Notes under the pieces: generated by a model
Told to the model about the DNA's origin: nothing
The model's database searches: none
Seen by the model: only the letters and a program-made list of their open reading frames with translations
Source: Escherichia coli
GTDB lineage: Bacteria; Pseudomonadota; Gammaproteobacteria; Enterobacterales; Enterobacteriaceae
Assembly: GCF_001677475.2 (NCBI RefSeq)
Contig: NZ_CP015229.1
Strand: one strand, 5' to 3'
Length of the DNA stretch: 64,000 nucleotides
Position numbers and translations under genes: made by a program
Shown here: one piece after another, positions 1-64,000 of the stretch
Layout of the letters: each line of letters begins with the position of its first letter
Position numbering within the stretch: position 1 is the first letter of the stretch

Positions 1-555
1 TTCTTCCCAGGCGGACGCGCCGGAAACCACCAGATTGGGGCGGAATTGCTCCATTTTTACACTGGCCGGACAACGTTGTTGGAGATCACGTAACGAGGCT
101 TCGTTAGCAAGAAGGTAAGGATAGCCATCAGCAAATGACAGGGGTACAGTGTTGTGGCGTTTCACGCGCCGCGTCATTTGTGGCCCCACCCAGCGCAACT
201 GCACTTCGCGGGAGAAAAATCCACTTAGCCATTTGTTGATCGCGTCTGGCGCAATTCGCGCGGTAAAATGTGTGCCCCAAACTTCGGTTGGTGCGTCTTG
301 TGTGGCGAAATCAGCAAAACGAACATATGCGCTACTGCCATCTGGTGCGGTGAGATGCAAGCCATCATGCACAGGTGAAGGAGTAAACCGTACCATCTGG
401 GGAAACTGGCGAGCGGTAATAAACGTACCGTCAGGTTCCGTGATCATAAAGATGCGATCGAAGGCCAGACCACTGACATCTGCCAGGGCATGTGTAAGAC
501 CAATGCCGCGCATCGATTTAACAGGATGAATAAAAAGCCGGGTTAATGTCGCCAC
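1..555 (-). CDS. ycbX: YcbX (MOSC/2Fe-2S protein), N-terminal part; gene runs off the left edge
   Basis: Reverse strand from GTG (complement of 553-555) reads [25 protein letters not shown]..., recognised as the E. coli YcbX N-terminus. It is divergent from rlmL as in K-12. It is absent from the ORF track because it is truncated. Confidence 0.8.
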
Positions 556-798
556 GGTGCGGTCCTCAAATGAAAATAAGCCCTCAACTTTATGACATGA
601 CGCGCTTATTAGCTATAATGCGCAACAATTTTCTTAGCGCCTGTCCCATTAGGCTATTTTATTTGTCAGTTTGGCCCAGGGAAGTGCTCGAAATCCTCAC
701 GTACTTGTGTACGCTCCGGTTTCTCCGCGCTGTCCATGTCCAGACTGACTGCAACAATTACGCCTACTGCGGTAGGCTCTTAGAGTAAAAGTGACGAT

Positions 799-2907
799 AT
801 GAATTCTCTGTTTGCCAGTACGGCCCGTGGGCTGGAAGAGCTGTTAAAAACTGAACTGGAAAACCTGGGGGCCGTTGAATGCCAGGTGGTTCAGGGTGGG
901 GTCCATTTCAAGGGCGACACACGGCTTGTTTACCAGAGCCTGATGTGGAGCCGCCTGGCCTCGCGTATTATGTTGCCGCTGGGCGAGTGTAAGGTTTACA
1001 GCGATTTAGACCTCTATCTCGGTGTTCAGGCGATCAACTGGACAGAGATGTTTAATCCTGGCGCGACCTTCGCTGTCCACTTCAGTGGTTTGAATGACAC
1101 CATCCGCAACAGTCAGTACGGTGCGATGAAAGTGAAAGACGCGATTGTCGATGCTTTCACGCGGAAAAATCTGCCGCGTCCAAATGTTGATCGCGATGCG
1201 CCGGATATCCGCGTTAACGTCTGGCTGCATAAAGAAACTGCCAGTATCGCCCTTGATCTCAGTGGTGATGGTTTACATCTGCGTGGCTATCGCGATCGTG
1301 CTGGTATTGCGCCGATCAAAGAAACCCTGGCAGCCGCGATTGTTATGCGATCCGGCTGGCAGCCAGGAACACCGCTGCTCGATCCGATGTGTGGTTCCGG
1401 TACGTTGCTGATTGAAGCGGCGATGCTGGCGACCGATCGCGCACCAGGCTTGCACCGTGGGCGTTGGGGCTTTAGCGGCTGGGCGCAGCATGATGAAGCT
1501 ATCTGGCAGGAAGTGAAAGCGGAAGCGCAAACTCGCGCCCGCAAAGGCCTGGCTGAGTATAGCTCTCATTTTTACGGTTCGGACAGCGACGCACGGGTGA
1601 TTCAACGTGCGCGCACTAACGCCCGTCTTGCGGGGATTGGTGAACTGATCACCTTTGAGGTGAAAGATGTCGCGCAACTGACCAATCCGCTGCCGAAAGG
1701 GCCGTACGGTACAGTGTTGAGTAACCCGCCATACGGTGAACGTCTGGACAGCGAACCGGCGCTGATTGCGCTGCATAGTCTGCTGGGCCGAATCATGAAA
1801 AACCAGTTCGGTGGCTGGAATCTCTCTTTGTTTAGTGCCTCGCCGGATCTGCTCAGCTGCCTGCAGCTGCGTGCAGACAAACAGTACAAGGCGAAAAACG
1901 GCCCGCTGGACTGCGTACAGAAAAATTACCACGTTGCCGAAAGCACACCAGACAGCAAACCGGCAATGGTAGCGGAAGACTACGCCAACCGCCTGCGTAA
2001 GAACCTCAAAAAATTCGAGAAGTGGGCTCGCCAGGAAGGGATTGAATGTTACCGCCTGTATGACGCCGATCTGCCGGAATATAATGTTGCCGTTGACCGT
2101 TATGCCGACTGGGTGGTGGTGCAGGAGTATGCGCCGCCAAAAACTATTGATGCGCACAAAGCGCGTCAGCGTCTGTTCGATATTATCGCTGCAACCATTT
2201 CGGTACTGGGGATTGCGCCAAACAAACTGGTACTGAAAACCCGCGAACGCCAGAAGGGCAAAAACCAGTACCAGAAACTGGGCGAGAAGGGCGAGTTTCT
2301 TGAAGTTACCGAATATAACGCTCACTTGTGGGTGAACCTGACGGATTATCTCGATACTGGTCTGTTCCTCGATCACCGTATCGCCCGCCGTATGCTCGGT
2401 CAGATGAGCAAAGGCAAAGATTTCCTCAACCTGTTCTCTTATACCGGCAGTGCCACCGTGCATGCGGGATTAGGCGGTGCACGCAGCACCACCACCGTGG
2501 ATATGTCACGTACTTATCTGGAGTGGGCAGAACGCAACCTGCGTCTGAATGGCCTAACCGGGCGTGCGCATCGCCTGATTCAGGCCGATTGCCTGGCGTG
2601 GCTGCGTGAGGCAAATGAACAGTTCGATCTGATCTTTATCGATCCGCCAACCTTCTCTAACTCAAAACGAATGGAAGATGCGTTTGATGTTCAGCGCGAT
2701 CATCTGGCGCTGATGAAAGATTTGAAACGTCTGCTGCGTGCAGGCGGGACGATCATGTTCTCGAACAACAAACGTGGCTTCCGTATGGATCTCGACGGCC
2801 TGGCAAAACTGGGACTGAAAGCACAAGAAATTACGCAAAAAACGCTCTCCCAGGATTTCGCCCGTAACCGCCAGATCCACAACTGCTGGCTGATTACCGC
2901 AGCCTGA
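799..2907 (+). CDS. rlmL: 23S rRNA m2G2445/m7G2069 methyltransferase RlmL (YcbY)
   Basis: 702-aa ORF starting [25 protein letters not shown], with THUMP and two SAM-MTase regions (NPPYGERL motif). Synteny matches K-12. Confidence 0.95.
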
Positions 2908-2918
2908 AAGGAATAGTA

Positions 2919-4826
2919 ATGTCATTAATCAGTATGCATGGCGCATGGCTGTCGTTCAGCGACGCGCCGCTTCTCGATAACGCAGAACTGCATATCGAAG
3001 ATAACGAACGTGTTTGTCTGGTGGGCCGCAACGGCGCAGGCAAATCGACGTTAATGAAAATCCTCAACCGTGAACAAGGGCTGGATGACGGTCGCATTAT
3101 TTACGAGCAAGATTTGATTGTAGCTCGTCTGCAACAGGATCCGCCGCGTAACGTTGAGGGGAGTGTTTATGATTTCGTTGCCGAAGGCATTGAAGAACAA
3201 GCGGAATACCTGAAACGCTATCACGATATTTCGCGCCTGGTGATGAACGACCCGAGCGAGAAAAATCTCAACGAACTGGCGAAGGTTCAGGAACAGCTGG
3301 ATCACCACAACCTGTGGCAGCTGGAAAACCGCATCAACGAAGTGCTGGCGCAACTGGGGTTAGATCCTAACGTTGCGCTGTCGTCGCTTTCCGGCGGCTG
3401 GTTGCGTAAAGCGGCATTAGGACGCGCGCTGGTGAGCAATCCGCGCGTATTGCTGCTCGACGAACCGACTAACCACCTGGATATCGAAACCATCGACTGG
3501 CTGGAAGGATTCCTTAAAACCTTCAATGGGACGATAATTTTCATCTCCCACGACCGTTCGTTTATCCGCAATATGGCGACGCGCATTGTTGATCTCGATC
3601 GCGGCAAGCTTGTGACCTATCCTGGGAATTACGACCAGTACCTGCTGGAAAAAGAAGAAGCCCTGCGCGTGGAAGAACTACAAAATGCCGAGTTCGATCG
3701 CAAACTGGCGCAGGAAGAGGTGTGGATCCGCCAGGGGATCAAAGCACGCCGTACCCGTAATGAAGGCCGCGTACGCGCCCTGAAAGCAATGCGTCGCGAG
3801 CGTGGCGAACGTCGCGAAGTGATGGGTACCGCAAAGATGCAGGTGGAAGAGGCCAGCCGTTCCGGTAAGATCGTTTTCGAAATGGAAGACGTTTGCTACC
3901 AGGTCGACGGTAAGCAACTGGTGAAAGATTTTTCGGCCCAGGTTCTACGTGGCGACAAAATTGCCCTGATTGGTCCGAATGGATGCGGCAAAACCACGCT
4001 GCTGAAACTGATGCTCGGTCAGCTTCAGGCGGACAGCGGGCGTATTCACGTTGGCACCAAACTGGAAGTGGCTTATTTCGATCAGCACCGTGCGGAACTG
4101 GATCCCGATAAAACGGTGATGGATAACCTTGCTGAAGGTAAGCAAGAGGTGATGGTTAACGGCAAGCCACGCCATGTTTTGGGCTATTTGCAGGACTTCC
4201 TGTTCCATCCGAAACGGGCGATGACGCCGGTACGTGCGCTTTCTGGCGGTGAGCGTAACCGCTTGTTGTTGGCGCGTTTGTTCCTCAAACCAAGCAACTT
4301 ATTGATTCTTGACGAACCGACCAACGATCTTGATGTTGAAACGCTGGAACTGCTGGAAGAACTGATCGACAGCTACCAGGGCACGGTATTGCTGGTGAGC
4401 CACGATCGTCAGTTTGTCGATAACACCGTTACAGAATGCTGGATCTTCGAAGGCGGCGGTAAAATTGGTCGTTATGTCGGCGGTTATCATGATGCCCGTG
4501 GTCAGCAAGAACAGTATGTGGCGCTCAAACAGCCTGCGGTGAAAAAAATCGAAGAAGCCGCCGCGCCAAAAGCAGAAACTGTAAAACGCAGCAGTAGCAA
4601 ACTAAGCTATAAATTGCAGCGCGAACTGGAGCAGCTACCGCAATTGCTCGAAGATCTGGAGGCGAAGCTGGAAGCCCTACAGACGCAGGTGGCGGATGCT
4701 TCCTTCTTCAGTCAGCCGCATGAGCAGACACAAAAAGTGCTCGCTGATATGGCTGCTGCAGAGCAGGAGCTGGAGCAAGCCTTTGAACGCTGGGAGTATC
4801 TTGAAGCGTTAAAAAATGGTGGCTGA
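2919..4826 (+). CDS. uup: ABC-F ATPase Uup
   Basis: 635 aa with two Walker A motifs (GRNGAGKST, GPNGCGKTT), two LSGG signatures and a C-terminal coiled coil. Confidence 0.95.
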   Translation: MSLISMHGAWLSFSDAPLLDNAELHIEDNERVCLVGRNGAGKSTLMKILNREQGLDDGRIIYEQDLIVARLQQDPPRNVEGSVYDFVAEGIEEQAEYLKRYHDISRLVMNDPSEKNLNELAKVQEQLDHHNLWQLENRINEVLAQLGLDPNVALSSLSGGWLRKAALGRALVSNPRVLLLDEPTNHLDIETIDWLEGFLKTFNGTIIFISHDRSFIRNMATRIVDLDRGKLVTYPGNYDQYLLEKEEALRVEELQNAEFDRKLAQEEVWIRQGIKARRTRNEGRVRALKAMRRERGERREVMGTAKMQVEEASRSGKIVFEMEDVCYQVDGKQLVKDFSAQVLRGDKIALIGPNGCGKTTLLKLMLGQLQADSGRIHVGTKLEVAYFDQHRAELDPDKTVMDNLAEGKQEVMVNGKPRHVLGYLQDFLFHPKRAMTPVRALSGGERNRLLLARLFLKPSNLLILDEPTNDLDVETLELLEELIDSYQGTVLLVSHDRQFVDNTVTECWIFEGGGKIGRYVGGYHDARGQQEQYVALKQPAVKKIEEAAAPKAETVKRSSSKLSYKLQRELEQLPQLLEDLEAKLEALQTQVADASFFSQPHEQTQKVLADMAAAEQELEQAFERWEYLEALKNGG

Positions 4827-4955
4827 TCGCAAAATAGTCGATTTAAACAGAGACAGCTGACAACGGTAAAATTGCCTGATGAATTGGGTTTATCAGGCAT
4901 GAAAACCAACACTTTGTTCGTCATCTGTAAAATAGCGCATCATTAAGGAGTACCA

Positions 4956-6209
4956 ATGTGCGAACATCATCATGCCGCGAAGCACATCCTGTGCTCGCAG
5001 TGTGACATGCTGGTGGCGTTACCGCGCCTTGAGCATGGTCAGAAAGCGGCATGTCCCCGGTGTGGCACAACGTTAACCGTGGCGTGGGATGCCCCTCGGC
5101 AGCGTCCCACCGCCTATGCGTTGGCTGCACTGTTCATGCTGTTGCTGTCCAACTTGTTTCCTTTTGTGAATATGAACGTTGCAGGAGTTACCAGTGAAAT
5201 TACATTACTGGAAATTCCCGGCGTGCTTTTTTCTGAGGACTACGCCAGCCTCGGCACCTTTTTCCTGTTGTTTGTGCAACTGGTTCCCGCGTTTTGTCTG
5301 ATAACCATTCTGTTACTGGTGAATCGCGCGGAATTACCGGTCCGTTTAAAAGAGCAACTGGCACGGGTGCTTTTTCAACTCAAAACCTGGGGAATGGCGG
5401 AGATTTTCCTTGCGGGTGTGCTGGTCAGTTTCGTTAAACTGATGGCCTACGGCAGCATTGGTGTCGGCAGCAGCTTTCTCCCCTGGTGTTTATTTTGTGT
5501 CCTGCAACTGCGCGCCTTTCAGTGCGTTGATCGTCGCTGGTTGTGGGACGATATCGCCCCGATGCCAGAACTGCGCCAGCCGCTAAAACCTGGCGTCACG
5601 GGGATACGTCAGGGGCTGCGTTCTTGCTCCTGTTGTACGGCAATCCTTCCTGCTGATGAACCCGTATGCCCGCGCTGTGGTACTAAAGGGTACGTTCGGC
5701 GTAGAAACAGCCTGCAATGGACACTCGCGCTGCTTGTAACGTCCATCATGCTGTATCTTCCGGCTAATATTTTGCCCATCATGGTGACGGATTTATTAGG
5801 CTCGAAGATGCCATCGACGATTCTCGCTGGGGTCATCCTGTTATGGAGCGAAGGATCTTATCCCGTCGCTGCGGTTATCTTTCTGGCCAGTATTATGGTG
5901 CCAACGTTAAAGATGATCGCCATAGCGTGGTTGTGTTGGGATGCCAAAGGGCATGGCAAGCGCGACAGTGAAAGAATGCATTTGATTTATGAAGTTGTTG
6001 AGTTTGTAGGCCGCTGGTCGATGATTGACGTTTTCGTTATCGCGGTGCTCTCGGCGCTGGTGCGTATGGGAGGTTTAATGAGTATTTATCCGGCAATGGG
6101 TGCATTAATGTTTGCTTTAGTCGTCATAATGACAATGTTTTCTGCTATGACGTTTGACCCGCGTTTGTCGTGGGATCGTCAACCTGAATCAGAGCATGAG
6201 GAGTCCTGA
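4956..6209 (+). CDS. pqiA: paraquat-inducible membrane protein PqiA
   Basis: 417 aa with duplicated CxxC zinc-ribbon plus TM modules. Syntenic with pqiB. Confidence 0.93.
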   Translation: MCEHHHAAKHILCSQCDMLVALPRLEHGQKAACPRCGTTLTVAWDAPRQRPTAYALAALFMLLLSNLFPFVNMNVAGVTSEITLLEIPGVLFSEDYASLGTFFLLFVQLVPAFCLITILLLVNRAELPVRLKEQLARVLFQLKTWGMAEIFLAGVLVSFVKLMAYGSIGVGSSFLPWCLFCVLQLRAFQCVDRRWLWDDIAPMPELRQPLKPGVTGIRQGLRSCSCCTAILPADEPVCPRCGTKGYVRRRNSLQWTLALLVTSIMLYLPANILPIMVTDLLGSKMPSTILAGVILLWSEGSYPVAAVIFLASIMVPTLKMIAIAWLCWDAKGHGKRDSERMHLIYEVVEFVGRWSMIDVFVIAVLSALVRMGGLMSIYPAMGALMFALVVIMTMFSAMTFDPRLSWDRQPESEHEES

Positions 6210-6213
6210 CAGT

Positions 6214-7854
6214 ATGGAATCTAATAATGGGGAAGCCAAAATCCAGAAAGTGAAGAACTGGTCTCCCGTGTGGATATTTCCTATCGTCACGGCGCTCATT
6301 GGGGCCTGGGTTCTTTTTTATCATTACAGCCATCAGGGGCCGGAAGTGACCCTGATCACCGCGAATGCGGAAGGAATAGAAGGTGGTAAAACCACCATTA
6401 AAAGCCGTAGCGTTGACGTCGGCGTGGTTGAAAGCGCCACACTGGCTGATGATTTGACGCACGTTGAAATCAAAGCGCGGCTGAATTCCGGTATGGAAAA
6501 ATTGCTGCATAAAGATACCGTCTTTTGGGTGGTGAAACCGCAGATTGGTCGAGAAGGGATTAGCGGCCTGGGAACTCTGCTGTCTGGTGTTTATATCGAA
6601 CTGCAGCCAGGCGCGAAAGGCAGCAAAATGGATAAATACGATTTGCTGGACTCACCACCGTTGGCCCCGCCTGATGCGAAAGGTATCCGTGTGATTCTCG
6701 ATAGCAAAAAAGCCGGGCAGCTCTCGCCAGGAGATCCCGTGCTGTTCCGTGGCTATCGGGTAGGTTCGGTTGAAACCAGCACCTTCGATACGCAAAAACG
6801 CAATATCAGCTATCAACTGTTCATCAATGCACCTTATGACCGACTGGTGACCAGCAATGTTCGCTTCTGGAAAGATAGTGGCATTGCGGTTGATTTGACG
6901 TCAGCGGGAATGCGTGTGGAGATGGGCTCATTGACAACGCTGCTTAGTGGCGGTGTCAGCTTTGATGTGCCGGAAGGTCTGGATTTAGGGCAGCCAGTGG
7001 CACCGAAAACAGCTTTCGTTTTGTATGATGATCAGAAGAGCATTCAGGATTCGTTGTATACCGATCACATTGATTATCTGATGTTCTTTAAAGATTCGGT
7101 ACGCGGTCTGCAACCGGGAGCTCCGGTAGAATTCCGGGGTATTCGCCTGGGTACCGTAAGCAAAGTGCCATTCTTTGCGCCGAATATGCGTCAGACATTT
7201 AACGATGATTACCGTATTCCGGTACTGATTCGTATCGAGCCAGAGCGGCTGAAAATGCAGCTTGGCGAAAATGCGGATGTTGTTGAGCACCTTGGCGAAT
7301 TGTTGAAACGTGGTTTACGCGGATCGCTGAAAACCGGAAACCTGGTCACTGGCGCACTGTATGTTGATCTCGATTTCTATCCAAATACGCCTGCAATAAC
7401 CGGTATTCGTGAATTTAATGGTTATCAGATTATCCCGACCGTTAGCGGCGGTCTGGCGCAAATCCAGCAACGACTGATGGAAGCGTTAGATAAGATCAAC
7501 AAACTGCCATTGAATCCGATGATTGAACAGGCAACCAGTACGCTTTCTGAAAGTCAGCGCACAATGAAAAACCTGCAAACGACGCTGGATAGCATGAACA
7601 AGATCCTCGCCAGCCAGTCGATGCAGCAGTTACCGACGGATATGCAGTCAACGTTGCGTGAATTGAATCGCAGTATGCAGGGCTTCCAGCCTGGCTCCGC
7701 AGCCTACAACAAGATGGTGGCGGATATGCAGCGACTTGATCAGGTGTTGCGAGAACTGCAACCGGTGCTGAAAACGCTCAACGAGAAGAGTAACGCGCTG
7801 GTATTTGAAGCGAAGGACAAAAAAGATCCAGAGCCGAAGAGGGCTAAACAATGA
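6214..7854 (+). CDS. pqiB: MCE-domain lipid transport protein PqiB
   Basis: ORF 6154-7854. The start is set at the MESNNGEAKIQKV ATG (6214), giving 546 aa as in K-12. Confidence 0.92.
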   Translation: MESNNGEAKIQKVKNWSPVWIFPIVTALIGAWVLFYHYSHQGPEVTLITANAEGIEGGKTTIKSRSVDVGVVESATLADDLTHVEIKARLNSGMEKLLHKDTVFWVVKPQIGREGISGLGTLLSGVYIELQPGAKGSKMDKYDLLDSPPLAPPDAKGIRVILDSKKAGQLSPGDPVLFRGYRVGSVETSTFDTQKRNISYQLFINAPYDRLVTSNVRFWKDSGIAVDLTSAGMRVEMGSLTTLLSGGVSFDVPEGLDLGQPVAPKTAFVLYDDQKSIQDSLYTDHIDYLMFFKDSVRGLQPGAPVEFRGIRLGTVSKVPFFAPNMRQTFNDDYRIPVLIRIEPERLKMQLGENADVVEHLGELLKRGLRGSLKTGNLVTGALYVDLDFYPNTPAITGIREFNGYQIIPTVSGGLAQIQQRLMEALDKINKLPLNPMIEQATSTLSESQRTMKNLQTTLDSMNKILASQSMQQLPTDMQSTLRELNRSMQGFQPGSAAYNKMVADMQRLDQVLRELQPVLKTLNEKSNALVFEAKDKKDPEPKRAKQ

Positions 7855-8414
7855 AAAAGTGGCTAGTGACAATTGCAGCACTGTGGCTGGCCGGATGCAG
7901 CTCCGGCGAAATTAATAAAAACTATTACCAGTTACCTGTGGTGCAGAGCGGTACACAAAGTACCGCCAGCCAGGGCAATCGCCTGTTATGGGTAGAGCAG
8001 GTCGCTGTACCTGACTATCTGGCGGGGAATGGTGTGGTTTATCAAACCAGTGATGTGAAGTATGTGATTGCCAACAACAACTTGTGGGCCAGCCCGTTGG
8101 ATCAACAGTTGCGCAACACCCTGGTAGCCAACCTGAGCACGCAACTGCCCGGCTGGGTGGTTGCCTCCCAGCCTCTGGGAAGCGCCCAGGATACGCTCAA
8201 TGTTACCGTAACGGAGTTTAACGGGCGCTATGATGGCAAGGTCATTGTCAGTGGTGAGTGGTTGTTGAACCACCAGGGACAACTGATCAAACGTCCGTTC
8301 CGTCTGGAAGGGGTGCAAACTCAGGATGGTTACGATGAAATGGTTAAAGTGCTGGCCAGTGTCTGGAGTCAGGAAGCCGCTTCTATTGCGCAAGAGATAA
8401 AGCGTCTACCGTAA
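7851..8414 (+). CDS. pqiC: lipoprotein PqiC (YmbA)
   Basis: 187 aa with lipobox LWLAGC. The ATGA overlaps the pqiB stop. Confidence 0.92.
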   Translation: MKKWLVTIAALWLAGCSSGEINKNYYQLPVVQSGTQSTASQGNRLLWVEQVAVPDYLAGNGVVYQTSDVKYVIANNNLWASPLDQQLRNTLVANLSTQLPGWVVASQPLGSAQDTLNVTVTEFNGRYDGKVIVSGEWLLNHQGQLIKRPFRLEGVQTQDGYDEMVKVLASVWSQEAASIAQEIKRLP

Positions 8415-8435
8415 TCATAAAGATTTGTAAATATA

Positions 8436-8470
8436 ACCGTCTCCGGTATGTTGCCTGAGGCGGTTTTTTT
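8436..8470 (+). terminator. rho-independent terminator after pqiC
   Basis: Stem ACCGTCTC/GAGGCGGT followed by T7. Confidence 0.75.
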
Positions 8471-8669
8471 GTTTCTAACTTGCGGAAAAAGTTGTTCCTC
8501 TTCACATTTTTTGTACAACCGACATGCCCGTGTAGCTCACAAATATGACAGTGGCGTGAATTTTGCGCATTGACGGCAGTTATGATTCGCGGTATTGCTT
8601 AACTGTGATTGCACATTTAGTAATCACTGTTTTCTTTTCCACCAGAAACCAGTATGAGGGAAACGAGGC

Positions 8670-8837
8670 ATGAAGAGACAAAAACGAGATCGCCTGGAAC
8701 GGGCACATCAACGTGGTTATCAGGCCGGCATCGCCGGACGCTCAAAAGAAATGTGTCCCTATCAGACGCTGAATCAAAGGTCACAATGGCTGGGAGGCTG
8801 GCGAGAAGCCATGGCGGACAGGGTAGTAATGGCCTGA
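8670..8837 (+). CDS. rmf: ribosome modulation factor
   Basis: A 55-aa ORF below the track cutoff, MKRQKRDRLERAHQRGYQAGIAGRSKEMCPYQTLNQRSQWLGGWREAMADRVVMA, recognised as Rmf. Confidence 0.93.
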   Translation: MKRQKRDRLERAHQRGYQAGIAGRSKEMCPYQTLNQRSQWLGGWREAMADRVVMA

Positions 8838-8849
8838 TTCTGTCTCTTT

Positions 8850-8886
8850 AAAAAGAAACCTCCGCATTGCGGAGGTTTCGCCTTTT
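8850..8886. terminator. bidirectional terminator between rmf and fabA
   Basis: AAACCTCCGC-ATTG-CGGAGGTTT hairpin flanked by an A-run and a T-run. Confidence 0.8.
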
Positions 8887-8906
8887 GATACTCTGTCTGA
8901 TTATAA

Positions 8907-9425
8907 TCAGAAGGCAGACGTATCCTGGAACAGACCGACTTTCAGGTCGCTGGCGGTATAGATCAGACGACCATCAACCAACACTTCGCCATCTGCCAGA
9001 CCCATAATCAGACGACGATTAACAATGCGTTTAAAGTGAATACGGTAGGTCACTTTTTTCGCTGTCGGCAGTACCTGACCAGTGAATTTCACTTCGCCAA
9101 CGCCCAGCGCGCGGCCTTTACCTTCGCCGCCCAGCCAGCCGAGGTAGAACCCTACCAGCTGCCACATTGCATCCAGGCCCAGGCATCCCGGCATAACCGG
9201 ATCGCCAATGAAGTGGCATCCGAAGAACCACAGATCCGGATTGATATCCAGTTCTGCTTCAACATACCCTTTGTCGAAGTTACCACCCGTTTCGGTCATT
9301 TTGACCACACGGTCCATCATCAGCATGTTCGGTGCTGGCAATTGCGGGCCTTTAGCGCCAAACAGTTCACCGCGACCAGAGGCAAGAAGGTCTTCTTTTG
9401 TATAGGATTCGCGTTTATCTACCAT
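8907..9425 (-). CDS. fabA: 3-hydroxydecanoyl-ACP dehydratase/isomerase FabA
   Basis: The ORF track gives 238 aa. The start is set at [14 protein letters not shown] (172 aa), as for FabA. Confidence 0.95.
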
Positions 9426-9493
9426 GTTCTCTGTAAGCCTTATTTTATTGAAGCACGCAGGATAGCTAACACGTGTACGCTGAACAAGTCCGA

Positions 9494-11254
9494 TCAGTTC
9501 GGAATAAACCAGTTCAGCCAACGTAATGGCCATGGAAAACGGTGACGTCCTTCCTGTTGCGATGCTTGCGCGATACGTTCCTGGATGGTTTGCATCAGCG
9601 TCGTTTGGCCTTCGCCATCCCACACCAGATTTAATAATAACGGCAGTGCGTCAGTCACATCGTCTACTGCCCAGATGGTGAATTTGCCTTCTTCTACCGC
9701 TTTCACCAGTTCACTGTGAAGACTTAAATGGCGAACGTTAGCTGTGGGGATAATGACACCTTGTTTCCCGGTTAACTCACGTTGCTGGCAAATAGCAAAG
9801 AAGCCTTCGATTTTCTCATTTAAACCACCGACCGGCTGGGCGCGACCGAACTGATCGACTGAACCTGTGATAGCGATACTCTGATTCACCGGCACATCGG
9901 CGAGGGCGCTTATCAGGGCGCAGAGTTCAGCCATCGAGGCACTATCGCCATCCACTTCACTGTATGACTGCTCAAATGTCAGCGATGCTGAGAAGGGGAT
10001 CTGTTGCTCAAGCTGTAGTTCCGACATCAGGAACGCCTGCATGATCATCATCCCTTTCGCATGGATATTGCCGCCAAGCTCCGCTTTGCGTTCGATGTCG
10101 GTGAATTCACCATCGCCAATATGCACAACGCAGCTAATGCGAGAAGGTTCGCCAAAAGCGCGTGGATGACCCGGAAATTCAATGACCGAAAGGGCGTTAA
10201 TTTGCCCGATGCGTTCGCCTTCGGTTTCAATCAGGATTTGCTCCTGAAGGATCTCATCCTGCATGCGTTCAGCGAGGAAACCTTCACGCCATTCACGCTG
10301 CTGCAGCATTAAGTTTAGCTGCTCGCCGGAGAAGGTGTCGCCATCGCACAGGGAGGCGACCTCTTTACACTGGCGGAGGATCCACTGCGGGCTAAGCGGA
10401 AGTGTTTCTTGTTCACCGGTGTAGCGGGCTGCTTCGCGGATAAGTACCGGCCAGGCATCCGCTCCCGGTGCAGGTAAGTGATTATGTCTTGCGGTCAATG
10501 TTACCCAGCGACACCACTGACTTACTGACTCCGCATCGACAATCTGCAGAGTATCTTCAAATTCGCTATAAATAGCCTGCTCTGAAAGCTCTGGTTCCAT
10601 CTCCTGGAAATCAGCCAATGATTCGCGTTCGCCTACCAGAATGACTTTCAGCTTCAATGGCATCGAAGGCACAGAGACGGGGAGAGGGCGCGACTCATCA
10701 AACGCAACCCAGTCAAAACGCTCGCGGTTAACGATATTTTTCAGCCGCATCCACAGCAGAGGTTGCGCCAGCAGTGTACGCAAAGAGATGATGAGAATAC
10801 CGCCATTTGCCTGATGCACCAGACCTGGCTGCAGGGTAATGTCGCCATTAAACTGGCGCAGGCAGCCAAAGAGTTGTTCCGCTTCTACCCAGTCGGCAGC
10901 GACAACTTGCGTTAAAGTCGCAAAATTATCATCTGCACTCACTGCGTTACGTAAGCGGATGGTGTGCCCGGAAACCTCATAGTGACCGCCCACCAGTTGG
11001 CCTGCATCGCTTTGTAGCGCACGCGCGGCATCGGCAATAAGATTCAGATACTCAGACTCTTCCGGGGCCTTCGCCAGCATAAAAGAGGAGGATGCTCGCG
11101 TATGCAGCAGCTGCTCCAGCGCAAATTGCAGCCGCGGTTGAGTATCACTGAATAAAGGATCGTTTTCGTCAATCAAATGTGGCTGAGCAAATATTTCCTG
11201 ATAGCTATCGGTATCAGGAACCAGGTCACGCCATGCAAGTTTCGTAATGGTCAA
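9494..11254 (-). CDS. ycbZ: Lon-protease-like protein YcbZ (LonH)
   Basis: 586 aa with a C-terminal Lon proteolytic domain ([16 protein letters not shown]). Synteny matches K-12. Confidence 0.9.
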
Positions 11255-11439
11255 AGTTGATGTTTTTTAGTCTGTTGTCAAAGCCGCGATTATACCGTAA
11301 CCGGCACTGCAGCACACGTATAAAGCACCGACAATACTCCTGGCATGGGCGTTAAAGCTCACAGGATGGAGATTCTTTTCTTCACTGGCCTAAAAAGCTG
11401 ATATTCTGTAAAGAGTTACACGGTAACATTGAGATCGCT

Positions 11440-11892
11440 ATGAAATATCAACAACTTGAAAATCTTGAAAGCGGTTGGAAATGGAAGTATCTGGTGAAGA
11501 AGCATCGCGAAGGGGAGTTAATCACCCGTTACATAGAAGCCAGTGCCGCCCAGGAAGCCGTCGATGTGTTGCTCTCGCTGGAAAATGAACCCGTGCTGGT
11601 CAATGGCTGGATTGACAAGCATATGAATCCGGAACTGGTCAATCGCATGAAGCAAACCATTCGGGCCAGACGGAAGCGCCATTTTAATGCGGAACACCAG
11701 CATACGCGCAAAAAATCGATCGATCTGGAATTTATTGTCTGGCAACGTCTGGCTGGTCTTGCGCAGCGTCGCGGTAAAACGCTTTCTGAAACGATTGTTC
11801 AGCTGATTGAAGATGCGGAAAACAAAGAGAAATACGCGAATAAAATGTCTTCTTTGAAGCAGGATCTGCAGGCATTGCTGGGTAAGGAATAA
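11440..11892 (+). CDS. matP: Ter macrodomain organiser MatP
   Basis: 150 aa starting [26 protein letters not shown]. Confidence 0.93.
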
Positions 11893-11924
11893 CTGACGAA
11901 AGTCAGTTCAATTTTCTAAAGACG

Positions 11925-11954
11925 AAAAAAAACCCCGCAGCAGCGGGGTTTTTT
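11925..11954. terminator. bidirectional terminator matP/ompA
   Basis: A8-CCCCGC-AGCA-GCGGGG-T6. Confidence 0.85.
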
Positions 11955-11967
11955 ACCAGACGAGAAC

Positions 11968-13020
11968 TTAAGCCTGCGGCTGAGTTACAACGTCTTTGAT
12001 GCCTTTAACTTCGATCTCTACGCGACGATCCGGAGCCAGGCAGTCGATCAGTGCAGCACGCTGTTTCACGTTGTCACAGGTGTTGCCAGTAACCGGGTTG
12101 GATTCGCCCATACCACGTGCGGAGATCTTGTCTGCCGGGATACCTTTGGAGATCAGGTAATCAACAACAGACTGAGCACGGCGCTCGGACAGACCCTGGT
12201 TGTAAGCGTCAGAACCGATGCGGTCAGTGTAACCCAGAACAACTACGGAACCGTCTTTCGGATCCAGGTTGCTCAGCTGGCTGTACAGCTGATCCAGAGC
12301 AGCCTGACCTTCCGGTTTCAGGGTTGCTTTGTTGAAGGTGAACAGAACGTCAGACTTCAGAGTGAAGTGCTTGGTCTGTACTTCCGGTGCCGGAGCTGGA
12401 GCCGGAGCAACTACTGGAGCTGCTTCGCCCTGACCGAAACGGTAGGAAACACCCAGGCTCAGCATGCCGTTGTCCGGACGAGTACCGATGGTGTGTGCGT
12501 CACCGATGTTGTTGGTCCACTGGTATTCCAGACGGGTAGCGATTTCAGGAGTGATCGCGTACTCAACACCGCCAGCGAAAACCGGAGAAACGCCGGTGTC
12601 GTGGTCTTTAAAAGATGCGCCACCAGGTACGTTAGCCTTGGTGTCTGCACGCCATACCATACCACCCAGACGAGTGTAGATGTCCAGATCGTCAGTGATT
12701 GGGTAACCCAGTTTAGCGGTCAGCTGAACGCCCTGAGCTTTGTATGCGCCGTTGATGTTGTCGCCTTTGTACGGCATACGACCTAACCAGTCGTAACCCA
12801 TTTCAAAGCCAACATACGGGTTAACCTGGTAACCACCAAAAGCACCTGCACCCAGTTGGTTTTCGTGGGTCGGACCATTGTTAGGAATAAAACCAGTGTC
12901 ATGGTACTGGGACCAGCCCAGTTTAGCACCAGTGTACCAGGTGTTATCTTTCGGAGCGGCCTGCGCTACGGTAGCGAAACCAGCCAGTGCCACTGCAATC
13001 GCGATAGCTGTCTTTTTCAT
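11968..13020 (-). CDS. ompA: outer membrane protein A (variant loop allele)
   Basis: Start set at [21 protein letters not shown], giving 350 aa. The barrel and OmpA-C domains are clear. Loops 1-3 differ from my recollection of the K-12 allele. Confidence 0.95.
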
Positions 13021-13376
13021 TTTTTGCGCCTCGTTATCATCCAAAATACGCCATGAATATCTCCAACGAGATAACACGGTTAAATCCTTCACCGGGGGAT
13101 CTGCTCAATATTAACTCTACCGATATCTTCGGCTTATGCCGAGCACCCCTGGCGATGTAAAGTCTACAACGTAGTTGAAAACTTACAAGTGTGAACTCCG
13201 TCAGGCATATGAAAAAAAAGTCTTGTATAAGGTACGTTTAATCTTTTTTGTCAGCGACAATTTACAGAAGAAAATCGCGGAAACCGCTTCAGACAAGCCT
13301 CTGCAAGGAAAATTAGTCACGACTGAAAGCATTGGCTGGGCGACAAAAAAAGTTCCAGGATTAATCCTAAATTTAC

Positions 13377-13886
13377 TTAATGATACAAATTAGAGTGAAT
13401 TTTTAGCCCGGAAAGTTGTCTCGTTGCGTGAGAGGATGCGCTTACCGGACGCATAATAAACCCCATAGCGTTACCTTCATTTGCCGCATCAACAAGTTCA
13501 GCATGCTCTTCTTCAGTCAAATCATCTGCCAACCAACCGATCACCACACTGTAATTGCCCGTGCGTAAAGCGCGAACCATTGACTCCACGGTGTGGCAAG
13601 GGGAGAGCTGGTTAATCTGCATTACTTTCGTTAAGGGTAGCCCAGATGCCTGAACCCATTCCCGACTCAGTTTTTGTTGCGGTGTTAACCAGAGTTGCCA
13701 GCGCGATTGCTGACCGAGTTGCTGTAACAATGGCAACAGTAGAAGTTGCGTCATCATGGGCTGATCTTCGCGATAGACAACTTCACTGATAAGCCCGGCT
13801 GTAGTGTTTTCCGTAGAGACACGCGCAATTTTACTTGCTGCGGATGAGAACGACGAAGAACGATGTGCATAGCCTGAAGTGTACAT
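13377..13886 (-). CDS. sulA: SOS cell-division inhibitor SulA
   Basis: 169 aa from [15 protein letters not shown]. Confidence 0.93.
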
Positions 13887-13908
13887 AATCAATCCAGCCC
13901 CTGTGAGT

Positions 13909-13928
13909 TACTGTATGGATGTACAGTA
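13909..13928. promoter_or_regulatory. LexA box of sulA
   Basis: TACTGTATGGATGTACAGTA fits the CTG-N10-CAG SOS box, 23 nt upstream of the sulA start. Confidence 0.85.
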
Positions 13929-14104
13929 CATCCAGTGACGACAAAGATCAACCCTATTTTCGGAAAGAGCCTCGCAAATTTTGTCGTTGGTGACGGGAAA
14001 ACATAAATTAATCTTGCCCCTTAAGAATAAGTTGCCTATTTTCGTAGTTAACGGATCCGTTAATGTGAATCATTCTTTTACGTTATGATTTTAAAAGGAA
14101 TTTT

Positions 14105-14734
14105 ATGAAAAGCCTCTCCTATAAGCGGATCTATAAATCACAAGAATACCTGGCAACGTTGGGCACAATTGAATACCGATCATTGTTTGGTAGTTACAGC
14201 CTGACCGTTGACGACACGGTGTTTGCGATGGTTTCTGATGGTGAGTTGTATCTTCGGGCTTGTGAGCAAAGTGCACAGTACTGTGTAAAACATCCGCCTG
14301 TCTGGCTGACATATAAAAAGTGTGGCCGATCCGTTACCCTCAATTACTATCGGGTTGATGAAAGTCTATGGCGAAATCAACTGAAGCTGGTGCGTCTGTC
14401 GAAATATTCTCTCGATGCTGCGCTGAAAGAGAAAAGCACGCGCAATACCCGGGAAAGACTGAAAGATTTGCCCAATATGTCTTTTCATCTGGAAGCGATT
14501 CTCGGGGAGGTGGGGATTAAGGATGTACGGGCGTTACGTATACTTGGGGCAAAAATGTGTTGGTTGCGACTGCGGCAGCAAAACAGTCTGGTGACAGAAA
14601 AGATTCTGTTTATGCTTGAAGGGGCCATTATCGGCATTCATGAAGCTGCGCTCCCGGTGGCACGCCGCCAGGAGCTTGCAGAATGGGCTGACTCTCTTAC
14701 GCCGAAACAGGAGTTTCCTGCGGAACTTGAGTAA
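14105..14734 (+). CDS. sxy: competence regulator Sxy/TfoX
   Basis: 209 aa starting MKSLSYKRIYKSQEYLATLG. Confidence 0.92.
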   Translation: MKSLSYKRIYKSQEYLATLGTIEYRSLFGSYSLTVDDTVFAMVSDGELYLRACEQSAQYCVKHPPVWLTYKKCGRSVTLNYYRVDESLWRNQLKLVRLSKYSLDAALKEKSTRNTRERLKDLPNMSFHLEAILGEVGIKDVRALRILGAKMCWLRLRQQNSLVTEKILFMLEGAIIGIHEAALPVARRQELAEWADSLTPKQEFPAELE

Positions 14735-16850
14735 TCTGGCGTTGCAGACGACCAATCTCTGGCAGTAATGCAATCAATAACCCAACTTGTTGTACGACCA
14801 GAGGTTCTTTGCTGTCTGCCCGTGGTTCAAGTTGCTGCATCCGCTGTTTCAGGCCAGCTAATGCCTGATTGACGCGTTCTTCATCAGCAGGTTGATGATG
14901 TAACGCGTCATCAACATAGCAAACTGCGTCATCAAGAAACGCCAGAATTTCAGGATTAGTTAACTGCTCCCGGTGAGCACCGAGGGCTGAGATATAGCTG
15001 GTAAACGTATGGTTAAGGCACAGCAACCGAAACGCGGCCTCACTAATTTGCGGGGTAACGTTCGGCTCGCTGGACATATTTGATACCACCGACGCCAGTT
15101 CAGCATCACGGTTGTGTGCATCGCGGCGGGCAATACGATACGCCAGACGGTTATCACGCCCCTGATGGTATTGCTCCAGTATGGCATCGAGATAGCGACA
15201 GTTGGCCTCGGTGGCGCGTTCGAGCATGCGCGGCAGATTGCGAAACTTCCAGTCAGGCCAGATGTAGCTCACCGCCGCCCACGCAATGGCACAACCAATC
15301 AGCGTATCGATTACGCGAGGTAACGCCACTTCAAAACCTTCACCCAGCAAGTTAAAACAAAGTAGCACCAAAAGTGTGATGAACATCGTTGCATGGGCAT
15401 ATTGCACGTTACGGAAGGCAAAAAAGAGCACGCCGGTAATAACCAGTAGCACCAGCTGCCCTTCCAGTGACGGCACAAACCACAGCACAGGAATGCCAAT
15501 GGCGATACCTACCAGCGTCCCAATAATCCTTAACTTCAGGCGGTGGCGAGTGGCGTTATAGTTTGGCTGGCAGACAAACAAACTTGTCAGCAAGATCCAA
15601 TACCCGTGATGCATTCCGGTTATCTGAATGATGGCGTAGCCGAAGCACAACACCAGCGACATTCTTACCGCATGACGGAAGAGGGCGGATTCCGGCGTGA
15701 AGTGACGGCTAAGACGCAGCCAGATATCACTCAATCCGTGCGGGCTGTCATCAGCGAGCTCATTTTCGTCATTATTATGGGGCAGTGCCTGGGCCTGTTC
15801 TGATTCAATTGTTGCCAGTTGGGCATCAATAGCGCGTAAATTGTTCAGCAAAAATCCCAGTGTTTTGAGTAAATCGGCAGGCGCGCCGTTATCGCGCATC
15901 CGCTCCAGCGCAGCATCAATATGCGTAAAAGCGCGCTCAAAATGCGGATCATGTTGATAAGGCTGGCGCAGCAAAATACAGCGTGACAGTTGCTGGCACG
16001 CCTGGCCCTGCATCGACATCAGCCGCTGAAAACGGAACAGCACGTCGCTGTGGCGAAAATGTTCACGCAATGTTTGATACTGAATATGAGAAGAGCTGGC
16101 ACGCTCGTGAATATCCTGCGCGACGAAGTAATAATGCAGCGTGCGACGCGTTCCCCGTTGACCACGATCGCCACGTAAGCGGGTCAGCAGCGAGAGTTTC
16201 GTCTGATTCAATGTCGCCATCAGCTGACCGTTGGCGAGAGCCAAATCGTACAGCGGTGCCTGGCTTTCATCTTCAATATCAGGATCAAACATGCGCGACT
16301 TGAGCTCAAGATAACGCGCCAGTTGTTCATAGCAACGCGCCAGGTTGTCCTGCAGCGGGCGGACCGGGAACAGCAGATGACCAATAAGTGTCAGGACGTT
16401 GTACCAGACGGCACCGGCCAGCAGATACATCGGCTGCTGATACCAGTGCTCATACAGTGATGTTCCCAACATAGTGTAAATGGCGATCAGCAATGCACCG
16501 AAGGCAATTGTTGCATAGCGTTGACCCAGACCGCCGAGCAAAATGAAGCCGCTGGTAGAGAGCGTTAAGCCAATCGCAAATAGCCAGGGCCAGGGAAACA
16601 GCAATTCTACTGAGGCCGAGGCGATAAAAAAGCAGAACAGCGTAATGATGAGGTTACGCAAACGTCCCGCCAGTCGGTCATCGAGATCGGTCAGCGCCGC
16701 TGCCACCATCCCCAGCGTTAGCGGAATCGTCAGTTTTACATCACCCAGCCACCACGGAAACGCTGTGGTTCCACAAAGCGCAATAAAAATACGCGCGTAA
16801 TACAGCCAGGCGCTGTTCCAGGTATAGCGTTTGAGCAAAGGACTTAGCAT
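14697..16850 (-). CDS. yccS: inner membrane protein YccS
   Basis: The ORF extends to 16859. The start is chosen at MLSPLLKRYTWNS (717 aa). The start is ambiguous by 3 codons. Confidence 0.88.
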   Translation of the reverse strand: MLSPLLKRYTWNSAWLYYARIFIALCGTTAFPWWLGDVKLTIPLTLGMVAAALTDLDDRLAGRLRNLIITLFCFFIASASVELLFPWPWLFAIGLTLSTSGFILLGGLGQRYATIAFGALLIAIYTMLGTSLYEHWYQQPMYLLAGAVWYNVLTLIGHLLFPVRPLQDNLARCYEQLARYLELKSRMFDPDIEDESQAPLYDLALANGQLMATLNQTKLSLLTRLRGDRGQRGTRRTLHYYFVAQDIHERASSSHIQYQTLREHFRHSDVLFRFQRLMSMQGQACQQLSRCILLRQPYQHDPHFERAFTHIDAALERMRDNGAPADLLKTLGFLLNNLRAIDAQLATIESEQAQALPHNNDENELADDSPHGLSDIWLRLSRHFTPESALFRHAVRMSLVLCFGYAIIQITGMHHGYWILLTSLFVCQPNYNATRHRLKLRIIGTLVGIAIGIPVLWFVPSLEGQLVLLVITGVLFFAFRNVQYAHATMFITLLVLLCFNLLGEGFEVALPRVIDTLIGCAIAWAAVSYIWPDWKFRNLPRMLERATEANCRYLDAILEQYHQGRDNRLAYRIARRDAHNRDAELASVVSNMSSEPNVTPQISEAAFRLLCLNHTFTSYISALGAHREQLTNPEILAFLDDAVCYVDDALHHQPADEERVNQALAGLKQRMQQLEPRADSKEPLVVQQVGLLIALLPEIGRLQRQITQVPQETPVSA

Positions 16851-16868
16851 AAAGGCCATATTAGTGGA

Positions 16869-17315
16869 TTATTGGAAACGACGACGTGCATTGGCTTCAC
16901 GCGCAGCTTGCGCTGTTTCTACCGATACCACGCGACGACCAACCGGCCATAGTGCAATAGCGGCAATTTTAAAGTTCGCAATGCCGACAGGAATGCCAAT
17001 GATTGAAATACATTGTGCGATGCCCGTTGCAATGTGCATCAGGCATAACCACCAGCCAAAGAAAATCAGCCAGAAAATATTCAATACCGTACCGCCAGTA
17101 TTTAGCAGCACATTTTTGCCAGCCGGGTTCAGTTCATCGACATGAATAGCTTCATTGCCATAAGGCACCAGAGACAGTTTAGTGATCTCCCAGCAGGATC
17201 GTGTCAGCGGTAAGGTAAAAATCAGCACAATACTGACCAGAGTCGCCAACAGCCAGCCCAGAGTGGTGGCAAATCCGCCAAGCACAAAGTTCAGAATGTT
17301 CAAAACGGTACGCAT
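16869..17315 (-). CDS. yccF: inner membrane protein YccF
   Basis: 148 aa and hydrophobic. Synteny matches K-12. Confidence 0.9.
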   Translation of the reverse strand: MRTVLNILNFVLGGFATTLGWLLATLVSIVLIFTLPLTRSCWEITKLSLVPYGNEAIHVDELNPAGKNVLLNTGGTVLNIFWLIFFGWWLCLMHIATGIAQCISIIGIPVGIANFKIAAIALWPVGRRVVSVETAQAAREANARRRFQ

Positions 17316-17437
17316 AAAACCTCGCTTTACTGTGGTTTTCAGTAATGGGCGGCAATTGTAACGTTTTTTTGGGCTGGAGCACGTTTTCTCTGACGGTTAC
17401 ACTGATAAGAAATCATTTCGTGTGGATCTACAGAGTC

Positions 17438-19492
17438 ATGGAACTGAAAGCGACAACGCTTGGAAAACGTCTGGCACAGCACCCTTACGATCGGGCGGTG
17501 ATCCTCAATGCCGGGATTAAAGTCTCCGGCGATCGCCACGAATACCTTATTCCTTTCAATCAATTACTGGCGATTCACTGTAAGCGCGGTCTGGTATGGG
17601 GCGAGCTGGAATTTGTACTGCCGGGCGAAAAAGTGGTGCGTCTGCACGGTACCGAATGGGGCGAGACGCAGCGTTTTTACCATCATCTTGATGCTCACTG
17701 GCGGCGGTGGAGTAGCGAGATGAGCGAAATTGCATCTGGTGTTTTACAGCAGCAACTGGATTTAATTGCCACGCGCACCGGAGAAAATAAATGGCTGACG
17801 CGTGAGCAAACCTCTGGCGTGCAGCAACAAATCCGCCAGGCTTTGTCGGCGTTGCCGTTGCCGGTTAACCGACTGGAAGAATTCGATAACTGCCGTGAGG
17901 CGTGGCGTAAATGTCAGGCCTGGTTGAAAGATATTGAAAGCGCTCGGTTGCAGCATAATCAGGCGTATACCGAAGCCATGCTTACCGAGTATGCGGATTT
18001 TTTCCGCCAGGTCGAGTCTTCACCGCTGAATCCGGCGCAGGCCCGGGCAGTCGTTAATGGCGAGCATTCTTTGTTAGTGCTGGCTGGTGCAGGAAGCGGA
18101 AAAACGTCGGTGCTGGTGGCCCGTGCAGGCTGGTTGCTGGCGCGTGGTGAAGCGTCCCCTGAGCAAATTTTATTGCTGGCGTTTGGTCGCAAAGCCGCTG
18201 AAGAGATGGACGAGCGTATTCGCGAACGGCTACATACCGAAGACATTACCGCACGCACGTTTCATGCGCTGGCGCTGCATATTATTCAGCAGGGCAGCAA
18301 AAAAGTTCCGATAGTCAGCAAACTGGAAAATGATACCGCTGCCCGTCATGAACTCTTTATTGCTGAGTGGCGCAAGCAATGCAGCGAAAAGAAAGCGCAG
18401 GCGAAGGGCTGGCGGCAATGGCTGACGGAAGAAATGCAGTGGTCAGTGCCAGAAGGTAACTTCTGGGATGATGAAAAATTACAGCGTCGTCTTGCCTCAC
18501 GCCTCGATCGTTGGGTAAGTCTGATGCGGATGCACGGTGGTGCACAGGCAGAAATGATTGCCAGTGCACCCGAAGAGATTCGCGATCTGTTCAGTAAACG
18601 TATCAAGTTGATGGCTCCGTTATTAAAAGCCTGGAAAGGTGCGCTGAAGGCAGAAAACGCTGTCGATTTTTCGGGCCTTATTCACCAGGCGATTGTGATT
18701 CTGGAGAAAGGTCGCTTTATCAGCCCGTGGAAGCATATTCTGGTTGATGAATTTCAGGATATCTCGCCGCAGCGCGCAGCGTTGTTAGCGGCATTACGCA
18801 AGCAAAATAGTCAAACGACGTTGTTCGCTGTTGGTGATGACTGGCAGGCGATTTACCGTTTCAGCGGTGCGCAAATGTCGCTCACCACCGCTTTCCATGA
18901 AAACTTTGGTGAAGGCGATCGCTGTGATTTAGACACGACTTACCGTTTTAACAGTCGTATCGGTGAGGTGGCAAACCGTTTTATTCAGCAGAACCCAGGC
19001 CAGCTGAAAAAGCCGCTAAACAGCTTAACCAATGGAGACAAAAAAGCCGTCACGTTATTGGATGAGAGTCAACTTGACGCTTTGCTGGATAAGCTCTCTG
19101 GTTATGCCAAACCGGAAGAGCGCATTCTGATCCTGGCGCGTTATCATCACATGAGGCCTGCCAGCCTGGAAAAAGCGGCAACACGCTGGCCGAAGTTGCA
19201 AATCGACTTTATGACCATTCATGCCAGCAAAGGGCAACAGGCGGATTACGTCATCATCGTTGGCTTGCAGGAGGGGAGTGATGGTTTTCCGGCTGCGGCG
19301 CGGGAGTCGATTATGGAAGAGGCGCTACTACCCCCGGTTGAGGATTTCCCGGACGCTGAAGAACGGCGGTTAATGTACGTGGCGCTGACCCGGGCACGCC
19401 ATCGGGTATGGGCATTATTTAACAAAGAGAATCCCTCTCCCTTTGTCGAAATACTGAAAAATCTGGATGTGCCGGTGGCGAGAAAACCGTAG
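17438..19492 (+). CDS. helD: DNA helicase IV
   Basis: Start set at MELKATTLGKRLAQ (684 aa). It has the UvrD-type Walker A motif AGAGSGKTS. Confidence 0.93.
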   Translation: MELKATTLGKRLAQHPYDRAVILNAGIKVSGDRHEYLIPFNQLLAIHCKRGLVWGELEFVLPGEKVVRLHGTEWGETQRFYHHLDAHWRRWSSEMSEIASGVLQQQLDLIATRTGENKWLTREQTSGVQQQIRQALSALPLPVNRLEEFDNCREAWRKCQAWLKDIESARLQHNQAYTEAMLTEYADFFRQVESSPLNPAQARAVVNGEHSLLVLAGAGSGKTSVLVARAGWLLARGEASPEQILLLAFGRKAAEEMDERIRERLHTEDITARTFHALALHIIQQGSKKVPIVSKLENDTAARHELFIAEWRKQCSEKKAQAKGWRQWLTEEMQWSVPEGNFWDDEKLQRRLASRLDRWVSLMRMHGGAQAEMIASAPEEIRDLFSKRIKLMAPLLKAWKGALKAENAVDFSGLIHQAIVILEKGRFISPWKHILVDEFQDISPQRAALLAALRKQNSQTTLFAVGDDWQAIYRFSGAQMSLTTAFHENFGEGDRCDLDTTYRFNSRIGEVANRFIQQNPGQLKKPLNSLTNGDKKAVTLLDESQLDALLDKLSGYAKPEERILILARYHHMRPASLEKAATRWPKLQIDFMTIHASKGQQADYVIIVGLQEGSDGFPAAARESIMEEALLPPVEDFPDAEERRLMYVALTRARHRVWALFNKENPSPFVEILKNLDVPVARKP

Positions 19493-19495
19493 GAA

Positions 19496-19517
19496 ACAGG
19501 TGGCGTTTGCCACCTGT
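19496..19517. terminator. hairpin between convergent helD and mgsA
   Basis: ACAGGTGGC-GTTT-GCCACCTGT perfect stem. Confidence 0.6.
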
Positions 19518-19523
19518 GCAATA

Positions 19524-19982
19524 TTACTTCAGACGGTCCGCGAGATAACGTTGATAATCGGGGATCAGAATATCGACCGCGTCGTTGAAATGCGGTGACT
19601 GGATAATGAAGTCTGCCGTTGCCACGTTGGTGGCGACCGGAATGTTCCATACCGTCGCCAGACGCAGCAAGGCTTTCACGTCAGGATCGTGCGGCACGGC
19701 ATTTAGTGGATCCCAGAAGAAAATCAATACATCAATTTTCCCTTCTGAGATCAATGCGCCAACCTGCTGGTCACCCCCCATTGGGCCACTCAACATCGCG
19801 TTGACGTTCATGCCGGTCGCGCGGGAAATTAAGTTACCGGTAGTGCCTGTTGCATACAGTACGTGTTGTTCCAGTAACGGTTGATGCCGTTCCACCCAGC
19901 TCATCAGCATTTGTTTGCAGTGATCGTGTGCCACCAGCGCAATATGTTTCCGCGCAGGTAAAGTGCGTGTCGTCAGTTCCAT
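19524..19982 (-). CDS. mgsA: methylglyoxal synthase
   Basis: 152 aa from [20 protein letters not shown]. Confidence 0.94.
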
Positions 19983-20077
19983 AATGTACATCCGTAGTTA
20001 ACTTTCCTACAGATTACTGTAAGCACTTATCGCTGCAAGATAAAGACCGAAAAAGCCTGCGCACAGGCACAAAAATC

Positions 20078-20740
20078 TCAGGAAGATGGTTGTTTTTCCG
20101 CCCATTGCAGAAAAGTATTTCGCGTTTGTGGGTCAGCCAGTTTAAACCAATACTTCAGCCGTTGTTCTGTGAGCACCTGAGACTGCGGTGGAATAGCATC
20201 CAGCTCGGAAACACCCGAAAGCAGCGTACTGTCATCTGCCATCATCGTGGCAAATTGCGGTAGTGAAGCGCGTTTCGCGGATTTGTTATAGCGTTCAACC
20301 TCGACCTCATAATCAATCGTTTTTGCCGTTGAGGTAATGGCGAGAATATCCAGCTTTACCGGAATCGGCGTCGCATCGCCATCCAACAATTCAAGGCGCG
20401 GCGCGGCATCAAAATGGTTAGCTTCCCGCTCATTCTCCAGGCGAGGCAGGCGAAAATTGACCTGGTTGATGAGCTGGGTATTAAAACTGACCACCAGCGG
20501 TGGGGAGATATACAGCCGTTCTTCACTATTGGAAAGATGAATCGTCTTCTCAACGCGAAACACTAACTGATGCGGTCCGTTATCCAGTTCAATGCTGTCC
20601 GCACCGCGCAGCAGAGAGCTGGAAACCTTCTTGCCGTCGAGTACCAGAAGATCGACATCGGTTGAAAGCCGCAGCGTGGTGGCAAAAACGGATACCGGCA
20701 AACATAATGCAATCAAGGTGGTCACGATGCCGGTTTTCAT
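20078..20740 (-). CDS. yccT: periplasmic protein YccT
   Basis: 220 aa with a signal peptide ([20 protein letters not shown]). Confidence 0.9.
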
Positions 20741-20912
20741 AGATAGCTCCTGTCAAAAGACCGCCCGAATAATAATGTGTCAAATTTTTTCTTTAATCAT
20801 ACTTACTAACATATAGACATATTTCCCGCTTTTGCTCTCATTCATTCGTATTAGCTGCATGGTTGGCATGTCGGCTTTGTCGTACACTTTGTTAAACAGT
20901 CTGGAGGAAATA

Positions 20913-21326
20913 ATGAAAGAAACCGATATTGCAGGCATTTTAACGTCCACTCACACCATTGCGCTGGTGGGGGCAAGCGACAAACCCGATCGTCCCAGCT
21001 ATCGCGTGATGAAATATCTACTCGACCAGGGGTATCACGTCATTCCGGTTTCACCAAAAGTTGCCGGCAAAACGCTGCTGGGCCAGCAGGGGTATGGCAC
21101 GCTGGCAGACGTTCCGGAAAAGGTCGATATGGTCGATGTTTTCCGTAATTCAGAAGCAGCGTGGGGCGTGGCGCAGGAAGCGATCGCCATAGGCGCGAAA
21201 ACCCTCTGGATGCAACTGGGGGTGATTAATGAGCAAGCGGCAGTACTGGCACGGGATGCCGGATTAAATGTGGTGATGGATCGCTGCCCGGCTATTGAGA
21301 TCCCTCGCCTGGGCCTGGCCAAATAA
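20913..21326 (+). CDS. yccU: CoA-binding protein YccU
   Basis: Start set at [12 protein letters not shown] (137 aa). Confidence 0.9.
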
Positions 21327-21329
21327 AAA

Positions 21330-21359
21330 ATCCCCGGAAGGCTAAAACCTTCCGGGGAT
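21330..21359. terminator. bidirectional terminator yccU/hspQ
   Basis: ATCCCCGGAAGG...CCTTCCGGGGAT stem with flanking A and T runs. Confidence 0.8.
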
Positions 21360-21370
21360 TTGTTCAGGGA

Positions 21371-21745
<375 letters not shown>

Positions 21746-22936
21746 TTACATGACGCGACAGGCAAACCCTTTCAGATATAGCCCTTCCGGATAGGTAGCG
21801 ATCACCGGATGATCGGCTGCCTGACGGAACTGCTCTATAAATTGTACATCACGACCGGCATCAATTGCGGCATCCGCGATGATTTTCTGAAATAAATCGC
21901 TGGTCATCAGACCGGAACAGGAGAAAGTCAGGAGAATACCGCCTTCATTCAGCAGCTGAATCGCCAGCATGTTGATATCTTTATAACCACGACACGCGCC
22001 CATCAACTGGCTTTTATTCTCAACAAACTTCGGCGGGTCCATCACGATAACGTCAAATTTTTCACCGCGATCGCGATAGGTACGCAGCAATTTAAAGACA
22101 TCATCACGGACAAACTCAGCCTTGCTCAGATCCAGTTTGTTCAGCTCAACGTTCTGCCGTGCAATATCCAGGGCTTCCTGGGAGGTATCAACGCTGACAA
22201 CCTGGCTGCAACCGCCCATCAGTGCCGATACGGCGAAACCACCGGTATAGGAGAAACAGTTCAGTACGCGTTTATTTTCAACGTAGCGGCGGGTAGCCAG
22301 GCGGCTATCACGCTGATCCAGGTAGTAGCCCGTTTTGTGTCCGTGCTGAATATCCACCAGCAGCTTCATGCCGTGTTCTTCAATCGGCAGCAGGGCAGGC
22401 GGCAACTCGCCGGTGACGGGGCCCTGGGTCAGCTCCATCCCTTCTTTTTTACGTACCGCAACATCGCTGCGATCGTAAATCGCACATTCCGGGTACAGCG
22501 TTTGCAGGGCGCTAATTAATGCCGCGCGCTGATATTCTGCGCCAGCACTCAGTAGTTGCAGTACCAGAAAATTACCGAAACGATCGATAGTAATACCCGG
22601 CAGGCCATCAGATTCTCCGGCGATTAAACGATAGCTGTCGAGGCCATCTTTTTGTGCCAGCCAGTCACGCCATTTTTGCGCTTGTTGCAAACGGCGGGTA
22701 AAAAAAGCAATGTCGATAGACTCAGACGGGTCAAACGTCCAGACGCGCGCCCGGATTTGCGAAGCTGGCGAATAAGCGCCGCGTGCTAACCATTTTCCCT
22801 GATGATCAACAATATCGATGGTTTCACCGAGGCTGGCTTTACCTTCCATGCGGGCAACGGCCCCGGAAAAGACCCACGGATGGCGACGAAGTAATGATTT
22901 TTCGCGCCCTTTGGCTAACACTAAACGTACACTCAT
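21746..22936 (-). CDS. rlmI: 23S rRNA m5C1962 methyltransferase RlmI
   Basis: 396 aa starting [23 protein letters not shown]. Confidence 0.94.
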
Positions 22937-23030
22937 AATTTACTTTTCTGTCGATGCAAAGAAATGGGCGTCATTGTCCGGAGTTTTCCATGGATTTGCA
23001 ACGCGTCCATTAAGGATAAGGAGAGCAGCA

Positions 23031-23309
23031 ATGTCGAAAGTCTGCATAATTGCCTGGGTTTACGGGCGAGTTCAGGGCGTAGGATTTCGCTACACCACGC
23101 AGTACGAAGCGAAAAAACTGGGCTTAACCGGGTATGCCAAAAATCTTGACGATGGCAGCGTGGAAGTGGTTGCCAGCGGTGAAGAAGGGCAGGTGGAAAA
23201 ATTAATGCAGTGGTTAAAAAGTGGCGGCCCGCGTTCTGCGCGTGTAGAACGGGTGCTTAGCGAGCCGCATCATCCCTCGGGGGAATTAACCGATTTTCGT
23301 ATCCGTTAA
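23031..23309 (+). CDS. yccX: acylphosphatase YccX
   Basis: 92 aa from [21 protein letters not shown]. Confidence 0.92.
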
Positions 23310-23635
23310 ATACATTTTACCGGTTTAGGCAGGCCAGCAATTTTGGTGGCTTGCTTTGCCGGACCTTTCGGAAACAGTCGGTATAAATAGCGGCTGTTAC
23401 CTTTTTCTTCGCCAAATTTATTCGCCATCGCTTTTACCAGCATACGAATCGCCGGAGAAGTATTGAATTCCAGATAGAAATCACGCACAAAACGCACCAC
23501 TTCCCAGTGTTCTGGCGACAGCGAAATCCCTTCGTTCTCTGCAATCACCACTGCCAGCGGCTCACTCCACTGGCTGCTTTCTTTGAGATAGCCTTCGGTA
23601 TCCGTTTCTATCTCTTTACCTTCGAAGATCAGCAT
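23306..23635 (-). CDS. tusE: sulfur relay protein TusE (YccK)
   Basis: 109 aa from [17 protein letters not shown]. Confidence 0.92.
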
Positions 23636-23725
23636 AATTATTACTACCTTAATCAGACTGGCGGCAGTGTAACAAAAAACAAAGCCCCGCATAAAGCGAG
23701 GCTCGGTAAGTAACCCTGGGCGAGA

Positions 23726-24385
23726 TTAATCGCGGCTGGCGAAGCCCAGAATGCTCAGCAGGCTGACGAAGATGTTGTACAGCGAAACATACAGGCTAAC
23801 CGTGGCACGAATATAGTTCGTTTCACCGCCATGAATGATGTTGCTGGTTTCAAACAAAATAGCGCCAGAGGAGATCAGAATGAAGACCGCGCTGATCGCC
23901 AGATGCAGAGCAGGCAGTTGCAGGAAGATATTCGCAACCATACCAATCAGCACCACCACAATACCCGCCATCAGCATACCGCCGAGGAACGACATATCTT
24001 TGCGGGTGGTCAGCACATATGCAGAGCAGCAGAAGAACACTAACGCCGTTCCGCCCAGTGCCATCGCGATTACGTCACCCATTCCGGCAGACAGATAGGT
24101 ATTCAGAATTGGTCCGAGGATATAACCCAGAAAACCGGTAAAGGCGAATGCGGAGATAATCCCGGTCGGCTTATTCGCCGTTTTATAGGTCAGGAACATC
24201 AAACCATACATACCCACCAGCGTCAGAATCAGACCCGGAGATGGCAGCATCAGCACCGTACTGGCAGTTGCGGTAATCGCCGAAAAGGCCAGCGTCAGGC
24301 TCAGCAGAAAATAGGTATTACGCAGCACCTTATGGGTGCTAAGCAGTGATGTACGGTCATGTGAAGAACTAACAATACGATCCAT
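23726..24385 (-). CDS. yccA: BAX-inhibitor family membrane protein YccA
   Basis: 219 aa, polytopic. Confidence 0.93.
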
Positions 24386-24550
24386 TGAGTCACTCTCTAT
24401 GACAGATGTAATTAATTAAGCAGCATAATGATAATGCGTAAGGGCACCCAGAAGTTTTACCCATCTTTACGCATTTGATCTGGAACAGGTTTAACAGCGG
24501 ATTATCAGGTCATTAAGCAAATATAACGCCCTGAGAATTTCGACAGGCAA

Positions 24551-24582
24551 AAGAAAAAGGGGTTAGCATTTAGCTAACCCCT
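24551..24582 (-). terminator. terminator downstream of the serT 3' end
   Basis: AGGGGTTAGC/GCTAACCCCT hairpin followed by a T-run on the minus strand. Confidence 0.75.
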
Positions 24583-24591
24583 TATCTTATT

Positions 24592-24651
24592 TGGCGGAAG
24601 CGCAGAGATTCGAACTCTGGAACCCTTTCGGGTCGCCGGTTTTCAAGACCG
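24592..24651 (-). pseudogene. serT: 3' 60 nt of tRNA-Ser(UGA) serT; prophage att junction
   Basis: TGGCGGAAGCGCAGAGATTCGAACTCTGGAACCCTTTCGGGTCGCCGGTTTTCAAGACCG is the reverse complement of the CCA end, T arm, long variable arm and anticodon region of serT. The match stops at 24651, where AT-rich phage DNA begins. Confidence 0.85.
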
Positions 24652-24792
24652 AAGAAAAATAAAGAAAAATCAGTATAATACGCAAAATAGCCGAAAAGTT
24701 AATCAGACTTAACACCAAGAAAAATCAAGATGTTAGGGAGTTATTCAGAGTTAATATACCAGGTCTTTTTGCCAGAAAATTTTCTGGATTGT

Positions 24793-25812
24793 CTACTTAC
24801 TGACCACAAGCGGCAAATCCAGTGTTGGCGTGATTTTGGTTTTACGATCGTAAATCAACACCTGATTTTCTGTTTTGTGTCCACTGAAAATTTGTTTGTC
24901 GCGACTGCTGCCTTCGTAATCTGAAATCCCTTTGGCTTTTATGTCATGGAAGTTGCACCCAAACGGAACGCCGGCTTTTTGCTCGGCTGCACGTTTAGCC
25001 TGATTCCACCAGTTGTTCAGCGTCTTGGCTATTACCTTCCCGCCTTTGGTTGTGTTGATCACATACTCGCATGTGCCGGAAGATACATTTCGGGCTAACT
25101 GGATCGCCGTACGTAATCGCGGAGACCATTCCTTGATTTGTTTAGTGCCAGTCTTGTTTTGCTCAATGTAAATCCCTTTATCCATAATATCCTGCCATTT
25201 CAGCTCGAGTACATCACCGAGCCTTGCCGCACAAAGATAGGATATCTCCATTGCAATACGTAACTGTGGAATTGCTTCCGCATATATTGCTGCATACTGT
25301 TCATCGGTGATGTAAACAGTACGGGCTTTAAGTGTGAATTTTCTGACACCTTTGCATGGATTATTTTTCACATACCCACGCTCATATCCCCATCCGTATA
25401 CACGGCTCAGACTTGCCAGTTCATGGTTTGCCTGGGTCTTGCTCTCAAGTCCTCGCTTATCCATGAAAATTCTTACCTGTTCAATTTTTACATTATCAGC
25501 AAGCACTTTTCCGAATACTGCCAACAATGCCCTTTGATGTTGCCGATAATCTTTTTGGGTTCGGGGGGCCAGTTCTGTAAATGCAGGGGAGTCCATAAAC
25601 ATGTGCCATAATTTAGCTACTGTCATTATGTTGTGGAGTTTTGCTTTTTCCAGCTCATAATTTTGCCAGACTTTAGCTACGCTGGTTTCCCGCACTCTTC
25701 CGAGCCCTATAGTTCTTGTGCTTCCTTCGGGTTTCCATACGTAACTGTAACCGTTCGATCTAACACGCGGTGGTAGTGCATTATCTTTTTTGTTTTTTCT
25801 TGGTCTTCCCAT
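24793..25812 (-). CDS. int: prophage tyrosine integrase
   Basis: 339 aa, adjacent to the att junction. The C-terminal catalytic region shows ARLGDV...HDIKAKG...GHKTENQVLIYDR (R..H..H..Y pattern). Confidence 0.88.
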   Translation of the reverse strand: MGRPRKNKKDNALPPRVRSNGYSYVWKPEGSTRTIGLGRVRETSVAKVWQNYELEKAKLHNIMTVAKLWHMFMDSPAFTELAPRTQKDYRQHQRALLAVFGKVLADNVKIEQVRIFMDKRGLESKTQANHELASLSRVYGWGYERGYVKNNPCKGVRKFTLKARTVYITDEQYAAIYAEAIPQLRIAMEISYLCAARLGDVLELKWQDIMDKGIYIEQNKTGTKQIKEWSPRLRTAIQLARNVSSGTCEYVINTTKGGKVIAKTLNNWWNQAKRAAEQKAGVPFGCNFHDIKAKGISDYEGSSRDKQIFSGHKTENQVLIYDRKTKITPTLDLPLVVSK

Positions 25813-26032
25813 TGTTCAGCGCCTCAAAATCGGGTTCAGCGGAAACCAGCTCAGGTGCTTTTGGCATCGTTGTCAGTCCGTGTGGAATATCCCTGCGAAG
25901 AACTATTGGTTCGTTTTTAGGACCGATTACAAATGGGATGCCGTGCAGCCTTAACTGGTGTTGCTGTTTTGTGTATCGCTCGTATTTCGTGATCTCTTGA
26001 ATCTCTGCTGGCGATAGAGTTAATTCGTACAT
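25781..26032 (-). CDS. xis: excisionase-like protein
   Basis: 83 aa, overlapping the int start by 32 nt. Position and size are typical of Xis. Confidence 0.6.
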   Translation of the reverse strand: MYELTLSPAEIQEITKYERYTKQQHQLRLHGIPFVIGPKNEPIVLRRDIPHGLTTMPKAPELVSAEPDFEALNNGKTKKKQKR

Positions 26033-26098
26033 GTGGTCACGTGCCTTACAGCATGACCGCCGCCAATATAATTCGGAGACGGCGATCAGGGGTGAACA

Positions 26099-28549
26099 TT
26101 AAAAATCAACCGGATTCGGGATCAGTTTTTGCCAGATTGCTGAAACGTATTTTGCCTGGTAACGAGCGTCATCAAGTGCATTATGGCGCTCACCTTCGAA
26201 TGGGATAGCTGTTCTGGCATCGAAGTCTATGGCTTTCCCCAGCTCAACGATTGTGCGTACATCGCGATCGTTGCAGTAGCGCCAAGGGCAGGGGATACCC
26301 TGTCGTTCGTATGAACGGCGTAAAATCACGTTGTCGAAGTTGGCCCCATTACCCCAGACCTGAACAAAAAATTCACCGGAGTTTTCGTCGATAAATTCCC
26401 GCAATTGCAGCAGTGCATCATCTAACGGGATTTCATCGGTCAGAATGGCAGATTGCGCCTCGCGTGATTGCTTAAGCCACCATTTTATGGTGTCACGATT
26501 AATGACTCCGCCAGCAGTTTCCAGATCGATGGTCTTACTAAATTCCGGCCCCATATCTCCGGTTTGCGGATCGAAAAATATTGCACCTATTGAGATAATC
26601 GGGGCATCGGGATTTTTTCCCATGGTTTCAAGGTCGATCATAAGATGGTCACATGACCTGCTTGTGGATGTGATATTGTGATAACCGTTCACCTTAATTA
26701 AGGGATCTGTTGCTTCGCCAGTTTCATTATCGCTGGCGTGATGCTGATTGCCTCCAGTGTTCTCCTTGTGTGGATGTTCAGCGCCTTCCATTTCCTCCGG
26801 ATCATTCTCCTGAGCTTCAACCTGATTCTCTTCATCGAATGTTTCCTGGTATGTTGCGTTTCCCATGACCGCGCCACAGTCAGGACAGTTGCCGCCGCTG
26901 CTCTGACCGCAGACGGTGCAGACTTTTTCCGGTTCCTGTTGCACTACTGGTTCGGATTGTTTCGTTTCTGGTTCGTTTTGTTGCGCATTTGGGCTGTTTT
27001 GTTCCGCTTTCTGGTCGTTCTGTGCCGTTTCTTGCTGGTTCTGGTTCACAGAATCGCGGGTTTCAATCCCCTTCACCCATTTCGGATCATTCGGGTCGCT
27101 AATCCCTGCAACAAATTCACCACGTGATGCAGCGAGCAACTGACTGGCGTCAGGCAGGCTGATATTGGCTGCCTGCATAATTTTGTTTACTTCGTCAGCG
27201 GTAACTTTTACCTGATTAACCGGATCTATCTGTGCCTGAGTATCCAGCGATTGCGTGTCCTGGCGAAGTTCAGTTGTATCCGGCTCCATTGCTTCAGTCG
27301 TTGCCTGTTCATCTGCCATTGCGTCAGACGGTTGTGATTTTTCATCATTATTTTTTTCTTCTTCTGTTTCGCGTTTAGCAGCCAGTTCGCGGTTAACTTC
27401 TTCCTGGATATCTTTTTCCGGTGTATGTCGTGCAGCAGCGAGAGTTTCTTCGGTAGGGTTCTCGTGATCAGTCTCCGTTAAGTGGGCGTTGATATACTCC
27501 TGAAGGCGTCCCGGGTAGAGATAAAGTTCAGGGTGAGCACTTCGGATAAGTGCAAAAATAGCGGCACGGGAATAATCCAGAATACCAGGGGTTGCGCGAA
27601 GTGCTGCGGACCATTCTTTGAACGGACTTTCTTTCTTCCGGACGACTTCTTTTGCGCGACGATAAACGCTGCCCGGAATTTCATAAATATTAAAATCCAT
27701 CGGAAGTGTGGCCGCTGCAATCTCCACATCCAGCGTATCGAAGGTGTGTACTAAATTCGGATTGCGATCGGTTTTGTTCCCGCCGCCAGCATTAGCACCG
27801 GAAGCCGTGCGGATGATGCGTGAAACACGATTCCCCTTCATCCACTCTTTTGTAAGCAGACCGCGATCGGTGTAGTCAGCGCCCAGGTATGCTTCGAAAA
27901 AAGCAGTCATCAGTCCCAGGTCTGAATTGCCAGGATTAGGGAAAACTTTGTCAGTGTCACGAACCAGTTTGTGGAGATCGCGAATTTCCAGCGGTTCGAG
28001 TTGCGCTGCTTTATTTGAGATGGCCAGCGCGGTAACGGCGGGAAGTTTTTCATCCTGTGCGTTATGTAATGCGCGCAGTTCGCCCCGCGAAACGTGAGTG
28101 ATCGGTTTTTCGCTGCCGTGCTGAGCAAGCCAGCGAATGGGAAGTATCTGGCCAGAAACCGGGAGTAGCATATTCTCCTCAATATCAGTCATGTCTTCGC
28201 CGTTGACGTTGGTATTGTCAGTGCTGGCTGGTTTATCCTGAACAGAGGGCGCGATAAATACCATTGTGATACCATCTTCCCCGCCTTTTTCGTATCGGTT
28301 GCAGAATTCGGTATCAAACACACCTTCCGGAGGCAGGTCATTCACAACGGGTAAATGGACGCGGACGGGTTTTTTAAAGTCGTCTTCATCATAATCGTTG
28401 TCATCCATTGCGGTAATACAACGGGAGATGGCAACAGATAATTTTTTTGCTGTGGTCCAGTAAAAACCACCTTTAATTCCCAGGCGTTTTCTGACTTTGT
28501 CATTTTTTGCTTCGCAATATAGCGCAAATTCTTCTTTTTCAGTGCTCAT
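26099..28549 (-). CDS. large early protein with C-terminal DEDDh 3'-5' exonuclease domain
   Basis: 816 aa. The C-terminus has DLETMG, NGANFD and HNALDDA motifs (Exo I/II/III). The central region is an acidic/Q-rich linker plus a CTVCG..CPDCG zinc ribbon. Confidence 0.8.
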   Translation of the reverse strand: MSTEKEEFALYCEAKNDKVRKRLGIKGGFYWTTAKKLSVAISRCITAMDDNDYDEDDFKKPVRVHLPVVNDLPPEGVFDTEFCNRYEKGGEDGITMVFIAPSVQDKPASTDNTNVNGEDMTDIEENMLLPVSGQILPIRWLAQHGSEKPITHVSRGELRALHNAQDEKLPAVTALAISNKAAQLEPLEIRDLHKLVRDTDKVFPNPGNSDLGLMTAFFEAYLGADYTDRGLLTKEWMKGNRVSRIIRTASGANAGGGNKTDRNPNLVHTFDTLDVEIAAATLPMDFNIYEIPGSVYRRAKEVVRKKESPFKEWSAALRATPGILDYSRAAIFALIRSAHPELYLYPGRLQEYINAHLTETDHENPTEETLAAARHTPEKDIQEEVNRELAAKRETEEEKNNDEKSQPSDAMADEQATTEAMEPDTTELRQDTQSLDTQAQIDPVNQVKVTADEVNKIMQAANISLPDASQLLAASRGEFVAGISDPNDPKWVKGIETRDSVNQNQQETAQNDQKAEQNSPNAQQNEPETKQSEPVVQQEPEKVCTVCGQSSGGNCPDCGAVMGNATYQETFDEENQVEAQENDPEEMEGAEHPHKENTGGNQHHASDNETGEATDPLIKVNGYHNITSTSRSCDHLMIDLETMGKNPDAPIISIGAIFFDPQTGDMGPEFSKTIDLETAGGVINRDTIKWWLKQSREAQSAILTDEIPLDDALLQLREFIDENSGEFFVQVWGNGANFDNVILRRSYERQGIPCPWRYCNDRDVRTIVELGKAIDFDARTAIPFEGERHNALDDARYQAKYVSAIWQKLIPNPVDF

Positions 28550-28639
28550 TGATAAACCTCATTACAGATTTAAGGGTGAACAAATCCCTGCCATTGCTGG
28601 CATATAAAAATGAAACCGGATATTTATTACTGTGCTGTT

Positions 28640-28831
28640 TTAAAGTCCTGCCGGGACTTCGTTATTATCCATGCGAATAACTTTATCGACCGGATAACAG
28701 TTACCGGGAATTTTTTGTTCTGCTGCGGCAGCCATGCATTCTTTCATTGAACCGTATAAGCCAGTCACCAGCTCAAGAGATTCGCCGGAAACAAGATAAA
28801 CTGTCAGAACGAGTGCAAATGTTGTATTCAT
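28640..28831 (-). CDS. small secreted/membrane protein (DUF1482-like)
   Basis: 63 aa with a hydrophobic N-terminus, translationally coupled to the upstream gene. Confidence 0.55.
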   Translation of the reverse strand: MNTTFALVLTVYLVSGESLELVTGLYGSMKECMAAAAEQKIPGNCYPVDKVIRMDNNEVPAGL

Positions 28832-29016
28832 TGTTTATATCCTTTTTGCCGCAGGTCCAGACGAGCCAGCATTGAAGGAATGCATACTTCATTTAACAGG
28901 TCCTGCTCGAGTGTTCTCTGCTTAATGGCGTCTTCAATAAATGTTTTGTCTCCGGTGATAACGCCAATTTCGAAACGAAGTTCAGACGTACTGGCATTGC
29001 ATGATAACTTTTCCAT
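28828..29016 (-). CDS. dicB: DicB-like cell-division inhibitor
   Basis: 62 aa. FEIGV..F.EDAI..R...LLN..CI.SMLARL.L..KG matches my recollection of Qin DicB. It lies downstream of a DicF-like RNA, as in Qin. Confidence 0.75.
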   Translation of the reverse strand: MEKLSCNASTSELRFEIGVITGDKTFIEDAIKQRTLEQDLLNEVCIPSMLARLDLRQKGYKQ

Positions 29017-29190
29017 TATCGCGTCCTCAACAATGAATTTTGTGATGCGGTGCCTGGTGCCTCCAGGTGACGTTAACCAGTTAACAATTAACGCCGGAGT
29101 ATTTCACGTTACGCCAGTAAAGGACCGCTTTACTGTTTTAACTGTTCCGCGTGCGCTTAGCCGCATTCACCGCATCACAAAATTCACTTT

Positions 29191-29249
29191 AAAAAGGGCG
29201 GACATCAGCCAGCAATGAAAACTGATGCCGCCAAAGGTACCAATCAACA
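29191..29249 (-). ncRNA. dicF: DicF-like sRNA
   Basis: The minus strand reads ...CCTTTGGCGGCATCAGTTTTCATTGCTGGCTGATGTCCGCCCTTTTT. The core TTTGGCGG(C/T)ATCAGTTTT and the GGCGG...CCGCC-T5 terminator match E. coli DicF. The 5' end is approximate. Confidence 0.75.
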
Positions 29250-29573
29250 TGGAGTGTTGCGGCGGGGTTGTCACTCAGGCGTATGGTCAACCTGACAACC
29301 CGGTGTCACCAGTGGGGGTAAGGAAAACCCCGCCATACTTACCGCCGCGCCATTTCGCGGAGTGCCACAACCGGAAGCGCACGGTCGACGAAAATTTAAC
29401 GACAGGCTATCTATGAACCATAAACCTCGCCGTGCGCTTTCGCGTTATGCCCTGACTTTTCAGGGAAATATCCTTTCAGTAAACTGTCAGTGCCGGATGT
29501 TCACCCGTGTCCGGCGCACGCACTCCACCTCACCCGTGGAGAACCCCTTAATTACCAACCCTCAGGAGAGTGA

Positions 29574-29807
29574 ATGTTAAAATCAACTCTTATTGCTAAA
29601 TGCCTTTATCAAAATCGCATGGTAAGCAGCATTTCAATAGGCGAGTCTGCAGTTAAAAGTATTTTCGAAGAGTTCTTTCCCGGGCATGATTTTAATAAAT
29701 GGAATACCAAATTACCGCCAGCAGTTTCAACGCGTATTCTGAAAGCAACTGAAAGAGCAAGTACAATTCGCGTTAACTATTTCATTAAAGATTTGTGGGA
29801 TCTTTGA
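29574..29807 (+). CDS. hypothetical AT-rich protein (opposite to early-left operon)
   Basis: 77 aa with a strong RBS, AGGAGAGTGAATG. It converges on and overlaps the next gene by 23 nt. Confidence 0.45.
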   Translation: MLKSTLIAKCLYQNRMVSSISIGESAVKSIFEEFFPGHDFNKWNTKLPPAVSTRILKATERASTIRVNYFIKDLWDL

Positions 29808-30204
29808 TATCCACAGAGCCTAAAGTATGTGCATATGGATGTGCTATTGTGCGCCCTCGCAGATTTGCATCATTTTCTAAATTCACTGAACGAAACAGGG
29901 CATCAACAAGGCTCTGTACAATGCAAAGGCAATCGAAGACTGTCGCTGTTTCTGTTTTGATTGATGAAAGAACATGGCCATTCACGCAAACAGAAATTAC
30001 CCGTTCATTAACATCGCTTTCCTGCTTTTGATTATCAGAACTATATAGCCCAGAAAAAGCATTGCGCACATTATGAACCATATTATCGATGGTTTCTTTT
30101 TCTACGGTACTCAGGTCAAGAGTCGCCAGTTGAGAACGAACTATATTCGCTGCCATTTCCTGGAATGGTACTGGTAAATCTTTAAATTCCATCGTCAACC
30201 TCAT
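29785..30204 (-). CDS. hypothetical early-left protein
   Basis: 139-aa ORF. A likely alternative start is MEFKDL at 30192. Confidence 0.55.
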   Translation of the reverse strand: MRLTMEFKDLPVPFQEMAANIVRSQLATLDLSTVEKETIDNMVHNVRNAFSGLYSSDNQKQESDVNERVISVCVNGHVLSSIKTETATVFDCLCIVQSLVDALFRSVNLENDANLRGRTIAHPYAHTLGSVDIKDPTNL

Positions 30205-30207
30205 CAG

Positions 30208-30462
30208 TCAGTGGTTTTCAATCTCTCGTGAAACGTTTAATGCCGCGCTTTTTGCCAGAGTGGTAATATCCAGCTCCGCTGACGCCAGTTCTTTAGAGAG
30301 GTGCTCTTTGTTGTTAGCAGCCTGTTTCAGGTCATTAATGGCGCGTATCTTCCCGAACATCCATTCGTAAATTTCATCATCGGTATAGCCTGGTGCGATG
30401 ATGGTGGGTTCTGGTTTCTGCATGTCAGCTCCTTGTGGTTCGCATTGCCTGCTTTTAACCAC
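30208..30462 (-). CDS. hypothetical early-left protein
   Basis: 84-aa ORF with an alternative start MQKPEP at 30423. Confidence 0.5.
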   Translation of the reverse strand: MVKSRQCEPQGADMQKPEPTIIAPGYTDDEIYEWMFGKIRAINDLKQAANNKEHLSKELASAELDITTLAKSAALNVSREIENH

Positions 30463-30515
30463 GTCAGGCGAGGTGGTATCCTCTGAGGGGTCTGTTACTC
30501 GAGAGGAAATTGGTT

Positions 30516-30716
30516 ATGAATACAATCAAGTTTTCTTGCCCAGAATGTGGTGGCGAAGTCTTTGACACATCCTTTAAGCCGCAGGGCTCTGACAGTTTCG
30601 CGGGAGCCATCTGCAAAAATTGTGGTCACCTTGTAACTGAAGATGAGTCCTCGCAGTTCGATGACGAAATCGTTGATAATATCTTCGGCGCACTCACCAG
30701 AGATTTCCTGAAGTAA
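30516..30716 (+). CDS. zinc-ribbon protein (CPECGG...CKNCGH) with acidic tail
   Basis: 66 aa with RBS GAGAGGA 8 nt upstream. It has two CxxC pairs and E. coli-like codon choice. It overlaps an antisense 118-aa ORF, so the strand assignment is uncertain. Confidence 0.45.
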   Translation: MNTIKFSCPECGGEVFDTSFKPQGSDSFAGAICKNCGHLVTEDESSQFDDEIVDNIFGALTRDFLK

Positions 30717-31033
30717 AAGCGCATGCCGTTTAGTTACCGCTCTGATCATTCTTACTTGTCCGGTAATGGCGCTGACATCAGTATAAAGCGCCATTGCTGC
30801 TTCTTTGCCGATCCCAGGATGCCTTCCATTCTGATGTTTGACTTCGCCCACTGAGAAATCCTCTGTTTCCCCTTAACGCCGGGGTAGCGGAACAAAAACC
30901 TGCTGCATAGTTAAAGTTGAACCCTGCCGTCATGTTCTTACGCCTCGGGCTGGCTACTTAACCCCTGACCACTGCCTGGTAACTCGAAGTATTGCCCTGC
31001 GTTTTGTGGGGCGGGGTGGGTTAGTAAAAATAG

Positions 31034-31061
31034 TTTATACAAAAATAAACTAAACAGTCAA
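31034..31061 (-). promoter_or_regulatory. PL-like early-left promoter with palindromic operator
   Basis: The minus strand reads TTGACT-16 nt-TATAAA. The palindrome AGTTTAT-N6-ATAAACT overlaps it. It is nearly identical in layout to the PR-like promoter at 32469. Confidence 0.6.
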
Positions 31062-31116
31062 TATGCAACTTAACTCTTTGGCGAGGATAACCCCTGTTGA
31101 GAGGGGCTTCGGGGGA

Positions 31117-31404
31117 TTAAGGTGTTACAGGGAACTGTCGGCGGGCGTGAACTACGCTAACAATTTCAATGCCTGAAATTGTCACGCGGTATAGAATTAT
31201 GTAATTGGGGTGAGCAACAATTTCACGCAAACCCGGAACTCTGTCGCTTGGCGGGTATAAATACGGATGCTCAGATAATGGCAGGACGCAAGTCCTTAAG
31301 CGTTTCCACAAACGTTCTGCCGCATCTATATCAAAACGAGCAATATAGCTAGTTATATCATCCAAGTCGGCATCTGCGCTTTCGAGCCATAAAACCGGTA
31401 ACAT
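31117..31404 (-). CDS. parE: ParE-family toxin (ParE2-like)
   Basis: 95 aa, MLPVLWLESADADLDDITSYIARFDIDAAERLW..., recognised as the ParE toxin of the O157 PaaR-PaaA-ParE system. Confidence 0.85.
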   Translation of the reverse strand: MLPVLWLESADADLDDITSYIARFDIDAAERLWKRLRTCVLPLSEHPYLYPPSDRVPGLREIVAHPNYIILYRVTISGIEIVSVVHARRQFPVTP

Positions 31405-31596
31405 TTACTGCTTGCTCCGTTCCTTGCGCATGTTAGCAAAGCGTTCAGCCATTCTGCGTTCAACTTCGTCATGTGGGATGGCTGGACGTGGATCAGCAAG
31501 GCTTGCGGCCACTTTTGCACGCAGCCATTCGTTATAACTATTTTCTTGCTCGATGGTTTCAAATTCAGAAACCATTGGTGAAAGGGCTGTGTTCAT
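31405..31596 (-). CDS. paaA: PaaA-like antitoxin
   Basis: 63 aa from MNTALSPMVSEFETIEQENSYNEWLRAKV. It abuts the parE start. Confidence 0.8.
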   Translation of the reverse strand: MNTALSPMVSEFETIEQENSYNEWLRAKVAASLADPRPAIPHDEVERRMAERFANMRKERSKQ

Positions 31597-31631
31597 GGCG
31601 AACCTCGTTTTGTAAGTGCTGGTAATTCTGC

Positions 31632-32027
31632 CTAGGTAACTTTTTGTTGTGCTGCTAGCCACCTTGCAACTATACGATCCATTGTCTCTTTTTTTTCCTT
31701 CATATCTTTAAGTATTTGCTGTTGATCTTCCTCTGGAAATGCCTCAAATGTTTGAAGTAGCTCCTTTTGCTTAGGAGATATTTTTAATATATCCTGTGTT
31801 TTGTCTTCTTTTTCTTCATTTAATGGTAAGAAAAACCAATGTTGGGGAAAACCCGTTACTTCAGATAGTTTATCTAGATTAGCTGCTGTAGGGCTTGATA
31901 TACCACAAACCCACCTTTGGACGGATTGTTGAGCAATACCAATTCTGCGCGCAAGCTCTGCTTGACTCCAGCCTTTTTCTAATAGAAGCATCTTAATTCT
32001 AAGAGCACTAATTTCGAGTACGCCCAT
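31632..32027 (-). CDS. paaR: PaaR-like XRE-HTH regulator
   Basis: 131 aa with the HTH LLEKGWSQAELARRIGIAQQSVQRW. It is the first gene of the three-gene module. Confidence 0.75.
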   Translation of the reverse strand: MGVLEISALRIKMLLLEKGWSQAELARRIGIAQQSVQRWVCGISSPTAANLDKLSEVTGFPQHWFFLPLNEEKEDKTQDILKISPKQKELLQTFEAFPEEDQQQILKDMKEKKETMDRIVARWLAAQQKVT

Positions 32028-32057
32028 CTGATATCTCTTGTTCCAGTATGTATCCCG

Positions 32058-32429
32058 TCAGGCTCGGCGACCTTGTCGCGCCAACCAACGTGCAACAAGA
32101 TCTTCCATTGCCTCTTTTTTATTTCTTAGTTCTTTTATGATCTCCTGCTGTTCATTATCAGGAAAAGCACTAAATATTTGTAGTAATTCCAATTGGTTAG
32201 GGGTTAATGCCATAGATCTTGATGACGAAGATTCTGTTGTGTCTTCAGGTTCCATATCAAGATAACCCCCAGGCATCCCATATGTTTGCTCAATACGTCT
32301 AGCTGCCTTTTCGCCAAACGTAGATTTACCGCTCATTAACTGAGATAAGTAACTTTTCTCTTTAGGCGGCAAAGTCCTGTCTTTGAACCACTCTTTGAGG
32401 CGTAAACGCCGAATCTCTTTTGTTTCCAT
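32058..32429 (-). CDS. cI-like prophage repressor (no S24 peptidase domain), paralogue of PaaR C-terminus
   Basis: 123 aa, divergent from the cro-like gene across a promoter/operator region. The C-terminal segment LTPNQLELLQIFSAFPDNEQQEIIKELRNKKEAMEDLVARWLA aligns with PaaR ISPKQKELLQTFEAFPEEDQQQILKDMKEKKETMDRIVARWLA. Confidence 0.7.
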   Translation of the reverse strand: METKEIRRLRLKEWFKDRTLPPKEKSYLSQLMSGKSTFGEKAARRIEQTYGMPGGYLDMEPEDTTESSSSRSMALTPNQLELLQIFSAFPDNEQQEIIKELRNKKEAMEDLVARWLARQGRRA

Positions 32430-32468
32430 ACATTCATTATCTTTAGTAATTGCAAAACAAGCAAATAC

Positions 32469-32496
32469 TTGACTGGTTTATTTAGTTGCGTATAAA
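32469..32496 (+). promoter_or_regulatory. PR-like promoter/operator
   Basis: TTGACT-16 nt-TATAAA with the GTTTAT...ATAAAC inverted repeat, 36 nt upstream of the cro-like ATG. Confidence 0.6.
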
Positions 32497-32531
32497 CTTT
32501 CGCTTGTTCTAAATGTGCTGAGATAAAAATT

Positions 32532-32819
32532 ATGACGCTAAAGGAATTCATCAAATCATTAAAAATTGGAGAAGCAAAAAAATTTGCGACCAACCTTGGT
32601 GTGTCTCCATCCTTCTTGTCCCAAATGGCATCTGGAACTTCACCTGTGTCTCCTGTTCGTGCGTTGATGATAGAAGCAGAAACTGGAGGACACGTTACAA
32701 GACGCGAATTGAGACCTAATGACTGGGAGCTTATATGGCCCGAATACACTGGAATCACGTCCCCTTCACGTCACAAATATGAACTTAACACCAAAAAGGC
32801 TGATGGGGTTGACTCATGA
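32532..32819 (+). CDS. Cro/YdaS-like HTH regulator
   Basis: 95 aa. LGVSPSFLSQMASG...GGHVTRRELRP is the YdaS-type pattern. It is the first gene of the rightward operon. Confidence 0.7.
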   Translation: MTLKEFIKSLKIGEAKKFATNLGVSPSFLSQMASGTSPVSPVRALMIEAETGGHVTRRELRPNDWELIWPEYTGITSPSRHKYELNTKKADGVDS

Positions 32820-33241
32820 TAATCAAGCATGAACACATCCGCATGGCGATGAATGCATGGGCGCATCCGGACGGTGAAAAAGTTCCGGCAGCTGAAATAA
32901 CCCGGGCTTATTTTGAGCTGGGTATGACGTTCCCGGAGCTATATGACGACAGGCATCCGGAAGCGCTGGCTCGTAATACCCAGAAAATTTTCCGCTGGCT
33001 GGATAAAGACACCCCTGATGCGGTTAAAAAAATTCAGGCGTTGTTACCAGCTATCGAAAAAGCAATGCCGCCTCTGCTGGTGGCCCGAATGCGCAGCCAC
33101 AGTTCAGCCTATTTTCGGGAACTGGTGGAGACGCGGGAACGACTGGTGAGAGACGCTGATGATTTTGTCGCAGTGGCGATCGCTGGTTTCAATCAGATGA
33201 ATCGTGGTGGTCCGGCGGGAAATGCCGTGGTGATGCACTAA
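32816..33241 (+). CDS. YdaT-like (CII-position) protein
   Basis: 141 aa, overlapping the stop of the cro-like gene. Size and position match Rac YdaT. Confidence 0.6.
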   Translation: MIIKHEHIRMAMNAWAHPDGEKVPAAEITRAYFELGMTFPELYDDRHPEALARNTQKIFRWLDKDTPDAVKKIQALLPAIEKAMPPLLVARMRSHSSAYFRELVETRERLVRDADDFVAVAIAGFNQMNRGGPAGNAVVMH

Positions 33242-33263
33242 AAGCACGGTGTTCGGGGGTTTT

Positions 33264-34232
33264 ATGAGCAGCAAGCTTCATGGTCTTGTCTGGGAAGGGT
33301 GCGCCTTCACTGGCATGATCTTATCCAGGGTGGCGGTTATGGCCCGTCTTGCAGACTACAGCAATGACGAGGGCGTGTCATGGCCTGCCATTGAAACTAT
33401 CCGGCGTCAGATCGGTGCAAGAAGTGAATCCACCGTGAAATCTGCTATTGCAGAACTGGCGAAAGAGGGCTGGCTGACGAAGGAAGAGCGTAAGGTCGGT
33501 GGGCGTAACGTAAGCAATATCTATCGGCTTAATGTGGAAAAACTCGAAGCAGCTGCAGCGGCGGCGCGTGAGGCATATAAACCGAAAAGAAAAATTAGCC
33601 CGGCAAAAAATGACCAGTTAACAGTTGACCAGTCAAATATTGCCCCATCAATGGTTGGCCCGTCAAATTTTGATGGATCAACTGTTGATAAAAAACTGCC
33701 GATTAGGGGGACGATGATTGACCCCGATCAGTCATTATTAAAACCTGATCCGTCAGATGAAAGATCTTCTTGTCCTGACGTTTCACTGCCGGACAAAAAA
33801 CAATCATCACCAGTTGAGCGATTTCTGGAGAAACACCCGGATGCGCATACCTGGAATGTGCAGAAGCGACAGTGGGGTACCCGTGAGGATGTCGCCTGTG
33901 CGCAGTGGATTTGGGGACGGGTTGTTGCGTTGTATGAACAGGCCGCCAGTGATGATGGTGAGGTATCACGCCCCAGAGAACCTAACTGGACGACCTGGGC
34001 GAATGATGTGCGCATGATGCGTATGCTGGATGGACGTAGTCACCGGCAGATTTGTGAAATGTTTGGGCGTGTCCAGCGGGATTCGTTCTGGGTAAAAAAC
34101 ATCATGAGTCCGGCAAAACTCCGGGAAAAATGGGATGAGCTGGTTATTCGTCTGGGGCGTTCGCCTGTACAGCGTTGCGTGAATCACATTTCTGAACCGG
34201 ATACCGAAATTCCGCCGGGGTTCAGGGGGTAA
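33264..34232 (+). CDS. replication initiator-like winged-helix protein (YdaU/O-like)
   Basis: 322 aa from MSSKLHG. The N-terminal wHTH (VSWPAIETIRRQIGARSESTVKSAIAELAKEGWL) is typical of phage replication O-like proteins. Confidence 0.65.
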   Translation: MSSKLHGLVWEGCAFTGMILSRVAVMARLADYSNDEGVSWPAIETIRRQIGARSESTVKSAIAELAKEGWLTKEERKVGGRNVSNIYRLNVEKLEAAAAAAREAYKPKRKISPAKNDQLTVDQSNIAPSMVGPSNFDGSTVDKKLPIRGTMIDPDQSLLKPDPSDERSSCPDVSLPDKKQSSPVERFLEKHPDAHTWNVQKRQWGTREDVACAQWIWGRVVALYEQAASDDGEVSRPREPNWTTWANDVRMMRMLDGRSHRQICEMFGRVQRDSFWVKNIMSPAKLREKWDELVIRLGRSPVQRCVNHISEPDTEIPPGFRG

Positions 34233-34274
34233 GTGCTGATTTGAGGTCATGAAGTTATTTTCTCAGGAGAGTTT

Positions 34275-34676
34275 ATGGGGGCTATTTATACCGAAGAACA
34301 GCGGGAAAGGTTACAGCGTCACATCGTTGACCTTGTACGTAAAAACGGGCGTATGACAATGCCACAACTGGCATCGGCAACATATGCTTCACATGATTCC
34401 ATTCGCCGGTACCTGAAGATGCTGGTGAGCCAGGGCGAAGTGTATGTTGTCAGCGGAAAAGGGGTATTCCTTTCAGAGAGAGTTTACCGTGAATGGCTGG
34501 CAAGTTCGGCAAAAAAATCAAGGGTTATCCGCAAACCAGCACAAAAACAGGGTAAGGCCGGAGTACAACCCTACGACCGGCACCAGAACGTAATTTGCCG
34601 GGAATGTCGTAACAGCGAATCAATGCAGCGGGTACTGGCTTTTTACAGGGGTGGATTTCAGGAGCTCGTATCGTGA
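34275..34676 (+). CDS. winged-helix protein (DUF977-like)
   Basis: 133 aa with MTMPQLASATYASHDSIRRYLKMLVSQGEV. Confidence 0.55.
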   Translation: MGAIYTEEQRERLQRHIVDLVRKNGRMTMPQLASATYASHDSIRRYLKMLVSQGEVYVVSGKGVFLSERVYREWLASSAKKSRVIRKPAQKQGKAGVQPYDRHQNVICRECRNSESMQRVLAFYRGGFQELVS

Positions 34677-34981
34677 AAAAGTGGGTGCGTGCCGAGATAC
34701 TGATTCTACGGCAGTGTGCGGGAACAATGACGGTGGAATGCATCGGGATGCTTATTGGTCGTAGTGAGGCTGCGGTCAGAACGAAAGCGCGGGAACTGGG
34801 TATTAGTATGATGTTACGGGGTGATTATCACCAGTCAGCAAAATATCCGCAGAGTGATATTGAGCTGGCGCGACAGCTGCATCAGCGTGGCGTGTCCAGG
34901 AGAGAAATCGCCAGAAAATTTGGAATGCCGCTGCGCACAGTGAATAACTACGTTTATTTCGACAGGAGGGTGTCTGCGTGA
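34673..34981 (+). CDS. HTH protein
   Basis: 102 aa with two HTH-like segments (SEAAVRTKARELGI; SRREIARKFGMPLRTVNNY). Confidence 0.55.
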   Translation: MKKWVRAEILILRQCAGTMTVECIGMLIGRSEAAVRTKARELGISMMLRGDYHQSAKYPQSDIELARQLHQRGVSRREIARKFGMPLRTVNNYVYFDRRVSA

Positions 34982-35223
34982 AAATCCTGTATCAGGATTA
35001 CGGCCCGGTGGGACAGGTGGTTATCAGCAGTACTGTAATGGAGTTCCGGAAGCATAACCGTGTGGTGGATGCAGTGCTGTTAGCCTGTCCGGGGATATCG
35101 GCGAGCCGTGCAGGTGTGTTTTTTATGAAGACGAAGTTATATGGCAGTACAGCGTGGATAAAGAAGGCGTACCGGGTAGCGTTGCAGGAGGTAAACAGTG
35201 AGCGAATCGGCAACCATTCTTGA
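34978..35223 (+). CDS. hypothetical protein
   Basis: 81-aa ORF in the operon with overlapping stop and start. Confidence 0.45.
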   Translation: MKILYQDYGPVGQVVISSTVMEFRKHNRVVDAVLLACPGISASRAGVFFMKTKLYGSTAWIKKAYRVALQEVNSERIGNHS

Positions 35224-35686
35224 TATGTCCTGTGGCAGTCGTATGTTCTGGTTCGATAAGAATGACGACCGGGCGATATTTAGCGATATCAGAAAAGAAG
35301 AGCACACATTATGTGATGGACGACGCCTGATAATTAGCCCTGACCTGATAGCAGATTTTCGTGCATTACCATTTGCAGACGCATCGTTTCCGGTTGTTGT
35401 ATTCGACCCTCCGCATCTTGAGCGTGTTGGTGATAACGCCTGGATGGGAAAGAAATATGGACGGCTGAATAAAGATACCTGGCGTGATGATTTGCGGCAG
35501 GGATTTAAAGAAGCCTTTCGTGTGTTGTGGCCACACGGTGTTCTGATTTTTAAATGGAATGAAACGCAAATACCTGTCCGCCAGATATTGGCACTAACCG
35601 ACGCGAAACCAATCATCAGCCAGCGCACCGGTAAGAACGATAAAACACATTGGATTATTTTTGTGAAGGAAGCGACCAGTGGGTAA
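35198..35686 (+). CDS. orphan SAM-dependent DNA methyltransferase
   Basis: 162 aa with ILDMSCGSRMFW (motif I-like) and FDPPH (DPPY-type motif IV). There is no adjacent endonuclease. Confidence 0.7.
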   Translation: MSESATILDMSCGSRMFWFDKNDDRAIFSDIRKEEHTLCDGRRLIISPDLIADFRALPFADASFPVVVFDPPHLERVGDNAWMGKKYGRLNKDTWRDDLRQGFKEAFRVLWPHGVLIFKWNETQIPVRQILALTDAKPIISQRTGKNDKTHWIIFVKEATSG

Positions 35687-35933
35687 ATCAAAATGCCAGG
35701 TTTATGGCAACAAGATAGAACCGAGTACGGCACTGGCAAACTCCCTTGAGCATGATGCTGAATACACGACGCGAAAAGGTCTGCTGATATACAAAATCTG
35801 GAATGAGAGTTTAACTCGCGACCCTGATTTGGTGATGTTGCGTTCCGGTGAATTTTCTAAATCACCAGTGCGGGTTTCATTTTGTCCGTTCTGTGGTGAA
35901 AGTCTGAAAACGTGGGAGAACAGAAATGAATGA
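35679..35933 (+). CDS. hypothetical Cys-containing protein
   Basis: 84 aa with a CPFCGE motif. Confidence 0.45.
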   Translation: MGKSKCQVYGNKIEPSTALANSLEHDAEYTTRKGLLIYKIWNESLTRDPDLVMLRSGEFSKSPVRVSFCPFCGESLKTWENRNE

Positions 35934-36237
35934 AATTAAAGAAATACCAGTAGTACGTGATGAATATGGCTGCTGGACGCATCCTGAATATGAAAAATTC
36001 TGTGATGGTAGAGAACATATTTCAACGGAAGAGTTTAACGCCTGGATGGAGGAAAATAATCTTCAATGGACCATCAGAACTATGGATGAAGATGATTTTA
36101 ATCTGGACGCAGATGGTCCCGATATTGCCTCCTGGAAACCGGAGCGCCCGGAAGGTGAAGGCTGGTTCATTGGTTCAATTCATGACACTGAAGATGGTCC
36201 GGTTTGTGTATGGCTGAGAAATAAGGTTGAAGCATAA
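35926..36237 (+). CDS. hypothetical acidic protein
   Basis: 103-aa ORF in the operon. Confidence 0.5.
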   Translation: MNEIKEIPVVRDEYGCWTHPEYEKFCDGREHISTEEFNAWMEENNLQWTIRTMDEDDFNLDADGPDIASWKPERPEGEGWFIGSIHDTEDGPVCVWLRNKVEA

Positions 36238-36368
36238 AGGCGATAAACCACCTGACAACAAAACACTGAAAAATTTAAATCAGAAGTGAATTTTATTAAA
36301 TCCTTAACCGGAGGGATTCCTGCACTCTCAGAACATCAGGAGACCGCCCGAAAGGGCGGTAATGAAAA

Positions 36369-36836
36369 ATGGCTGAATTAACCAAATGGCTACAAAACAC
36401 GATTACCGGAATTGAAACGGTAGTAGACGATAAATCGTTTGTATGTGATGAAATAGTATTCAAAATCGATGTGGTTAAAAACGTACTTACCGCATTTAAA
36501 GTCGCGCTGGCATCGCTGGAAGCCGAACCGGTGACATGGCGATATCGCTACGTGAGAAAAGGCGTTACGAACTTTCAGGAGAAGCCGTGGGTTGGTGACT
36601 GGAAATATGTACCGACAAAAGAGGATTGCAACGACAGACCGAACTATGAAATTCAGGCGTTATTCACGGCCCAGCCTGTGCCACTGACACCCGAAGGATT
36701 GATTAAAGCGGTGCGCTTCTATGAACAGGTTAAGAGTGAAAATCCGCCAGTCGAAACCGGAGCATGGAAAGACGCTGTTGACTGGGTGCTCAAAGAGGCT
36801 TGTCAGGCTGTAAACATTGGCATCAAAGGAGAGTGA
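36369..36836 (+). CDS. hypothetical protein
   Basis: 155 aa. Its N-terminus is paralogous to that of the 37032 ORF. Confidence 0.5.
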   Translation: MAELTKWLQNTITGIETVVDDKSFVCDEIVFKIDVVKNVLTAFKVALASLEAEPVTWRYRYVRKGVTNFQEKPWVGDWKYVPTKEDCNDRPNYEIQALFTAQPVPLTPEGLIKAVRFYEQVKSENPPVETGAWKDAVDWVLKEACQAVNIGIKGE

Positions 36837-36837
36837 G

Positions 36838-37029
36838 ATGAACGGACAAATATCAATTGTTCGACCGGGAGCATGTGACGATCGCGAGATACGAATGATT
36901 ATTCGTCTGGCGATGGGGAAAACAATAACTGCTCTCATTACTCCTGAAAATCTCGCATTAGCATTAACAGGAAAGTCAGACCTGCCAATAGAGCTAAAGC
37001 TGCGAAATGTTGAGATTAAGGTGAAATAG
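36838..37029 (+). CDS. hypothetical protein
   Basis: 63 aa from MNGQISIV with RBS GGAGAG. Confidence 0.45.
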   Translation: MNGQISIVRPGACDDREIRMIIRLAMGKTITALITPENLALALTGKSDLPIELKLRNVEIKVK

Positions 37030-37031
37030 TT

Positions 37032-37244
37032 ATGAATACTCTTACCAAAGAATGGTTACAGAACACGATTACCAGCATTGAGTCAGCACGGGATGAAATA
37101 CCATTCGGACTCGATGAAGATCAAAGCAACATGCTTACCGCATTTACATTCCGGCGAGGAGAAGCAACGATTAAGCCGGGTAATGGTATTGAGCAGGCAA
37201 CTCACAGGATGAAATTACCGGAACCGCCGCAGGAGGTGAACTGA
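37032..37244 (+). CDS. hypothetical protein
   Basis: 70 aa. LTKEWLQNTITSIE repeats the N-terminus of the 36369 ORF. Confidence 0.45.
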   Translation: MNTLTKEWLQNTITSIESARDEIPFGLDEDQSNMLTAFTFRRGEATIKPGNGIEQATHRMKLPEPPQEVN

Positions 37245-37639
37245 TGAAAGATGAAGTCGACAATGTTATCACCCTGGTACAGCCAAAATCAGAGGAGGAA
37301 GGACTCCTCAACGTTGTGATAACCGACAGAAAAAGCGGCGAGCAAAAATGCTGTCAGCATATCCGTACAACAATTTCAGAAGTGAATCGTACGATTACCT
37401 GCAACCGGTGTGGATTAGCTTTAGAGCCATTCGAGTTTATTCTCGATCGTGCGAGAAACGGTGAAAACATCGTGTCTGAGATTAAATCACTCTATGCAAA
37501 GCGGGATGCTCTTCGTGAAGCTGTGGCAAAACTTGAACGTGAAGAGAAAAACGCCAAAGCCCGGTTACGAGCAGCCAGGACAGCAATACTGTATGCGGAA
37601 AATGACCTTAAAAATATTGAGCAGGAGGTGAATCGATGA
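37244..37639 (+). CDS. hypothetical zinc-ribbon/coiled-coil protein
   Basis: 131 aa with CCQH...CNRCG followed by a coiled coil. Confidence 0.5.
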   Translation: MKDEVDNVITLVQPKSEEEGLLNVVITDRKSGEQKCCQHIRTTISEVNRTITCNRCGLALEPFEFILDRARNGENIVSEIKSLYAKRDALREAVAKLEREEKNAKARLRAARTAILYAENDLKNIEQEVNR

Positions 37640-37719
37640 CCTGGCCTGAGGCATTCACCACGGTAGGAATTGCGATGGCGGTGGCGCTGGTGGTGTATTC
37701 GATTTGCCGCTGGGGATAA
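37636..37719 (+). CDS. 27-aa hydrophobic micro-ORF
   Basis: MTWPEAFTTVGIAMAVALVVYSICRWG, coupled by ATGA to the previous gene and followed by a hairpin (37733-37760). Confidence 0.3.
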   Translation: MTWPEAFTTVGIAMAVALVVYSICRWG

Positions 37720-37843
37720 ATCGCCGAAAAAAGATCCCGACACAAACATGAGCCGGGATCTTTGATTTATATAGCCTACGAATCCGCCAGTAAGAGAGGG
37801 GGCGGATGGTTTATTCTACCACCGGAATGATGTGGGTAAAAAT

Positions 37844-38143
37844 TTATAAGAAATCGGTTTCATAACTTTGCCCACCATGATAGATACCGACAATAAAGAC
37901 TTTTCTGCCATCAACGGCAAAAGCAATAATCGTTCTGTGGCGGAAATGAGTTACCCGCATCCCCTGGCGAATATCATCGCGTTTATTGCCCCGATGCGGG
38001 AATGTAGAAAACCCATCAAGATAATCAAGAAGCGCATTGGCATAATTGTCAGCAATGACGTTCCCTGCTTTCTCCGTTATATATCTGTGCAGGTTGATTA
38101 TTTGTTGTTCGGCCTCAGGAGTAATGATGACTTCATATGTCAT
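37844..38143 (-). CDS. ParE/RelE-family toxin (second copy, unrelated sequence)
   Basis: 99 aa. The pattern MTYEVIITPEAEQQIINLHRYI...VFIVGIYHGGQ is typical of ParE. Confidence 0.75.
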   Translation of the reverse strand: MTYEVIITPEAEQQIINLHRYITEKAGNVIADNYANALLDYLDGFSTFPHRGNKRDDIRQGMRVTHFRHRTIIAFAVDGRKVFIVGIYHGGQSYETDFL

Positions 38144-38148
38144 GCAGA

Positions 38149-38406
38149 TTACTTCCCGGATCGAATCGCGGCGCGAACCTGTGAAATGGAGCGTCCGTTG
38201 TTTGGATTTTCGCGGATAGAATCAAGAGAGGGGGCGGCTGAATGCGTTAACCACGCTTCGATTGCTTTATCGCGCTCATTCAGTGCGCGAAGCCCTTCAC
38301 GAATGACCTCGCTTTCTGAAGCATAGGCACCGGAAGCCACACGGGCGCGCACCATGTCAGCCATCTCGTTAGTTAATGTAATGCTGAATTGTTGGGTTGT
38401 ACGCAT
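38149..38406 (-). CDS. ParD-like RHH antitoxin
   Basis: 85 aa from MRTTQQFSITLTNEMADMVRARVASGAYASESEVIREGLRAL, 5 nt upstream of the toxin. Confidence 0.75.
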   Translation of the reverse strand: MRTTQQFSITLTNEMADMVRARVASGAYASESEVIREGLRALNERDKAIEAWLTHSAAPSLDSIRENPNNGRSISQVRAAIRSGK

Positions 38407-38541
38407 GGTAAACCTCACGGAGTAGGATAGAACACCATTCGATGATAGCACGTTGCCTGTTGACGACAACAGAAATCAGAGACAATATTGCCGCACGCCA
38501 GCCTGAACAACTGGCACCTGCTGCGCCAGCAGAGACAACCG

Positions 38542-38820
38542 ATGGCGCACGATACCAAATTACACAATTCTGATGATTCTGCCGTCTTTGCCAGCAGGCA
38601 CGGGCGGCGTTCCTGCACTTTCAAATCTGACTGGTTCCAGCATGACCCATGCACTGAAGAACAGGCCGAGTGGCTGATTCAGTGCTACCGCAGACACGGA
38701 TACGAGATTAAGAAAGCCCTCAGCCTCGATTATCGTCACTGGATAATCTCCGTCAGGCTTCCTTACTCTGAACGCCCACCACGTCCATCCCGCACATTCC
38801 AGCAACGCATCTGGAGGTAA
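38542..38820 (+). CDS. hypothetical protein
   Basis: The ORF runs 38488-38820. The start is uncertain (MAHDTK at 38542). Confidence 0.45.
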   Translation: MAHDTKLHNSDDSAVFASRHGRRSCTFKSDWFQHDPCTEEQAEWLIQCYRRHGYEIKKALSLDYRHWIISVRLPYSERPPRPSRTFQQRIWR

Positions 38821-38821
38821 C

Positions 38822-39880
38822 ATGCGGGTATTGCTTCGACCTGTTCTGGTACCGGAACTCGGACTGGTTATCGTTAAGCCAGGCCGTGAATCCATGCAGG
38901 TATTCCATAACGGCAGAGTACTGGTGGAACCGGAACCGAAAAGTATGCGCGGTCTGCCGTCCGGAGTCGTTCCTGCCGTTCGCCAGCCGCTGGAGGAGGA
39001 TAAATCATTACTGCCGTTTTTCAGTAACGCACGGGTGATTCGTGCTGCTGGTGGTGCTGGTGCATTGTCTGACTGGCTGTTGCGCCATATTAAATCCTGC
39101 CAGTGGCCACACGGCGATTATCACCACAGTGAAACCGTCATTCACCGTTATGGCGCTGGCGCGATGGTGTTGTGCTGGCACTGCGACAACCAGTTGCGTG
39201 ACCAGACAGCCGAATCACTCGAGCAACTTGCTCATCAAAACCTGTCAGCATGGATGATTGACGTCATCCGTCACGCAATGAATGGCACACAGGAGCGGGA
39301 ATTATCGCTGGCTGAATTATCCTGGTGGGCAGTCTGCAATCAGGTGGCGGACGCGCTACCGGAGACAGTATTACGTCGTTCTCTGAGGTTACGTGCGGAA
39401 AAAATCCGCTCGGTGTATCGCGAAAGCGACATCGTACCGGGAGAGCAGACCGCCACCAGCATACTAAAGCAGCGCACAAAAAATCTTGCGCCGTTGCCTC
39501 ACTCTCATCAGCAACAGAACCCGCCACAGGAAAAGACGGTGGTCAGCATTGCCGTTGATCCGGAGTCACCGGCTCAGTATCTCCAGCGCCAGAAACCACA
39601 ACGGGAAGAGATGCCCGTATACACGCGCTGGGTAAAAACGCAGAAATGCATGACGTGCGGTAATCAGGCAGATGATCCGCATCACATCATTGGTCATGGA
39701 CTGGGAGGGATGGGAACAAAGGCTGATGATTTGTTTGTTATTCCGCTGTGCCGTAAATGTCATAACGAACTGCACGCCGGGGTAAAAGATTTTGAAGAAA
39801 AACACGGCAGCCAGCTGTTGTTGCTGATTCGTTTTTTAATGCACGCGAGAAATTCGGGTGTCCTGAAGTGGAAAGCATGA
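38822..39880 (+). CDS. DUF968/YdfU-like protein with HNH-like C-terminus
   Basis: 352 aa with C-terminal CGNQADDPHHIIGHG...CRKCHNELH. Confidence 0.7.
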   Translation: MRVLLRPVLVPELGLVIVKPGRESMQVFHNGRVLVEPEPKSMRGLPSGVVPAVRQPLEEDKSLLPFFSNARVIRAAGGAGALSDWLLRHIKSCQWPHGDYHHSETVIHRYGAGAMVLCWHCDNQLRDQTAESLEQLAHQNLSAWMIDVIRHAMNGTQERELSLAELSWWAVCNQVADALPETVLRRSLRLRAEKIRSVYRESDIVPGEQTATSILKQRTKNLAPLPHSHQQQNPPQEKTVVSIAVDPESPAQYLQRQKPQREEMPVYTRWVKTQKCMTCGNQADDPHHIIGHGLGGMGTKADDLFVIPLCRKCHNELHAGVKDFEEKHGSQLLLLIRFLMHARNSGVLKWKA

Positions 39881-40261
39881 ATGACTGAACGCATAGAATT
39901 TGTTTTGCCTTACCCGCCGACGGTAAACACCTACTGGAGACGTCATGGCAATACGTATTTCATCTCGGAAGTCGGAAAGCGTTATCGCCGTGATGTGGCT
40001 CTAATTGTTCGCCAGCAGCGACTGAAATTAAACCTGTCCGGAAGGCTGGCGATAAAGATTATTGCAGAGCCACCGGATAAGCGCCGTCGTGACCTGGACA
40101 ATATCCTGAAAGCACCGCTGGATGCGTTGACGCATGCGGGACTGCTTATCGACGACGAGCAGTTTGATGAAATCAATATTGTGCGCGGTCAGCTTGTTCC
40201 TGGTGGTCGGCTGGGCGTGAAGATTGACGAAATAATGCATGACGGGCAGGTCCAAAAATGA
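39881..40261 (+). CDS. rusA: Holliday junction resolvase RusA
   Basis: 126 aa with PPTVNTYW and DKRRRDLDNILKAPLDALTHAGLLIDD motifs. Confidence 0.85.
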   Translation: MTERIEFVLPYPPTVNTYWRRHGNTYFISEVGKRYRRDVALIVRQQRLKLNLSGRLAIKIIAEPPDKRRRDLDNILKAPLDALTHAGLLIDDEQFDEINIVRGQLVPGGRLGVKIDEIMHDGQVQK

Positions 40262-41079
40262 AACTGGAAGATTTACCGAAATACTATTCCCCAAAATCGC
40301 CAGGCCTGACTGATGCATCCGCCTCGACGTCAAAAGATGCGCTGAGTATCACTGATGTGATGGCTGCGCAGGGTATGACACAGAACCGGGCTGAGATGGG
40401 ATTTTCTGCGTTCCTGGGGAAAATGGGCATTAGTATGAATGACAGGGCGCGGGCAACAGAATTACTGGCAGATTATGCATTAAGTCAGTGCGGTCGTGTG
40501 GCTGCGTTAAGAAAACTTCCGGCAGAGATAAAACCGGCAGTGATGCGCATTATGGCTTCGTACGCTTTTGAGGATTATGCCCGCAGCGCAGCGAGTAAAA
40601 AGCAATGCCCTTGTTGCCGAGGGGAAAAATTTATTGAAAGCGAGGTTTTTACAAACAAGGTTCAGTATCCGGATGGTAAGCCGCCAGTATGGGCAAAGTG
40701 TACAAAAGGCGTGTATCCGTCTTACTGGGAAGAATGGAAAAAAATCCGGGAGGTGGTGAAGGTTTCCTGTCCTGAATGTAAAGGGAAGGGAGAGATTTCG
40801 ACCGCCTGTAAAGACTGCCGTGGGCGTGGTGTAGCCATTCATCGTGAAGAGTCAGAAAAACGGGGTATGCCTGTTATCAGGGACTGCCAGCGTTGTGGCG
40901 GTCGTGGCTATGAAAGACAGCCGTCGACGGAGGCATTTAATGCCATATGTGAGGTGACAAATCAAATAACACGCGCGTCATGGGAAAAAACGGTTAAGCA
41001 ATTCTATGACACTCTGGTGGTTCGGTTTGACATTGAAGAGGCATGGGCGGAGCGGCAGTTAAAAAAGGTAACCAGATAA
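40258..41079 (+). CDS. late antiterminator Q (DnaJ-type zinc-finger class)
   Basis: 273 aa with CPECKGKGE..CKDCRGRG..CQRCGGRG. It lies upstream of a PR'/tR'-like region. Confidence 0.75.
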   Translation: MKLEDLPKYYSPKSPGLTDASASTSKDALSITDVMAAQGMTQNRAEMGFSAFLGKMGISMNDRARATELLADYALSQCGRVAALRKLPAEIKPAVMRIMASYAFEDYARSAASKKQCPCCRGEKFIESEVFTNKVQYPDGKPPVWAKCTKGVYPSYWEEWKKIREVVKVSCPECKGKGEISTACKDCRGRGVAIHREESEKRGMPVIRDCQRCGGRGYERQPSTEAFNAICEVTNQITRASWEKTVKQFYDTLVVRFDIEEAWAERQLKKVTR

Positions 41080-41084
41080 CAAGG

Positions 41085-41184
41085 TTGATTTTTCCGGAAT
41101 CTGTGGTAAATTTTCCCTAACGATGGGCGTTTTATGCCTGACGTTAGGATGATTTTTACAACCCGCCGTTGAGCGGGTTTTTTA
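41085..41184 (+). promoter_or_regulatory. PR'-like late promoter, qut-type hairpin and tR' terminator
   Basis: TTGATT-16 nt-TAAATT (41085-41112), the inverted repeat CCTAACG...CGTTAGG, then ACCCGC-CGTTGA-GCGGGT-T6 (41159-41184). Confidence 0.6.
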
Positions 41185-41305
41185 TTGCCCGAAAAACGGT
41201 ACAGGACGTTAAACGCCCTGGTGGTTATGAATACAGTCTTTCAGCTTGCTGGCTTTTTCGACAAGAGTTATTGGTGTGTCACGTTAACCAGAAAAGGGAA
41301 AAGGC

Positions 41306-41503
41306 ATGCTAAAACAGCAGGATATGACCGAAACCGCCAGAGCCGTGTTTAATGAATTAAGCGTCACCGAACCGGCGACAGTCGGGGAGATTGCTCAGAA
41401 TACTTACCTTTCACGCGAACGCTGTCAGTTAATACTGACCCAGCTTGTTATGGCGGGTCTGGCAGATTATCAGTTCGGTTGTTACAGACGCCTTCCGCAG
41501 TGA
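41306..41503 (+). CDS. small winged-helix-like protein
   Basis: 65 aa with ATVGEIAQNTYLSRERCQLILTQLVMAGL. Confidence 0.5.
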   Translation: MLKQQDMTETARAVFNELSVTEPATVGEIAQNTYLSRERCQLILTQLVMAGLADYQFGCYRRLPQ

Positions 41504-41639
41504 AGGCTTTTTTATTTGTGGTAATGGGCGGCTGGTGGGTGTTAGCGGCACCTGTCAGTCATGCTCTTATGTGTTGATGAGAATTTACCTTTTGGGGCTA
41601 TAATTGAGCCAACCAATTGCTAATTAAAGTAAAATTATA

Positions 41640-42353
41640 ATGGCTGTTGTCTGTTCAGTTATCATGGTTTGCTCCCCAATTAATATTTTTCTTGAAAAGG
41701 ATAAGTTGTCACTTAAGCCCGGCTCAGTCGTTCTGGCCACCAAATGCATCAGGGAGCTGTTCCTTATGCATTATGGCAAAGTTAAAATTGTCGATATAAA
41801 CCATTCCATAGTAAGTCAATATCTGGAAAGTCAGCATAAGCTGACGAGGACTCGTCTGACTGACATTCCGCTTTACCTGTTCCTGGAACCCAACAATCCT
41901 GCGTTGGCTGCGGCTTTAATTACCAGCCAGAGATTTTACGGAGATACCACGGATATGTTTCTTATGATGGCCTGCCTGTCGCTGTTTGAATCAGATGAAC
42001 GGATGTCATTATTTTTAAGTGGATGTTTATCCAGTATAAGTGCCAAAGTCAGAGCGATAATTCAAACAGATATATCTGCAAACTGGATGCTCGGTGCGAT
42101 TGCGTTACGCCTGCATATGAGTGAGAGTTTGTTAAAGATAAAACTGAAAAATGAAGGGCATATGTTCAGTCGCTTGTTGCTGGAAGAGCGGATGCGGGTT
42201 GCTGTAAATATGTTATGTTCCCGGGATGGGTATGGACAGACAGTGGCAGAAAAATGCGGTTATTCAAGTAGGTCCTATTTTATCTCTGTATTTCACCGCT
42301 ATTATGGCTTCCCGCCAGACAGATATGTATCTATGCAAGGGCTTGATTTTTGA
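41640..42353 (+). CDS. AraC-family transcriptional regulator (prophage moron; Psr/PatE-like)
   Basis: 237 aa in a low-GC segment. The C-terminal AraC HTH pair reads MSESLLKIKLKNEGHMFSRLLLEERM...AEKCGYSSRSYFISVFHRYYGFPP. Confidence 0.8.
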   Translation: MAVVCSVIMVCSPINIFLEKDKLSLKPGSVVLATKCIRELFLMHYGKVKIVDINHSIVSQYLESQHKLTRTRLTDIPLYLFLEPNNPALAAALITSQRFYGDTTDMFLMMACLSLFESDERMSLFLSGCLSSISAKVRAIIQTDISANWMLGAIALRLHMSESLLKIKLKNEGHMFSRLLLEERMRVAVNMLCSRDGYGQTVAEKCGYSSRSYFISVFHRYYGFPPDRYVSMQGLDF

Positions 42354-42379
42354 TTTCATCTGATTATTATTTTCGGCCC

Positions 42380-42455
42380 GGCCCTTTAGCTCAGTGGTGA
42401 GAGCGAGCGACTCATAATCGCCAGGTCGCTGGTTCAAATCCAGCAAGGGCCACCA
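42380..42455 (+). tRNA. ileZ: tRNA with CAU anticodon (ileZ-type Ile2/Met-like)
   Basis: 76 nt. The acceptor is GGCCCTT/AAGGGCC, the anticodon loop is CTCATAA, the T loop is GGTTCAAATCC, and CCA is encoded. Confidence 0.85.
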
Positions 42456-42460
42456 CCTTA

Positions 42461-42541
42461 CCGCCATTAGCTCATCGGGAAGAGCAAATGACATGATAAC
42501 AGGGTTGTTGGTGCGGGGTTCGAGTCCTCGATGGCGGTCCA
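42461..42541 (+). tRNA. tRNA-like gene with aberrant anticodon arm (possible pseudo-tRNA)
   Basis: 81 nt. The acceptor (CCGCCAT/ATGGCGG), D arm (GCTC..GAGC), T arm (CGGGG-TTCGAGT-CCTCG) and CCA are all good. The anticodon region folds only as a wobble-rich stem with an 11-nt loop. Confidence 0.5.
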
Positions 42542-42554
42542 TTATCTGCATCAT

Positions 42555-42631
42555 GCGTTGTTAGCTCAGTCGGACAGAGCAATTGCCTTCTAAGCAATCG
42601 GTCACTGGTTCGAATCCAGTACAACGCGCCA
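42555..42631 (+). tRNA. argO: tRNA-Arg(UCU)
   Basis: 77 nt. The acceptor is GCGTTGT/ACAACGC, the anticodon loop is CTTCTAA, and CCA is encoded. Confidence 0.88.
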
Positions 42632-42804
42632 TACTTATTTTCCTGGCTCGCTTTTGCGGGCCTTTTTTGTATCCGCGCCACGCCCGGCGCATATCAAAAA
42701 CCACAGAGCCTTTCAGGGGTGAGCTTACGGGATGGTCAGTGTGACTTTCTCTGTGGGCTGGTCACCCCCGGGCGCAGGCTCACCCACTAAAAGGAAAAGT
42801 CACG

Positions 42805-43230
42805 ATGTTTGGTATTTTTAAAAAGAAAACCCGCAAGGCCATTACCGAAGTGAAGAAGATGGAGAACCGCGACGCAGTGGAGGCGACCGTCTGGGGTGCG
42901 TATTCCATTGCATACGCTGACGGCACCTGTGACGCGAAAGAAATCGCAGTGCTGGAGAAAACCATTGCAGCACTTCCTGCCTTTGCGCCGTTCTCCGGTG
43001 AGATTGCACAAATGAGTGCAAATATCCGCGCCCGTTATGAAGCGTCACCGCGTTCTGCCAATGCCGAAGCCCTTCGTCAGCTGGCTGATGTTGCCGGTAC
43101 TGATGATGCAGTTAATGTGCTGTGCCTGTGTCTGGATATCGCTGACCAGGACGGCATTGGCCCGGATGAAGAAGCGCAGCTCAAGAAAATTGCTCAGGCG
43201 CTGCAGTTGCCGCTGGAGCAGTACCTGTGA
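42805..43230 (+). CDS. TerB-like (tellurite-resistance TerB fold) moron protein
   Basis: 141 aa. ADGTCDAKEIAVLEKTI...DQDGIGPDEEAQLKKIAQAL is a duplicated TerB-type helical motif. Confidence 0.6.
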   Translation: MFGIFKKKTRKAITEVKKMENRDAVEATVWGAYSIAYADGTCDAKEIAVLEKTIAALPAFAPFSGEIAQMSANIRARYEASPRSANAEALRQLADVAGTDDAVNVLCLCLDIADQDGIGPDEEAQLKKIAQALQLPLEQYL

Positions 43231-43379
43231 AAAGTGCGCGCCTTGTGCTGGCTGCCATCCTGCTGTTTCTGGTAGTGGTGGTGGATTTTACCGGACGGCT
43301 GATGTCGGTACTGGCAGATGGTGTGCTGGTGGTGATGGTGCTGGTCGTGCTCCGGCCTTTACTGCGCAAATCTGAATAA
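43227..43379 (+). CDS. 50-aa two-TM membrane peptide
   Basis: The GTG overlaps the TerB-like stop. The product is [50 protein letters not shown]. It is below the track cutoff. Confidence 0.4.
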
Positions 43380-43491
43380 CACCACGCAAAAGGCATCTGC
43401 GGGTGCCTTTGATTGGGTGTTGTTTTTACGGGCCGCTGGTGGCCTTTTTTTGTTTCCATTACACAACGCCCGCATCTGCGAGGTGGGGGTT

Positions 43492-43707
43492 ATGAAATCC
43501 ATGGACAAAATTTCAACGGGCATTGCCTATGGCACCTCCGCAGGCAGTGCTGGCTACTGGTTTTTACAGTGGCTTGATCAGGTCAGTCCGTCACAGTGGG
43601 CTGCGATTGGTGTATTGGGGAGTCTGGTTCTGGGCTTCCTGACTTATCTGACAAATCTGTACTTCAAAATCAGAGAAGACAGAAGAAAGGCTGCGAGAGG
43701 TGAATAA
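43492..43707 (+). CDS. S: phage-21-type pinholin S
   Basis: 71 aa, [36 protein letters not shown]..., recognised as S21 with the dual-start motif MKSM. Confidence 0.9.
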
Positions 43708-44204
43708 TGCCTCCATCATTACGAAAAGCCGTTGCTGCTGCTATTGGTGGCGGGGCTATTGCTATAGCATCTGTGTTAATCACTGGCCCAGGTGGTAACG
43801 ATGGTCTGGAAGGTGTCAGTTACATACCATACAAAGATATTGTTGGTGTATGGACTGTATGCCACGGACACACCGGAAAAGACATCATGCTCGGTAAAAC
43901 GTATACCGAAGCAGAATGCAAAGCCCTCCTGAATAAAGACCTTTCCACGGTCGCCAGACAAATTAACCCGTACATCAAAGTCGATATACCGGAAACAATG
44001 CGCGGCGCTCTTTACTCGTTCGTTTACAACGTGGGTGCTGGCAATTTCAGAACATCGACTCTTCTTCGCAAAATAAACCAGGGTGATATCAAAGGCGCAT
44101 GTGATCAGCTACGGCGCTGGACATACGCTGGCGGTAAGCAATGGAAAGGGCTGATGACCCGTCGTGATATTGAGCGTGAAGTCTGTTTGTGGGGGCAGCA
44201 ATGA
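43707..44204 (+). CDS. R: SAR endolysin (R21-type lysozyme)
   Basis: 165 aa with the N-terminal SAR domain [16 protein letters not shown] and a T4-lysozyme-like catalytic region. Confidence 0.9.
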
Positions 44205-44665
44205 GCAGGGTAACCGCGATTATCTCCGCTCTGGTTATCTGCATCATTGTCTGCCTGTCGTGGGCGGTCAATCATTACCGTGATAACGCCATCGCCTACA
44301 AAGAACAGCGTGATAAAAAAGTCAGTGAGCTGAAGCAGGCAATCGCCACCATCGCTGACATGCAGCAGCGTCAGCGTGATGTTGCTGCGCTCGATGCAAA
44401 GTACTCGAGAGAATTAGCCAATGCGAAAGCTGAAAATGAAACTCTGCGCGCTGATGTTGCCGCTGGTCGTCGTCGGTTGCACATCAAAGCAGTCTGTCAG
44501 TCAGTGCGTGAAGCCACCACCGCCTCCGGCGTGGATAATGCAACCAGCCCCCGACTGGCAGACACCGCTGAACGGGATTATTTCACCCTCAGAGAGCGGC
44601 TGATGACGATGCAGATGCAACTGGAAGGGGCACAGGAGTATATCCGCACTCAGTGCATTAAGTAG
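44201..44665 (+). CDS. Rz: i-spanin Rz
   Basis: 154 aa from [17 protein letters not shown], with an N-terminal TM and a coiled coil. Confidence 0.85.
44421..44603 (+). CDS. Rz1: o-spanin Rz1 (embedded in Rz, +1 frame)
   Basis: 60 aa with lipobox LVVVGC and a proline-rich mature part. Confidence 0.8.
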
Positions 44666-44707
44666 CCTTTTTATCGTGGTAAACATTTCGCAGGGTATGA
44701 GGTATTT

Positions 44708-45058
44708 ATGCCATCACGAATCCCACGCGCCTGCCGTAAGCGTGGATGTGCAGGTACAACCACAGACAGTTCTGGTTACTGCGATAAACATCGTGGCGAA
44801 GGATGGGTACAGCATCAACGCGGACTGAGCCGCCACCAGCGTGGCTATGGCTCGAAATGGGATGCCATACGTGCGCGCATACTGAAGCGTGATAATCATC
44901 TGTGTCAGAACTGCCTGCGCAATGGGAGAGCCGTTGAAGCCAGAACTGTGGACCACATCATTCCGAAAGCTCATGGTGGCACGGATGCAGACAGTAACCT
45001 GCAGAGTCTGTGCTGGCCCTGTCATAAAGCAAAAACAGCGCGCGAACGCATCAATTGA
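44708..45058 (+). CDS. HNH endonuclease (packaging-associated)
   Basis: 116 aa with DHIIPKAHGG...N...CWPCHKAKT. It lies directly upstream of terS. Confidence 0.85.
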   Translation: MPSRIPRACRKRGCAGTTTDSSGYCDKHRGEGWVQHQRGLSRHQRGYGSKWDAIRARILKRDNHLCQNCLRNGRAVEARTVDHIIPKAHGGTDADSNLQSLCWPCHKAKTARERIN

Positions 45059-45206
45059 TAACAGTTCCCATCTGTAGGGGAGGGGCGGGTCAAATCTCTG
45101 CAACCCTGGCTGCTCAGTACCGCCGCCTGACCCTTCTTCACATCGCCGCAGGTTCGAAAACTTTTTTTTGGAAATGTGAACAAACGATTGATAGGTAAGG
45201 CCGATT

Positions 45207-45689
45207 ATGTCAGGACCTCCGAAAACCCCGCCACGCCTGCATTTGATACGAGGCAACCCCTCAAAGCGCCCCGTTAAAGACCACAAAAAAACCGCTAAAA
45301 AGGATGAAAAAGGTCTTCCTAAAATTCCGCAGCATTTAGGGGCTCAGGGGAAGTACTGGTTCAGGCGAATGGCGGAAGAGCTGAATGCGGAAGGGATCAT
45401 TTCTCAGCTTGATGCGCGTGCACTCGAGTTGCTGGTGGAAGCCTACACCGAATATCGGCATCACTGCGAAACACTCGATGTTGAGGGGTATACCTACCGC
45501 ACGGAAACGCAGAGCGGTGATGTACTGATTAAGGCGCACCCCGCGGCGGCAATGAAAGCGGATGCCTGGAAGCGGATCCGGGCAATGCTTGCAGAGTTTG
45601 GTATGTCACCGGCAAGCCGGGCTAAAGTAAATATCGCCGGACCGGATGATGTTGATCCGCTGGCGGAGCTTTTAAAAGCGAGAGACTGA
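45207..45689 (+). CDS. terS: terminase small subunit (P27-type)
   Basis: 160 aa, upstream of and overlapping the terL start. It is homologous in its C-terminal half to the satellite TerS. Confidence 0.8.
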   Translation: MSGPPKTPPRLHLIRGNPSKRPVKDHKKTAKKDEKGLPKIPQHLGAQGKYWFRRMAEELNAEGIISQLDARALELLVEAYTEYRHHCETLDVEGYTYRTETQSGDVLIKAHPAAAMKADAWKRIRAMLAEFGMSPASRAKVNIAGPDDVDPLAELLKARD

Positions 45690-46716
45690 TGGCAAAAGTG
45701 GCTGACGGGATCCGCTACGCCGAACGTGTTGTTGCAGGAGAAATTGTTGCTGGCGAATTTGTCCGCCTGGCCTGCCAGCGTTTTCTTGATGATCTGAAGT
45801 ACGGCGAAGAGCGGGGGATTTATTTCAGTGAACCCCGTGCGCAGCACATCCTGAATTTCTACAAATTTGTGCCTCATGTAAAAGGGGCGCTGGCAGGCCA
45901 GCCCATTGAGTTGATGGACTGGCATGTATTTATTCTCATTAATATTTTTGGTTTTGTCATTCCGCTGGTCAATGAAGAGACCGGGGAAGTTGTCATGCGC
46001 AGCGATGGCAGTGGACGTCCGGTGATGGTGCGCCGGTTCCGGACGGCGTACAACGAAGTCGCTCGTAAAAACGCAAAATCAACTCTGTCATCGGGTATCG
46101 GCCTGTATATGACGGGGGCAGATGGTGAAGGCGGAGCTGAGGTGTATTCAGCCGCAACCACGCGTGACCAGGCCAGAATCGTGTTTGAAGACGCCAAAAA
46201 TATGGTCAGAAAAGCCCGGTCGACACTCGGGCGGTTGTTTGATTTCAACAAGCTGGCGATTTACCAGGAGCAGAGCGCATCAAAATTTGAACCGCTTTCT
46301 TCGGATGCAAACAACCTAGACGGTCTGAACATCCACTGCGCCATTATTGATGAGCTGCATGCACATAAAACCCGCGACGTGTGGGACGTTCTGGAAACGG
46401 CAACCGGTGCCCGTCTGCAGTCCCTGTTATTTGGTATCACCACGGCGGGCTTTAACAAGGAAGGGATTTGTTACGAGCAACGCGATTACGCCATCAAGGT
46501 ATTGCGAGGCTATAACAGCGACGTGGAGGGCGCGGTAAAAGACGACTCCTACTTTGCGATTATTTACACGCTCGATGAGGGAGATGATCCGTTTGATGAA
46601 ACGGTCTGGCAGAAAGCGAATCCGGGCCTGGGCATCTGTAAACGCTGGGATGATCTGCGTCGTCTGGCGAAAAAAGCGAAGGAGCAGGTCTCGGCGCGGG
46701 TGAATTTTTTCACGAA
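45689..46716 (+). pseudogene. terL: prophage terminase large subunit, 5' (ATPase) fragment, interrupted by satellite
   Basis: The fragment aligns with the satellite TerL up to ...RVNFFTK. The frame then reads 55 unrelated codons of island DNA. Confidence 0.88.
46710..46716. repeat. satellite attL core TCACGAA
   Basis: The same 7-mer occurs at 62119-62125, with 12/14 identity when extended (AATTTTTTCACGAA vs AATATTCTCACGAA). Confidence 0.75.
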
Positions 46717-46845
46717 GAAAGTAACATCACGCCGTAACAACAGTGCAGTCTGTCCTGATTTTTTTAGTAACCAAATGAAAGAAAAAGATTTTTTCTTGTT
46801 CGTCGTTTTTGTTTTTTCTGGATGGTTCTGGCTGTTTTCATCATT

Positions 46846-46868
46846 TGTGTATTGCACTGTGTATTGCA
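46846..46868 (+). repeat. tandem TGTGTATTGCA x2 (putative integrase arm-type sites, left end)
   Basis: Copies lie at 46846-46856 and 46858-46868. A similar pair, GTGTATTGC x2, lies at 62023-62043 with the same 12-nt register. Confidence 0.6.
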
Positions 46869-46887
46869 AAAACGGGTTATAAATCAC

Positions 46888-48111
46888 ATGGCGCTAAACA
46901 AACTGAGCGATAAAAAACTTCGTTCCCTGCTTGGACGCAGGAGTGAGAGACAGGAAACCATCGCTGATGGTAACGGGCTTTCGGTACGGGTCAGTAAATA
47001 CGGATGTGTTAGTTTTGTTTTCTTTTACAGACTGGCGGGAAGGGGAACCGCGCCCATCTGGCTGACACTTGGAAAATATCCTGATCTGAGTCTCAAATCA
47101 GCGAGAGAGATGCGCGATCAGTGTCGAACCTGGCTTGCGGAGGGCAGAGATCCACGGATTCAGATAAAAATTGAACGGGAAGCCACCTTGCAACCTGTTA
47201 CCGTTCGTGAGGCACTTGAATACTGGCTTGATAATTATGCAATGGATAAGCGTAGGGGAGCAGAACATATCAGGCAGTGCTTTGGTAAACATATTTATCC
47301 GGTGATTGGTCATGTACCACTTAGTGATTGCTCTATATCTATGTGGATTAAGTGTTTTGACAAAATAAAAAAAGTAGCACCTGTACAGGCCGGAGCTTTG
47401 TTGCGTATATCAAAACAGGCGCTTAAATTTTGTAGGGTAAGAAAATACGCGATTAGTCATGAAATTGATGATCTTGAGGTCTGTGATGTGGGAAAAAAGT
47501 CTGCGCGAAGAAGCAGGGTTTTAACAGATGATGAAATCAGAGATTTATGGCGAAGTATTAATACTGATTATGACAATCACGAATTATCATATGAAAACCG
47601 AATTATTTTACGTTTCCTGGTAGTTTTTGGTTGCCGACTGTCAGAAGTATTACTGTCGTCCTGGGGAGAGTGGGATTTTGATAAGAAATTATGGCGCGTT
47701 CCCGCTGAACATAGCAAAAATGGCAGGGAAATAATCAGACCGATTCCTGATGGCATGTTTAACTGGTTAGTTACGTTAAAAAAAATAACAGGTAACAAAG
47801 AAAATGTGATTGGGTTTGATATGCGTCAGTGTACGGCAAGCGTAACTATCGGTAAGACATGGAAAAGGATGAAACACTCGGAGAAATGGACGGCGCATGA
47901 TATGCGAAGAGTGTTTGCCACAAAACTAAGTGATCATGGTTTTGAACATAATGTGGTTGAACAGTTGCTTGGGCACACATTAGGCGGTGTTGCCGGGGTT
48001 TATAACAGAAGCCAGTATATGGACAGAAAAAAAGAAGCTATGAACTGGTGGTACGACTATCTGAATAAGCAAATTAGTGGTGACGGTAATGATTCAAATA
48101 GTTACGCGTGA
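46888..48111 (+). CDS. int: P4-type tyrosine integrase of the satellite
   Basis: 407 aa from MALNKLSDKKLRSLLG. The C-terminal catalytic region reads GCRLSEVL...HDMRRVFATKL...LGHTLGGVAGVYNR. Confidence 0.88.
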   Translation: MALNKLSDKKLRSLLGRRSERQETIADGNGLSVRVSKYGCVSFVFFYRLAGRGTAPIWLTLGKYPDLSLKSAREMRDQCRTWLAEGRDPRIQIKIEREATLQPVTVREALEYWLDNYAMDKRRGAEHIRQCFGKHIYPVIGHVPLSDCSISMWIKCFDKIKKVAPVQAGALLRISKQALKFCRVRKYAISHEIDDLEVCDVGKKSARRSRVLTDDEIRDLWRSINTDYDNHELSYENRIILRFLVVFGCRLSEVLLSSWGEWDFDKKLWRVPAEHSKNGREIIRPIPDGMFNWLVTLKKITGNKENVIGFDMRQCTASVTIGKTWKRMKHSEKWTAHDMRRVFATKLSDHGFEHNVVEQLLGHTLGGVAGVYNRSQYMDRKKEAMNWWYDYLNKQISGDGNDSNSYA

Positions 48112-48310
48112 AGAACTTGAAAATGATAAAACAATCGACAGGATGATTAAGGAAGATGAATGTGCATGGTTAACCGCTCTTGGCAGGAGACACAGATCGT
48201 TACTTGAAAAGGAAGGAAAATTTCCACGAAAAATATGTATTGGTCCACAAACAAAAGTCTGGCGCTTATCTGAGGTGCTGGAATGGGTAAAAGGTGAATG
48301 GAAACCCTGA
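48089..48310 (+). CDS. alpA: AlpA-family HTH regulator/excisionase 1
   Basis: RMIKEDECAWLTALGRRHRSLLEKEGKFPRKICIGPQTKVWRLSEVLEWV fits the AlpA pattern. The start is uncertain (48077, 48089 or 48143). Confidence 0.7.
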   Translation: MIQIVTREELENDKTIDRMIKEDECAWLTALGRRHRSLLEKEGKFPRKICIGPQTKVWRLSEVLEWVKGEWKP

Positions 48311-48373
48311 GCTAAATTAAATGAGATATAATCAACCCGTCTTTTGGCGGGTTTTTTTATAGGTGATATTTTT

Positions 48374-48652
48374 ATGCAAAAATTTATTTATCCTACACCC
48401 GAAGAACGCATTCAGATTCTGAAAGATCATGGCGAACCGTATGATCGCCGTATACGCGAACATGAGTGTGCCAATCGTACCGGGCTTTCAAGAAGCAGAC
48501 GTTGGGTACTTGAACAGGAGGGAGCATTTCCTGCTCGTGCTCATTTAGGGAAAGTGTCTGTTTCCTGGTTGCTCTCTGATGTGCTCTGGTGGGTTATGCA
48601 TCCGCCAGGAGTAAAGGAAGTAAACAGCCCATACAAAAACGCCAATAAGTAA
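48374..48652 (+). CDS. AlpA-family HTH regulator 2
   Basis: 92 aa with IREHECANRTGLSRSRRWVLEQEGAFPARAHLGKVSVSWLLSDVLWWV. Confidence 0.7.
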   Translation: MQKFIYPTPEERIQILKDHGEPYDRRIREHECANRTGLSRSRRWVLEQEGAFPARAHLGKVSVSWLLSDVLWWVMHPPGVKEVNSPYKNANK

Positions 48653-48662
48653 TTACCGACAA

Positions 48663-48690
48663 CCCCGCACCACGCAATGCGGGGTTTTTT
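48663..48690 (+). terminator. rho-independent terminator
   Basis: CCCCGCA-CCACGCAA-TGCGGGG-T6. Confidence 0.8.
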
Positions 48691-48709
48691 GTATGTGAGG
48701 TAGAAAGTG

Positions 48710-49303
48710 ATGAATAAAAATATTGCCGTGACGGGCAAGGGTGACGCACGTCATGTGAAAAAATTCTGTGATATTCGTGATCTGGTCGTTCTGCGCTTTG
48801 ATAGTGTGAACGTTCGCGTGGTGTATCTGAACGGCGATCCGTGGTTTGTTGGCGCTGATGTGTGTGCGGCGCTGGAAATTAGCAACGTTACCGATGCTGT
48901 TTCAGTTCTGGATAACGATGAGGTAATGACCCTAGCTTTAACCGAGGGTCATTCAGGTAAGCGTGGTGGTGCCAGAAGTTGGAATGTTGTATCAGAATCA
49001 GGTTTTTACAAGTTGATCGCCAGAAGTCGCAAAGCTGTTAATCCTGGCACGTTCGCCCATCGTTTCAGTAATTGGGTATTCAGAAATGTGATACCGGGTA
49101 TCAGAAAAACGGGGGCTTATGGTATCCCGTGGGGCGCATTACAGGATTTTTCCCGCCGCAAAGAGCAATATCAGGTAAGTGCCAGCGAGAAGGGGAGGGA
49201 GCTACAGGCATGTAAGCGCAAAAAGCGTGAGCTAGAGGAAGAAGAAAAAAGGCTGATACGTGAATATCAGCCTGAGTTTTACTTTGGTGAGCGTATTCAG
49301 TAA
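48710..49303 (+). CDS. BRO-N domain (antirepressor-like) protein
   Basis: 197 aa with VRVVYLNGDPWFVGADVCAALEISN...SESGFYKLIARSRKA...FSNWVFRNVIPGIRKTGAY. Confidence 0.75.
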   Translation: MNKNIAVTGKGDARHVKKFCDIRDLVVLRFDSVNVRVVYLNGDPWFVGADVCAALEISNVTDAVSVLDNDEVMTLALTEGHSGKRGGARSWNVVSESGFYKLIARSRKAVNPGTFAHRFSNWVFRNVIPGIRKTGAYGIPWGALQDFSRRKEQYQVSASEKGRELQACKRKKRELEEEEKRLIREYQPEFYFGERIQ

Positions 49304-49461
49304 CCACACGCGGTGCTGATTATACGGTACATCGTGTTAACCGAGAAGCTACCCACCAGCAAGGCAAAATCTTCTGCTAAAAAATGACATATGGCCAGTC
49401 GTCTGGAAAGCATGAAATTTTACAAAAATGGAAAATGAAGATTTTTATTGTGCTGGTGGGT

Positions 49462-49492
49462 AAAAACAAAAAGCGCCCCGTTGCCGGAGCGC
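49462..49492 (-). terminator. minus-strand rho-independent terminator
   Basis: The minus strand reads GCGCTCCG-GCAA-CGGGGCGC followed by TTTTTGTTTTT. Confidence 0.75.
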
Positions 49493-49588
49493 CCTTGCGA
49501 ACAATTAACCTACTGCGCAAAAAAATGAATCTGTGCAGGGGGATTATATCAACCGTGTGACGAAGCGCCACAATTGCCGGATAACAGG

Positions 49589-49617
49589 CAAAGAAAAGGC
49601 CACCCGCTACGGTGGCC
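49589..49617 (-). terminator. minus-strand terminator/attenuator
   Basis: The minus strand reads GGCCACC-GTAGCG-GGTGGCC followed by TTTTCTTTG. Confidence 0.6.
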
Positions 49618-55608: not shown

Positions 55609-56754
55609 ATGAAGAAATTAATCGAACTCCGCCAGCAAAAAACCGCCCTGAAAAACCAGATGCGATCCCTGCTGGAAAAAGCCGACAGTGAAAACCGCAG
55701 CCTGAACGATGACGAAGGCAAACAGTTTGATGAACTGCGTGCAAAAGCCGATTCCCTCGACACAGAAATCTCCCGTCTTGAAGCTGTTGCGGATGAAGAA
55801 CGTAACCAGCCAGGTGTTTGCGTCGAAGAGAAAATTACCAAAGACGAACTGCGCTCTTACATTCTGACCGGGGAAACCCGCAACCTGTCCGGCAGTGTTC
55901 CGGCTGATGGTGGTTATACGGTTATCCCGGAACTGAACAGAGAAATTATGCGTCAGCTTTCTGATGAATCGGTGATGCGTAAAATCTGTACTGTTAAAAC
56001 CATTCACAGCAATGAATTTAAGCAACTGGTTTCTGCCGGGGGCGCGGTCGTTGAACACGGTGAAGAAGGCACTACACGTAACCAGACGGCAACCCCAAAA
56101 CTGAATGAAGTCAGTATCCGCCTGTATCCGATCTACGCTTACCCGAAAACCACTCAGGAAATTATCGATTTTTCCGAAGTCGATATTATGGGCTGGTTAT
56201 CTTCTGAAATTGGCGACACTTTCGTTGATACCGAAGAAACGGATCTGGTTTCTGGTGATGGCGAGAAAAAAGCTAAAGGTTTCCTGGCTTTTCCGCGCAC
56301 TGAGGATAACGACAAAACCCGTCCTTTCGGTACGCTCCAGACGAAAAAAGTTACTGGCAGTCTTAGCGCCGACATGCTGATTGACCTGAAATTTACGCTG
56401 CGCAATAAGTACCGCAAAAAAGCTGTATGGGTGATGAACTCAAATACAGCCGCCTCCGCACAAAAACTGAAAAATGCCACTGGTGATTACATCTGGCGCG
56501 ATCGTTTACAGGCTGGTGATCCTGATTCTCTGCTGGGGCTTCCGGTTGAATATCTGGAATTTATGCCGGACGGTGTGATTGCAGTAGGTGACTTTAAGCG
56601 CGGTTATTTCATCGTTGACCATGAAACCGGTACGCGTACCCGTCCGGATTTCAGCGAACCTGGATTCATTAACATCTATACCCAGAAATATCTGGGCGGT
56701 GGTGTGGTGGATTCGAACGCCATCAAGATTCTGGAAATTCAGGCTGGCAAGTAA
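55609..56754 (+). CDS. HK97-family major capsid protein (with N-terminal delta/scaffold domain)
   Basis: 381 aa with an N-terminal coiled coil and then a capsid fold. The gene order capsid-protease-portal supports the call. Confidence 0.85.
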   Translation: MKKLIELRQQKTALKNQMRSLLEKADSENRSLNDDEGKQFDELRAKADSLDTEISRLEAVADEERNQPGVCVEEKITKDELRSYILTGETRNLSGSVPADGGYTVIPELNREIMRQLSDESVMRKICTVKTIHSNEFKQLVSAGGAVVEHGEEGTTRNQTATPKLNEVSIRLYPIYAYPKTTQEIIDFSEVDIMGWLSSEIGDTFVDTEETDLVSGDGEKKAKGFLAFPRTEDNDKTRPFGTLQTKKVTGSLSADMLIDLKFTLRNKYRKKAVWVMNSNTAASAQKLKNATGDYIWRDRLQAGDPDSLLGLPVEYLEFMPDGVIAVGDFKRGYFIVDHETGTRTRPDFSEPGFINIYTQKYLGGGVVDSNAIKILEIQAGK

Positions 56755-56760
56755 TGAGCA

Positions 56761-56785
56761 AAGGGGGCTTCGGCCTCCTTTTTCA
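56761..56785 (+). terminator. hairpin plus T-run after capsid gene (attenuator)
   Basis: AAGGGGGC-TTCG-GCCTCCTT followed by TTT. Confidence 0.55.
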
Positions 56786-56803
56786 GCTTTATGGAGTACA
56801 CCG

Positions 56804-57364
56804 ATGAAAAACACCGATTTTGAAATCCGTACATCTGAACTGACCGCCAGCGATAAAAAACTGGTGGGTTATGCCGTTCGCTGGAACAGCCTTTCAGAAA
56901 TTATTTGGGACGAATTCCGCGAACAGTTCACGCCGGGGGCTTTTGCTGACTATCTGGCGGCGGGTAATGATGTGCGCTGCCTGTATGAGCATGACTATAC
57001 CCGACTGCTGGGGCGCACCAAATCCGGAACACTGGTACTGACTGAGGACAACACCGGGCTACGTTTTGAACTGACACCGCCTGATACCCAGCTTGGAAAA
57101 GATGTGCTTACGCTGGTGGAGCGTGGCGACATTACAGGAATGAGCTTTGGCTTTCGCGCATTATGCGAAGAGTGGAATATCGCGCAAAAACCGTATCTGC
57201 GCACTGTTACCGCCGCAGAACTCCGTGAAATCACGATAACGTCGATGCCTGCTTATCCCGAATCTGGCGTGGAGATTGCCCACCGTTCGTTGTTTGCACA
57301 GCACCCTGAATTACGCCCGGCAGGAAATAATCGTCATCGCTGGGCTGAACTGGCGGGGTTGTGA
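56804..57364 (+). CDS. HK97-family prohead protease
   Basis: 186 aa from MKNTDFEIRTSELTASDKKLVGYAVRWNS...YEHD...GMSFGF. Confidence 0.85.
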   Translation: MKNTDFEIRTSELTASDKKLVGYAVRWNSLSEIIWDEFREQFTPGAFADYLAAGNDVRCLYEHDYTRLLGRTKSGTLVLTEDNTGLRFELTPPDTQLGKDVLTLVERGDITGMSFGFRALCEEWNIAQKPYLRTVTAAELREITITSMPAYPESGVEIAHRSLFAQHPELRPAGNNRHRWAELAGL

Positions 57365-57365
57365 T

Positions 57366-58580
57366 ATGTGGTGGCCTTTTAGTCGTAAAAAAAGCGATCT
57401 GCGTAACCTGTCCATTGATGATTTTCTGGCGCTGTCCGGCGTACCGAATACCGGATCCGGAGAATATGTTTCTGCCGGGACGGCTGAATCATTGCCTGCT
57501 GTGATGAACGCGGTTTCTGTCATCGCTGAGGCGGTGGCCACGATGCCGTGTTATCTGTATCTGGTACGCAATGATAAGGGCAGGGAGGCGCGGGAGTGGC
57601 TGGACAGTCATCCGGTCGATATTCTGCTGAATGAGCAGCCTAATTCGTGCCAGACACCTTACCAGTTTAAACGCACAATGATGCGTCACTGCCTGCTGAA
57701 CGGTAACGCCTATGCGGTTATTGAGTGGGGGCGGGACGGTCAGCCAAAATCACTTCATCCTTATGCGCCGGGGTGTGTTGTACCGGAACGCACTGGCGCG
57801 CACAAATACCGCTATACCATCACCGAACCCTATACAGGAACGGTGCGCACGTATTTACAGGAAGAAGTCCTGCATCTCCGCTATGCCTCGGATGATGGCT
57901 TTCTGGGACGTTCCCCCGTCACGATTTGCCGTGAGGCGCTGGGGCTTGGCCTTGCTCAACAGCGTCACGGAGCCAGCATTATGAAAGATGGCATGATGGC
58001 GGCAGGGATTATCACGTCAGGCGAATGGCTGGACGGTGTGAAAGGTAAACAGGCATTAGACGCCCTGGAACGCTACAAGGGGGCGAAAAATGCCGGAAAA
58101 ACGCCAATCCTTGAAGGGGGCATGGATTACAAGCAACTGGGGATGAGTAACCAGGATGCGGAATGGCTGGCCTCCCGTCGCTTCTCCATTGAAGACATCG
58201 CCCGGATGTTCAACGTGTCGCCGATTTTTCTTCAGGAATACAGCAACAGCACCTACAGCAATTTCAGTGAGGCAAGCCGCGCGTTTCTGACCATGACAAT
58301 GCGCCCATGGCTGGCGAACTTCGAACAGCAAATTAAGGCCGCTTTGCTGGTGGCTTCTCCCGTACCTGGTACCCGTTATCTGGTTGAGTTTGATTCAGCC
58401 GATTTACTGCGCGCTACTCCAACCGAGCGTTACGCCACGTATGAGAAAGGGATTAAGAACGGGATCATGAATCCGAACGAAGCCCGCGAACGTGAGGGGA
58501 TGCCGCCGCGTGAAGGTGGCGACGAATTCAGCCAGGCATGGAAGCAGACGGTGGAAATTAAAGGTGAAAAAGATGAGTGA
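57366..58580 (+). CDS. HK97-family portal protein
   Basis: 404 aa from MWWPFSRKKS. It is homologous to the prophage portal at 63049. Confidence 0.85.
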   Translation: MWWPFSRKKSDLRNLSIDDFLALSGVPNTGSGEYVSAGTAESLPAVMNAVSVIAEAVATMPCYLYLVRNDKGREAREWLDSHPVDILLNEQPNSCQTPYQFKRTMMRHCLLNGNAYAVIEWGRDGQPKSLHPYAPGCVVPERTGAHKYRYTITEPYTGTVRTYLQEEVLHLRYASDDGFLGRSPVTICREALGLGLAQQRHGASIMKDGMMAAGIITSGEWLDGVKGKQALDALERYKGAKNAGKTPILEGGMDYKQLGMSNQDAEWLASRRFSIEDIARMFNVSPIFLQEYSNSTYSNFSEASRAFLTMTMRPWLANFEQQIKAALLVASPVPGTRYLVEFDSADLLRATPTERYATYEKGIKNGIMNPNEAREREGMPPREGGDEFSQAWKQTVEIKGEKDE

Positions 58581-58872
58581 AGAAAAAATTACACCTGATG
58601 AAGTCAGGGCACATCTTCGCCTTGATGACTTTTCCGGAGAGGGCGAACTTCTGAAAATGTATACCGATGCGGCGCTGGAAGCCTGCCAGAAGCATATCGG
58701 GAAACGTTTTGAAGACGGCCTGGAATTTACCCCGGCAATACGTGTTGGTTGCCTGATGTACATTGCTTTCCTGTACGAGAACAGGGAAGCGGTTTCACCT
58801 GTGGAGCAGTCTGAACTGCCTATGGCTATTTCTGCGCTCTGGTCGGTTTATCGTGATGTGGGGGTGTACTGA
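58573..58872 (+). CDS. gp6-like head-tail connector
   Basis: 99 aa from MSEEKITPDEVRAHLRLDD. Confidence 0.7.
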   Translation: MSEEKITPDEVRAHLRLDDFSGEGELLKMYTDAALEACQKHIGKRFEDGLEFTPAIRVGCLMYIAFLYENREAVSPVEQSELPMAISALWSVYRDVGVY

Positions 58873-59312
58873 TGCCGTGGCAACCATTAAGGCGATGCAC
58901 TGAGCCGGGCTGTAATAAGCGCGTGAAGTCCGGCAAGTGTGAAGAGCACAGGCGGGCTGCATGGCGTGCAGAGGATGCCAGACGGGGACACCGCCGCGCG
59001 CGCGGGTATTCCCGACAGTGGGACAAATACCGCGCCCTGTACCTGAGCAAAAACCCGTTATGCGTGCGTTGTCTGGCTAAGGGGATTTATACGCCAGCTC
59101 TTGTGGTGGATCACATCATTCCCATCAATGGCGGCGGTGATGTTCTCTTCTGGCCTGAGTGGAACCACCAGGCATTGTGCCAGACGTGCCACAACCGTAA
59201 GACGACACGGGAAGACCCAGCCACGAAAGCGAACCGTAAGGCGGGCATGTATCGCGAGCAGGAAGAACGGGCGGCACACCGTAACGACTGGATGTATGGC
59301 GATGATGACTGA
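58872..59312 (+). CDS. HNH endonuclease (packaging-associated)
   Basis: 146 aa with CVRC...DHIIPINGGG...CQTCHNRKT. Confidence 0.85.
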   Translation: MPWQPLRRCTEPGCNKRVKSGKCEEHRRAAWRAEDARRGHRRARGYSRQWDKYRALYLSKNPLCVRCLAKGIYTPALVVDHIIPINGGGDVLFWPEWNHQALCQTCHNRKTTREDPATKANRKAGMYREQEERAAHRNDWMYGDDD

Positions 59313-59600
59313 ACATGAGCAAAACAGGCTGATACGTGGACTGATAAGGCAACGTGACTTATGGAAGACACAGGAGACAGGGCACAAAGCCAACAGGACA
59401 GGGCGCACAGAACGCACCACAGCGAAGCGATTAACCGACCGTGACCGCGAGGTCATGGAATGTTTTCGCAATCGCTGGTGAGGCTGTCAGAGGGGGTGGG
59501 GGAGGTTTTCAGGACGAAACCGTCCCTGCCGGACACCGACCGCCTCCTCAAATTTTTGTGCACGGTAATTTTTTTGAAAATAATTGGGCGAAAAAAGAAC

Positions 59601-59957
59601 ATGGCAAGACCACCAAAAGCCCCCGCTTACCTGGATGAAATCGCGGTCAGGCAGTGGAAGGAAAAATCGCGCCAGCTTTCCGTGCGGGAAGACCTTACCC
59701 CCGCCGACTGGAGCAATCTGGAACTGTATTGTGTTAACTACTCCATATACCGCAAAGCCGTCGAAGACCTTGCGACGCGCGGGTTCAGCATTGTTAACAG
59801 TCAGGGCAGCGAGAGCAGAAACCCCGCCCTGAGCGCAAAGGCTGACGCGGAAAGAATAATGATCAAAATGGCTTCTTTGCTGGGTTTTGACCCGGTAAGC
59901 CGCCGCAGAAATCCACCGGAAACAGAGGAAGAGGACGAGCTTGACCGCCTGGCATGA
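59601..59957 (+). CDS. terS: terminase small subunit (P27-type)
   Basis: 118 aa from MARPPKAPAYLDEIAVRQW. Confidence 0.8.
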   Translation: MARPPKAPAYLDEIAVRQWKEKSRQLSVREDLTPADWSNLELYCVNYSIYRKAVEDLATRGFSIVNSQGSESRNPALSAKADAERIMIKMASLLGFDPVSRRRNPPETEEEDELDRLA

Positions 59958-61602
59958 GTACGCAGAAGGCGTAAAAAACGGCAAAATTACGGCCTGTAAA
60001 CGACTGAAACAGGCCGTTAAACGGTATTTTTCTGACCTTGAAAACCCCCTTTACACGTTCGAGCCGGAGGTCGTGGAGCGGTTTATTGCCTTTTCCAGGG
60101 TGTGTCCGCACGTAAAAGGCGCAATGCGCGGTAGCCCCATTGAGCTGGAGCCGTGGCAGCAGTTCGCCTTTGCGTGCATCCTGGGCTTTAAGGTTAAGGC
60201 CACCGGACGGCGCAAATACACCAGCGCATTCATTGAAGTACCGCGTAAAAATGCCAAATCCACGGTCGCCGCTATCCTGGCTAACTGGTTTCTGGTTATG
60301 GAAAACGGGCAGCAGGATATTTACACCGCCGCCGTGAGTCGTGATCAGGCGCGGATCGTGTTTGATGATGCGCGTCAGATGTGCCTTTTATCCCGACCGT
60401 TACGAAAGCGGGTAAATATTCAGGCACACAAGGTGATACACCCGAAAACCAACAGCCTGTTAAAGCCACTGGCAGCAAAAGCGGCAACCATTGAAGGTAC
60501 AAACCCGAGTCTTGCTATTGTGGATGAATATCACCTGCACCCTGACAACGGGGTTTATTCCGCGCTTGAACTGGGAATGGGGGCGCGTCCGGAGGGGTTA
60601 TTATTTGCCATCACCACATCGGGGAGCAACGTTGTTTCAGCCTGTAAACAACACTACGACTATTGCTGCCAGATACTGGATGGTGAAGAGGTGAACGAAT
60701 CCATGTTCGTGCTGATTTACGAGCTGGATGATGAAAGCGAGGTTGACGATCCGGCGATGTGGATAAAGGCGAATCCCAATATCGATGTTTCCGTCGATCG
60801 TGAAAAACTGGCCTCAACCATCCAGAAAGCGCGGGGTATTCCGTCGCAGTGGGTGGAGATGCTCACCAAGCGATTCAATATCTGGTGTCAGGGGGCTACG
60901 CCGTGGATGGGTAACGGTGCATGGGCGGAGTGCGCCGGAACGTTCGCGGAGGCGGATTTATACGGGCAGGAGTGCTACGCGGGGCTGGACTTATCATCAA
61001 CCAGCGATATTTCCAGCGTGTGCTATGCCTTTCCGGTCGGTAAAAAGATTATGCTGGTTTCCCGTCACTATCTGCCGGAATTTCAGCTACAGAACCCCGC
61101 CAATAAAAACCGCGCCATCTATCGCCAGTGGGTAAAGGCGGGCTGGATACGCACAACACCGGGTGACTGCATTGATTATGACCGTATCCGTGATGACATC
61201 ATGGCGGATGCAGAGAATTTCAATATCAGGCTGGTGGGCTTCGATACATGGAACGCCACGCACCTGAGGACGCAGCTACAGGGCGCAGGATTTGAGGTGG
61301 AGCCGTTCCCGCAAACATACCTTCGTTTCAGTCCGGCGGCGAAATCGTTCGAAGTTTTTGTTAACCGGAAGGTGATTGTGCATCGTGGTGATCCGGTGCT
61401 GGCCTGGTCAATGAGTAATGTTGTGATGCAGAGTGACGCGAACGCCAATATCAAGCCGAACAAGAAAAAATCATCCAACAAGATAGACCCGAGCGTTGCG
61501 GCGCTGATGGCGTTTGGCACATTCCAGGCAGAGCATGAGGAATTTGCATTCGATATGAGCGACAGCCACAAAGAGCGGCTTGCGGCGTTTGATGGTGTGT
61601 AA
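59941..61602 (+). CDS. terL: terminase large subunit (intact, satellite copy)
   Basis: 553 aa, colinear with both fragments of the prophage terL. Confidence 0.88.
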   Translation: MTAWHEYAEGVKNGKITACKRLKQAVKRYFSDLENPLYTFEPEVVERFIAFSRVCPHVKGAMRGSPIELEPWQQFAFACILGFKVKATGRRKYTSAFIEVPRKNAKSTVAAILANWFLVMENGQQDIYTAAVSRDQARIVFDDARQMCLLSRPLRKRVNIQAHKVIHPKTNSLLKPLAAKAATIEGTNPSLAIVDEYHLHPDNGVYSALELGMGARPEGLLFAITTSGSNVVSACKQHYDYCCQILDGEEVNESMFVLIYELDDESEVDDPAMWIKANPNIDVSVDREKLASTIQKARGIPSQWVEMLTKRFNIWCQGATPWMGNGAWAECAGTFAEADLYGQECYAGLDLSSTSDISSVCYAFPVGKKIMLVSRHYLPEFQLQNPANKNRAIYRQWVKAGWIRTTPGDCIDYDRIRDDIMADAENFNIRLVGFDTWNATHLRTQLQGAGFEVEPFPQTYLRFSPAAKSFEVFVNRKVIVHRGDPVLAWSMSNVVMQSDANANIKPNKKKSSNKIDPSVAALMAFGTFQAEHEEFAFDMSDSHKERLAAFDGV

Positions 61603-61682
61603 CGGAATGGATGAGAGAGGACAATGCTCATTTAATGGAATAAATTTTCAGTATTACCGGCACCCACTTTCAGGGATGTTTT

Positions 61683-61838
61683 TGCGGGTTATTTGAGGGG
61701 TGTTTGCGGGTTATTTTGAATGTCTTGCGGGTTACATTCTGGCTGATATTTAAATACGTTGTTTTTTTAACGTATTGATATTAAAGAGTAAAAGATAATT
61801 AGCACGCGAAGATAACCCGCTAACCCGCATAACCCGCA
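61683..61838. repeat. TGCGGGTTA array: 3 direct (21-22 nt phasing) plus 3 inverted tandem copies around an AT-rich palindrome
   Basis: Direct copies lie at 61683, 61705 and 61726. Inverted TAACCCGC copies lie at 61813, 61821 and 61830. The palindrome AATACGTT-N8-AACGTATT lies at 61752-61776. Confidence 0.85.
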
Positions 61839-62022
61839 CTGTTTTGTATATATATACGAAAAATTGCATTCAGGGGGGATCGAAATTTCTACTGCCTCTT
61901 ATCTCTTTGAGTGCTCACCTCGTCAGATTGTTACACACAAGAAATAAAAAATGCTTCGCGATGGTAGGTCGAATCACTGTATCAAAAAACGGTGTGTATC
62001 AGCATTAAAACAATACAGATAC

Positions 62023-62043
62023 GTGTATTGCGCTGTGTATTGC
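62023..62043 (+). repeat. tandem GTGTATTGC x2 (putative integrase arm sites, right end)
   Basis: This pair matches the left-end pair at 46846-46868. Confidence 0.6.
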
Positions 62044-62118
62044 TCGATGATTTATAAAGACTGTTTTTTCATGTTAAACGATTGATATACAGACGATTTT
62101 AAAAAGCTTGAAATATTC

Positions 62119-62125
62119 TCACGAA
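62119..62125. repeat. satellite attR core TCACGAA
   Basis: See the attL core. Confidence 0.75.
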
Positions 62126-62855
62126 ACACATGAATGTGTGGGTCACTGCCGAATCGGCCTGGATGGACATGATTAAGTGGGAGAAGTGCGAATACATCGC
62201 TCCACAGCATGAGCTGAAAACGTATCCCATGTGGGTCGGCGTCGACCTTGCACATAAGATTGATATCTGTGCGGCGGCAAAACTCTGGCGAACGGATAAC
62301 GGGCATGTTCATGCCGATTTTAAATTCTGGCTTCCGGAAGGGCGACTGGAACGGTGTTCACGGCAGCAGGCAGAACTTTACCGGAAGTGGGCGGAGATGG
62401 ATAAGCTCATCCTGACGGATGGTGATGTTATCGATCATGCTCAGATAAAAAGTGACTTACTGGAATGGATTGGTGGTGAAAACCTCAGGGAACTGGGATT
62501 TGACCCGTGGAGCGCGATGCAGTTCAGCCTGGCACTGGCTGAAGAAGGGATACCGCTGGTGGAGGTTCCGCAGACGGTCCGCAATCTGTCAGAGGCCATG
62601 AAGGAAACGGAATCACTGGTCTATGCCGGACGTTTCCACCACAGCAATCACCCGGTCATGAACTGGATGATGTCTAACGTTACGGTGAAACCGGACAAAA
62701 ACGACAATATCTTCCCGAATAAATCCACGCCGGAAGCCAAAATCGACGGCCCTGTTGCGATGTTTACAGCAATGAGCCGGATGCTGGTCAATGGCGGTGA
62801 ACCGGAGCCGGATCTGTCTGAACACCTGATCAGTGTTGGTATCCGCTCGCTTTAA
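62126..62855 (+). pseudogene. terL: prophage terminase large subunit, 3' (nuclease) fragment
   Basis: HMNVWVTAESAWMDMIKWEKC... aligns with satellite TerL FNIWCQGATPWMGNGAWAEC. The fragment is in frame with the 5' fragment when joined at the core. Confidence 0.88.
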
Positions 62856-62866
62856 CTGAGGGCATT

Positions 62867-63049
62867 ATGTTTCTGATAATTCTCACGCCACTGGTGGGCG
62901 TGCTGGGGGCGCTTTTGCTGTCGTATGGCACATGGCTGATTTATCCCCCGGCAGGTTTTGTTGTTGCCGGGGGGCTGTGCCTGTGCTGGTCGTGGCTGGT
63001 TGCGCGATATCTCGACCGTACACAGCCGTCTGTCGGCGGAGGTAAATAG
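62867..63049 (+). CDS. small two-TM membrane protein
   Basis: 60 aa, hydrophobic, between terL and portal. Confidence 0.5.
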
Positions 63050-64000
63050 TGTTCTTTTCGGGATTATTTCAACGAAAAAGTGACGCGCCGGTGACCACGC
63101 CAGCAGAGCTGGCGGATGCCATCGGGTTGTCCTACGACACCTATACCGGAAAGCAGATCAGCAGTCAGCGGGCCATGCGACTGACGGCGGTGTATTCCTG
63201 TGTCAGGGTGCTGGCTGAGTCTGTTGGTATGCTGCCCTGCAGTCTCTACAAAATCAGCGGCACCCTTAAAACACGGGCGGTGGATGAACGACTGCATAAG
63301 CTGGTTTCGGCAAAACCTAATGGCTACATGACGCCGCAGGAATTCTGGGAACTGGTCATTGTCTGCCTGTGTCTGCGGGGGAATTTTTACGCCTACAAGG
63401 TAAAGGCACTGGGGGAAGTGGTGGAGCTTCTCCCGATAGATCCGGGCTGTGTGGAACCGAAGCTGAACAGCCAGTGGCAGCCGGTTTATCAGGTGACGTT
63501 TCCGGATGGTTCCGTGGATGTGTTGACCCAGGATGAAATCTGGCATGTGCGCACCCTGACGCTGGATGGACTTGTCGGTCTGAATCCCATTGCGTATGCG
63601 CGTGAGGCCATTTCACTGGCAGCGGCAACCGAGGAGCACGGCGCCAGGCTGTTTGGTAACGGCGCTGTGACATCCGGTGTGTTGCGTACAGAACAAAAGC
63701 TCACGCCGGATGCTTATGAGCGCATGAAGAGGGATTTTGAGGAGCGTCATCTTGGGCTGGGTAATGCGCACCGTCCGATGATTCTGGAAATGGGGCTGGA
63801 CTGGAAGCCGGTGGCACTGAATGCCGAGGACAGCCAGTTCCTGGAAACCCGCAAGTTTCAGCTGGAAGAAATCTGTCGCCTGTTCCGCGTTCCGCTGCAT
63901 ATGGTGCAGAACACTGATCGCGCCACCTTCAACAATATTGAAGAGCTGGGGCTTGGCTTCATTAACTATTCCCTTGTGCCGTATCTGACCCGTATTGAAC
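63049..64000 (+). CDS. prophage HK97-family portal protein (runs off right edge)
   Basis: The GTG overlaps the previous stop. The product [15 protein letters not shown]...AMRLTAVYSCVRVLAESVGMLPCSLY is colinear with the satellite portal. It is not in the track because it is open-ended. Confidence 0.8.
   Translation, partial: MFFSGLFQRKSDAPVTTPAELADAIGLSYDTYTGKQISSQRAMRLTAVYSCVRVLAESVGMLPCSLYKISGTLKTRAVDERLHKLVSAKPNGYMTPQEFWELVIVCLCLRGNFYAYKVKALGEVVELLPIDPGCVEPKLNSQWQPVYQVTFPDGSVDVLTQDEIWHVRTLTLDGLVGLNPIAYAREAISLAAATEEHGARLFGNGAVTSGVLRTEQKLTPDAYERMKRDFEERHLGLGNAHRPMILEMGLDWKPVALNAEDSQFLETRKFQLEEICRLFRVPLHMVQNTDRATFNNIEELGLGFINYSLVPYLTRIE

Follow-up and report, generated by a model that had tools for sequence, protein, structure and literature searches.

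What does a two-gene unit do when it lies between the tRNA genes and the lysis genes of a lambdoid prophage, in the very interval where Stx phages carry their toxin genes? This question is raised by a locus of Escherichia coli contained in the window (the whole stretch of DNA that was analyzed, 64,000 nucleotides long). The initial annotation had noted there a 141-aa and a 50-aa open reading frame whose stop and GTG overlap, and both are indeed present at positions 42805 to 43379. Its description of a module combining a TerB-like protein with a membrane peptide stands; what it overlooked is the identity of this module with a pair that already has a name, tciA-tciB of phage P1. The features that our argument draws on are as follows.

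40258 to 41079, plus strand: late antiterminator Q (Pfam Antiterm, PF03589, 8e-52)
42380 to 42631, plus strand: tRNA block (ARAGORN, Rfam)
42645 to 42669, plus strand: upstream intrinsic terminator, which closes the tRNA unit and forms the left edge of the cassette
42675 to 42804, plus strand: conserved 130-nt leader with the RBS AAGGA, which travels with tciAB in lambdoid prophages
42805 to 43230, plus strand: tciA, ATG start, 141 aa, encoding an acidic, cytoplasmic TerB-fold protein
43227 to 43379, plus strand: tciB, GTG start, 50 aa, encoding a two-helix inner-membrane peptide (DUF3927)
43376 to 43423, plus strand: nested hairpin 3' of tciB, with its inner stem at 43389 to 43410
43430 to 43452, plus strand: downstream intrinsic terminator, a GC stem (43430 to 43445) followed by T7, which forms the right edge of the cassette
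43492 to 44665, plus strand: lysis cassette of holin, lysozyme, and Rz
43492 to 43707, plus strand: S21-type class II holin (Pfam Phage_holin_2_1, PF04971, 2e-35)
43707 to 44204, plus strand: lysozyme (Pfam Phage_lysozyme, 3e-45)
44189 to 44665, plus strand: Rz (Pfam Phage_lysis, 2e-49)

Judged by protein identity, the gene pair is the lambdoid-prophage form of the P1 tciA-tciB module. TciA is 86% identical to its P1 counterpart over 141 of 141 residues, while the identity between the two TciB peptides is 45%. The pair is already known as an annotated kind, named by RefSeq in 380 of 5,426 complete E. coli genomes, and for the window itself the finding is ordinary, both the cassette and its cargo slot being known. 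In our search of the literature, no functional study of tciA or tciB was found. Neither protein matched any model of PADLOC-DB v2 at an E value of ≤1, and a known anti-phage defense system was dropped as a candidate on this result. What our sequence comparisons add is the co-occurrence of the two genes from either side, their purifying selection, the limits of the cassette, a placement that is independent of the type of holin and Q, and the occurrence of the pair in virulent phages.

TciA is modeled as an acidic, soluble six-helix protein with the TerB fold, and this assignment, made earlier from the sequence alone, holds in both a profile test and a fold test. The protein passes Pfam TerB (PF05099) with 32.4 bits (E = 1.2e-7; gathering cutoff, 24.4 bits) in two stretches, the best of which is a partial match covering only residues 11 to 57, and its AF2 model (pLDDT, 87.6) shows an all-helical fold that resembles TerB-like structures in fold comparison. 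TciA also matches phrog_632 over its full length (E = 4e-65). Both of the TerB-type helical repeats that had been described can be seen as 'aDG...E' helix-loop-helix units around D39-G40 and D116-G117, with the duplicated acidic loop motif kept in each (D39-G40...E46 and D114-x-D116-G117...E122). Residues D23, E26, D39, E46, E66, D95, and E122 are invariant even among phage homologs that are 30 to 40% identical, and the N-terminal tail of about 20 residues is basic. An NMR structure of Klebsiella pneumoniae TerB exists (PMC7371120). When a TciA profile was run against all PDB chain sequences, no TerB entry was found at an E value of ≤1; a link to solved TerB structures at the level of sequence was thus rejected, and the link is one of fold only. 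A fold search in BFVD returned only unnamed viral homologs, and a weak NCBIfam match to residues 126 to 206 of DjlA was not significant (E = 0.06).

In agreement with the Val/Leu-rich peptide with two transmembrane segments that had been proposed for the second gene, valine and leucine account for 48% of TciB, and hydropathy analysis places two hydrophobic segments at about residues 6 to 19 and 25 to 42, with basic ends. The hydropathy and charge pattern fit a two-helix hairpin. In Pfam and PHROGs, the sole matches of the peptide are DUF3927 (E = 5e-13) and phrog_1470, 'TciB-like' (E = 2e-23), with no holin family among them. An identical protein is encoded on 508 contigs, and the conserved motif of the family reads DFT(G/S)...S..(A/S)DG...(W/R)P.

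The two genes keep each other's company whichever of them is used to find the locus: tciB lies immediately 3' of tciA in 93 of the 95 loci found via tciA, and tciA lies immediately 5' of tciB in 78 of the 80 loci found via tciB. Stop and start overlap or abut in every locus inspected (GTGA, ATGA, TGATG, or TAATG); in the window, the GTG of tciB at 43227 to 43229 overlaps the TGA of tciA at 43228 to 43230 (GTGA), and a GGAG lies 8 nt 5' of the GTG. The small reading frame is thus conserved alongside the large one, and the two are translationally coupled, as the idea of a single module had implied. We also found one natural in-frame TciA-TciB fusion (P0051), in whose structure model the TciB part is of low confidence (block-mean pLDDT, 43 to 71), as well as an orphan tciB (L157) and a tciA accompanied by a shortened tciB (L077). 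Both genes are under strong purifying selection, with dN/dS values, obtained at saturated dS, of 0.02 to 0.08 for tciA and 0.08 to 0.38 for tciB.

Together with its flanks, the pair constitutes a discrete, portable cassette of about 780 bp, in which the 130-nt leader precedes the two genes and a hairpin and an intrinsic terminator follow them. On the left side, the homology breakpoints cluster at 42640 to 42679, and the terminator scan found in the upstream terminator a 7-bp stem (42645 to 42662) with 6 GC pairs, followed by a T-run. Right homology breakpoints cluster at 43450 to 43459, and the downstream terminator travels with the cassette. Hairpins had been described at about 43390 to 43455; what is present there is the nested hairpin and a canonical intrinsic terminator, and the RNA fold of 43376 to 43495 has an energy of -47.1 kcal/mol (z, -3.05). 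The leader is conserved in 38 distinct variants from several genera. Its interpretation as a structured RNA or riboswitch is not supported, as it has no Rfam match and a minimum free energy z of -1.84, and RNAalifold analysis of the 38 variants, which are very similar to one another, gave a covariation term of -0.17, with double changes in 3 of 38 pairs.

Besides tciAB, the interval between Q and the holin contains a small wHTH open reading frame, an AraC/YdeO-like regulator, and tRNAs. The trio of tRNAs reported by the initial annotation shrinks to a pair, since ARAGORN and Rfam call only a tRNA(CAU) at 42380 to 42455 and a tRNA-Arg(UCU) at 42555 to 42631; the middle tRNA-like element is not called here and, in the homologous locus of E. 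coli GB089, is listed by RefSeq as 'tRNA-OTHER'. No stx-like gene, as had been stated, and no ter gene is present in the interval. That the interval serves as a cargo slot is borne out by a related E. coli prophage (homologous over a 14-kb stretch, 60% covered at 93.5% identity), in which stx1d A/B lies between Q and a class II holin. The cassette resembles a moron in being a discrete insert, with sharp breakpoints, varied neighbors, and stx1d occupying the same slot, and in having its own terminator.

How the pair is transcribed can be approached from the same flanks. The promoter scan placed a promoter-like site at 42343 to 42370, at the tRNA block. Between 42663 and 42804, a consensus scan found no sigma-70-like promoter, promoters of a non-consensus or activator-dependent type being beyond such a simple scan, and manual reading of the leader yielded one weak candidate (TTGTAT, 17 nt, CATATC); the conserved leader could thus contain a non-consensus promoter. 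Because the stretch from the upstream terminator to the ATG of tciA lacks a sigma-70-like promoter, expression should need Q-antiterminated read-through. In this prophage, the pair would have no promoter of its own and would be transcribed only by Q-modified polymerase running through the flanking terminators, so that its expression would coincide with that of the lysis genes, late in the lytic cycle. The coexpression with lysis genes that had been suggested is, by the promoter and terminator scans, plausible.

The distribution of the pair reaches well beyond this slot. We found tciA-tciB in hundreds of temperate phages and in some virulent ones. In lambdoid prophages, the cassette lies directly 5' of the holin in about three-quarters of the classified loci, a placement that spans two unrelated holin systems (S21-type, PF04971; and holin_8 plus holin_3_7) and three Q families. 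In P1, however, the pair belongs to the C1-controlled ban operon and is not beside the lysis genes, and in other prophages it adjoins replication or repressor genes (gpA, Dmt, or CI-like repressors). The virulent N4-like phages Pollock and FSL SP-058 and the Erwinia jumbo phage Caitlin carry it as well, in early/middle regions, which in the N4-like phages means near a dUTPase gene and an N4 gp24-like gene. P1-like, P2-like, and lambdoid temperate phages share tciAB with virulent N4-like and jumbo phages. A tblastn search of 72,556 plasmids returned 799 records with the pair, almost all of them non-mobilizable, and these non-mobilizable records are taken to be phage-plasmids.

The best overall explanation of these data, to which we assign a likelihood approaching but not reaching an even chance, is that this P1-type tciA-tciB cassette encodes a membrane-docked, late-expressed accessory of the lytic cycle. 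In this scenario, both ends of TciB would face the cytoplasm, and the peptide would dock TciA at the cytoplasmic side of the inner membrane, mirroring the pairing reported for TerB and TerC. What such an accessory would do is a more doubtful matter; tentatively, it may condition or guard the infected cell's inner membrane while the phage develops lytically. This could work via cation or proton-motive-force homeostasis, or via resistance to depolarization from outside, for instance by pore-forming colicins or superinfecting phages, which would otherwise set off the holin early. In its most likely function, tciAB would be neither a tellurite-resistance determinant nor a toxin. The pair's occurrence in settings as different as the ban operon of P1 and the genomes of virulent N4-like and jumbo phages favors a general function at the inner membrane during lytic growth over one specific to lysis or to tellurite resistance. 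That virulent phages carry the pair and that P1vir transcribes tciA, tciB, and tciC in lytic infection (preprint 10.64898/2025.12.28.696737) likewise favors the lytic cycle over lysogenic conversion. A more elaborate version of this scenario is unlikely as a whole: TciA and TciB would form a widespread, strongly constrained phage complex in which a TerB-fold sensor of cations or partners is held on the inner membrane by a mini-hairpin and protects the membrane potential of the infected cell, either by keeping out pore-forming colicins or the DNA of superinfecting phages or by commandeering an exporter of the host's TerC family; the phage's own lysis clock would thereby be spared premature triggering, and the 130-nt leader would be a new regulatory element.

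Quite unlikely, in our estimate, is a scheme of host takeover in which TciA mimics TerB and binds a host TerC-family exporter or an envelope protein, with TciB as an adaptor, thereby altering cation flux or blocking division. It could draw on the TerB-TerC partnership reported in PMC11003894, and the low dN/dS of tciA is as expected if the protein fits a conserved host target. In addition, the conserved acidic residues of TciA suggest cation or partner binding, and the P1 annotation, by homology only, lists the inhibition of cell division to which the tci name refers. This same reliance on homology tells against this candidate mechanism, and knock-down in P1 was without a growth defect (PMC10695390).

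We regard it as improbable that the pair regulates the timing of lysis, with TciB acting as an antiholin-like or holin-modulating peptide that is gated by TciA and tunes the firing of the downstream holin. The placement directly before the holin, across both holin systems and all three Q families, would suit such a regulator, as would the class-II-holin-like architecture of TciB (a small two-helix peptide with a basic C terminus) and the probable cotranscription with the lysis genes; constant placement before two unrelated holin types could still mean a link to lysis. Nevertheless, the contexts unrelated to lysis, namely, the ban operon of P1, the early/middle genes of N4-like phages, and the neighborhoods of gpA, Dmt, and CI-like repressors in other prophages, weaken this reading and rank it below a general role in the lytic cycle. 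Moreover, TciB matches no holin in Pfam or PHROGs, and the Q-to-S interval attracts cargo in general, such as stx1d in the related prophage.

Distinctly improbable, too, is a contribution to host fitness, in which the lysogen would express the pair and thereby withstand tellurite, oxidative stress, colicins, or incoming phages. The cassette does sit in the classic moron slot with terminators on both sides, the pair is common on phage-plasmids, and a regulated promoter might lie hidden in the conserved leader; such a function is also implied by database names and by the phenotypes of ter operons in the wider family (PMC7371120 and PMC11003894). This kind of lysogenic conversion is weakened by the occurrence of the pair in virulent phages, which do not form lysogens, and by the lack of a detectable promoter in the consensus scan upstream of tciA. 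Furthermore, the P1 pair lies in an operon repressed by C1, no other ter gene was seen in the neighborhoods examined, one terB alone has been judged too little for resistance (PMC8421299), and neither protein has a PADLOC match. Least probable by far is a toxin with its regulator, in the manner of abortive infection or addiction, in which TciB would depolarize the membrane unless restrained by TciA: the peptide is small and hydrophobic, tight translational coupling would fix the stoichiometry, and the pair abounds on phage-plasmids that need stable maintenance, but an orphan tciB and a tciA with a shortened tciB exist, there is no likeness to known toxin families or defense systems in Pfam, PHROGs, or PADLOC, and presence in virulent phages is ill suited to addiction.

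The lytic-cycle accessory that we favor bears on how this cargo is read in genomes. Few cargo units of enterobacterial prophages and phage-plasmids are as common as tciAB, and database names for it such as 'tellurite/colicin resistance protein' go back to remote homology alone. As TciA is not the TerB of a ter operon and virulent phages keep the pair, resistance-gene calls in surveys of prophages and plasmids should be tempered. A two-gene module of 780 bp is here strongly constrained, yet dispensable for plaque formation in the laboratory, a dispensability that is compatible with an effect on fitness. Its function, once solved, could reveal a general lytic-cycle role at the inner membrane and could perhaps explain what the TerB fold does biochemically, a question of long standing.

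Four known systems invite comparison. The tciA-tciB-tciC genes of P1 (P1_gp074-076; PHROG 632 and PHROG 1470), which were named by homology only, have the same gene order, an overlapping stop/start, and adjacent tRNA genes; all three are non-essential in a CRISPRi screen and dispensable for plaques (PMC10695390). P1 has tciC, whereas in the window the hairpins and terminator follow tciB directly, and a phmmer search with P1 TciC (35 aa) had no match beyond P1 itself and a single P1-like locus (L010). In contrast to the C1-controlled ban operon of P1, the setting here is the Q-dependent late region before the holin, and the 130-nt leader and the cassette's own terminator have no equivalent in the P1 module.

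The TerB protein of terZABCDE(F) operons shares its Pfam family and fold class with TciA, and in both systems a soluble TerB-type protein is paired with a membrane component, TerB being a reported partner of the integral membrane protein TerC (PMC11003894, citing Turkovicova 2016). Ter operons are associated with phage inhibition and resistance to pore-forming colicins (PMC7371120), and a single terB was judged insufficient for resistance (PMC8421299). Carrying these phenotypes over to tciAB would be a weak analogy. TerB of ter operons is only distantly related to TciA in sequence, and its partner is the multi-pass TerC instead of a 50-aa hairpin. Among 20 neighbor genes examined by Pfam, no terZ, terA, terC, terD, or terE was found near any locus, and none emerged from the reference-protein classification of about 94 loci, a method that is not by itself able to detect ter genes. 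By these comparisons, TciA is not a canonical ter-operon TerB.

The N-terminal region of DjlA and YebE/DUF533 provide membrane-anchored examples of a TerB-like domain (Pfam clan TerB), in each of which a transmembrane segment is joined to a TerB-like helical domain in the cytoplasm. A split version of this design may be seen in TciB plus TciA; as the match to DjlA is not significant, the analogy is one of architecture only, and tciAB encodes two separate polypeptides and no J domain. Finally, the morons of lambdoid and Stx phages (stx1/stx2) occupy the same slot between Q and the holin, with tRNA genes upstream and a terminator bounding the insert. Their products are unrelated to those of tciAB, which encodes no secreted toxin and has no recognizable promoter of its own, and the tciAB cassette also occurs outside the slot and outside temperate phages.

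Judged by nucleotide and protein comparison, the gene pair between the tRNA block and the holin is the tciA-tciB module of phage P1: TciA is 86% identical to P1 TciA over its full length and TciB 45% identical to P1 TciB. The pair is already known as an annotated phage cassette, which RefSeq names 'tellurite resistance TerB family protein' and 'DUF3927 family protein'. The P1 tciABC names were given explicitly 'by homology', and we found no functional study of tciA or tciB in the literature. In a genome-wide CRISPRi screen, tciA, tciB, and tciC came out as nonessential for P1 (PMC10695390), and according to a comparative study the tciABC region varies among P1-like elements and has often been lost (PMC9603915). 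Our analysis adds the near-absolute pairing of tciA with tciB and the strength of selection on them. It also delimits the cassette with its conserved leader and shows that the placement before the holin is constant across unrelated holins and that virulent phages have kept the pair.

Both open reading frames lie exactly where the initial annotation had placed them, in the following arrangement.

40258-41079, + strand: antiterminator Q (Pfam PF03589)
41640-42353, + strand: AraC/YdeO-like regulator, upstream of the tRNA block
42380-42455, + strand: tRNA CAU (ARAGORN and Rfam)
42555-42631, + strand: tRNA Arg-UCU (ARAGORN and Rfam)
42805-43230, + strand: tciA, ATG start, 141 aa
43227-43379, + strand: tciB, GTG start, 50 aa
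43376-43423, + strand: nested hairpin downstream of tciB
43430-43445, + strand: canonical intrinsic terminator with T-run (terminator scan)
Downstream of the terminator: S21-type class II holin, lysozyme, and Rz (Pfam)

The GTG of tciB overlaps the TGA stop of tciA and is preceded by a GGAG 8 nt upstream. The hairpins reported after tciB correspond to the nested hairpin and the terminator, and the reported absence of stx genes from the tciAB locus holds. The tRNA trio proposed earlier stands for its outer members and fails for the middle element, which neither ARAGORN nor Rfam calls and whose counterpart in a homologous locus RefSeq labels 'tRNA-OTHER'; since only two are called, the trio consists of two tRNAs and an odd tRNA-like sequence. 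The block resembles a separate transcription unit, with a promoter-like site (42343-42370) just 5' of tRNA(CAU) and an intrinsic terminator (42645-42662) after tRNA-Arg(UCU).

Several features further upstream deserve mention. In Q (273 aa), the C-terminal half shows a DnaJ-type CXXCXGXG zinc-finger signal, scoring 32.1 bits against PF00684, slightly below the 32.7 cutoff. A 65-aa open reading frame (41306-41503, + strand), flanked by intrinsic terminators at 41160-41179 and 41490-41507, shows weak winged-helix similarity (TrmB/MarR, E ~1e-3), and its homolog in E. coli GB089 is annotated as hypothetical. The 237-aa AraC-family regulator, encoded between Q and the tRNA block, is preceded by a strong promoter-like site of its own (41577-41604, 10/12) and is closest to YdeO/GadX-type acid-resistance regulators (NCBIfam YdeO, 7e-30, under the cutoff; phrog_1450); it may be among the prophage-encoded AraC-like regulators known from EHEC.

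TciA is a soluble acidic TerB-fold protein, and TciB is a translationally coupled two-helix membrane peptide. The TerB assignment made in the initial annotation survived profile search: TciA passes Pfam TerB (32.4 bits versus a cutoff of 24.4), matches phrog_632 over its full length (4e-65), and, modeled with AlphaFold2 from 24 homologs, forms six helices (pLDDT 87.6); profile, fold, and motif all place it in the TerB superfamily. It has a basic tail (the N-terminal 20 residues, pI 10.3) ahead of an acidic remainder (residues 21 to 141, pI 4.2), and seven acidic residues are retained even in 30 to 40% identical homologs. TciB matches Pfam DUF3927 (5e-13) and phrog_1470, 'TciB-like' (2e-23); it is 48% Val plus Leu, with two hydrophobic stretches, basic ends, and a retained DFT(G/S)...S..(A/S)DG...(W/R)P pattern. 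We reject TciA as a canonical ter-operon TerB: no ter genes were seen as neighbors in the loci examined, and its profile reached no solved TerB sequence at an E value of ≤1, which leaves the 'tellurite/colicin resistance' label unsupported.

The pair forms a genuine unit under constraint. In 93 of 95 full-length tciA loci, drawn from genomes and IMG/VR, a tciB HMM match lies directly 3' of tciA; of the others, one (L015) carries a divergent two-helix peptide in its place, and in the second (L077, 5380-5620) a rearrangement cuts tciB off after about 16 codons. Conversely, a tciB-side search found tciA directly 5' in 78 of 80 loci, the exceptions being a contig end and an orphan, TTG-initiated tciB that lacks a tciA (L157, 2413-2656). 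The stop/start overlap or abutment is retained in every locus inspected, and a single contig encodes the lone natural in-frame TciA-TciB fusion (P0051). In comparisons with diverged alleles, where synonymous change is saturated (dS mostly >1.3, minimum 0.74), dN/dS was 0.02 to 0.08 for tciA and 0.08 to 0.38 for tciB. The small reading frame is therefore conserved together with its TerB-like partner.

Homology to other loci ends abruptly at 42640-42679 (left) and 43450-43459 (right), which defines a unit of about 780 bp comprising a 130-nt leader, tciA, tciB, the hairpin, and the terminator. The leader (42675-42804) is conserved in Escherichia, Citrobacter, Enterobacter, and Pseudescherichia prophages, and it showed no sigma-70-like promoter in a promoter scan, no Rfam match, and no covariation signal. 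Of 5,426 complete E. coli genomes, 380 carry the pair, 164 of them with at least 80% of the query covered, and an identical TciB is found on 508 contigs. TciA-like genes appear in 100 phage records and 799 plasmid records; the plasmids, nearly all nonmobilizable and mostly 90 to 115 kb among the matches listed, are taken to be phage-plasmids. One phage record, PP818812.1 ('Actinobacillus phage vB_Apl-pPE4'), encodes a TciA 99.3% identical to ours within a cassette of 95% nucleotide identity; its sequence resembles an E. coli-type lambdoid phage, and the host label may merit a check.

In lambdoid prophages, the cassette consistently lies directly 5' of the holin, an arrangement seen in about three quarters of the loci classified. 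Neither the holin type (two unrelated systems) nor the Q family (three) alters this placement, and tRNAs, a Dam-like methylase, or the AraC-like gene may be present or absent. The slot was correctly recognized as that of Stx phages, as a related E. coli prophage carries stx1d A/B between Q and the holin. In other contexts, the pair shows no such link to lysis genes. P1 and P1-like elements have it between tRNA genes in the C1-controlled ban operon; in other prophages, its neighbors are a gpA-type replication gene, a Dmt methylase, or CI-like repressors. Virulent phages also have it. In the N4-like phages Pollock and FSL SP-058, a 30 to 35% identical TciA is followed by an unmistakable TciB; in Erwinia jumbo phage Caitlin, a 42% identical TciA is encoded just 3' of tRNA genes, and the two-helix peptide after it terminates in VWPLIK. 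No obvious TciB accompanies the TerB-like genes of Pseudomonas phage PMBT3 and Vibrio phage BUCT194. Proximity of tciA-like genes to tRNA genes recurs in unrelated phages: Asn and Thr upstream and Ile2-like downstream in P1 (L001, 1616-3276), Trp and Cys upstream in Caitlin (L102, 509-1726), and Arg-UCU downstream in Enterobacter prophages (L006, 6756-6832; L016, 6575-6651).

Beyond tciAB, the most notable item is the large terminase gene of the prophage (45689-62855), split by an integrase-led insert of about 15.2 kb that encodes its own capsid, portal, and terminase.

45689 to ~46880: terL N-terminal part, ATPase domain and nuclease profile positions 2-64
46822-48111: tyrosine integrase, first gene of the insert
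55609-56754: HK97-type capsid of the insert
57276-58580: portal of the insert
59941-61602: complete TerL of the insert's own
62130-62855: terL C-terminal part, nuclease profile positions 64-283

The insert, which also carries Bro-N, an AAA_25 primase/helicase-like gene, and SSB, resembles a small phage or a capsid-forming satellite of the PICI-like kind that has integrated into terL. A C4 antisense RNA within it (50652-50739, + strand; Rfam RF01695, 72.3 bits versus a gathering threshold of 45) suggests that immunity or an antirepressor is controlled there by a circuit of the P1/P7 type. A matching layout, in which integrase, HTH, and BRO-N follow an incomplete terL, is annotated for the Stx1d prophage of E. 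coli 2014C-3075.

Flanked by terminators and with no promoter detected, the cassette in the window prophage would depend solely on Q-modified read-through for its expression, which would then come late, along with that of the lysis genes. Of the two-gene module first proposed, the TerB fold, the coupled membrane peptide, and the Stx slot stand, whereas the tie to lysis does not extend to the P1 and N4-like contexts. A lysis-timing regulator would suit the pre-holin position, but those same contexts speak against it, and neither protein matched holin families in Pfam or PHROGs. A lysogen fitness factor would suit the moron slot; however, virulent phages retain the pair and P1vir transcribes tciA and tciB in lytic growth (preprint 10.64898/2025.12.28.696737), which makes lytic development rather than lysogenic conversion the probable common denominator. 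A toxin-regulator pair and a factor against a host target, or division inhibitor, are further rivals; neither protein matched PADLOC defense models. Our best guess, a tentative one, is that the pair has an accessory role in guarding or conditioning the inner membrane of the infected cell, where TciB, with both basic ends cytoplasmic, would hold TciA at the inner face. Guarding could work via cation or proton motive force homeostasis, or by resisting depolarization from superinfecting phages or pore-forming colicins. Such a role would fit placement before a pinholin/SAR-endolysin-type cassette, which fires on depolarization.

DjlA and YebE combine a transmembrane segment with a TerB-like domain, a layout that the putative TciB-TciA arrangement echoes. 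The suggested tether likewise recalls TerB, which is reported, in a paper citing Turkovicova 2016, as a partner of the membrane protein TerC (PMC11003894). As in a moron, the tciAB cassette is an insert with its own terminator. The window locus shares two defining features with the P1 tciAB family and differs from it in lying outside a ban operon and lacking tciC, the third P1 gene, which was found only in P1 and one P1-like locus.

What the first reader, a model, noticed from the sequence alone, without database searches (positions are those of the whole stretch)
45689..46888. Satellite insertion splits prophage terL in frame at a conserved coding motif, and excision would rebuild the gene
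**Seen in sequence.**
- The terL 5' fragment (45689-46716, 1028 nt) plus the 3' fragment (62126-62855, 730 nt) total 1758 nt. That is exactly 586 codons with no frameshift.
- The rebuilt junction reads ...ARVNFFTK-HMNVWVTAESAW.... This aligns with the satellite's own TerL ...EMLTKRFNIWCQGATPW....
- The break falls between the N-terminal ATPase half and the C-terminal nuclease half.
- The 7-bp core TCACGAA lies inside the conserved (F/L)TK motif.
- The satellite's own terL has TCACCAA at the homologous place (60863-60869), one mismatch away.

**Inference.**
- The integrase uses a terL coding motif of this phage family as attB.
- The resident phage cannot package while the satellite is integrated.
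- Precise excision would work as a reversible genetic switch.
- The one-base difference may protect the satellite's own terL from self-targeting.
Basis: partly seen in the sequence, partly recalled or inferred. Interest (0 to 1): 0.85.

Follow-up and report, generated by a model that had tools for sequence, protein, structure and literature searches.

The report
Known satellite embedded in prophage terL
A 15.4-kb phage satellite sits inside the large-terminase gene of an E. coli prophage so that precise excision would rebuild the gene, but this exact arrangement was already published in 2023 as a "helper-embedded PICI".

Summary
The terL 5' piece (45689-46716) plus the 3' piece (62126-62855) make one 1758-nt ORF. 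It aligns without gaps to intact terL of phage Evi and matches intact terL in 905 complete E. coli genomes. A 15,409-bp island lies between two TCACGAA repeats. It carries int, two alpA genes, Bro-N, a C4 RNA, a primase-helicase and a full head and packaging module.

This is not new. Tommasini, Mageeney and Williams 2023 (PMC10111431) describe helper-embedded PICIs (HE-PICIs) at 14 prophage late-gene sites. Their group A_Terminase_1_246 has 34 aligned members, core tcacgaa or ttaccaa, in E. coli, E. albertii and Arsenophonus. Its attL and attR alignments match this window almost base for base. I confirmed the defining features: same orientation as terL, no replacement sequence, and the doubled TGTATTGC motif at the published spacing. 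All 35 E. coli genomes with this integrase have it in terL.

The "one-base self-protection" idea is not supported. TCACCAA occurs in the own terL of satellites of both core types, and in a cfPICI at hpt with an unrelated integrase.

What remains possibly new is small. This HE group is a capsid-forming PICI, and the crossover core is unusually polymorphic at two wobble positions.

The parts
45689..46716 (+). Helper prophage terL, 5' fragment (codons 1-342 plus 2 nt). As an ORF it runs on to a TAA at 46880-46882.
   Evidence: PGAP marks the equivalent piece in E. coli 042 as 'terminase large subunit, missing C-terminus'.
46710..46716 (+). attL copy of the 7-bp crossover core TCACGAA.
   Evidence: Same as the published 'Att identity' tcacgaa for A_Terminase_1_246.
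46717..62125 (+). The satellite, 15,409 bp counting one core copy: a helper-embedded PICI of the capsid-forming type.
46848..46867 (+). Doubled motif TGTATTGCactgTGTATTGC on the int-proximal attP arm, +135 to +154 from the core centre.
   Evidence: Published HE-PICI motif, 132 +/- 2 bp downstream.
46888..48111 (+). Satellite tyrosine integrase (Arm-DNA-bind_3 plus Phage_integrase domains).
   Evidence: Found in 35 E. coli genomes, each of which also has the terL-int junction.
48077..48310 (+). AlpA-family excisionase/regulator, copy 1. A terminator-like hairpin follows at 48334-48353.
48344..48652 (+). AlpA-family excisionase/regulator, copy 2. A terminator-like hairpin follows at 48661-48686.
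48707..49303 (+). Bro-N domain protein.
50652..50739 (+). C4 antisense (immunity-type) RNA.
   Evidence: Rfam RF01695, 72.3 bits against a gathering score of 45.
51927..53336 (+). Replication protein (AAA_25, primase/helicase type).
53787..54212 (+). Single-strand DNA-binding protein.
55609..56754 (+). Satellite major capsid protein (HK97-like).
56588..57364 (+). Satellite prohead protease. These are ORF limits; the true start is probably later.
57276..58580 (+). Satellite portal protein. These are ORF limits.
58492..58872 (+). Head-tail adaptor (Ad1).
58872..59312 (+). HNH endonuclease of the packaging module.
59460..59957 (+). Satellite terS (Terminase_4 / P27 family).
59941..61602 (+). The satellite's own terL, 32% aa identical to the helper TerL. 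It holds TCACCAA at 60863-60869.
62024..62043 (+). Doubled motif TGTATTGCgctgTGTATTGC on the distal attP arm, -98 to -79 from the core centre.
   Evidence: Published spacing is 81 +/- 2 bp upstream.
62119..62125 (+). attR copy of the core TCACGAA.
62126..62855 (+). Helper terL, 3' fragment (last nt of codon 343 to the stop).
   Evidence: PGAP in E. coli 042 calls it 'terminase TerL endonuclease subunit, missing N-terminus'.
45207..45689 (+). Helper terS.
44708..45058 (+). Helper HNH endonuclease.
40258..41079 (+). Helper Q-like antiterminator. It lies upstream of, and in the same orientation as, the lysis-HNH-terS-terL late genes.
24793..25812 (-). Helper prophage integrase, next to a tRNA-Ser (serT) 3' half at 24594-24650.
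63049..64000 (+). Helper portal gene. It runs off the window end.
   Evidence: Same gene order as in phage Evi and E. coli 042.

Best explanation
**What it is.** A helper-embedded phage-inducible chromosomal island (HE-PICI) of the published site group A:Terminase_1:246. It is integrated by its own P4-like tyrosine integrase into the F-T-K codons of the terL gene of a lambdoid, HK97-type-head prophage, and that prophage itself sits in serT.

**Shown at sequence level.**
- The 15,409-bp island lies between two TCACGAA cores.
- It has the same orientation as terL.
- It brings no replacement sequence, so terL is split. Recombination between the two cores would restore a 1758-nt terL exactly.

**Inferred from the sibling element 11capE and from the anatomy.**
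1. On induction, the helper-satellite composite excises and replicates.
2. Q-antiterminated late transcription runs through lysis, HNH, terS and the terL 5' piece straight into int and alpA. No promoter-like or terminator-like site lies in the 171-nt gap.
3. Int plus AlpA then excise the satellite. This rebuilds helper terL only late in the cycle.

**Inferred by homology to cfPICIs such as EcCIEDL933.** The satellite replicates with its own primase-helicase, builds its own small HK97-like capsids, and fills them with its own TerS/TerL/HNH. It needs only tails from the helper.

**Net effect.** Helper packaging is blocked while the satellite is in place and delayed on induction, and the satellite is wired in cis into the helper's late programme.
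For: - **Match to the published group.** The attL and attR alignments and the 'tcacgaa' identity block of A_Terminase_1_246 match the window flanks. The group has 34 aligned members.
- **Motif.** The doubled TGTATTGC motif occurs exactly twice in 64 kb, both on the + strand, at -98..-79 and +135..+154 from the attP centre. The published values are 81 +/- 2 and 132 +/- 2.
- **Integration module.** Integrase and two AlpA genes.
- **Site specificity.** The integrase is in 35 E. coli genomes and the attL junction is in 35.
- **Clade tropism, replicated here.** Related integrases (48-53% identity) carrying the same motif sit behind truncated portal, ClpP protease, gpA terminase, TerL ATPase and capsid E genes.
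- **Restorable gene.** The rebuilt terL matches intact genes in 905 genomes and aligns without gaps to phage Evi terL. It is intact in 9 of 9 other complete composites, and the attL core equals the attR core in 12 of 12.
- **Full cfPICI late module.** Capsid, protease, portal, adaptor, HNH, terS and terL. This module is 97% nt identical over 6.2 kb to an hpt-integrated cfPICI; the terS-terL end (2.7 kb) is 89% identical to the element at the EcCIEDL933 locus.
- **Read-through is plausible.** A helper Q antiterminator lies upstream, and no terminator-like or promoter-like site lies between the terL 5' piece and int.
- **Experimental precedent.** Composite excision, then replication, then satellite excision was measured for 11capE.
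Against: - No experiment exists for the terL site itself.
- The predicted attP junction was not found in IMG/VR or in the metagenome contigs.
- The window ends 1.1 kb after terL, so the helper's tail genes, and hence its competence, cannot be judged.
- In E. coli 042 the helper integrase is frameshifted. The paper also notes that many helpers look truncated. Some composites may therefore be stranded.
- Terminator-like hairpins follow each alpA. Read-through into the rest of the island would need antitermination or internal promoters.
- The authors could not recover virions even for 11capE.
Confidence: 0.88

Rival explanations
1. Dead-end disruption. The satellite landed in terL of a decaying prophage and the composite is now an immobile remnant. 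The split serves no regulatory purpose and is never reversed.
For: - The helper integrase is frameshifted in E. coli 042.
- The paper reports many truncated helpers.
- No attP form was found in the sequence collections.
- No virions were recovered for 11capE.
Against: - Both terL halves remain intact and in frame in this window and in 9 of 9 other complete composites, whose terL genes differ by 3-6% nt.
- Int, both alpA genes and the entire late module are intact ORFs.
- The helper early, Q, lysis, HNH and terS genes are intact here.
- Precise excision was measured for the sibling element.
Confidence: 0.12
2. Off-target or accidental insertion of an ordinary chromosomal cfPICI into a terL sequence that happens to resemble its normal attB.
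For: - The same late module (97% nt identity) occurs in a cfPICI at the chromosomal hpt site.
- Off-target events are documented for HE-PICI integrases.
Against: - The hpt element has a different integrase (48% identity) and lacks the doubled motif.
- This integrase is next to the terL 5' piece in all 35 genomes that have it.
- An Arsenophonus relative with a 70%-identical integrase targets the same codon of a divergent terL.
Confidence: 0.02
3. Host-beneficial neutralisation. The insertion persists mainly because it cripples a resident prophage's packaging, in effect taming the prophage, rather than because it times the satellite's life cycle.
For: - terL is essential for packaging (established knowledge of tailed-phage terminases).
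- 3.7% of genomes carrying this terL family are occupied: 35 of 934.
Against: - Lysis genes lie upstream of the break and are intact, so induction would still kill the cell.
- The design features serve the satellite: same orientation as terL, no terminator before int, and arm motifs.
Confidence: 0.05

Closest known systems
HE-PICI site group A:Terminase_1:246 (Tommasini, Mageeney & Williams 2023, NAR Genom Bioinform 5:lqad036; PMC10111431)
   Same: - Same target codon in the same terL family.
- Same attL and attR flanks.
- Same core: tcacgaa, with the alternative ttaccaa.
- Same 15-16 kb size.
- Same doubled arm motif and spacing.
- Same hosts: E. coli and E. albertii.
   Different: Nothing substantive. 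This window is another instance. Whether this particular genome is in their table could not be checked.
11capE / 50icd in E. coli NRG857c, the prototype HE-PICI in capsid gene E
   Same: - Same integrase clade and arm motif.
- Same orientation as a lambdoid late gene.
- Disrupts the gene without a replacement sequence.
- Excision restores the gene, and this was measured.
   Different: - The target is the capsid gene, not terL.
- 11capE is 11 kb, lacks terS, and is presumed to use the helper's cos machinery.
- The element here carries a complete head and packaging module.
Capsid-forming PICIs such as EcCIEDL933 (Alqurainy et al.; bioRxiv 10.1101/2022.09.08.507074)
   Same: - Same gene set and order: int, alpA, replication, capsid, protease, portal, connector, HNH, terS, terL, with no tail or lysis genes.
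- The terS-terL end (2.7 kb) is 89% nt identical to the element at the EcCIEDL933 locus (roxA-phoQ).
   Different: - EcCIEDL933-type elements sit at chromosomal attB sites, six of which are reported.
- Their integrase is 43% identical and they lack the doubled motif.
- They were described as not interfering with the helper. Here the helper's terL is physically split.
Regulated gene integrity / phage regulatory switches, for example the Listeria comK prophage and the Bacillus skin and SPbeta elements (from my own knowledge; the concept is cited)
   Same: An integrative element interrupts a coding gene, and precise excision restores it at a defined time.
   Different: The interrupted gene belongs to another mobile element, the helper phage, and the regulation benefits the satellite rather than the cell.

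Membership tests
HE-PICI (helper-embedded PICI) | Integrated inside a prophage late gene, with no replacement sequence in attP, so the gene is split. | tested here: met
   terL is split at codon 343. The island adds 54 unrelated codons and then a stop. The halves rejoin to the intact 1758-nt gene.
HE-PICI (helper-embedded PICI) | Key satellite genes (int, alpA, primase) have the same orientation as the interrupted late gene. | tested here: met
   All are on the + strand, like terL.
HE-PICI (helper-embedded PICI) | Terminal tyrosine integrase of the HE clade, followed by AlpA. | tested here: met
   - Arm-DNA-bind_3 plus Phage_integrase domains, and two AlpA genes.
- 70% identical to the published Arsenophonus Ana29 member and 48-53% to integrases at other late-gene sites.
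- No formal phylogeny was built.
HE-PICI (helper-embedded PICI) | Doubled motif tgTGTATTGCantgTGTATTGCa, two copies in the same orientation, about 81 bp upstream and about 132 bp downstream of the attP centre. | tested here: met
   The only two exact copies in 64 kb are at -98..-79 and +135..+154 (-100..-78 and +133..+155 with the flanking bases) (compared).
HE-PICI (helper-embedded PICI) | Site group A_Terminase_1_246: att identity block tcacgaa or ttaccaa and the published attL/attR flanks. | tested here: met
   The flanks read the same as the published alignments.
HE-PICI (helper-embedded PICI) | Induction leads to composite excision, replication, then satellite excision that restores the late gene. 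| not testable with these tools
   Shown only for 11capE. No attP junction was found in the public contigs.
cfPICI (capsid-forming PICI) | Core genes present: int, alpA, primase-replicase, capsid, protease, portal, head-tail adaptor/connector, HNH, terS, terL. No tail or lysis genes. | tested here: met
   All were found by Pfam or PHROGs, and no tail or holin ORF was seen. Only one connector-type gene was identified.
cfPICI (capsid-forming PICI) | Sequence relationship to established cfPICIs. | tested here: met
   - The terS-terL end is 89% nt identical to the element at the EcCIEDL933 locus in O157:H7.
- The late module is 97% identical to an hpt cfPICI.
- The terL family is present in 531 E. 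coli genomes.
cfPICI (capsid-forming PICI) | Makes its own small capsids and takes only tails from the helper. | not testable with these tools
   Experimental property, shown for EcCIEDL933.

The most novel reading that the evidence does not exclude
The 7-bp crossover core inside terL may be a site of synonymous-site co-evolution between helper phages and their embedded satellites.

- Helper terL genes carry at least five synonymous core alleles: TTACCAA, TCACGAA, TCACAAA, TCACCAA and TTACTAA.
- These alleles differ only at the two wobble positions of the core.
- Satellites exist with matching attP cores for TTACCAA and TCACGAA, and for TAACAAA in Arsenophonus.
- Rare alleles could therefore act as escape variants that block integration without changing TerL.
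- Alternatively, the alleles could be footprints left by Int-mediated strand exchange.

Separately, this HE group is a capsid-forming PICI. It needs only tails, yet it physically disables its helper's packaging motor.
Probability: 0.25. Interest if true: 0.5.

Novelty: already known. Interest (0 to 1): 0.2.

Why it matters
- **As a discovery it adds little.** Both the phenomenon and this very site are published.
- **As an annotation point it is useful.** PGAP labels the two terL pieces as unrelated pseudogenes (E. coli 042). IMG/VR calls the 59.6-kb composite a single virus. Recognising the nested structure prevents both errors.
- **Two leads may be worth a small follow-up.** This HE group belongs to the capsid-forming PICIs, which links two bodies of literature that do not cite each other's concept. 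The crossover core also shows raised synonymous diversity, which could be a tractable case of attB/attP co-evolution.

Tried and rejected
1. **Self-protection by the TCACCAA mismatch: rejected.**
   - The 7-mer is constant across satellites of both core types, in 14 of 15.
   - It is also present in an hpt-integrated cfPICI with an unrelated integrase.
   - Flank identity could not settle the question. attB against attP is no more similar (8/25 and 6/25) than attB against the self site (11/25 and 10/25).
2. **Translational coupling of int to the truncated terL ORF: rejected as a family design.** The stop at 46880-46882 is 5 nt before the int ATG. In other HE-type elements, however, the interrupted ORF stops 40-162 nt before int. 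It remains a possible quirk of this group.
3. **Search for the excised attP form: nothing found.** There were 0 hits in IMG/VR and 0 in the metagenome contigs. Contig L137 looked like a free satellite but is a different cfPICI that shares only the late module.
4. **Distant blastn with int to find other site groups: uninformative.** It gave only short 60-80% hits. The arm-motif scan worked instead.
5. **Pfam and PADLOC on the island ORFs 49533-50504, 50497-50964 and the minus-strand pair 54478-55314: no hits**.
6. **Are rare core alleles never occupied? Underpowered.** 0 of 15 occupied sites carry a rare allele, against 13% of empty sites (10 of 76). With those numbers p is about 0.12.
Full report
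**1. Checking the observation**

The coordinates and arithmetic are right. Bases 45689-46716 (1028 nt) plus 62126-62855 (730 nt) give 1758 nt, which translates to 585 residues plus a stop with no internal stop. TCACGAA lies at 46710-46716 and at 62119-62125. A 7-mer repeat means nothing on its own. The window holds 11 exact copies and 190 copies with up to one mismatch.

The evidence that counts is the rejoin:
- An 800-nt sequence spanning the rebuilt junction matches uninterrupted 'terminase large subunit' genes in 905 complete E. coli genomes and 11 phages at 95-99% identity.
- The whole rebuilt gene aligns without gaps to the 1758-nt terL of phage Evi, at 95.1% nt and 96.9% aa identity. At the junction it differs only by a synonymous variant of the core.

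One detail is loose. The break is in codon 343. That is 75 residues past the Pfam ATPase match (112-268) and 60 residues inside the Pfam nuclease match (283-563).

**2. What the insert is**

The 15,409-bp insert (46717-62125) encodes the following, all on the same strand as terL:
- a tyrosine integrase with an Arm-DNA-bind_3 domain
- two AlpA-family proteins
- a Bro-N protein
- a C4 antisense RNA
- an AAA_25 replication protein and an SSB
- a major capsid protein, prohead protease and portal
- an Ad1 adaptor, HNH, terS and its own terL

It has no tail or lysis genes. This is the gene set of a capsid-forming PICI (cfPICI). Its late module is 97% nt identical over 6.2 kb to a cfPICI at the hpt locus of strain E2528-C1. 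The terS-terL end (2.7 kb) is 89% identical to the element at the EcCIEDL933 locus (roxA-phoQ) of O157:H7.

The surrounding prophage is lambdoid. Upstream of terL it has an integrase next to a serT remnant, a RecE-like exonuclease, an O-like replication protein, a Q antiterminator, two tRNAs, an endolysin, HNH and terS. Its portal gene starts just after the terL 3' piece.

**3. It is already described**

[quoted passage not shown] One site group is A_Terminase_1_246, written A:Terminase_1:245 once in the text. Its members are 15-16 kb elements from E. coli and E. albertii, plus one from Arsenophonus. The att identity is 'tcacgaa' or 'ttaccaa', and the group has 34 aligned members. The published attL and attR alignments read the same as this window's flanks (compared).

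**4. Membership tests**

- The doubled motif TGTATTGCnnnnTGTATTGC, reported as unique to HE-PICIs, occurs exactly twice in the 64-kb window. Both copies are on the + strand, at -98..-79 and +135..+154 from the reconstructed attP centre. This fits the published 81 +/- 2 and 132 +/- 2 bp.
- The integrase gene (>=85% nt identity) is in 35 complete E. coli genomes, and the terL-int junction is in 35. The insertion is therefore site-specific.
- I used the motif as a probe on IMG/VR. It recovered related integrases (48-53% identical) sitting directly behind truncated Phage_portal_2, CLP_protease, GpA_ATPase, TerL_ATPase and Phage_cap_E genes. This independently reproduces the paper's late-gene tropism.
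- A 70%-identical integrase, which is the paper's Arsenophonus Ana29 element, sits at the same T-K codon of a divergent terL with core TAACAAA.

**5. Mechanism**

Shown at sequence level:
- Recombination between the two cores restores terL exactly.
- The attL core equals the attR core in 12 of 12 composites.
- The rebuilt gene is intact in 9 of 9 other complete composites, although their terL genes differ by 3-6% nt. That argues against a decaying dead end.

Inferred:
- Late transcription, antiterminated by the helper's Q protein, would run through terS and the terL 5' piece into int. No promoter-like or terminator-like site lies in the 171-nt gap.
- Int and AlpA then excise the island.

The order of events (composite excision, then replication, then satellite excision) was measured for the sibling element 11capE, not for this site. 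I found no attP junction in IMG/VR or in the metagenome contigs. The window ends before the helper's tail genes. In E. coli 042 the helper integrase is frameshifted, so some composites may be stranded.

**6.

The proposal was that the one-base difference (TCACCAA in the island's own terL) guards against self-targeting. Three results go against it:
- TCACCAA is one mismatch from both published cores.
- It is present in 14 of 15 satellites regardless of their core type.
- It also occurs in the hpt cfPICI, whose integrase is unrelated.

The 7-mer is inherited with the late module and follows from the shared L/F-T-K codons. A mismatch in the overlap would indeed hinder a tyrosine recombinase, which is established for lambda Int. 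Nothing indicates that the mismatch was selected for that purpose.

**7. Leads beyond the paper**

- Among 76 unique intact terL genes from IMG/VR, the core has five synonymous alleles: TTACCAA 55, TCACGAA 11, TCACAAA 7, TCACCAA 2 and TTACTAA 1.
- The core is in the top 4.2% of 7-nt windows for allele number.
- Gene position 1026 is in the top 1.9% of 574 third positions for entropy.
- Occupied sites carried only TTACCAA (10) or TCACGAA (5).

This hints at attB/attP co-evolution, or at recombination footprints. The sample was capped and conditioned on identical flanks, and the contrast between occupied and empty sites is not significant.

I also noted that the truncated terL ORF stops 5 nt before the int ATG. 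Other site groups lack this spacing, so I do not read it as a family design.

**8. Verdict**

- The main interpretation is right. The self-protection add-on is unsupported.
- Novelty: already known.
- Interest is low, with a modest residual lead.

Noticed in passing
window 50652-50739 (+): Rfam C4 antisense RNA (RF01695, 72.3 bits) inside the island's early region, within ORF 50497-50964. This fits the 'immunity repressor RNA' zone described for Gram-negative PICIs.
   Followed up: partly
window 46717-46890: The truncated terL ORF reads 54 island-encoded codons. They include a very hydrophobic stretch, FFLFVVFVFSGWFWLFSSFVY. The ORF stops at 46880-46882, 5 nt before the int ATG, and there is no clear Shine-Dalgarno sequence. 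The spacing is conserved in 9 of 12 IMG/VR members of this site group but not in other HE site groups.
   Followed up: yes
window 24594-24650 (-): Only the 3' half of tRNA-Ser (serT) is present next to yccA and the helper integrase, so the helper prophage is integrated in serT. ARAGORN and Rfam report no tRNA there.
   Followed up: partly
helper terL gene positions 1023 and 1026 (window 46711 and 46714): The two wobble positions inside the crossover core are unusually polymorphic among intact terL genes, with five synonymous core alleles. Satellites with matching attP cores are seen for only two of those five alleles (a third satellite core type, TAACAAA, occurs in Arsenophonus).
   Followed up: partly
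window 54478-55314 (-): Two opposite-strand ORFs (118 and 157 aa) lie between the island's replication and capsid modules. They have no Pfam or PADLOC hit. E. coli 042 has one hypothetical minus-strand gene at the same place. This may be an accessory cargo slot.
   Followed up: partly
window 48077-48686: Two tandem AlpA-family genes, each followed by a terminator-like hairpin (48334-48353 and 48661-48686).
   Followed up: no
L127 and L136 (IMGVR_UViG_2721755653_000010, 59.6 kb): This IMG/VR 'single virus' contig is 100% identical to the window over 10.5 kb. The helper-satellite composite was therefore catalogued as one virus. PGAP in E. coli 042 likewise lists the two terL pieces as separate pseudogenes.
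   Followed up: partly
L155 (E. coli E2528-C1, hpt locus) compared with window 55366-61609: The late (head and packaging) module is 97% identical between an hpt-integrated cfPICI and this terL-embedded one, while the integrases are only 48% identical. This suggests that integration modules are swapped between chromosomal and helper-embedded satellites. The same strain also carries an empty, 98.9%-identical helper-type terL.
   Followed up: partly
E. coli ETEC4090, TUM1881 and Z1324SEC0014: Three genomes carry two copies of this integrase. In ETEC4090 they lie about 135 kb apart, which suggests two occupied helper prophages in one chromosome.
   Followed up: no
window 42380-42631 (+): Helper-encoded tRNA with a CAT anticodon (called Met by ARAGORN; annotated tRNA-Ile in E. 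coli 042) and tRNA-Arg (TCT). Both lie downstream of Q.
   Followed up: no

Follow-up and report, generated by a model that had tools for sequence, protein, structure and literature searches.

Satellite P4 integrates at a tRNA gene and remodels the capsid proteins of its helper, P2; it is not known to encode a capsid protein, a portal or a terminase itself. Helper-embedded PICIs (HE-PICIs) were described at 14 prophage late-gene sites by Tommasini, Mageeney and Williams in 2023 (PMC10111431), and the site group A:Terminase_1:246 is present in that paper's tables. The founding HE-PICI, and the only one studied experimentally, is 11capE (Eco567.11.E_Phage_cap_E_80), which targets capsid gene E. 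After its composite had excised and replicated, 11capE excised precisely and the interrupted late gene was restored, but infective particles could not be recovered (PMC10111431). The prototype capsid-forming PICI (cf-PICI), EcCIEDL933 of E. coli O157:H7, is 15.4 kb long, assembles small capsids from proteins of its own and depends on a helper for tails, and every tested gene of its packaging module except gene 1792 was needed for transfer (bioRxiv 10.1101/2022.09.08.507074). In strains EDL933 and GN02175, the resident prophages induced the cf-PICI poorly and supplied no compatible tails.

We analyzed a 64,000-nucleotide stretch of an E. coli genome (GCF_001677475.2, NZ_CP015229.1), referred to here as the window, in which a preliminary description had placed a tail-less, capsid-encoding satellite of the cf-PICI kind inside a lambdoid prophage. 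Our results support a satellite of this kind, inserted site-specifically in the prophage terL. We put the probability at roughly 85% that the element is a helper-embedded, capsid-forming PICI of site group A:Terminase_1:246 with a late module of the EcCIEDL933 (cf-PICI) type. The parasite-within-a-parasite layout was correctly recognized and equals the published helper-embedded configuration (PMC10111431). Since such arrangements had been on record from 2023, the nested layout is not new, and the present case is real and ordinary. The unit, positions 46717–62125 (15,409 bp), has TCACGAA on both sides:

44708–45058, +, helper HNH endonuclease (Pfam HNH, E 1.9e-16; 41% amino acid identity to the element HNH)
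45207–45689, +, helper small terminase, P27/Terminase_4 type (Pfam Terminase_4, E 2.3e-25; 27% amino acid identity to the element TerS)
45689–46716, +, helper prophage terL, 5' part: ATPase domain and first ~60 nuclease-domain residues (Pfam TerL_ATPase and TerL_nuclease profile positions 2–64; in frame with 62126–62855)
46710–46716, +, attL core TCACGAA, 7-bp crossover or identity block (same as the 'tcacgaa' att identity for A_Terminase_1_246 HE-PICIs, supplement of PMC10111431)
46846–46868, +, doubled motif TGTGTATTGCAcTGTGTATTGCA, candidate integrase arm-type site, downstream copy in attP (repeat search)
62022–62044, +, doubled motif cgTGTATTGCgctgTGTATTGCt, upstream copy in attP (repeat search)
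62119–62125, +, attR core TCACGAA (flank agrees with the published A_Terminase_1_246 attR alignment)
62126–62855, +, helper prophage terL, 3' part: remaining nuclease domain (Pfam TerL_nuclease profile positions 64–283; in frame with the 5' part)
63049–64000, +, helper portal gene, ending with the window (translation; 31% amino acid identity to the element portal)

The element was inserted at the 7-bp TCACGAA core in terL by a P4-type tyrosine integrase. When 45689–46716 is fused to 62126–62855, a single unbroken TerL of 585 aa results, in frame and matching the TerL of Escherichia phage phi467 along its whole length at 99.5% identity. In the occupied state, the open frame of the 5' part continues for 55 codons inside the element before a stop at 46880–46882. 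The element brings no replacement copy of the terL 3' part, so the prophage is without a full-length TerL while the element is integrated. TCACGAA by itself is not significant (11 occurrences in the window against 9.3 expected). The A:Terminase_1:246 HE-PICIs (for example Eco15324.15, Eco11232.16 and Eal51.16; PMC10111431) share with the element the terL target codons and 'tcacgaa', near-identical attL and attR flanks, the doubled TGTATTGC motif, a size of 15–16 kb and the host genus, and some of their listed helpers sit at tRNA-Ser. However, most relatives have a DUF927-type replicase where the element has a RepA/AAA_25 type, and the group is not described as capsid-forming in that paper. The HE-PICI-specific doubled TGTATTGC motif occurs at both element ends at the expected positions: the TGTGTATTGCAcTGTGTATTGCA copy starts 133 bp from the core centre (published motif tgTGTATTGCantgTGTATTGCa, 132±2 bp downstream of the attP centre), and the cgTGTATTGCgctgTGTATTGCt copy lies 78–100 bp from it, depending on the reference point chosen (published position 81±2 bp upstream; PMC10111431). 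In an exact-pattern search, the doubled motif was not found in the three chromosomal cf-PICIs examined; the EcCIEDL933-type island, unlike the element, gave no match.

The preliminary description had proposed a genome search for empty and occupied sites, and a 503-nt probe spanning the rejoined terL junction was run against 5,426 complete E. coli genomes. The junction was uninterrupted in 905 of them, and an occupied attL junction was present in 35, or 35 of the ~934 terL-bearing genomes. Among the empty-site genomes listed, the match ends at probe position 294–300, exactly at the 7-mer. Together with the in-frame rejoining of terL, these counts bear out the repeat-bounded unit, and the 15 kb is not an integral part of terL-less phages, as many phages and prophages have an intact terL. 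The integrase end of the element was found only at the terL junction in two collections, including 18 of 18 IMG/VR loci with an integrase at least 93% identical. Near-identical junctions recur in numerous unrelated strains as well as in E. albertii, which implies recent mobility. The element itself is a new mosaic, with no complete E. coli genome covering more than 80% of it.

Gene identities in the element were taken from Pfam, NCBIfam, PHROGs and Rfam, and the gene order is that of the four zones described for Gram-negative PICIs, beginning with the integration and early regulatory genes:

46888–48111, +, tyrosine integrase, P4 type (Pfam Arm-DNA-bind_3 and Phage_integrase)
48077–48310, +, AlpA-family regulator or excisionase 1 (Pfam Phage_AlpA, E 1.9e-9)
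48374–48652, +, AlpA-family regulator 2 (Pfam Phage_AlpA, E 5.6e-10)
48710–49303, +, Bro-N domain protein (Pfam Bro-N, E 1.7e-16)
49916–50140, −, predicted YlcI/YnfO-family small DNA-binding protein (NCBIfam NF041551, E 6.4e-18)
50355–50504, +, Icd-like protein 1 (NCBIfam phage_ICD_like, E 4.7e-20, on 50262–50504)
50652–50739, +, C4-family antisense or immunity RNA, P1 c4 / P4 CI type (Rfam RF01695, 72.3 bits, gathering score 45)
50746–50964, +, Icd-like protein 2 (NCBIfam phage_ICD_like, E 1.1e-14)

The integrase, the two AlpA proteins, the Bro-N protein and the divergent regulator named earlier were all confirmed, the regulator being of the YlcI/YnfO type. The integrase has 50% amino acid identity to that of 11capE and 43% to that of EcCIEDL933. 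A terminator scan found terminator-like hairpins after AlpA 1 (48334–48353) and AlpA 2 (48661–48686), and a promoter scan found back-to-back promoter-like sites at about 50132–50192, by the YlcI/YnfO gene, which is divergent from the Icd/replication operon. Features in common with P4 are the P4-type integrase and its arm-binding domain, a regulator of the AlpA/Vis type, an immunity RNA of the C4/CI type and Icd-like genes (P4 side per PMC10111431). The replication zone, an accessory gene and a repeat cluster are as follows:

51631–51930, +, DUF4222 protein, conserved upstream of the replicase in E. coli PICIs (Pfam DUF4222, E 6.5e-24)
51927–53336, +, RepA-type AAA_25 ATPase, predicted replication initiator or helicase (Pfam AAA_25, E 1.9e-43)
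53332–53540, no strand, iteron cluster, putative origin (AAAAGTGGGG, at least 5 direct and 2–3 inverted copies, repeat search)
53787–54212, +, single-strand DNA-binding protein (Pfam SSB, E 2.9e-16)
54216–54509, +, PerC-family regulator (Pfam PerC, E 1e-35)
54841–55314, −, accessory gene, 157 aa, antisense to the other element genes (conserved in Enterobacterales)
61682–61839, no strand, repeat cluster around an AT-rich spacer (three direct TTGCGGGTTA and three inverted TAACCCGC)

Family profiles and the repeat search also upheld the two Icd-like genes, the RepA-like ATPase with its iterons, SSB and PerC. The DUF4222 protein is 77% identical to its EcCIEDL933 counterpart. The AAA_25 ATPase matches phrog_2850 over its full length, helicase/primase PHROGs also match, and the AAAAGTGGGG iterons lie directly 3' of its gene. 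The 9-mer of the 61682–61839 cluster also makes up the repeat cluster that EcCIEDL933 and other cf-PICIs have downstream of their DUF927-type replicase gene. The 157-aa accessory protein has no match in Pfam, NCBIfam, PHROGs or PADLOC; its structure is confidently predicted to be all-alpha, and the model has no neighbour in the PDB.

The late genes of the element are as follows:

55609–56754, +, HK97-fold major capsid protein (Pfam Phage_capsid, E 3e-60)
56804–57364, +, prohead serine protease (Pfam Peptidase_S78, E 3e-45; 63% identity to EcCIEDL933)
57366–58580, +, portal protein (Pfam Phage_portal, E 6.5e-93)
58573–58872, +, head-tail adaptor, gp6-like, Ad1 (TIGR01560, E 1.1e-19; phrog_40 'head-tail adaptor Ad1')
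58872–59312, +, HNH endonuclease of the packaging module (Pfam HNH; 84% identity to EcCIEDL933)
59296–59481, +, small conserved ORF between HNH and terS (82% amino acid identity to the ORF that EcCIEDL933 has at this place)
59601–59957, +, small terminase, P27/Terminase_4 type (Pfam Terminase_4, E 5e-23; 88% identity to EcCIEDL933)
59941–61602, +, large terminase of the element (Pfam TerL_ATPase and TerL_nuclease)

The late proteins are 58–93% identical to those of EcCIEDL933 but only 27–41% identical to their counterparts in the surrounding prophage, whose HNH, TerS, TerL and portal are, as first described, homologous but diverged. For example, the capsid protein has 75% identity to EcCIEDL933 and 35% to a related helper prophage of strain 2014C-3075, the portal 81% against 31% to the helper, and TerL 93% against 32% to the helper TerL. 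The HNH–terS interval with its small ORF is 95% conserved among four cf-PICIs, and the cos region would likely follow this ORF. EcCIEDL933, for which we used a reference island with protein accessions identical in strain EDL933 itself, and the element have a common order of int, alpA, Icd-like, DUF4222, replicase, SSB, PerC and then capsid, protease, portal, connector, HNH, small ORF, TerS and TerL. They differ in location (chromosome between roxA and phoQ versus prophage), in alpA number (one versus two) and in replicase (DUF927 type versus RepA/AAA_25). 11capE has the same zone order and a related integrase, but carries only capsid and decoration genes, has no terminase and is a presumed user of helper packaging machinery, whereas the head and packaging set of the element is nearly complete and its target is terL. 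The preliminary description had called this block complete. The genes it named are all full length relative to homologues, not frameshifted pseudogenes, but the head-closure gene of EcCIEDL933 is missing: no homologue of it occurs anywhere in the window, and the gp6-like adaptor is the sole connector gene of the element. Since the element lacks a head-closure gene, it is uncertain whether it takes only tails from a helper. Its lack of tail and lysis genes stood, with no such families among the six remaining element ORFs without assigned function in a PHROGs scan (ORF 59296–59481 was compared with EcCIEDL933 only, outside that scan).

The surrounding prophage is lambdoid and HK97-like and adjoins yccA in the E. 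coli chromosome. Its left arm carries integrase, exonuclease, repressor and cro-like genes, Q, holin, lysozyme and Rz, and all helper genes looked at, int through terS, are intact. The candidate repressor (131 aa) matched only HTH families, and no peptidase domain, at E ≤ 0.001, so SOS inducibility is uncertain. The window stops inside the prophage portal gene, and the tail genes lie beyond it; a related composite in strain AH19B041, likewise located at yccA/tRNA-Ser, includes a complete siphovirus tail module. Being embedded is not in itself proof that tails come from the surrounding prophage. That the insertion cripples this prophage holds insofar as full-length TerL is lost while the element is integrated, but the word is too strong: terL can be restored in frame, 11capE excises precisely, and the damage is probably reversible by excision. 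The element is co-oriented with the prophage late operon, and simple consensus scans found no terminator-like or promoter-like sites between the terL junction and int; on orientation and these scans only, transcription may read through into int.

By analogy with the 11capE and EcCIEDL933 experiments and with lambdoid biology, induction would lead the whole composite to excise and replicate. Q-antiterminated late transcription would then run from the lysis genes across HNH, terS and the terL 5' part into the satellite int and alpA, and Int and AlpA would excise the satellite precisely, restoring helper terL. The satellite would replicate from its own RepA/iteron origin; its capsid protein, protease, portal and adaptor would form small HK97-fold capsids, into which its own HNH, TerS and TerL would package the 15.4-kb genome. 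Tails would come from the helper, as probably would the missing head-closure protein, and particles would be released by helper holin, lysozyme and Rz.

It is possible, though we consider it unlikely, that the prophage terL is a mere landing site and the prophage a victim, with other incoming or co-resident phages inducing the satellite and donating tails. The EDL933 and GN02175 resident prophages mobilized their own cf-PICIs inefficiently, and blastp at E ≤ 1e-3 detected no similarity between the element adaptor and that of the related 2014C-3075 helper prophage, used because the own helper's adaptor lies beyond the window end. However, the HE-PICI integrase clade uses 14 different prophage late-gene sites, always co-oriented (PMC10111431), which argues for a functional link to the host prophage; 11capE excises upon induction of its own composite, and the restriction of the integrase end to the terL junction in two collections points the same way. 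Less probable still is a dead end, in which decay affects the satellite, the prophage or both, and the prophage is locked off for good, to the benefit of the bacterium. Many helpers look truncated according to the HE-PICI authors (PMC10111431), the 11capE composite yielded no virions and few terL-bearing genomes are occupied, but all satellite genes checked and the helper genes examined are intact, the att cores are perfect, terL rejoins in frame and near-identical junctions are widespread in unrelated strains. A small defective prophage or phage-PICI hybrid nested in a prophage, suggested by head and packaging genes of phage origin that make up a nearly full module, is very improbable given the PICI hallmark layout (inward-facing int, alpA, Bro/immunity-RNA zone, replicase with iterons), the lack of tail and lysis genes, the conserved ~15 kb size and the close relative EcCIEDL933, with its experimentally shown helper dependence and small PICI-made capsids.

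[quoted passage not shown] The element is like such systems in that a gene is interrupted without replacement, but the interrupted gene here belongs to another mobile element. Presumably, the excision switch serves the satellite and not the cell.

On its sequence, the satellite at 46717-62125 joins two published families, the capsid-forming cf-PICIs and the HE-PICIs, and its nested layout is the HE-PICI configuration. It occupies the 15,409 bp between two copies of TCACGAA (46710-46716 and 62119-62125) and splits the large terminase gene (terL) of the surrounding lambdoid prophage, its presumptive helper, at codon 343. The repeat alone is uninformative, because this 7-mer occurs 11 times in the window against 9.3 expected; the flanks decide. 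When 45689-46716 is joined to 62126-62855, the frame stays open for 585 codons and encodes an entire large terminase, which is 99.5% identical over its full length to the TerL of a sequenced phage, Escherichia phage phi467. Of 5,426 complete E. coli genomes, 905 gave an unbroken match to a 503-nt probe spanning the rejoined junction, and an intact attB is also found in isolated phages (phi467 and others). The occupied left-junction probe was whole in 35 genomes of the same set, and in the empty-site genomes listed its match ends precisely where the 7-mer lies (probe position 294-300). Both searches match 935 records; therefore, the element's left end is absent from other sites in this collection. 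The preliminary description had delimited the same 15,409-bp unit by its repeats and had suggested BLASTN of the rejoined flanks against E. coli genomes; the empty sites found in this way, the occupied ones, and the in-frame rejoining of terL support that unit.

In IMG/VR, the same terL junction was present in 18 of 18 loci with an integrase at least 93% identical. The insertion falls near position 64 of the TerL_nuclease profile, after the 178-position ATPase profile, and both terL parts, int, alpA, and the replicase gene are all on the + strand. As read from the two ends, the satellite attP would be …AATATTC-TCACGAA-GAAAGTAAC… and the repaired terL …AATTTTT-TCACGAA-ACACATG…. The circular attP junction GAAATATTCTYACSAAGAAAGTAACATCAC, expected of an excised or packaged form, had no match in IMG/VR, and the loci recovered there through the integrase all carry the integrated attL junction. 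The insertion is site-specific at the 7-bp core and disrupts terL without supplying a replacement copy. In the terL that the satellite itself carries, the codons homologous with attB (60838-60903) read TCACCAA, one mismatch from TCACGAA. This sequence mixes both alleles published for the core (TCACGAA and TTACCAA), which differ only at synonymous positions of F-T-K. Self-insertion there seems unlikely, as the flanking bases are strongly different.

Every gene that had been named from the sequence alone was recovered in profile searches (Pfam and others, including Rfam and PHROGs). The element is organized as follows.

Integration zone: P4-type integrase (Arm-DNA-bind_3 and Phage_integrase) and two AlpA genes, with a terminator-like hairpin after each AlpA gene
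Bro/immunity zone: Bro-N protein, divergent YlcI/YnfO-family protein, and two Icd-like genes
50652-50739: C4-family immunity RNA between the two Icd-like genes (Rfam, 72 bits)
Replication zone: DUF4222, AAA_25/RepA-type ATPase, then SSB and PerC
53332-53540: AAAAGTGGGG iterons, directly after the AAA_25/RepA-type ATPase gene
Late zone: major capsid protein, S78 prohead protease, portal, gp6-like adaptor, HNH, a small conserved ORF, P27-type TerS, and TerL

Neither the gene set nor a PHROGs scan of the six element ORFs without an assigned function contains tail or lysis families, in agreement with the earlier claim that the unit lacks such genes; the small ORF at 59296-59481 was compared with its EcCIEDL933 counterpart only, outside that scan. 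A 157-aa accessory gene lies antisense at 54841-55314 (- strand). Searches of Pfam, NCBIfam, PHROGs, and PADLOC with its product gave no match, and a Foldseek search against the PDB returned no real structural neighbor for a confident all-alpha model (pLDDT 90). The length of the protein is conserved across Enterobacterales at 52-63% identity, and a Raoultella homologue (9001-9474 of its locus) lies at the equivalent position in a different int-AlpA satellite, one that adjoins a Phage_portal_2 gene. We regard it as a candidate satellite cargo or defense gene.

Membership in the cf-PICIs can be judged against both their general gene content and EcCIEDL933, the experimentally characterized prototype from O157:H7. 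The element's 15,409 bp lie within the cf-PICI range of about 10-18 kb. An end integrase, two alpA genes, and replication functions (an AAA_25 replicase with iterons, and SSB) are present, as are its own intact capsid, protease, portal, HNH, TerS, and TerL genes, all six with Pfam scores above the curated cut-offs. The late genes are all full length and equal their EcCIEDL933 homologues in length. Across the late block, the element has 81% nucleotide identity over 95% of the length to a 15.4-kb island that O157:H7 strains carry between roxA and phoQ; in strain EDL933 this island has the same protein accessions as the O157:H7 reference island, and it fits the published description of the EcCIEDL933 prototype. 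Amino acid identity to EcCIEDL933 is 75% for capsid, 63% for protease, 81% for portal, 58% for adaptor, 84% for HNH, 82% for the small ORF, 88% for TerS, and 93% for TerL, whereas the late proteins share only 27-41% identity with their counterparts in the surrounding prophage. For the prototype, experiments showed that it builds small capsids of its own, packages no DNA but its own, requires helper tails, and depends on alpA for induction (bioRxiv 10.1101/2022.09.08.507074). When the element was sought among deposited phages, only distant matches were obtained, at 75% identity to the capsid-portal block. One sequence matching that block at 75% nucleotide identity, Escherichia phage vB_KppS-Ant (LR881103.1, 16,548 bp, an "induced prophage"), probably represents a packaged cf-PICI that was deposited under a phage name.

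The head and packaging block had been described as a complete HK97-type module. The named genes are indeed present and full length, but relative to EcCIEDL933, which has a head-closure gene between portal and adaptor, that gene is missing. With two head-closure proteins as queries, tblastn found no homologue in the window; of the two head-tail joining genes, only the gp6-like adaptor is present. SatelliteFinder accepts cfPICIs with 9-10 of 11 components. We considered the missing gene as a mark of embedding in the helper and rejected this, as chromosomal cf-PICIs have the same one-connector module: it is shared by the islands at ygaZ/proX and cspD/clpS, chromosomal elements whose gene content is that of cf-PICIs. 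The one-connector module is thus a common subtype and not a consequence of embedding. The helper type encodes a head-closure protein, so the element may borrow more than tails.

The nested layout is that of the helper-embedded PICIs (HE-PICIs) of Tommasini, Mageeney, and Williams (2023). Within the HE-PICI integrase clade, 14 target sites have been described in cognates of lambda late genes, and these elements are always co-oriented, with an attP that carries no replacement sequence (PMC10111431). One site group, A_Terminase_1_246, comprises elements of 15-16 kb from E. coli and E. albertii in the supplementary tables, with an att identity of "tcacgaa" or "ttaccaa" (PMC10111431). The attL and attR flanks studied here are nearly identical to entries of this group, and the identity block matches (Supplementary Files 1, 3, and 4); the element has precise att sites, an uninterrupted attB in related genomes, and a place in one of the 14 site groups. 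The integrase is a putative member of this clade, as implied by the att match to a group that its describers assigned there. This integrase is 50% identical to that of 11capE, the founding HE-PICI (which targets capsid gene E), and 43% identical to that of EcCIEDL933. A doubled motif, tgTGTATTGCantgTGTATTGCa, was reported as unique to HE-PICIs, in which it occurs twice, each copy at a fixed distance from the attP center (PMC10111431). Copies are found here at 46846-46868 (+133 bp from the attP center) and 62022-62044 (78-100 bp upstream of it, by reference point). The doubled motif is also present in the related composite of strain 2014C-3075, and no exact-pattern match was found in three chromosomal cf-PICIs.

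Window positions 1-24000 are E. coli core chromosome (about 99% identity). The prophage has the following genes.

Prophage left arm, starting beside yccA: integrase, exonuclease, HTH repressor, YdaS/YdaT-type early genes, DUF968, RusA, and Q antiterminator
Prophage after Q: AraC-family gene, two tRNA genes, holin, lysozyme, Rz, HNH, TerS, and split TerL

The window ends inside the prophage portal gene, and the tail genes lie beyond it. A related composite occupies the same yccA/tRNA-Ser locus in strain AH19B041; there, the region 3' of the split terL encodes portal, protease, capsid, adaptor, head-closure, gp10, and gp17, and after these a full siphovirus tail module that extends to the J protein and a tail fiber. 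The corresponding prophage of strain 2014C-3075, likewise interrupted, is an Stx1d phage. Shiga-toxin phages carry stx between Q and the lysis genes; here, an AraC-family regulator gene and two tRNA genes (41640-42353 and 42380-42628) lie in that interval. At E ≤ 0.001, the candidate helper repressor (31632-32027, - strand, 131 aa) matched HTH families alone, and an S24 peptidase domain was not among its hits; its AH19B041 counterpart is annotated "LexA family."

The prophage had been called crippled by the insertion, which overstates the case: terL rejoins in frame and 11capE provides a precedent, so the interruption is probably a reversible switch. Satellite excision after the composite has itself excised and replicated was shown, by qPCR and deep sequencing, for 11capE only (PMC10111431). 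The element has the same orientation as the late operon and lies 5.6 kb downstream of Q, and a scan of the interval between the terL junction and int found no promoter-like or terminator-like sites. Transcription modified by Q is terminator-resistant. From this property, the 11capE time course, and EcCIEDL933 genetics, we infer the following sequence of events. On induction, the composite as a whole would excise and replicate. Late transcription would run into int and alpA, and excision of the satellite would repair the helper terL. The satellite, which has a putative origin and head and packaging genes of its own, would then replicate, build small capsids, and package its 15.4-kb genome; helper tails would be attached, and the particles released by the helper lysis genes. 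The surrounding prophage is a candidate tail donor; for EcCIEDL933 and EcCIGN02175, resident prophages were not the tail donors (bioRxiv 10.1101/2022.09.08.507074).

The truncated terL frame enters the satellite (46717-46890) for 55 codons and stops 5 nt before the int ATG, as it also does in the 2014C-3075 composite; the tail of this ORF that the element encodes has no relation to TerL. We rejected translational coupling between this ORF and int as a selected feature. The frame varies among loci, because the spacing between junction and int ATG is 172 nt in 15 related loci and 173 nt in 4 (n = 19), and the corresponding ORF of 11capE already ends about 130 nt upstream of int. The overrun of terL into the satellite is probably incidental.

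A bolder reading is that a cf-PICI embedded in the helper terL may represent a functional "hostage" design, beyond a mere integration site. Before the satellite exits, the helper would make tails, proheads, head-completion proteins, and lysis proteins without packaging its own DNA, and the satellite, bringing its own terminase, would need those products, including the missing head-closure protein. We consider this doubtful, at roughly three chances in ten. If true, this cf-PICI would impose a cost on its helper, in contrast to the "commensal" EcCIEDL933, and satellite exit would be a checkpoint for helper maturation.

A repeat cluster lies after the element's terL (61682-61839), with three direct TTGCGGGTTA and three inverted TAACCCGC copies separated by an AT-rich spacer. 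Counterparts occur in the 2014C-3075 composite (L001, 20639-20793) and in two of the chromosomal cf-PICIs (L003, 17040-17185; L004, 17313-17457). In EcCIEDL933 and other cf-PICIs, the same 9-mer clusters directly follow a DUF927-type replicase gene. The element keeps its cluster despite a different replicase and different iterons; most of its relatives carry the DUF927 type of replicase, and the RepA type seen here is unusual among them. The cluster could be a second origin, a relic of module swapping, or a site of cross-talk, and DUF927-type replicases of co-resident PICIs could act on the TGCGGGTTA cluster.

While the element is a new mosaic, with no complete E. coli genome covering more than 80% of it, its kind, site group, att core, and arm motif were already published in 2023, and the window contributes one further mosaic copy and no new principle. 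In the literature surveyed, we found no paper linking cf-PICIs with helper embedding and none stating that terminase-site HE-PICIs are capsid-forming; the cf-PICI paper mentions six attB sites, which might include this terL site. The connection between cf-PICIs and helper embedding is the only point of novelty, a modest one, and it leads to a testable idea about helper cost. For annotation, two "incomplete terminase" prophage pseudogenes can mark an excisable satellite and not decay. Related interrupted prophages carry Shiga toxin genes, as with the Stx1d phage of 2014C-3075, so occupancy could affect the production of toxin-converting phages. Satellites embedded in helper late genes couple two mobile elements in cis, and a capsid-forming satellite in a terminase gene offers a clean natural test of whether such a satellite is costly or neutral to its helper.

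What the first reader, a model, noticed from the sequence alone, without database searches (positions are those of the whole stretch)
59313..59600. Candidate cos regions of satellite and prophage are colinear but diverged, and a small basic ORF sits in the satellite copy
**Seen in sequence.**
- Both HNH-terS spacers share an architecture. The prophage spacer is 45059-45206 and the satellite spacer is 59313-59600.
- The first element is a G-run block: GTAGGGGAGGGGCGGG in the prophage and CAGAGGGGGTGGGGGAGG in the satellite.
- The second is a CCGCCGCCT or CCGACCGCCTCC block. The third is T7-8GAAA just before terS.
- The sequences differ at many positions.
- The satellite spacer is 140 nt longer. 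It contains a 59-62-codon basic ORF (59296-59481, MTEHEQNRLIRGLIRQRDLWK...) that overlaps the HNH stop.

**Established knowledge.** HK97-type phages cut cos with TerL assisted by the adjacent HNH protein and TerS.

**Inference.** The divergence would let each terminase recognise only its own DNA. The extra ORF may be a packaging specificity or interference factor.
Basis: partly seen in the sequence, partly recalled or inferred. Interest (0 to 1): 0.5.

Follow-up and report, generated by a model that had tools for sequence, protein, structure and literature searches.

The report
Satellite and prophage cos sites, small gene
The two spacers are the DNA-cutting (cos) sites of an HK97-like prophage and of a capsid-forming satellite sitting inside it, and the small ORF is a real, conserved satellite gene that appears to be the one already shown in the model element EcCIEDL933 to aid transfer, so the finding is sound but mostly known biology.

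Summary
Both HNH-terS spacers carry the same three blocks in the same order, and phage HK97 has those blocks around its experimentally defined cos cut.

The satellite is a 15.4-kb capsid-forming PICI (cf-PICI) related to EcCIEDL933. Its non-coding cos region is 59482-59600. I predict a 10-nt 3' overhang at 59537-59546 (CGACCGCCTC). This rests on colinearity with HK97, on a footprint across 205 distinct cf-PICI cos regions, and on a linear 15.5-kb metagenomic cf-PICI contig whose two ends lie exactly 10 nt apart at this spot.

The small ORF (most likely 59305-59481, 58 aa, pI about 11) is a real gene:
- dN/dS is 0.07-0.47.
- Indels are in frame.
- It matches PHROG 3173.
- Relatives occur only in Enterobacterales cf-PICI-like loci and never in a tailed phage.

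By gene counting it is the homologue of EcCIEDL933 "hypothetical gene 1792". Mutating that gene severely lowered satellite transfer without affecting replication or helper titre. It therefore looks like an accessory packaging factor, not a helper-interference factor. It is also not the cos-specificity determinant, because ORF-less relatives keep the same cos blocks.

Novelty is low: a new member of a known kind.

The parts
44708..45058 (+). Prophage HNH endonuclease gene (116 aa)
   Evidence: Pfam HNH PF01844, E = 1.9e-16. 41% identical to the satellite HNH.
45059..45206 (+). Prophage cos region (HK97 type). It contains the G-run 45077-45089 plus TCAAATCT, the predicted 10-nt 3' overhang CGCCGCCTGA at 45121-45130, the predicted left end from 45131 (CCCTTCTTCACATCGCCGCAGG...), and T8 at 45162-45169.
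   Evidence: Colinear with the HK97 ends, z = 5.6. The blocks are conserved in mEp235, Klebsiella phage 1 LV-2017 and phage Pm34. The phage Fraca record has a misjoin within about 2 nt of the homologous left end. Coordinates were checked. The cut positions are inferred.
45207..45689 (+). Prophage terS (160 aa, Terminase_4 / P27 family)
   Evidence: Pfam PF05119, E = 2.3e-25.
45689..46710 (+). 5' part of the prophage terL, interrupted by the satellite. The 3' part resumes at 62112.
   Evidence: blastn against the intact relative vB_EcoM-606R7. The Pfam TerL_nuclease profile is split at position 64.
58872..59312 (+). Satellite HNH endonuclease gene (146 aa)
   Evidence: Pfam HNH, E = 8.8e-10. 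PHROG 144.
59305..59481 (+). Small basic protein gene (58 aa from the conserved ATG; upstream in-frame ATGs at 59296 and 59302). It overlaps the HNH stop by 8 nt. It is the homologue of the EcCIEDL933 small hypothetical gene (inferred gene 1792) and a member of PHROG 3173.
   Evidence: (dN/dS 0.07-0.47). RefSeq annotates it in relatives.
59482..59600 (+). Satellite cos region (non-coding, 119 nt)
   Evidence: Footprint across 205 non-redundant cf-PICI cos regions. Colinear with HK97 cos.
59492..59505 (+). Upstream G-run block GGGGGTGGGGGAGG. The core GGGGTGGGGG at 59493-59502 is nearly invariant across the family.
   Evidence: Nine of the ten core columns are at least 95% conserved. HK97 and the prophage family have the counterpart G-run about 31-37 nt upstream of their CCGCC block.
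59537..59546 (+). Predicted cosN: 10-nt 3' cohesive end CGACCGCCTC. The duplex right end would be ...CGGACAC at 59536, and the left end would start at C 59547.
   Evidence: The ends of the linear contig IMGVR_UViG_3300022664_000095 lie exactly 10 nt apart in 17 of 17 integrated relatives. This is the homologous position of the HK97 10-nt 3' overhang. The virion-derived vB_KppS-Ant record lacks 69 nt around it. Contig L402 ends 2 nt past it. This is inferred, not measured for this element.
59547..59583 (+). Family-specific conserved block downstream of the cut, CTCAAATTTTTGTGCACGGTAATTTTTTTGAAAATAA. It includes T7 at 59569-59575 and is a candidate TerS-binding or bending (cosB-like) element.
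   Evidence: It is the longest highly conserved stretch in the family. HK97 and the prophage family carry different sequences at this position. The function is inferred.
59601..59957 (+). Satellite terS (118 aa, Terminase_4 / P27 family)
   Evidence: Pfam E = 2e-23. 27% identical to the prophage TerS.
59941..61602 (+). Satellite terL (553 aa)
   Evidence: Pfam TerL_ATPase plus TerL_nuclease. 32% identical to the prophage-type TerL.

Best explanation
**Setting (shown).** The window holds an HK97-like prophage and, integrated inside that prophage's terL gene, a 15.4-kb capsid-forming phage-inducible chromosomal island (cf-PICI) of the EcCIEDL933 type. Each element has its own HNH-TerS-TerL packaging set.

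**The cos sites (location shown by comparison; cut positions inferred).**
- The spacer upstream of each terS is that element's HK97-type cos site.
- In the satellite the terminase, helped by HNH, most likely makes a staggered cut. This would leave a 10-nt 3' overhang, CGACCGCCTC (59537-59546).
- A near-invariant G-run lies about 31 nt upstream of the overhang.
- A satellite-family-specific block, CTCAAATTTTTRYGCACGG-N3-T7GAAAATAA, lies immediately downstream. This is where TerS would be expected to bind.
- The prophage is predicted to cut at the homologous place (overhang CGCCGCCTGA, 45121-45130). It has a different downstream block.
- Together with 27-41% identity between the packaging proteins, this gives a physical basis for each machine packaging only its own DNA (inferred).

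**The small ORF (gene shown; role inferred).**
- It is a genuine gene encoding a 46-63-aa basic, helical protein. It is probably translationally coupled to HNH.
- It is an accessory component of the satellite packaging module. It raises the efficiency of satellite packaging or transfer but is not essential, and several lineages have lost it.
- The most likely role is as a helper of cos cleavage or packaging, acting with HNH/TerS/TerL at the adjacent cos DNA.
For: **cos sites**
- The HK97 record ends ...GGGCAGGGGGGGGGATCAAATC...GACCGCCGCCAAA and starts GTTTGAATTT...T7... just before terS. HK97 has 10-nt 3' overhangs (figure legend, PhageTerm left 2047 / right 2036).
- The order and spacing of the blocks match. 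From ATCAAA to ACCGCC is about 30 nt in HK97 and about 31 nt in the Xenorhabdus-type cf-PICI consensus (the window satellite has TTTTCAGGAC in place of ATCAAA). From ACCGCC to T7 is 35 nt in HK97 and about 33 nt in cf-PICIs.
- In 205 non-redundant cf-PICI cos regions from Enterobacterales and Aeromonas, most columns of these blocks are at least 95% conserved: GGGGTGGGGG, GAC, CAC, CTC..ATTTTT, GCACGG and the T run.
- IMG/VR contig 3300022664_000095 (15,518 bp) has no terminal overlap. Its gene order is terS-terL-int...capsid-portal-HNH-small ORF.
  - It ends ...AAGGCAC and begins CTCAAATTTTTACGC.
  - In all 17 integrated relatives sharing the right-end 12-mer, the left end follows exactly 10 nt later.
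  - Library end repair removes 3' overhangs, and assemblers place cos ends at contig limits.
- The virion-derived record vB_KppS-Ant lacks 69 nt centred on the same spot, compared with the K. pneumoniae ATCC 13883 chromosome. Contig L402 ends 2 nt beyond the predicted cut.

**Small ORF**
- Pairwise dN/dS is 0.07-0.47 with pS up to 0.7. Invariant residues use up to 7 synonymous codons. Indels are in frame.
- The profile search found 157 protein clusters, all named members from Enterobacterales. The exhaustive search found 27 representative clusters.
- PHROG 3173 matches at E = 2.4e-29.
- The ORF is intact in 150 of 229 distinct loci.
- pI is 10-11.3. The AlphaFold model has two helices.
- The EcCIEDL933 capsid is gene 1786, and the small hypothetical gene is the sixth gene after it, giving 1792. 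The 1792 mutant replicated normally, transferred far less, left helper titre unchanged and was complemented in trans.
Against: - No termini were measured for this element or this prophage. The exact cut rests on one metagenomic contig, on homology with HK97, and on two weaker assembly breaks.
- Equating the ORF with gene 1792 is an inference from gene counting. Figure 4A and the locus tags could not be read.
- The protein's biochemical role is unknown.
  - The model has pTM 0.37 and no compact fold.
  - It matches no Pfam family.
  - It has no distant homologue of known function.
- ORF-less relatives, such as most Xenorhabdus elements, have the same cos blocks and the same short TerS. The protein is therefore not needed for cos recognition as such.
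- Pairwise similarity between the two spacers in the window is only modest (z about 3).
Confidence: 0.75

Rival explanations
1. The small protein is an interference factor of the Ppi or Rpp kind. It would bind the helper's TerS, HNH or TerL and so block or redirect helper packaging.
For: - It occurs only in satellites. Just 3 of 50,697 phage records carry it, and none is a true tailed phage.
- It is small and sits next to terS, as Ppi does in SaPIs (background described).
- A Klebsiella cf-PICI is reported to block its helper, phage P1.
Against: - EcCIEDL933 carries the ORF yet does not reduce the titres of its helpers HK106 and HK446.
- Helper transfer was unchanged in all packaging-module mutants.
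- The inferred 1792 mutant loses satellite transfer, which a pure anti-helper factor would not cause.
- It has no sequence similarity to any Pfam family.
Confidence: 0.08
2. The small protein is a regulator or architectural DNA-binding protein rather than part of the cutting machine. Examples are a late-operon regulator, a factor ensuring terS-terL expression across cos, or an IHF-like bending protein at the G-run.
For: - It is strongly basic (net charge +3.5 to +5.7).
- It is predicted to have a helix, a basic linker and a second helix, with no compact fold.
- Its stop codon lies 10-20 nt upstream of the conserved G-run in all lineages.
- The phenotype is partial rather than null.
Against: - No helix-turn-helix, ribbon-helix-helix or other DNA-binding family match was found.
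- ORF-less elements have the same G-run and the same operon layout.
- No promoter-like site lies between the ORF and terS on the + strand.
Confidence: 0.2
3. The ORF is not translated. Its conservation would reflect cis-acting cos sequence, such as extra terminase-binding sites upstream of the G-run.
For: - The 3' end of the ORF directly abuts the cos G-run.
- The C-terminal peptide ...RDRELMECFRNR is the best-conserved part.
Against: - Conserved residues are encoded by many synonymous codons. L9 uses 7 codons, L13 uses 6, R46 uses 4, and N56, F54 and C53 each split roughly evenly between two.
- dN/dS is far below 1 while synonymous sites are close to saturation.
- All indels are multiples of three.
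- The (inferred) 1792 mutant was complemented in trans from a plasmid.
Confidence: 0.02
4. The shared G-run / CCGCC / T-run layout is compositional coincidence, and the real packaging start sites lie elsewhere (pac or headful packaging, or cos in another spacer).
For: - Pairwise similarity of the two spacers is only z about 3.
- G-runs and T-runs are simple sequences.
Against: - The HK97 termini lie at the homologous block.
- The family-wide footprint is stronger than in the flanking coding DNA.
- The ends of a linear unit-length contig fall 10 nt apart inside the spacer.
- cf-PICI DNA is reported to form concatemers through cohesive ends.
Confidence: 0.04

Closest known systems
Phage HK97 cos site and HNH (gp74)-assisted terminase
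   Same: - The location is the same, between the HNH gene and terS.
- The three protein families are the same (HNH, Terminase_4-type TerS, TerL ATPase plus nuclease).
- The order and spacing of the G-run, CCGCC block and T-run are the same.
- The 10-nt 3' overhang is measured for HK97 and inferred here.
   Different: - The sequence of the overhang differs, and so, above all, does the block just downstream of the cut.
- The proteins are only distantly related.
- HK97 has no homologue of the small basic protein. It has an unrelated, unannotated ORF in the same interval.
EcCIEDL933, the prototype capsid-forming PICI (Alqurainy et al.; preprint 10.1101/2022.09.08.507074)
   Same: - Gene order is the same from capsid to terL.
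- The HNH-terS segment is 85% identical at the DNA level.
- A small ORF sits at the same place and is 80% identical at the protein level.
- The cos blocks are the same.
- Its packaging genes act only on the island, and its 'hypothetical gene 1792' mutant transfers poorly.
   Different: - The window element is integrated in a prophage terL gene rather than next to phoQ.
- It uses a different integrase.
- It lacks the head-closure/adaptor gene.
- Its overhang is CGACCGCCTC rather than CGAACGCCTC.
Phage lambda cos (cosQ-cosN-cosB, with IHF as accessory protein)
   Same: - It has the same tripartite logic: a cut site flanked by an upstream element and by a downstream TerS-side element next to the small terminase gene.
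- A small DNA-bending accessory protein improves cos use.
- This comparison rests on established knowledge and was not tested here.
   Different: - Lambda makes 12-nt 5' overhangs.
- It has no HNH partner.
- Its TerS family is different.
- Its accessory protein, IHF, is host-encoded.
SaPI Ppi and PICI Rpp (satellite proteins that bind helper TerS)
   Same: They are small satellite-encoded proteins in or next to the packaging genes (background).
   Different: - They block or redirect helper packaging.
- Here the homologous element does not harm its helper, and loss of the gene harms the satellite itself.
- No sequence relation was detected.
Helper-embedded PICIs (HE-PICIs; PMC10111431)
   Same: The satellite is integrated inside a late gene (large terminase) of a prophage, with a short identity block at attL/attR and the integrase next to attL.
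   Different: - The published founding example lacks terS and is presumed to use the helper's cos.
- This element carries its own complete head and packaging module and its own cos.

Membership tests
HK97-type (HNH-dependent, 3'-cos) packaging site | The site lies between an HNH endonuclease gene and terS-terL of the HK97/P27 type. | tested here: met
   Pfam finds HNH, Terminase_4, TerL_ATPase and TerL_nuclease for both elements.
HK97-type (HNH-dependent, 3'-cos) packaging site | The sequence layout is colinear with the mapped HK97 cos (G-run, CCGCC cut block, T-run, with similar spacing). | tested here: met
   z = 5.6 for the prophage and z = 2.9 for the satellite against HK97.
HK97-type (HNH-dependent, 3'-cos) packaging site | Packaged DNA has fixed ends with a 10-nt 3' overhang at this site. 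| tested here: inconclusive
   The evidence is indirect. The ends of one linear metagenomic cf-PICI contig lie 10 nt apart, and two assembly breaks fall at or near the same spot. Nothing was measured for this element or for the prophage.
HK97-type (HNH-dependent, 3'-cos) packaging site | Cleavage requires TerL, TerS and the HNH protein. | not testable with these tools
   Genetic evidence exists only for the relative EcCIEDL933, where hnh, terS and terL mutants abolish transfer.
Capsid-forming PICI (cf-PICI) | Size is 10-18 kb, with integrase, AlpA and a replication module. | tested here: met
   The inserted block is about 46711-62111 (15.4 kb). It carries an integrase, Phage_AlpA, DUF4222, an AAA_25 replicase and SSB.
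Capsid-forming PICI (cf-PICI) | The element has its own capsid, protease, portal, connector, HNH, terS and terL, and no tail or lysis genes. | tested here: met
   No tail or lysis ORFs lie within the block. The adaptor (Phage_HCP) gene listed for other cf-PICIs is absent here.
Capsid-forming PICI (cf-PICI) | The element is induced by a helper phage and uses only the helper's tails. | not testable with these tools
   This was shown only for EcCIEDL933 and KpCIDSM30104.
PHROG 3173 / EcCIEDL933 small hypothetical protein (inferred gene 1792) | Sequence membership in the family. | tested here: met
   PHROG 3173 matches at E = 2.4e-29 over the full length. The protein is 80% identical to the EDL933 protein.
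PHROG 3173 / EcCIEDL933 small hypothetical protein (inferred gene 1792) | Conserved position between HNH and cos/terS. | tested here: met
   The position holds in all 23 genome loci with a hit. The stop codon lies 116-130 nt upstream of terS wherever the spacer could be measured.
PHROG 3173 / EcCIEDL933 small hypothetical protein (inferred gene 1792) | The gene is required for efficient satellite transfer. | not testable with these tools
   This was published for gene 1792. Equating it with this ORF is inferred from capsid = gene 1786 and the RefSeq gene order.
Ppi/Rpp-type helper packaging interference proteins | The protein reduces helper phage packaging by binding helper TerS. | tested here: not met
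   No test was run on this element. In the homologous system, helper titres were unaffected by the island and by its mutants. No sequence similarity was found.

The most novel reading that the evidence does not exclude
The 46-63-aa basic protein (PHROG 3173) would be a previously unrecognised fourth protein component of HNH-type cos packaging machines, found only in satellites. It would bind the G-run side of cos, or the HNH/TerS complex, and raise the efficiency or fidelity of cos cleavage or of packaging termination on a 15-kb genome. This would help the satellite's diverged terminase work alongside a related helper terminase in the same cell.
Probability: 0.3. Interest if true: 0.5.

Novelty: new member of a known kind. 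Interest (0 to 1): 0.3.

Why it matters
- The work places the cos site of a widespread satellite family (cf-PICIs) at base resolution, including a predicted 10-nt 3' overhang. It also shows which cos blocks are shared with HK97-like helper-type phages and which are specific to the satellite family.
- That is the information needed to design cos-swap experiments on packaging specificity, and to recognise packaged cf-PICI genomes in viromes.
- It links a poorly described gene with a published transfer phenotype to a defined protein family. The family is conserved, found only in satellites and repeatedly lost.
- None of this overturns current understanding. It refines a system described in 2022-2025.

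Tried and rejected
**Identity of gene 1792**
- The preprint's supplements are not held.
- The journal version is not held.
- Locus-tag searches found nothing.
- Cluster member names carried no EDL933 tags.
- It was resolved only indirectly, through 'capsid = gene 1786'.

**Looking for more cos-ended contigs**
- cf-PICI-sized Logan and NCBI contigs (L087, L088) do not end at cos and give no terminus information.
- Three further IMG/VR pattern scans gave no additional cos-ended contig.
- The metagenome scan gave only one contig end near the cut.

**RNA and DNA structure in the spacer**
- Rfam returned no match at E ≤ 1 in 58800-59800.
- The promoter/terminator scan found one terminator-like hairpin inside the ORF (59439-59458). 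The Klebsiella homologue lacks the complementary arm (sequence read), so I rejected it.
- Folding the spacer as single-stranded DNA pairs the G-run with the C-rich cut block, but z = -1.57 is not significant. The G-run is invariant while the C block varies, so there is no covariation.

**Ideas about the small protein**
- Could it replace the basic N-terminal segment that the short satellite TerS lacks relative to the prophage TerS? I rejected this, because ORF-less relatives have the same short TerS.
- Is it a cos-specificity factor? I rejected this, because cos variants follow host lineage and not ORF presence.
- I did not run a fold search on the model. With pTM 0.37 and two isolated helices, the matches would be meaningless.
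Full report
**1. Observation**

The gene boundaries that define the two spacers are correct.
- The prophage HNH gene (44708-45058) and terS (45207-45689) leave a 148-nt spacer.
- The satellite HNH gene (58872-59312) and terS (59601-59957) leave 288 nt.
- The ORF 59296-59481 exists and overlaps the HNH stop.

There are two small corrections. In the prophage the T8 run is followed by GGAAA, not GAAA. The conserved start of the small ORF is the third ATG, at 59305.

Global alignment of the two non-coding spacers beats dinucleotide shuffles modestly (z = 3.05; 4 of 500 shuffles reach it). The prophage spacer aligns better with the HK97 cos region (z = 5.6), and the satellite spacer gives z = 2.9 against HK97.

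**2. Context**

The window is E. coli. The prophage carries HNH, a Terminase_4 (P27-family) TerS and a TerL. Its HNH-terS segment is 99% identical to the induced phage vB_EcoM-606R7.

The satellite carries the following genes:
- integrase, AlpA, a Bro-N protein, DUF4222, an AAA_25 replicase and SSB;
- capsid, S78 protease, portal and connector;
- HNH, the small ORF, TerS and TerL.

Its HNH-terS segment matches 514 of 5,426 complete E. coli genomes. One of these is EDL933, at 85% identity. There the region belongs to EcCIEDL933, the prototype capsid-forming PICI. RefSeq annotates the small ORF as a hypothetical protein in both relatives examined.

**3. The spacers are HK97-type cos sites**

*HK97 as reference.*
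- The HK97 record ends ...GGGCAGGGGGGGGGATCAAATCTTCAAAACCTTTGCCCCAAATGACCGCCGCCAAA.
- It begins GTTTGAATTTAACGCTAACCCGATTTTTTTAGTTTTAAGG...ATG(terS).
That cut leaves 10-nt 3' overhangs (figure legend, PhageTerm left 2047 / right 2036).

*Prophage family.* The window prophage, mEp235, Klebsiella phage 1 LV-2017 and phage Pm34 share this layout: G-run plus TCAAA, about 25 variable nt, then GGAC CGCCGCCTRR CCTCTTTTCACATCGCCGCAGGTTAGAAAAC-T8-GG.

*Satellite family.* A TerS-based scan of one genome per species returned 80 loci from Enterobacterales, Aeromonas, Orbaceae and Pasteurellaceae. Pattern scans of IMG/VR added more than 200.
- I aligned 205 non-redundant cos regions.
- Most columns of the blocks GGGGTGGGGG (59493-59502), GAC, CAC, CTC..ATTTTT, GCACGG and the T run are at least 95% conserved.
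- The about 17 nt between the G-run block and the cut vary freely, as does part of the 10-nt cut block itself.

*Spacing.* From ATCAAA to ACCGCC is about 30 nt in HK97 and about 31 nt in the Xenorhabdus-type cf-PICI consensus; the window satellite has TTTTCAGGAC in place of ATCAAA. From ACCGCC to T7 is 35 nt in HK97 and about 33 nt in cf-PICIs.

**4. Where the cut is**

The key evidence is IMG/VR contig 3300022664_000095 (15,518 bp).
- It is a complete cf-PICI in packaged orientation: left end, terS, terL, int, capsid, portal, HNH, small ORF, right end.
- It has no terminal overlap.
- It ends ...GGTTTTCAGGACAAAACCCAAGCCGCAAGGCAC and begins CTCAAATTTTTACGCACGG....
- In all 17 integrated relatives that share its last 12 nt, the left-end sequence follows exactly 10 nt later, for example after CACCCGCCCC.
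- Library end repair removes 3' overhangs, and assemblers place cos ends at contig limits. This is therefore the signature expected of a 10-nt 3' cos end.
- It falls at the position homologous to the HK97 overhang. Compare HK97 GAC|CGCCGCCAAA|GTTTGAATTT with cf-PICI CAC|CACCCGCCCC|CTCAAATTTTT.

Two weaker observations agree.
- The virion-derived record vB_KppS-Ant lacks 69 nt that straddle this point, compared with the K. pneumoniae ATCC 13883 chromosome.
- A metagenome contig (L402) ends 2 nt beyond the predicted top-strand cut.

Transferred to the window, this gives:

| Element | Duplex right end | Predicted overhang | Left end starts |
|---|---|---|---|
| Satellite | ...CGGACAC, 59536 | CGACCGCCTC, 59537-59546 | 59547 |
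| Prophage | ...TCAGTAC, 45120 | CGCCGCCTGA, 45121-45130 | 45131 |

Coordinates were checked. The phage Fraca record shows a misjoin within about 2 nt of the homologous prophage-type left end. All of these cut positions are inferences, because no termini were measured for this window's elements.

**5. Specificity**

Satellite and prophage proteins are 27% (TerS), 41% (HNH) and 32% (TerL) identical.

Both families share the G-run and the AC|C(G/A)CC start of the cut block. The roughly 37 nt just downstream of the cut are conserved within each family but unrelated between them. That makes this block the best candidate for the TerS recognition element (inference).

For EcCIEDL933 and its helper HK106, island packaging genes were needed only for island transfer and phage genes only for phage transfer. 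It is not demonstrated for this pair, nor assigned to particular bases.

**6. The small ORF is a real gene**

*Family.* A single-sequence search found only Escherichia relatives. A profile built from locus-derived homologues found 157 clusters. All named members are from Enterobacterales, all are 'hypothetical', and none has a Pfam domain. An exhaustive HMM search of 1.84 billion representatives found only 27 clusters and no relative of known function. The protein is a full-length member of PHROG 3173, function unknown.

*Coding signal.*
- Alignment shows a conserved N-terminal helix (E.E...L...L...R[ED].[FWY]), a variable basic linker with in-frame indels, and a conserved C-terminus R[DE]RE[LVI].ECFRNR followed by the stop.
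- Pairwise dN/dS is 0.07-0.47, with synonymous divergence up to 0.7.
- Invariant residues use many synonymous codons. This rules out conservation caused by an overlapping DNA signal.

*Protein properties.* It is strongly basic (pI 10-11.3). The AlphaFold model has a confident N-terminal helix, a low-confidence linker and a short C-terminal helix, with no compact fold (pTM 0.37).

*Translation.* The conserved ATG overlaps the HNH stop (ATGACTGA), which suggests translational coupling (inference).

**7. Distribution of the small ORF**

- It lies between HNH and cos in 23 of the genome loci: Klebsiella, Enterobacter, Kosakonia, Kluyvera, Pantoea, Erwinia, Rahnella, Pectobacterium, Proteus, Providencia and some Xenorhabdus.
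- It is intact in 150 of 229 distinct cos-upstream regions.
- It is absent from most Xenorhabdus/Photorhabdus elements and from the Aeromonas, Leclercia, Gilliamella and Pasteurellaceae loci.
- Citrobacter L008 keeps an internal-deletion remnant, and Photorhabdus L050 keeps a decayed pseudogene. The gene has therefore been lost repeatedly.
- ORF-less elements have the same cos blocks and the same 117-118-aa TerS.
- Among 50,697 phage records it occurs in only three: the satellite vB_KppS-Ant, a 1.6-kb fragment, and the extreme end of a 106-kb Klebsiella record.
- HK97 and the window prophage lack it.

**8. Link to published genetics**

The 2022 preprint mutated each gene of the EcCIEDL933 packaging module. 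Transfer was abolished in every case except 'hypothetical gene 1792', where it was severely reduced. Replication and helper titres were unaffected, and the mutants were complemented in trans.

The 2025 preprint states that the capsid is gene 1786. In the RefSeq order (capsid, protease, portal, head closure, connector, HNH, small hypothetical, terS, terL) the small ORF is the sixth gene after the capsid, which makes it 1792. It is also the only hypothetical gene in that run.

I could not read the figure or the locus tags to confirm this. In addition, EcCIEDL933 does not reduce helper titres.

**9. Verdict on mechanism**

The most likely picture is this. The satellite's cos is cut by its own TerL-HNH-TerS set, leaving a 10-nt 3' overhang at 59537-59546. 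The small basic protein is a non-essential accessory of that machinery. I consider three alternatives less likely:
- a helper-interference factor, because the helper is unaffected and the satellite itself suffers;
- the cos-specificity determinant, because the cos blocks are the same without it;
- an untranslated cis element, because of the codon evidence and the trans complementation.

Its biochemical action remains unknown. It could be DNA bending at the G-run side of cos, a bridge between HNH and terminase, or a regulatory effect.

**10. Novelty**

The following are all published: cf-PICIs, their private HNH-TerS-TerL packaging, a phenotype for the small gene, and integration of PICIs into prophage late genes.

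I found no paper in the searchable library that maps the cf-PICI cos cut or describes the small-protein family. The predicted cut, the family-wide footprint and the gene's distribution are therefore modest additions. This is a new member of a known kind.

Noticed in passing
window 46695-46725 (attL) and 62100-62135 (attR); inserted block about 46711-62111: The whole 15.4-kb satellite sits inside the prophage's terL gene. Comparison with the intact relative vB_EcoM-606R7 shows an 8-nt overlap at the junctions, and the shared core is TCACGAA. The prophage's own TerL is therefore split while the satellite is integrated. The left junction is present whole in 35 of 5,426 complete E. coli genomes. 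This matches the published 'helper-embedded PICI' configuration (PMC10111431), here for a capsid-forming element.
   Followed up: partly
window 61684-61837: Six copies of GCGGGTTA lie between the satellite terL and attR. Three are direct copies 21-22 nt apart (61684, 61706, 61727). Three are on the other strand, 8-9 nt apart (61813, 61821, 61830). No shuffle out of 100 reached the window's total of 7 copies. They could be integrase arm sites or iterons.
   Followed up: partly
window 57276-58872 compared with L002 11370-11708: The window satellite goes straight from portal to the head-tail connector gene. It lacks the head-closure/adaptor (Phage_HCP) gene that EcCIEDL933 and the Klebsiella elements have. 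The close relative in strain TUM9757 lacks it too. Adaptor and connector are reported to set tail compatibility.
   Followed up: no
L003 (LR881103.1, vB_KppS-Ant), ends of the record; L007 2372-2500: This 16.5-kb 'phage' record is a cf-PICI. Its sequence lacks 69 nt of the cos region that are present in the K. pneumoniae ATCC 13883 chromosome. Its 765-aa gene after terL is annotated as a tape measure protein, and a 768-aa ORF occupies the same place in L087.
   Followed up: partly
L004 1-135 and L346 540-665 (LR597645.1, phage Fraca): The record starts with about 125 nt of terL-internal coding sequence joined to the left cos end (CCTCTTTTCAC...). It ends with a second, intact copy of the cos region. 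This looks like an assembly misjoin at a physical end.
   Followed up: partly
PQ569648.1 (Klebsiella phage P12620-1), 105920-106503: A 106.5-kb phage record ends, one base after residue 49 of the small ORF, with a cf-PICI HNH/small-ORF segment. The record has a second matching place. This could be a chimeric assembly or a satellite carried by a large phage or plasmid.
   Followed up: no
L006 347-598 (HK97 39346-39597): HK97 has an unannotated ORF of about 67-83 codons between its HNH gene and cos. It overlaps the HNH stop and is unrelated to the satellite's small protein.
   Followed up: no
L050 about 2170-2500 (Photorhabdus temperata); L008 about 2330-2400 (Citrobacter amalonaticus): These are decay products of the small gene. 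L050 has a copy broken by a stop codon and a frameshift. L008 has an internal-deletion remnant (MSEQEHMSQRER...) running into the G-run.
   Followed up: partly
window 59492-59549: The G-run and the C-rich cut block are partly complementary and pair when the spacer is folded as single-stranded DNA. The fold is not better than shuffles (z = -1.57), and the two blocks do not covary across the family.
   Followed up: yes
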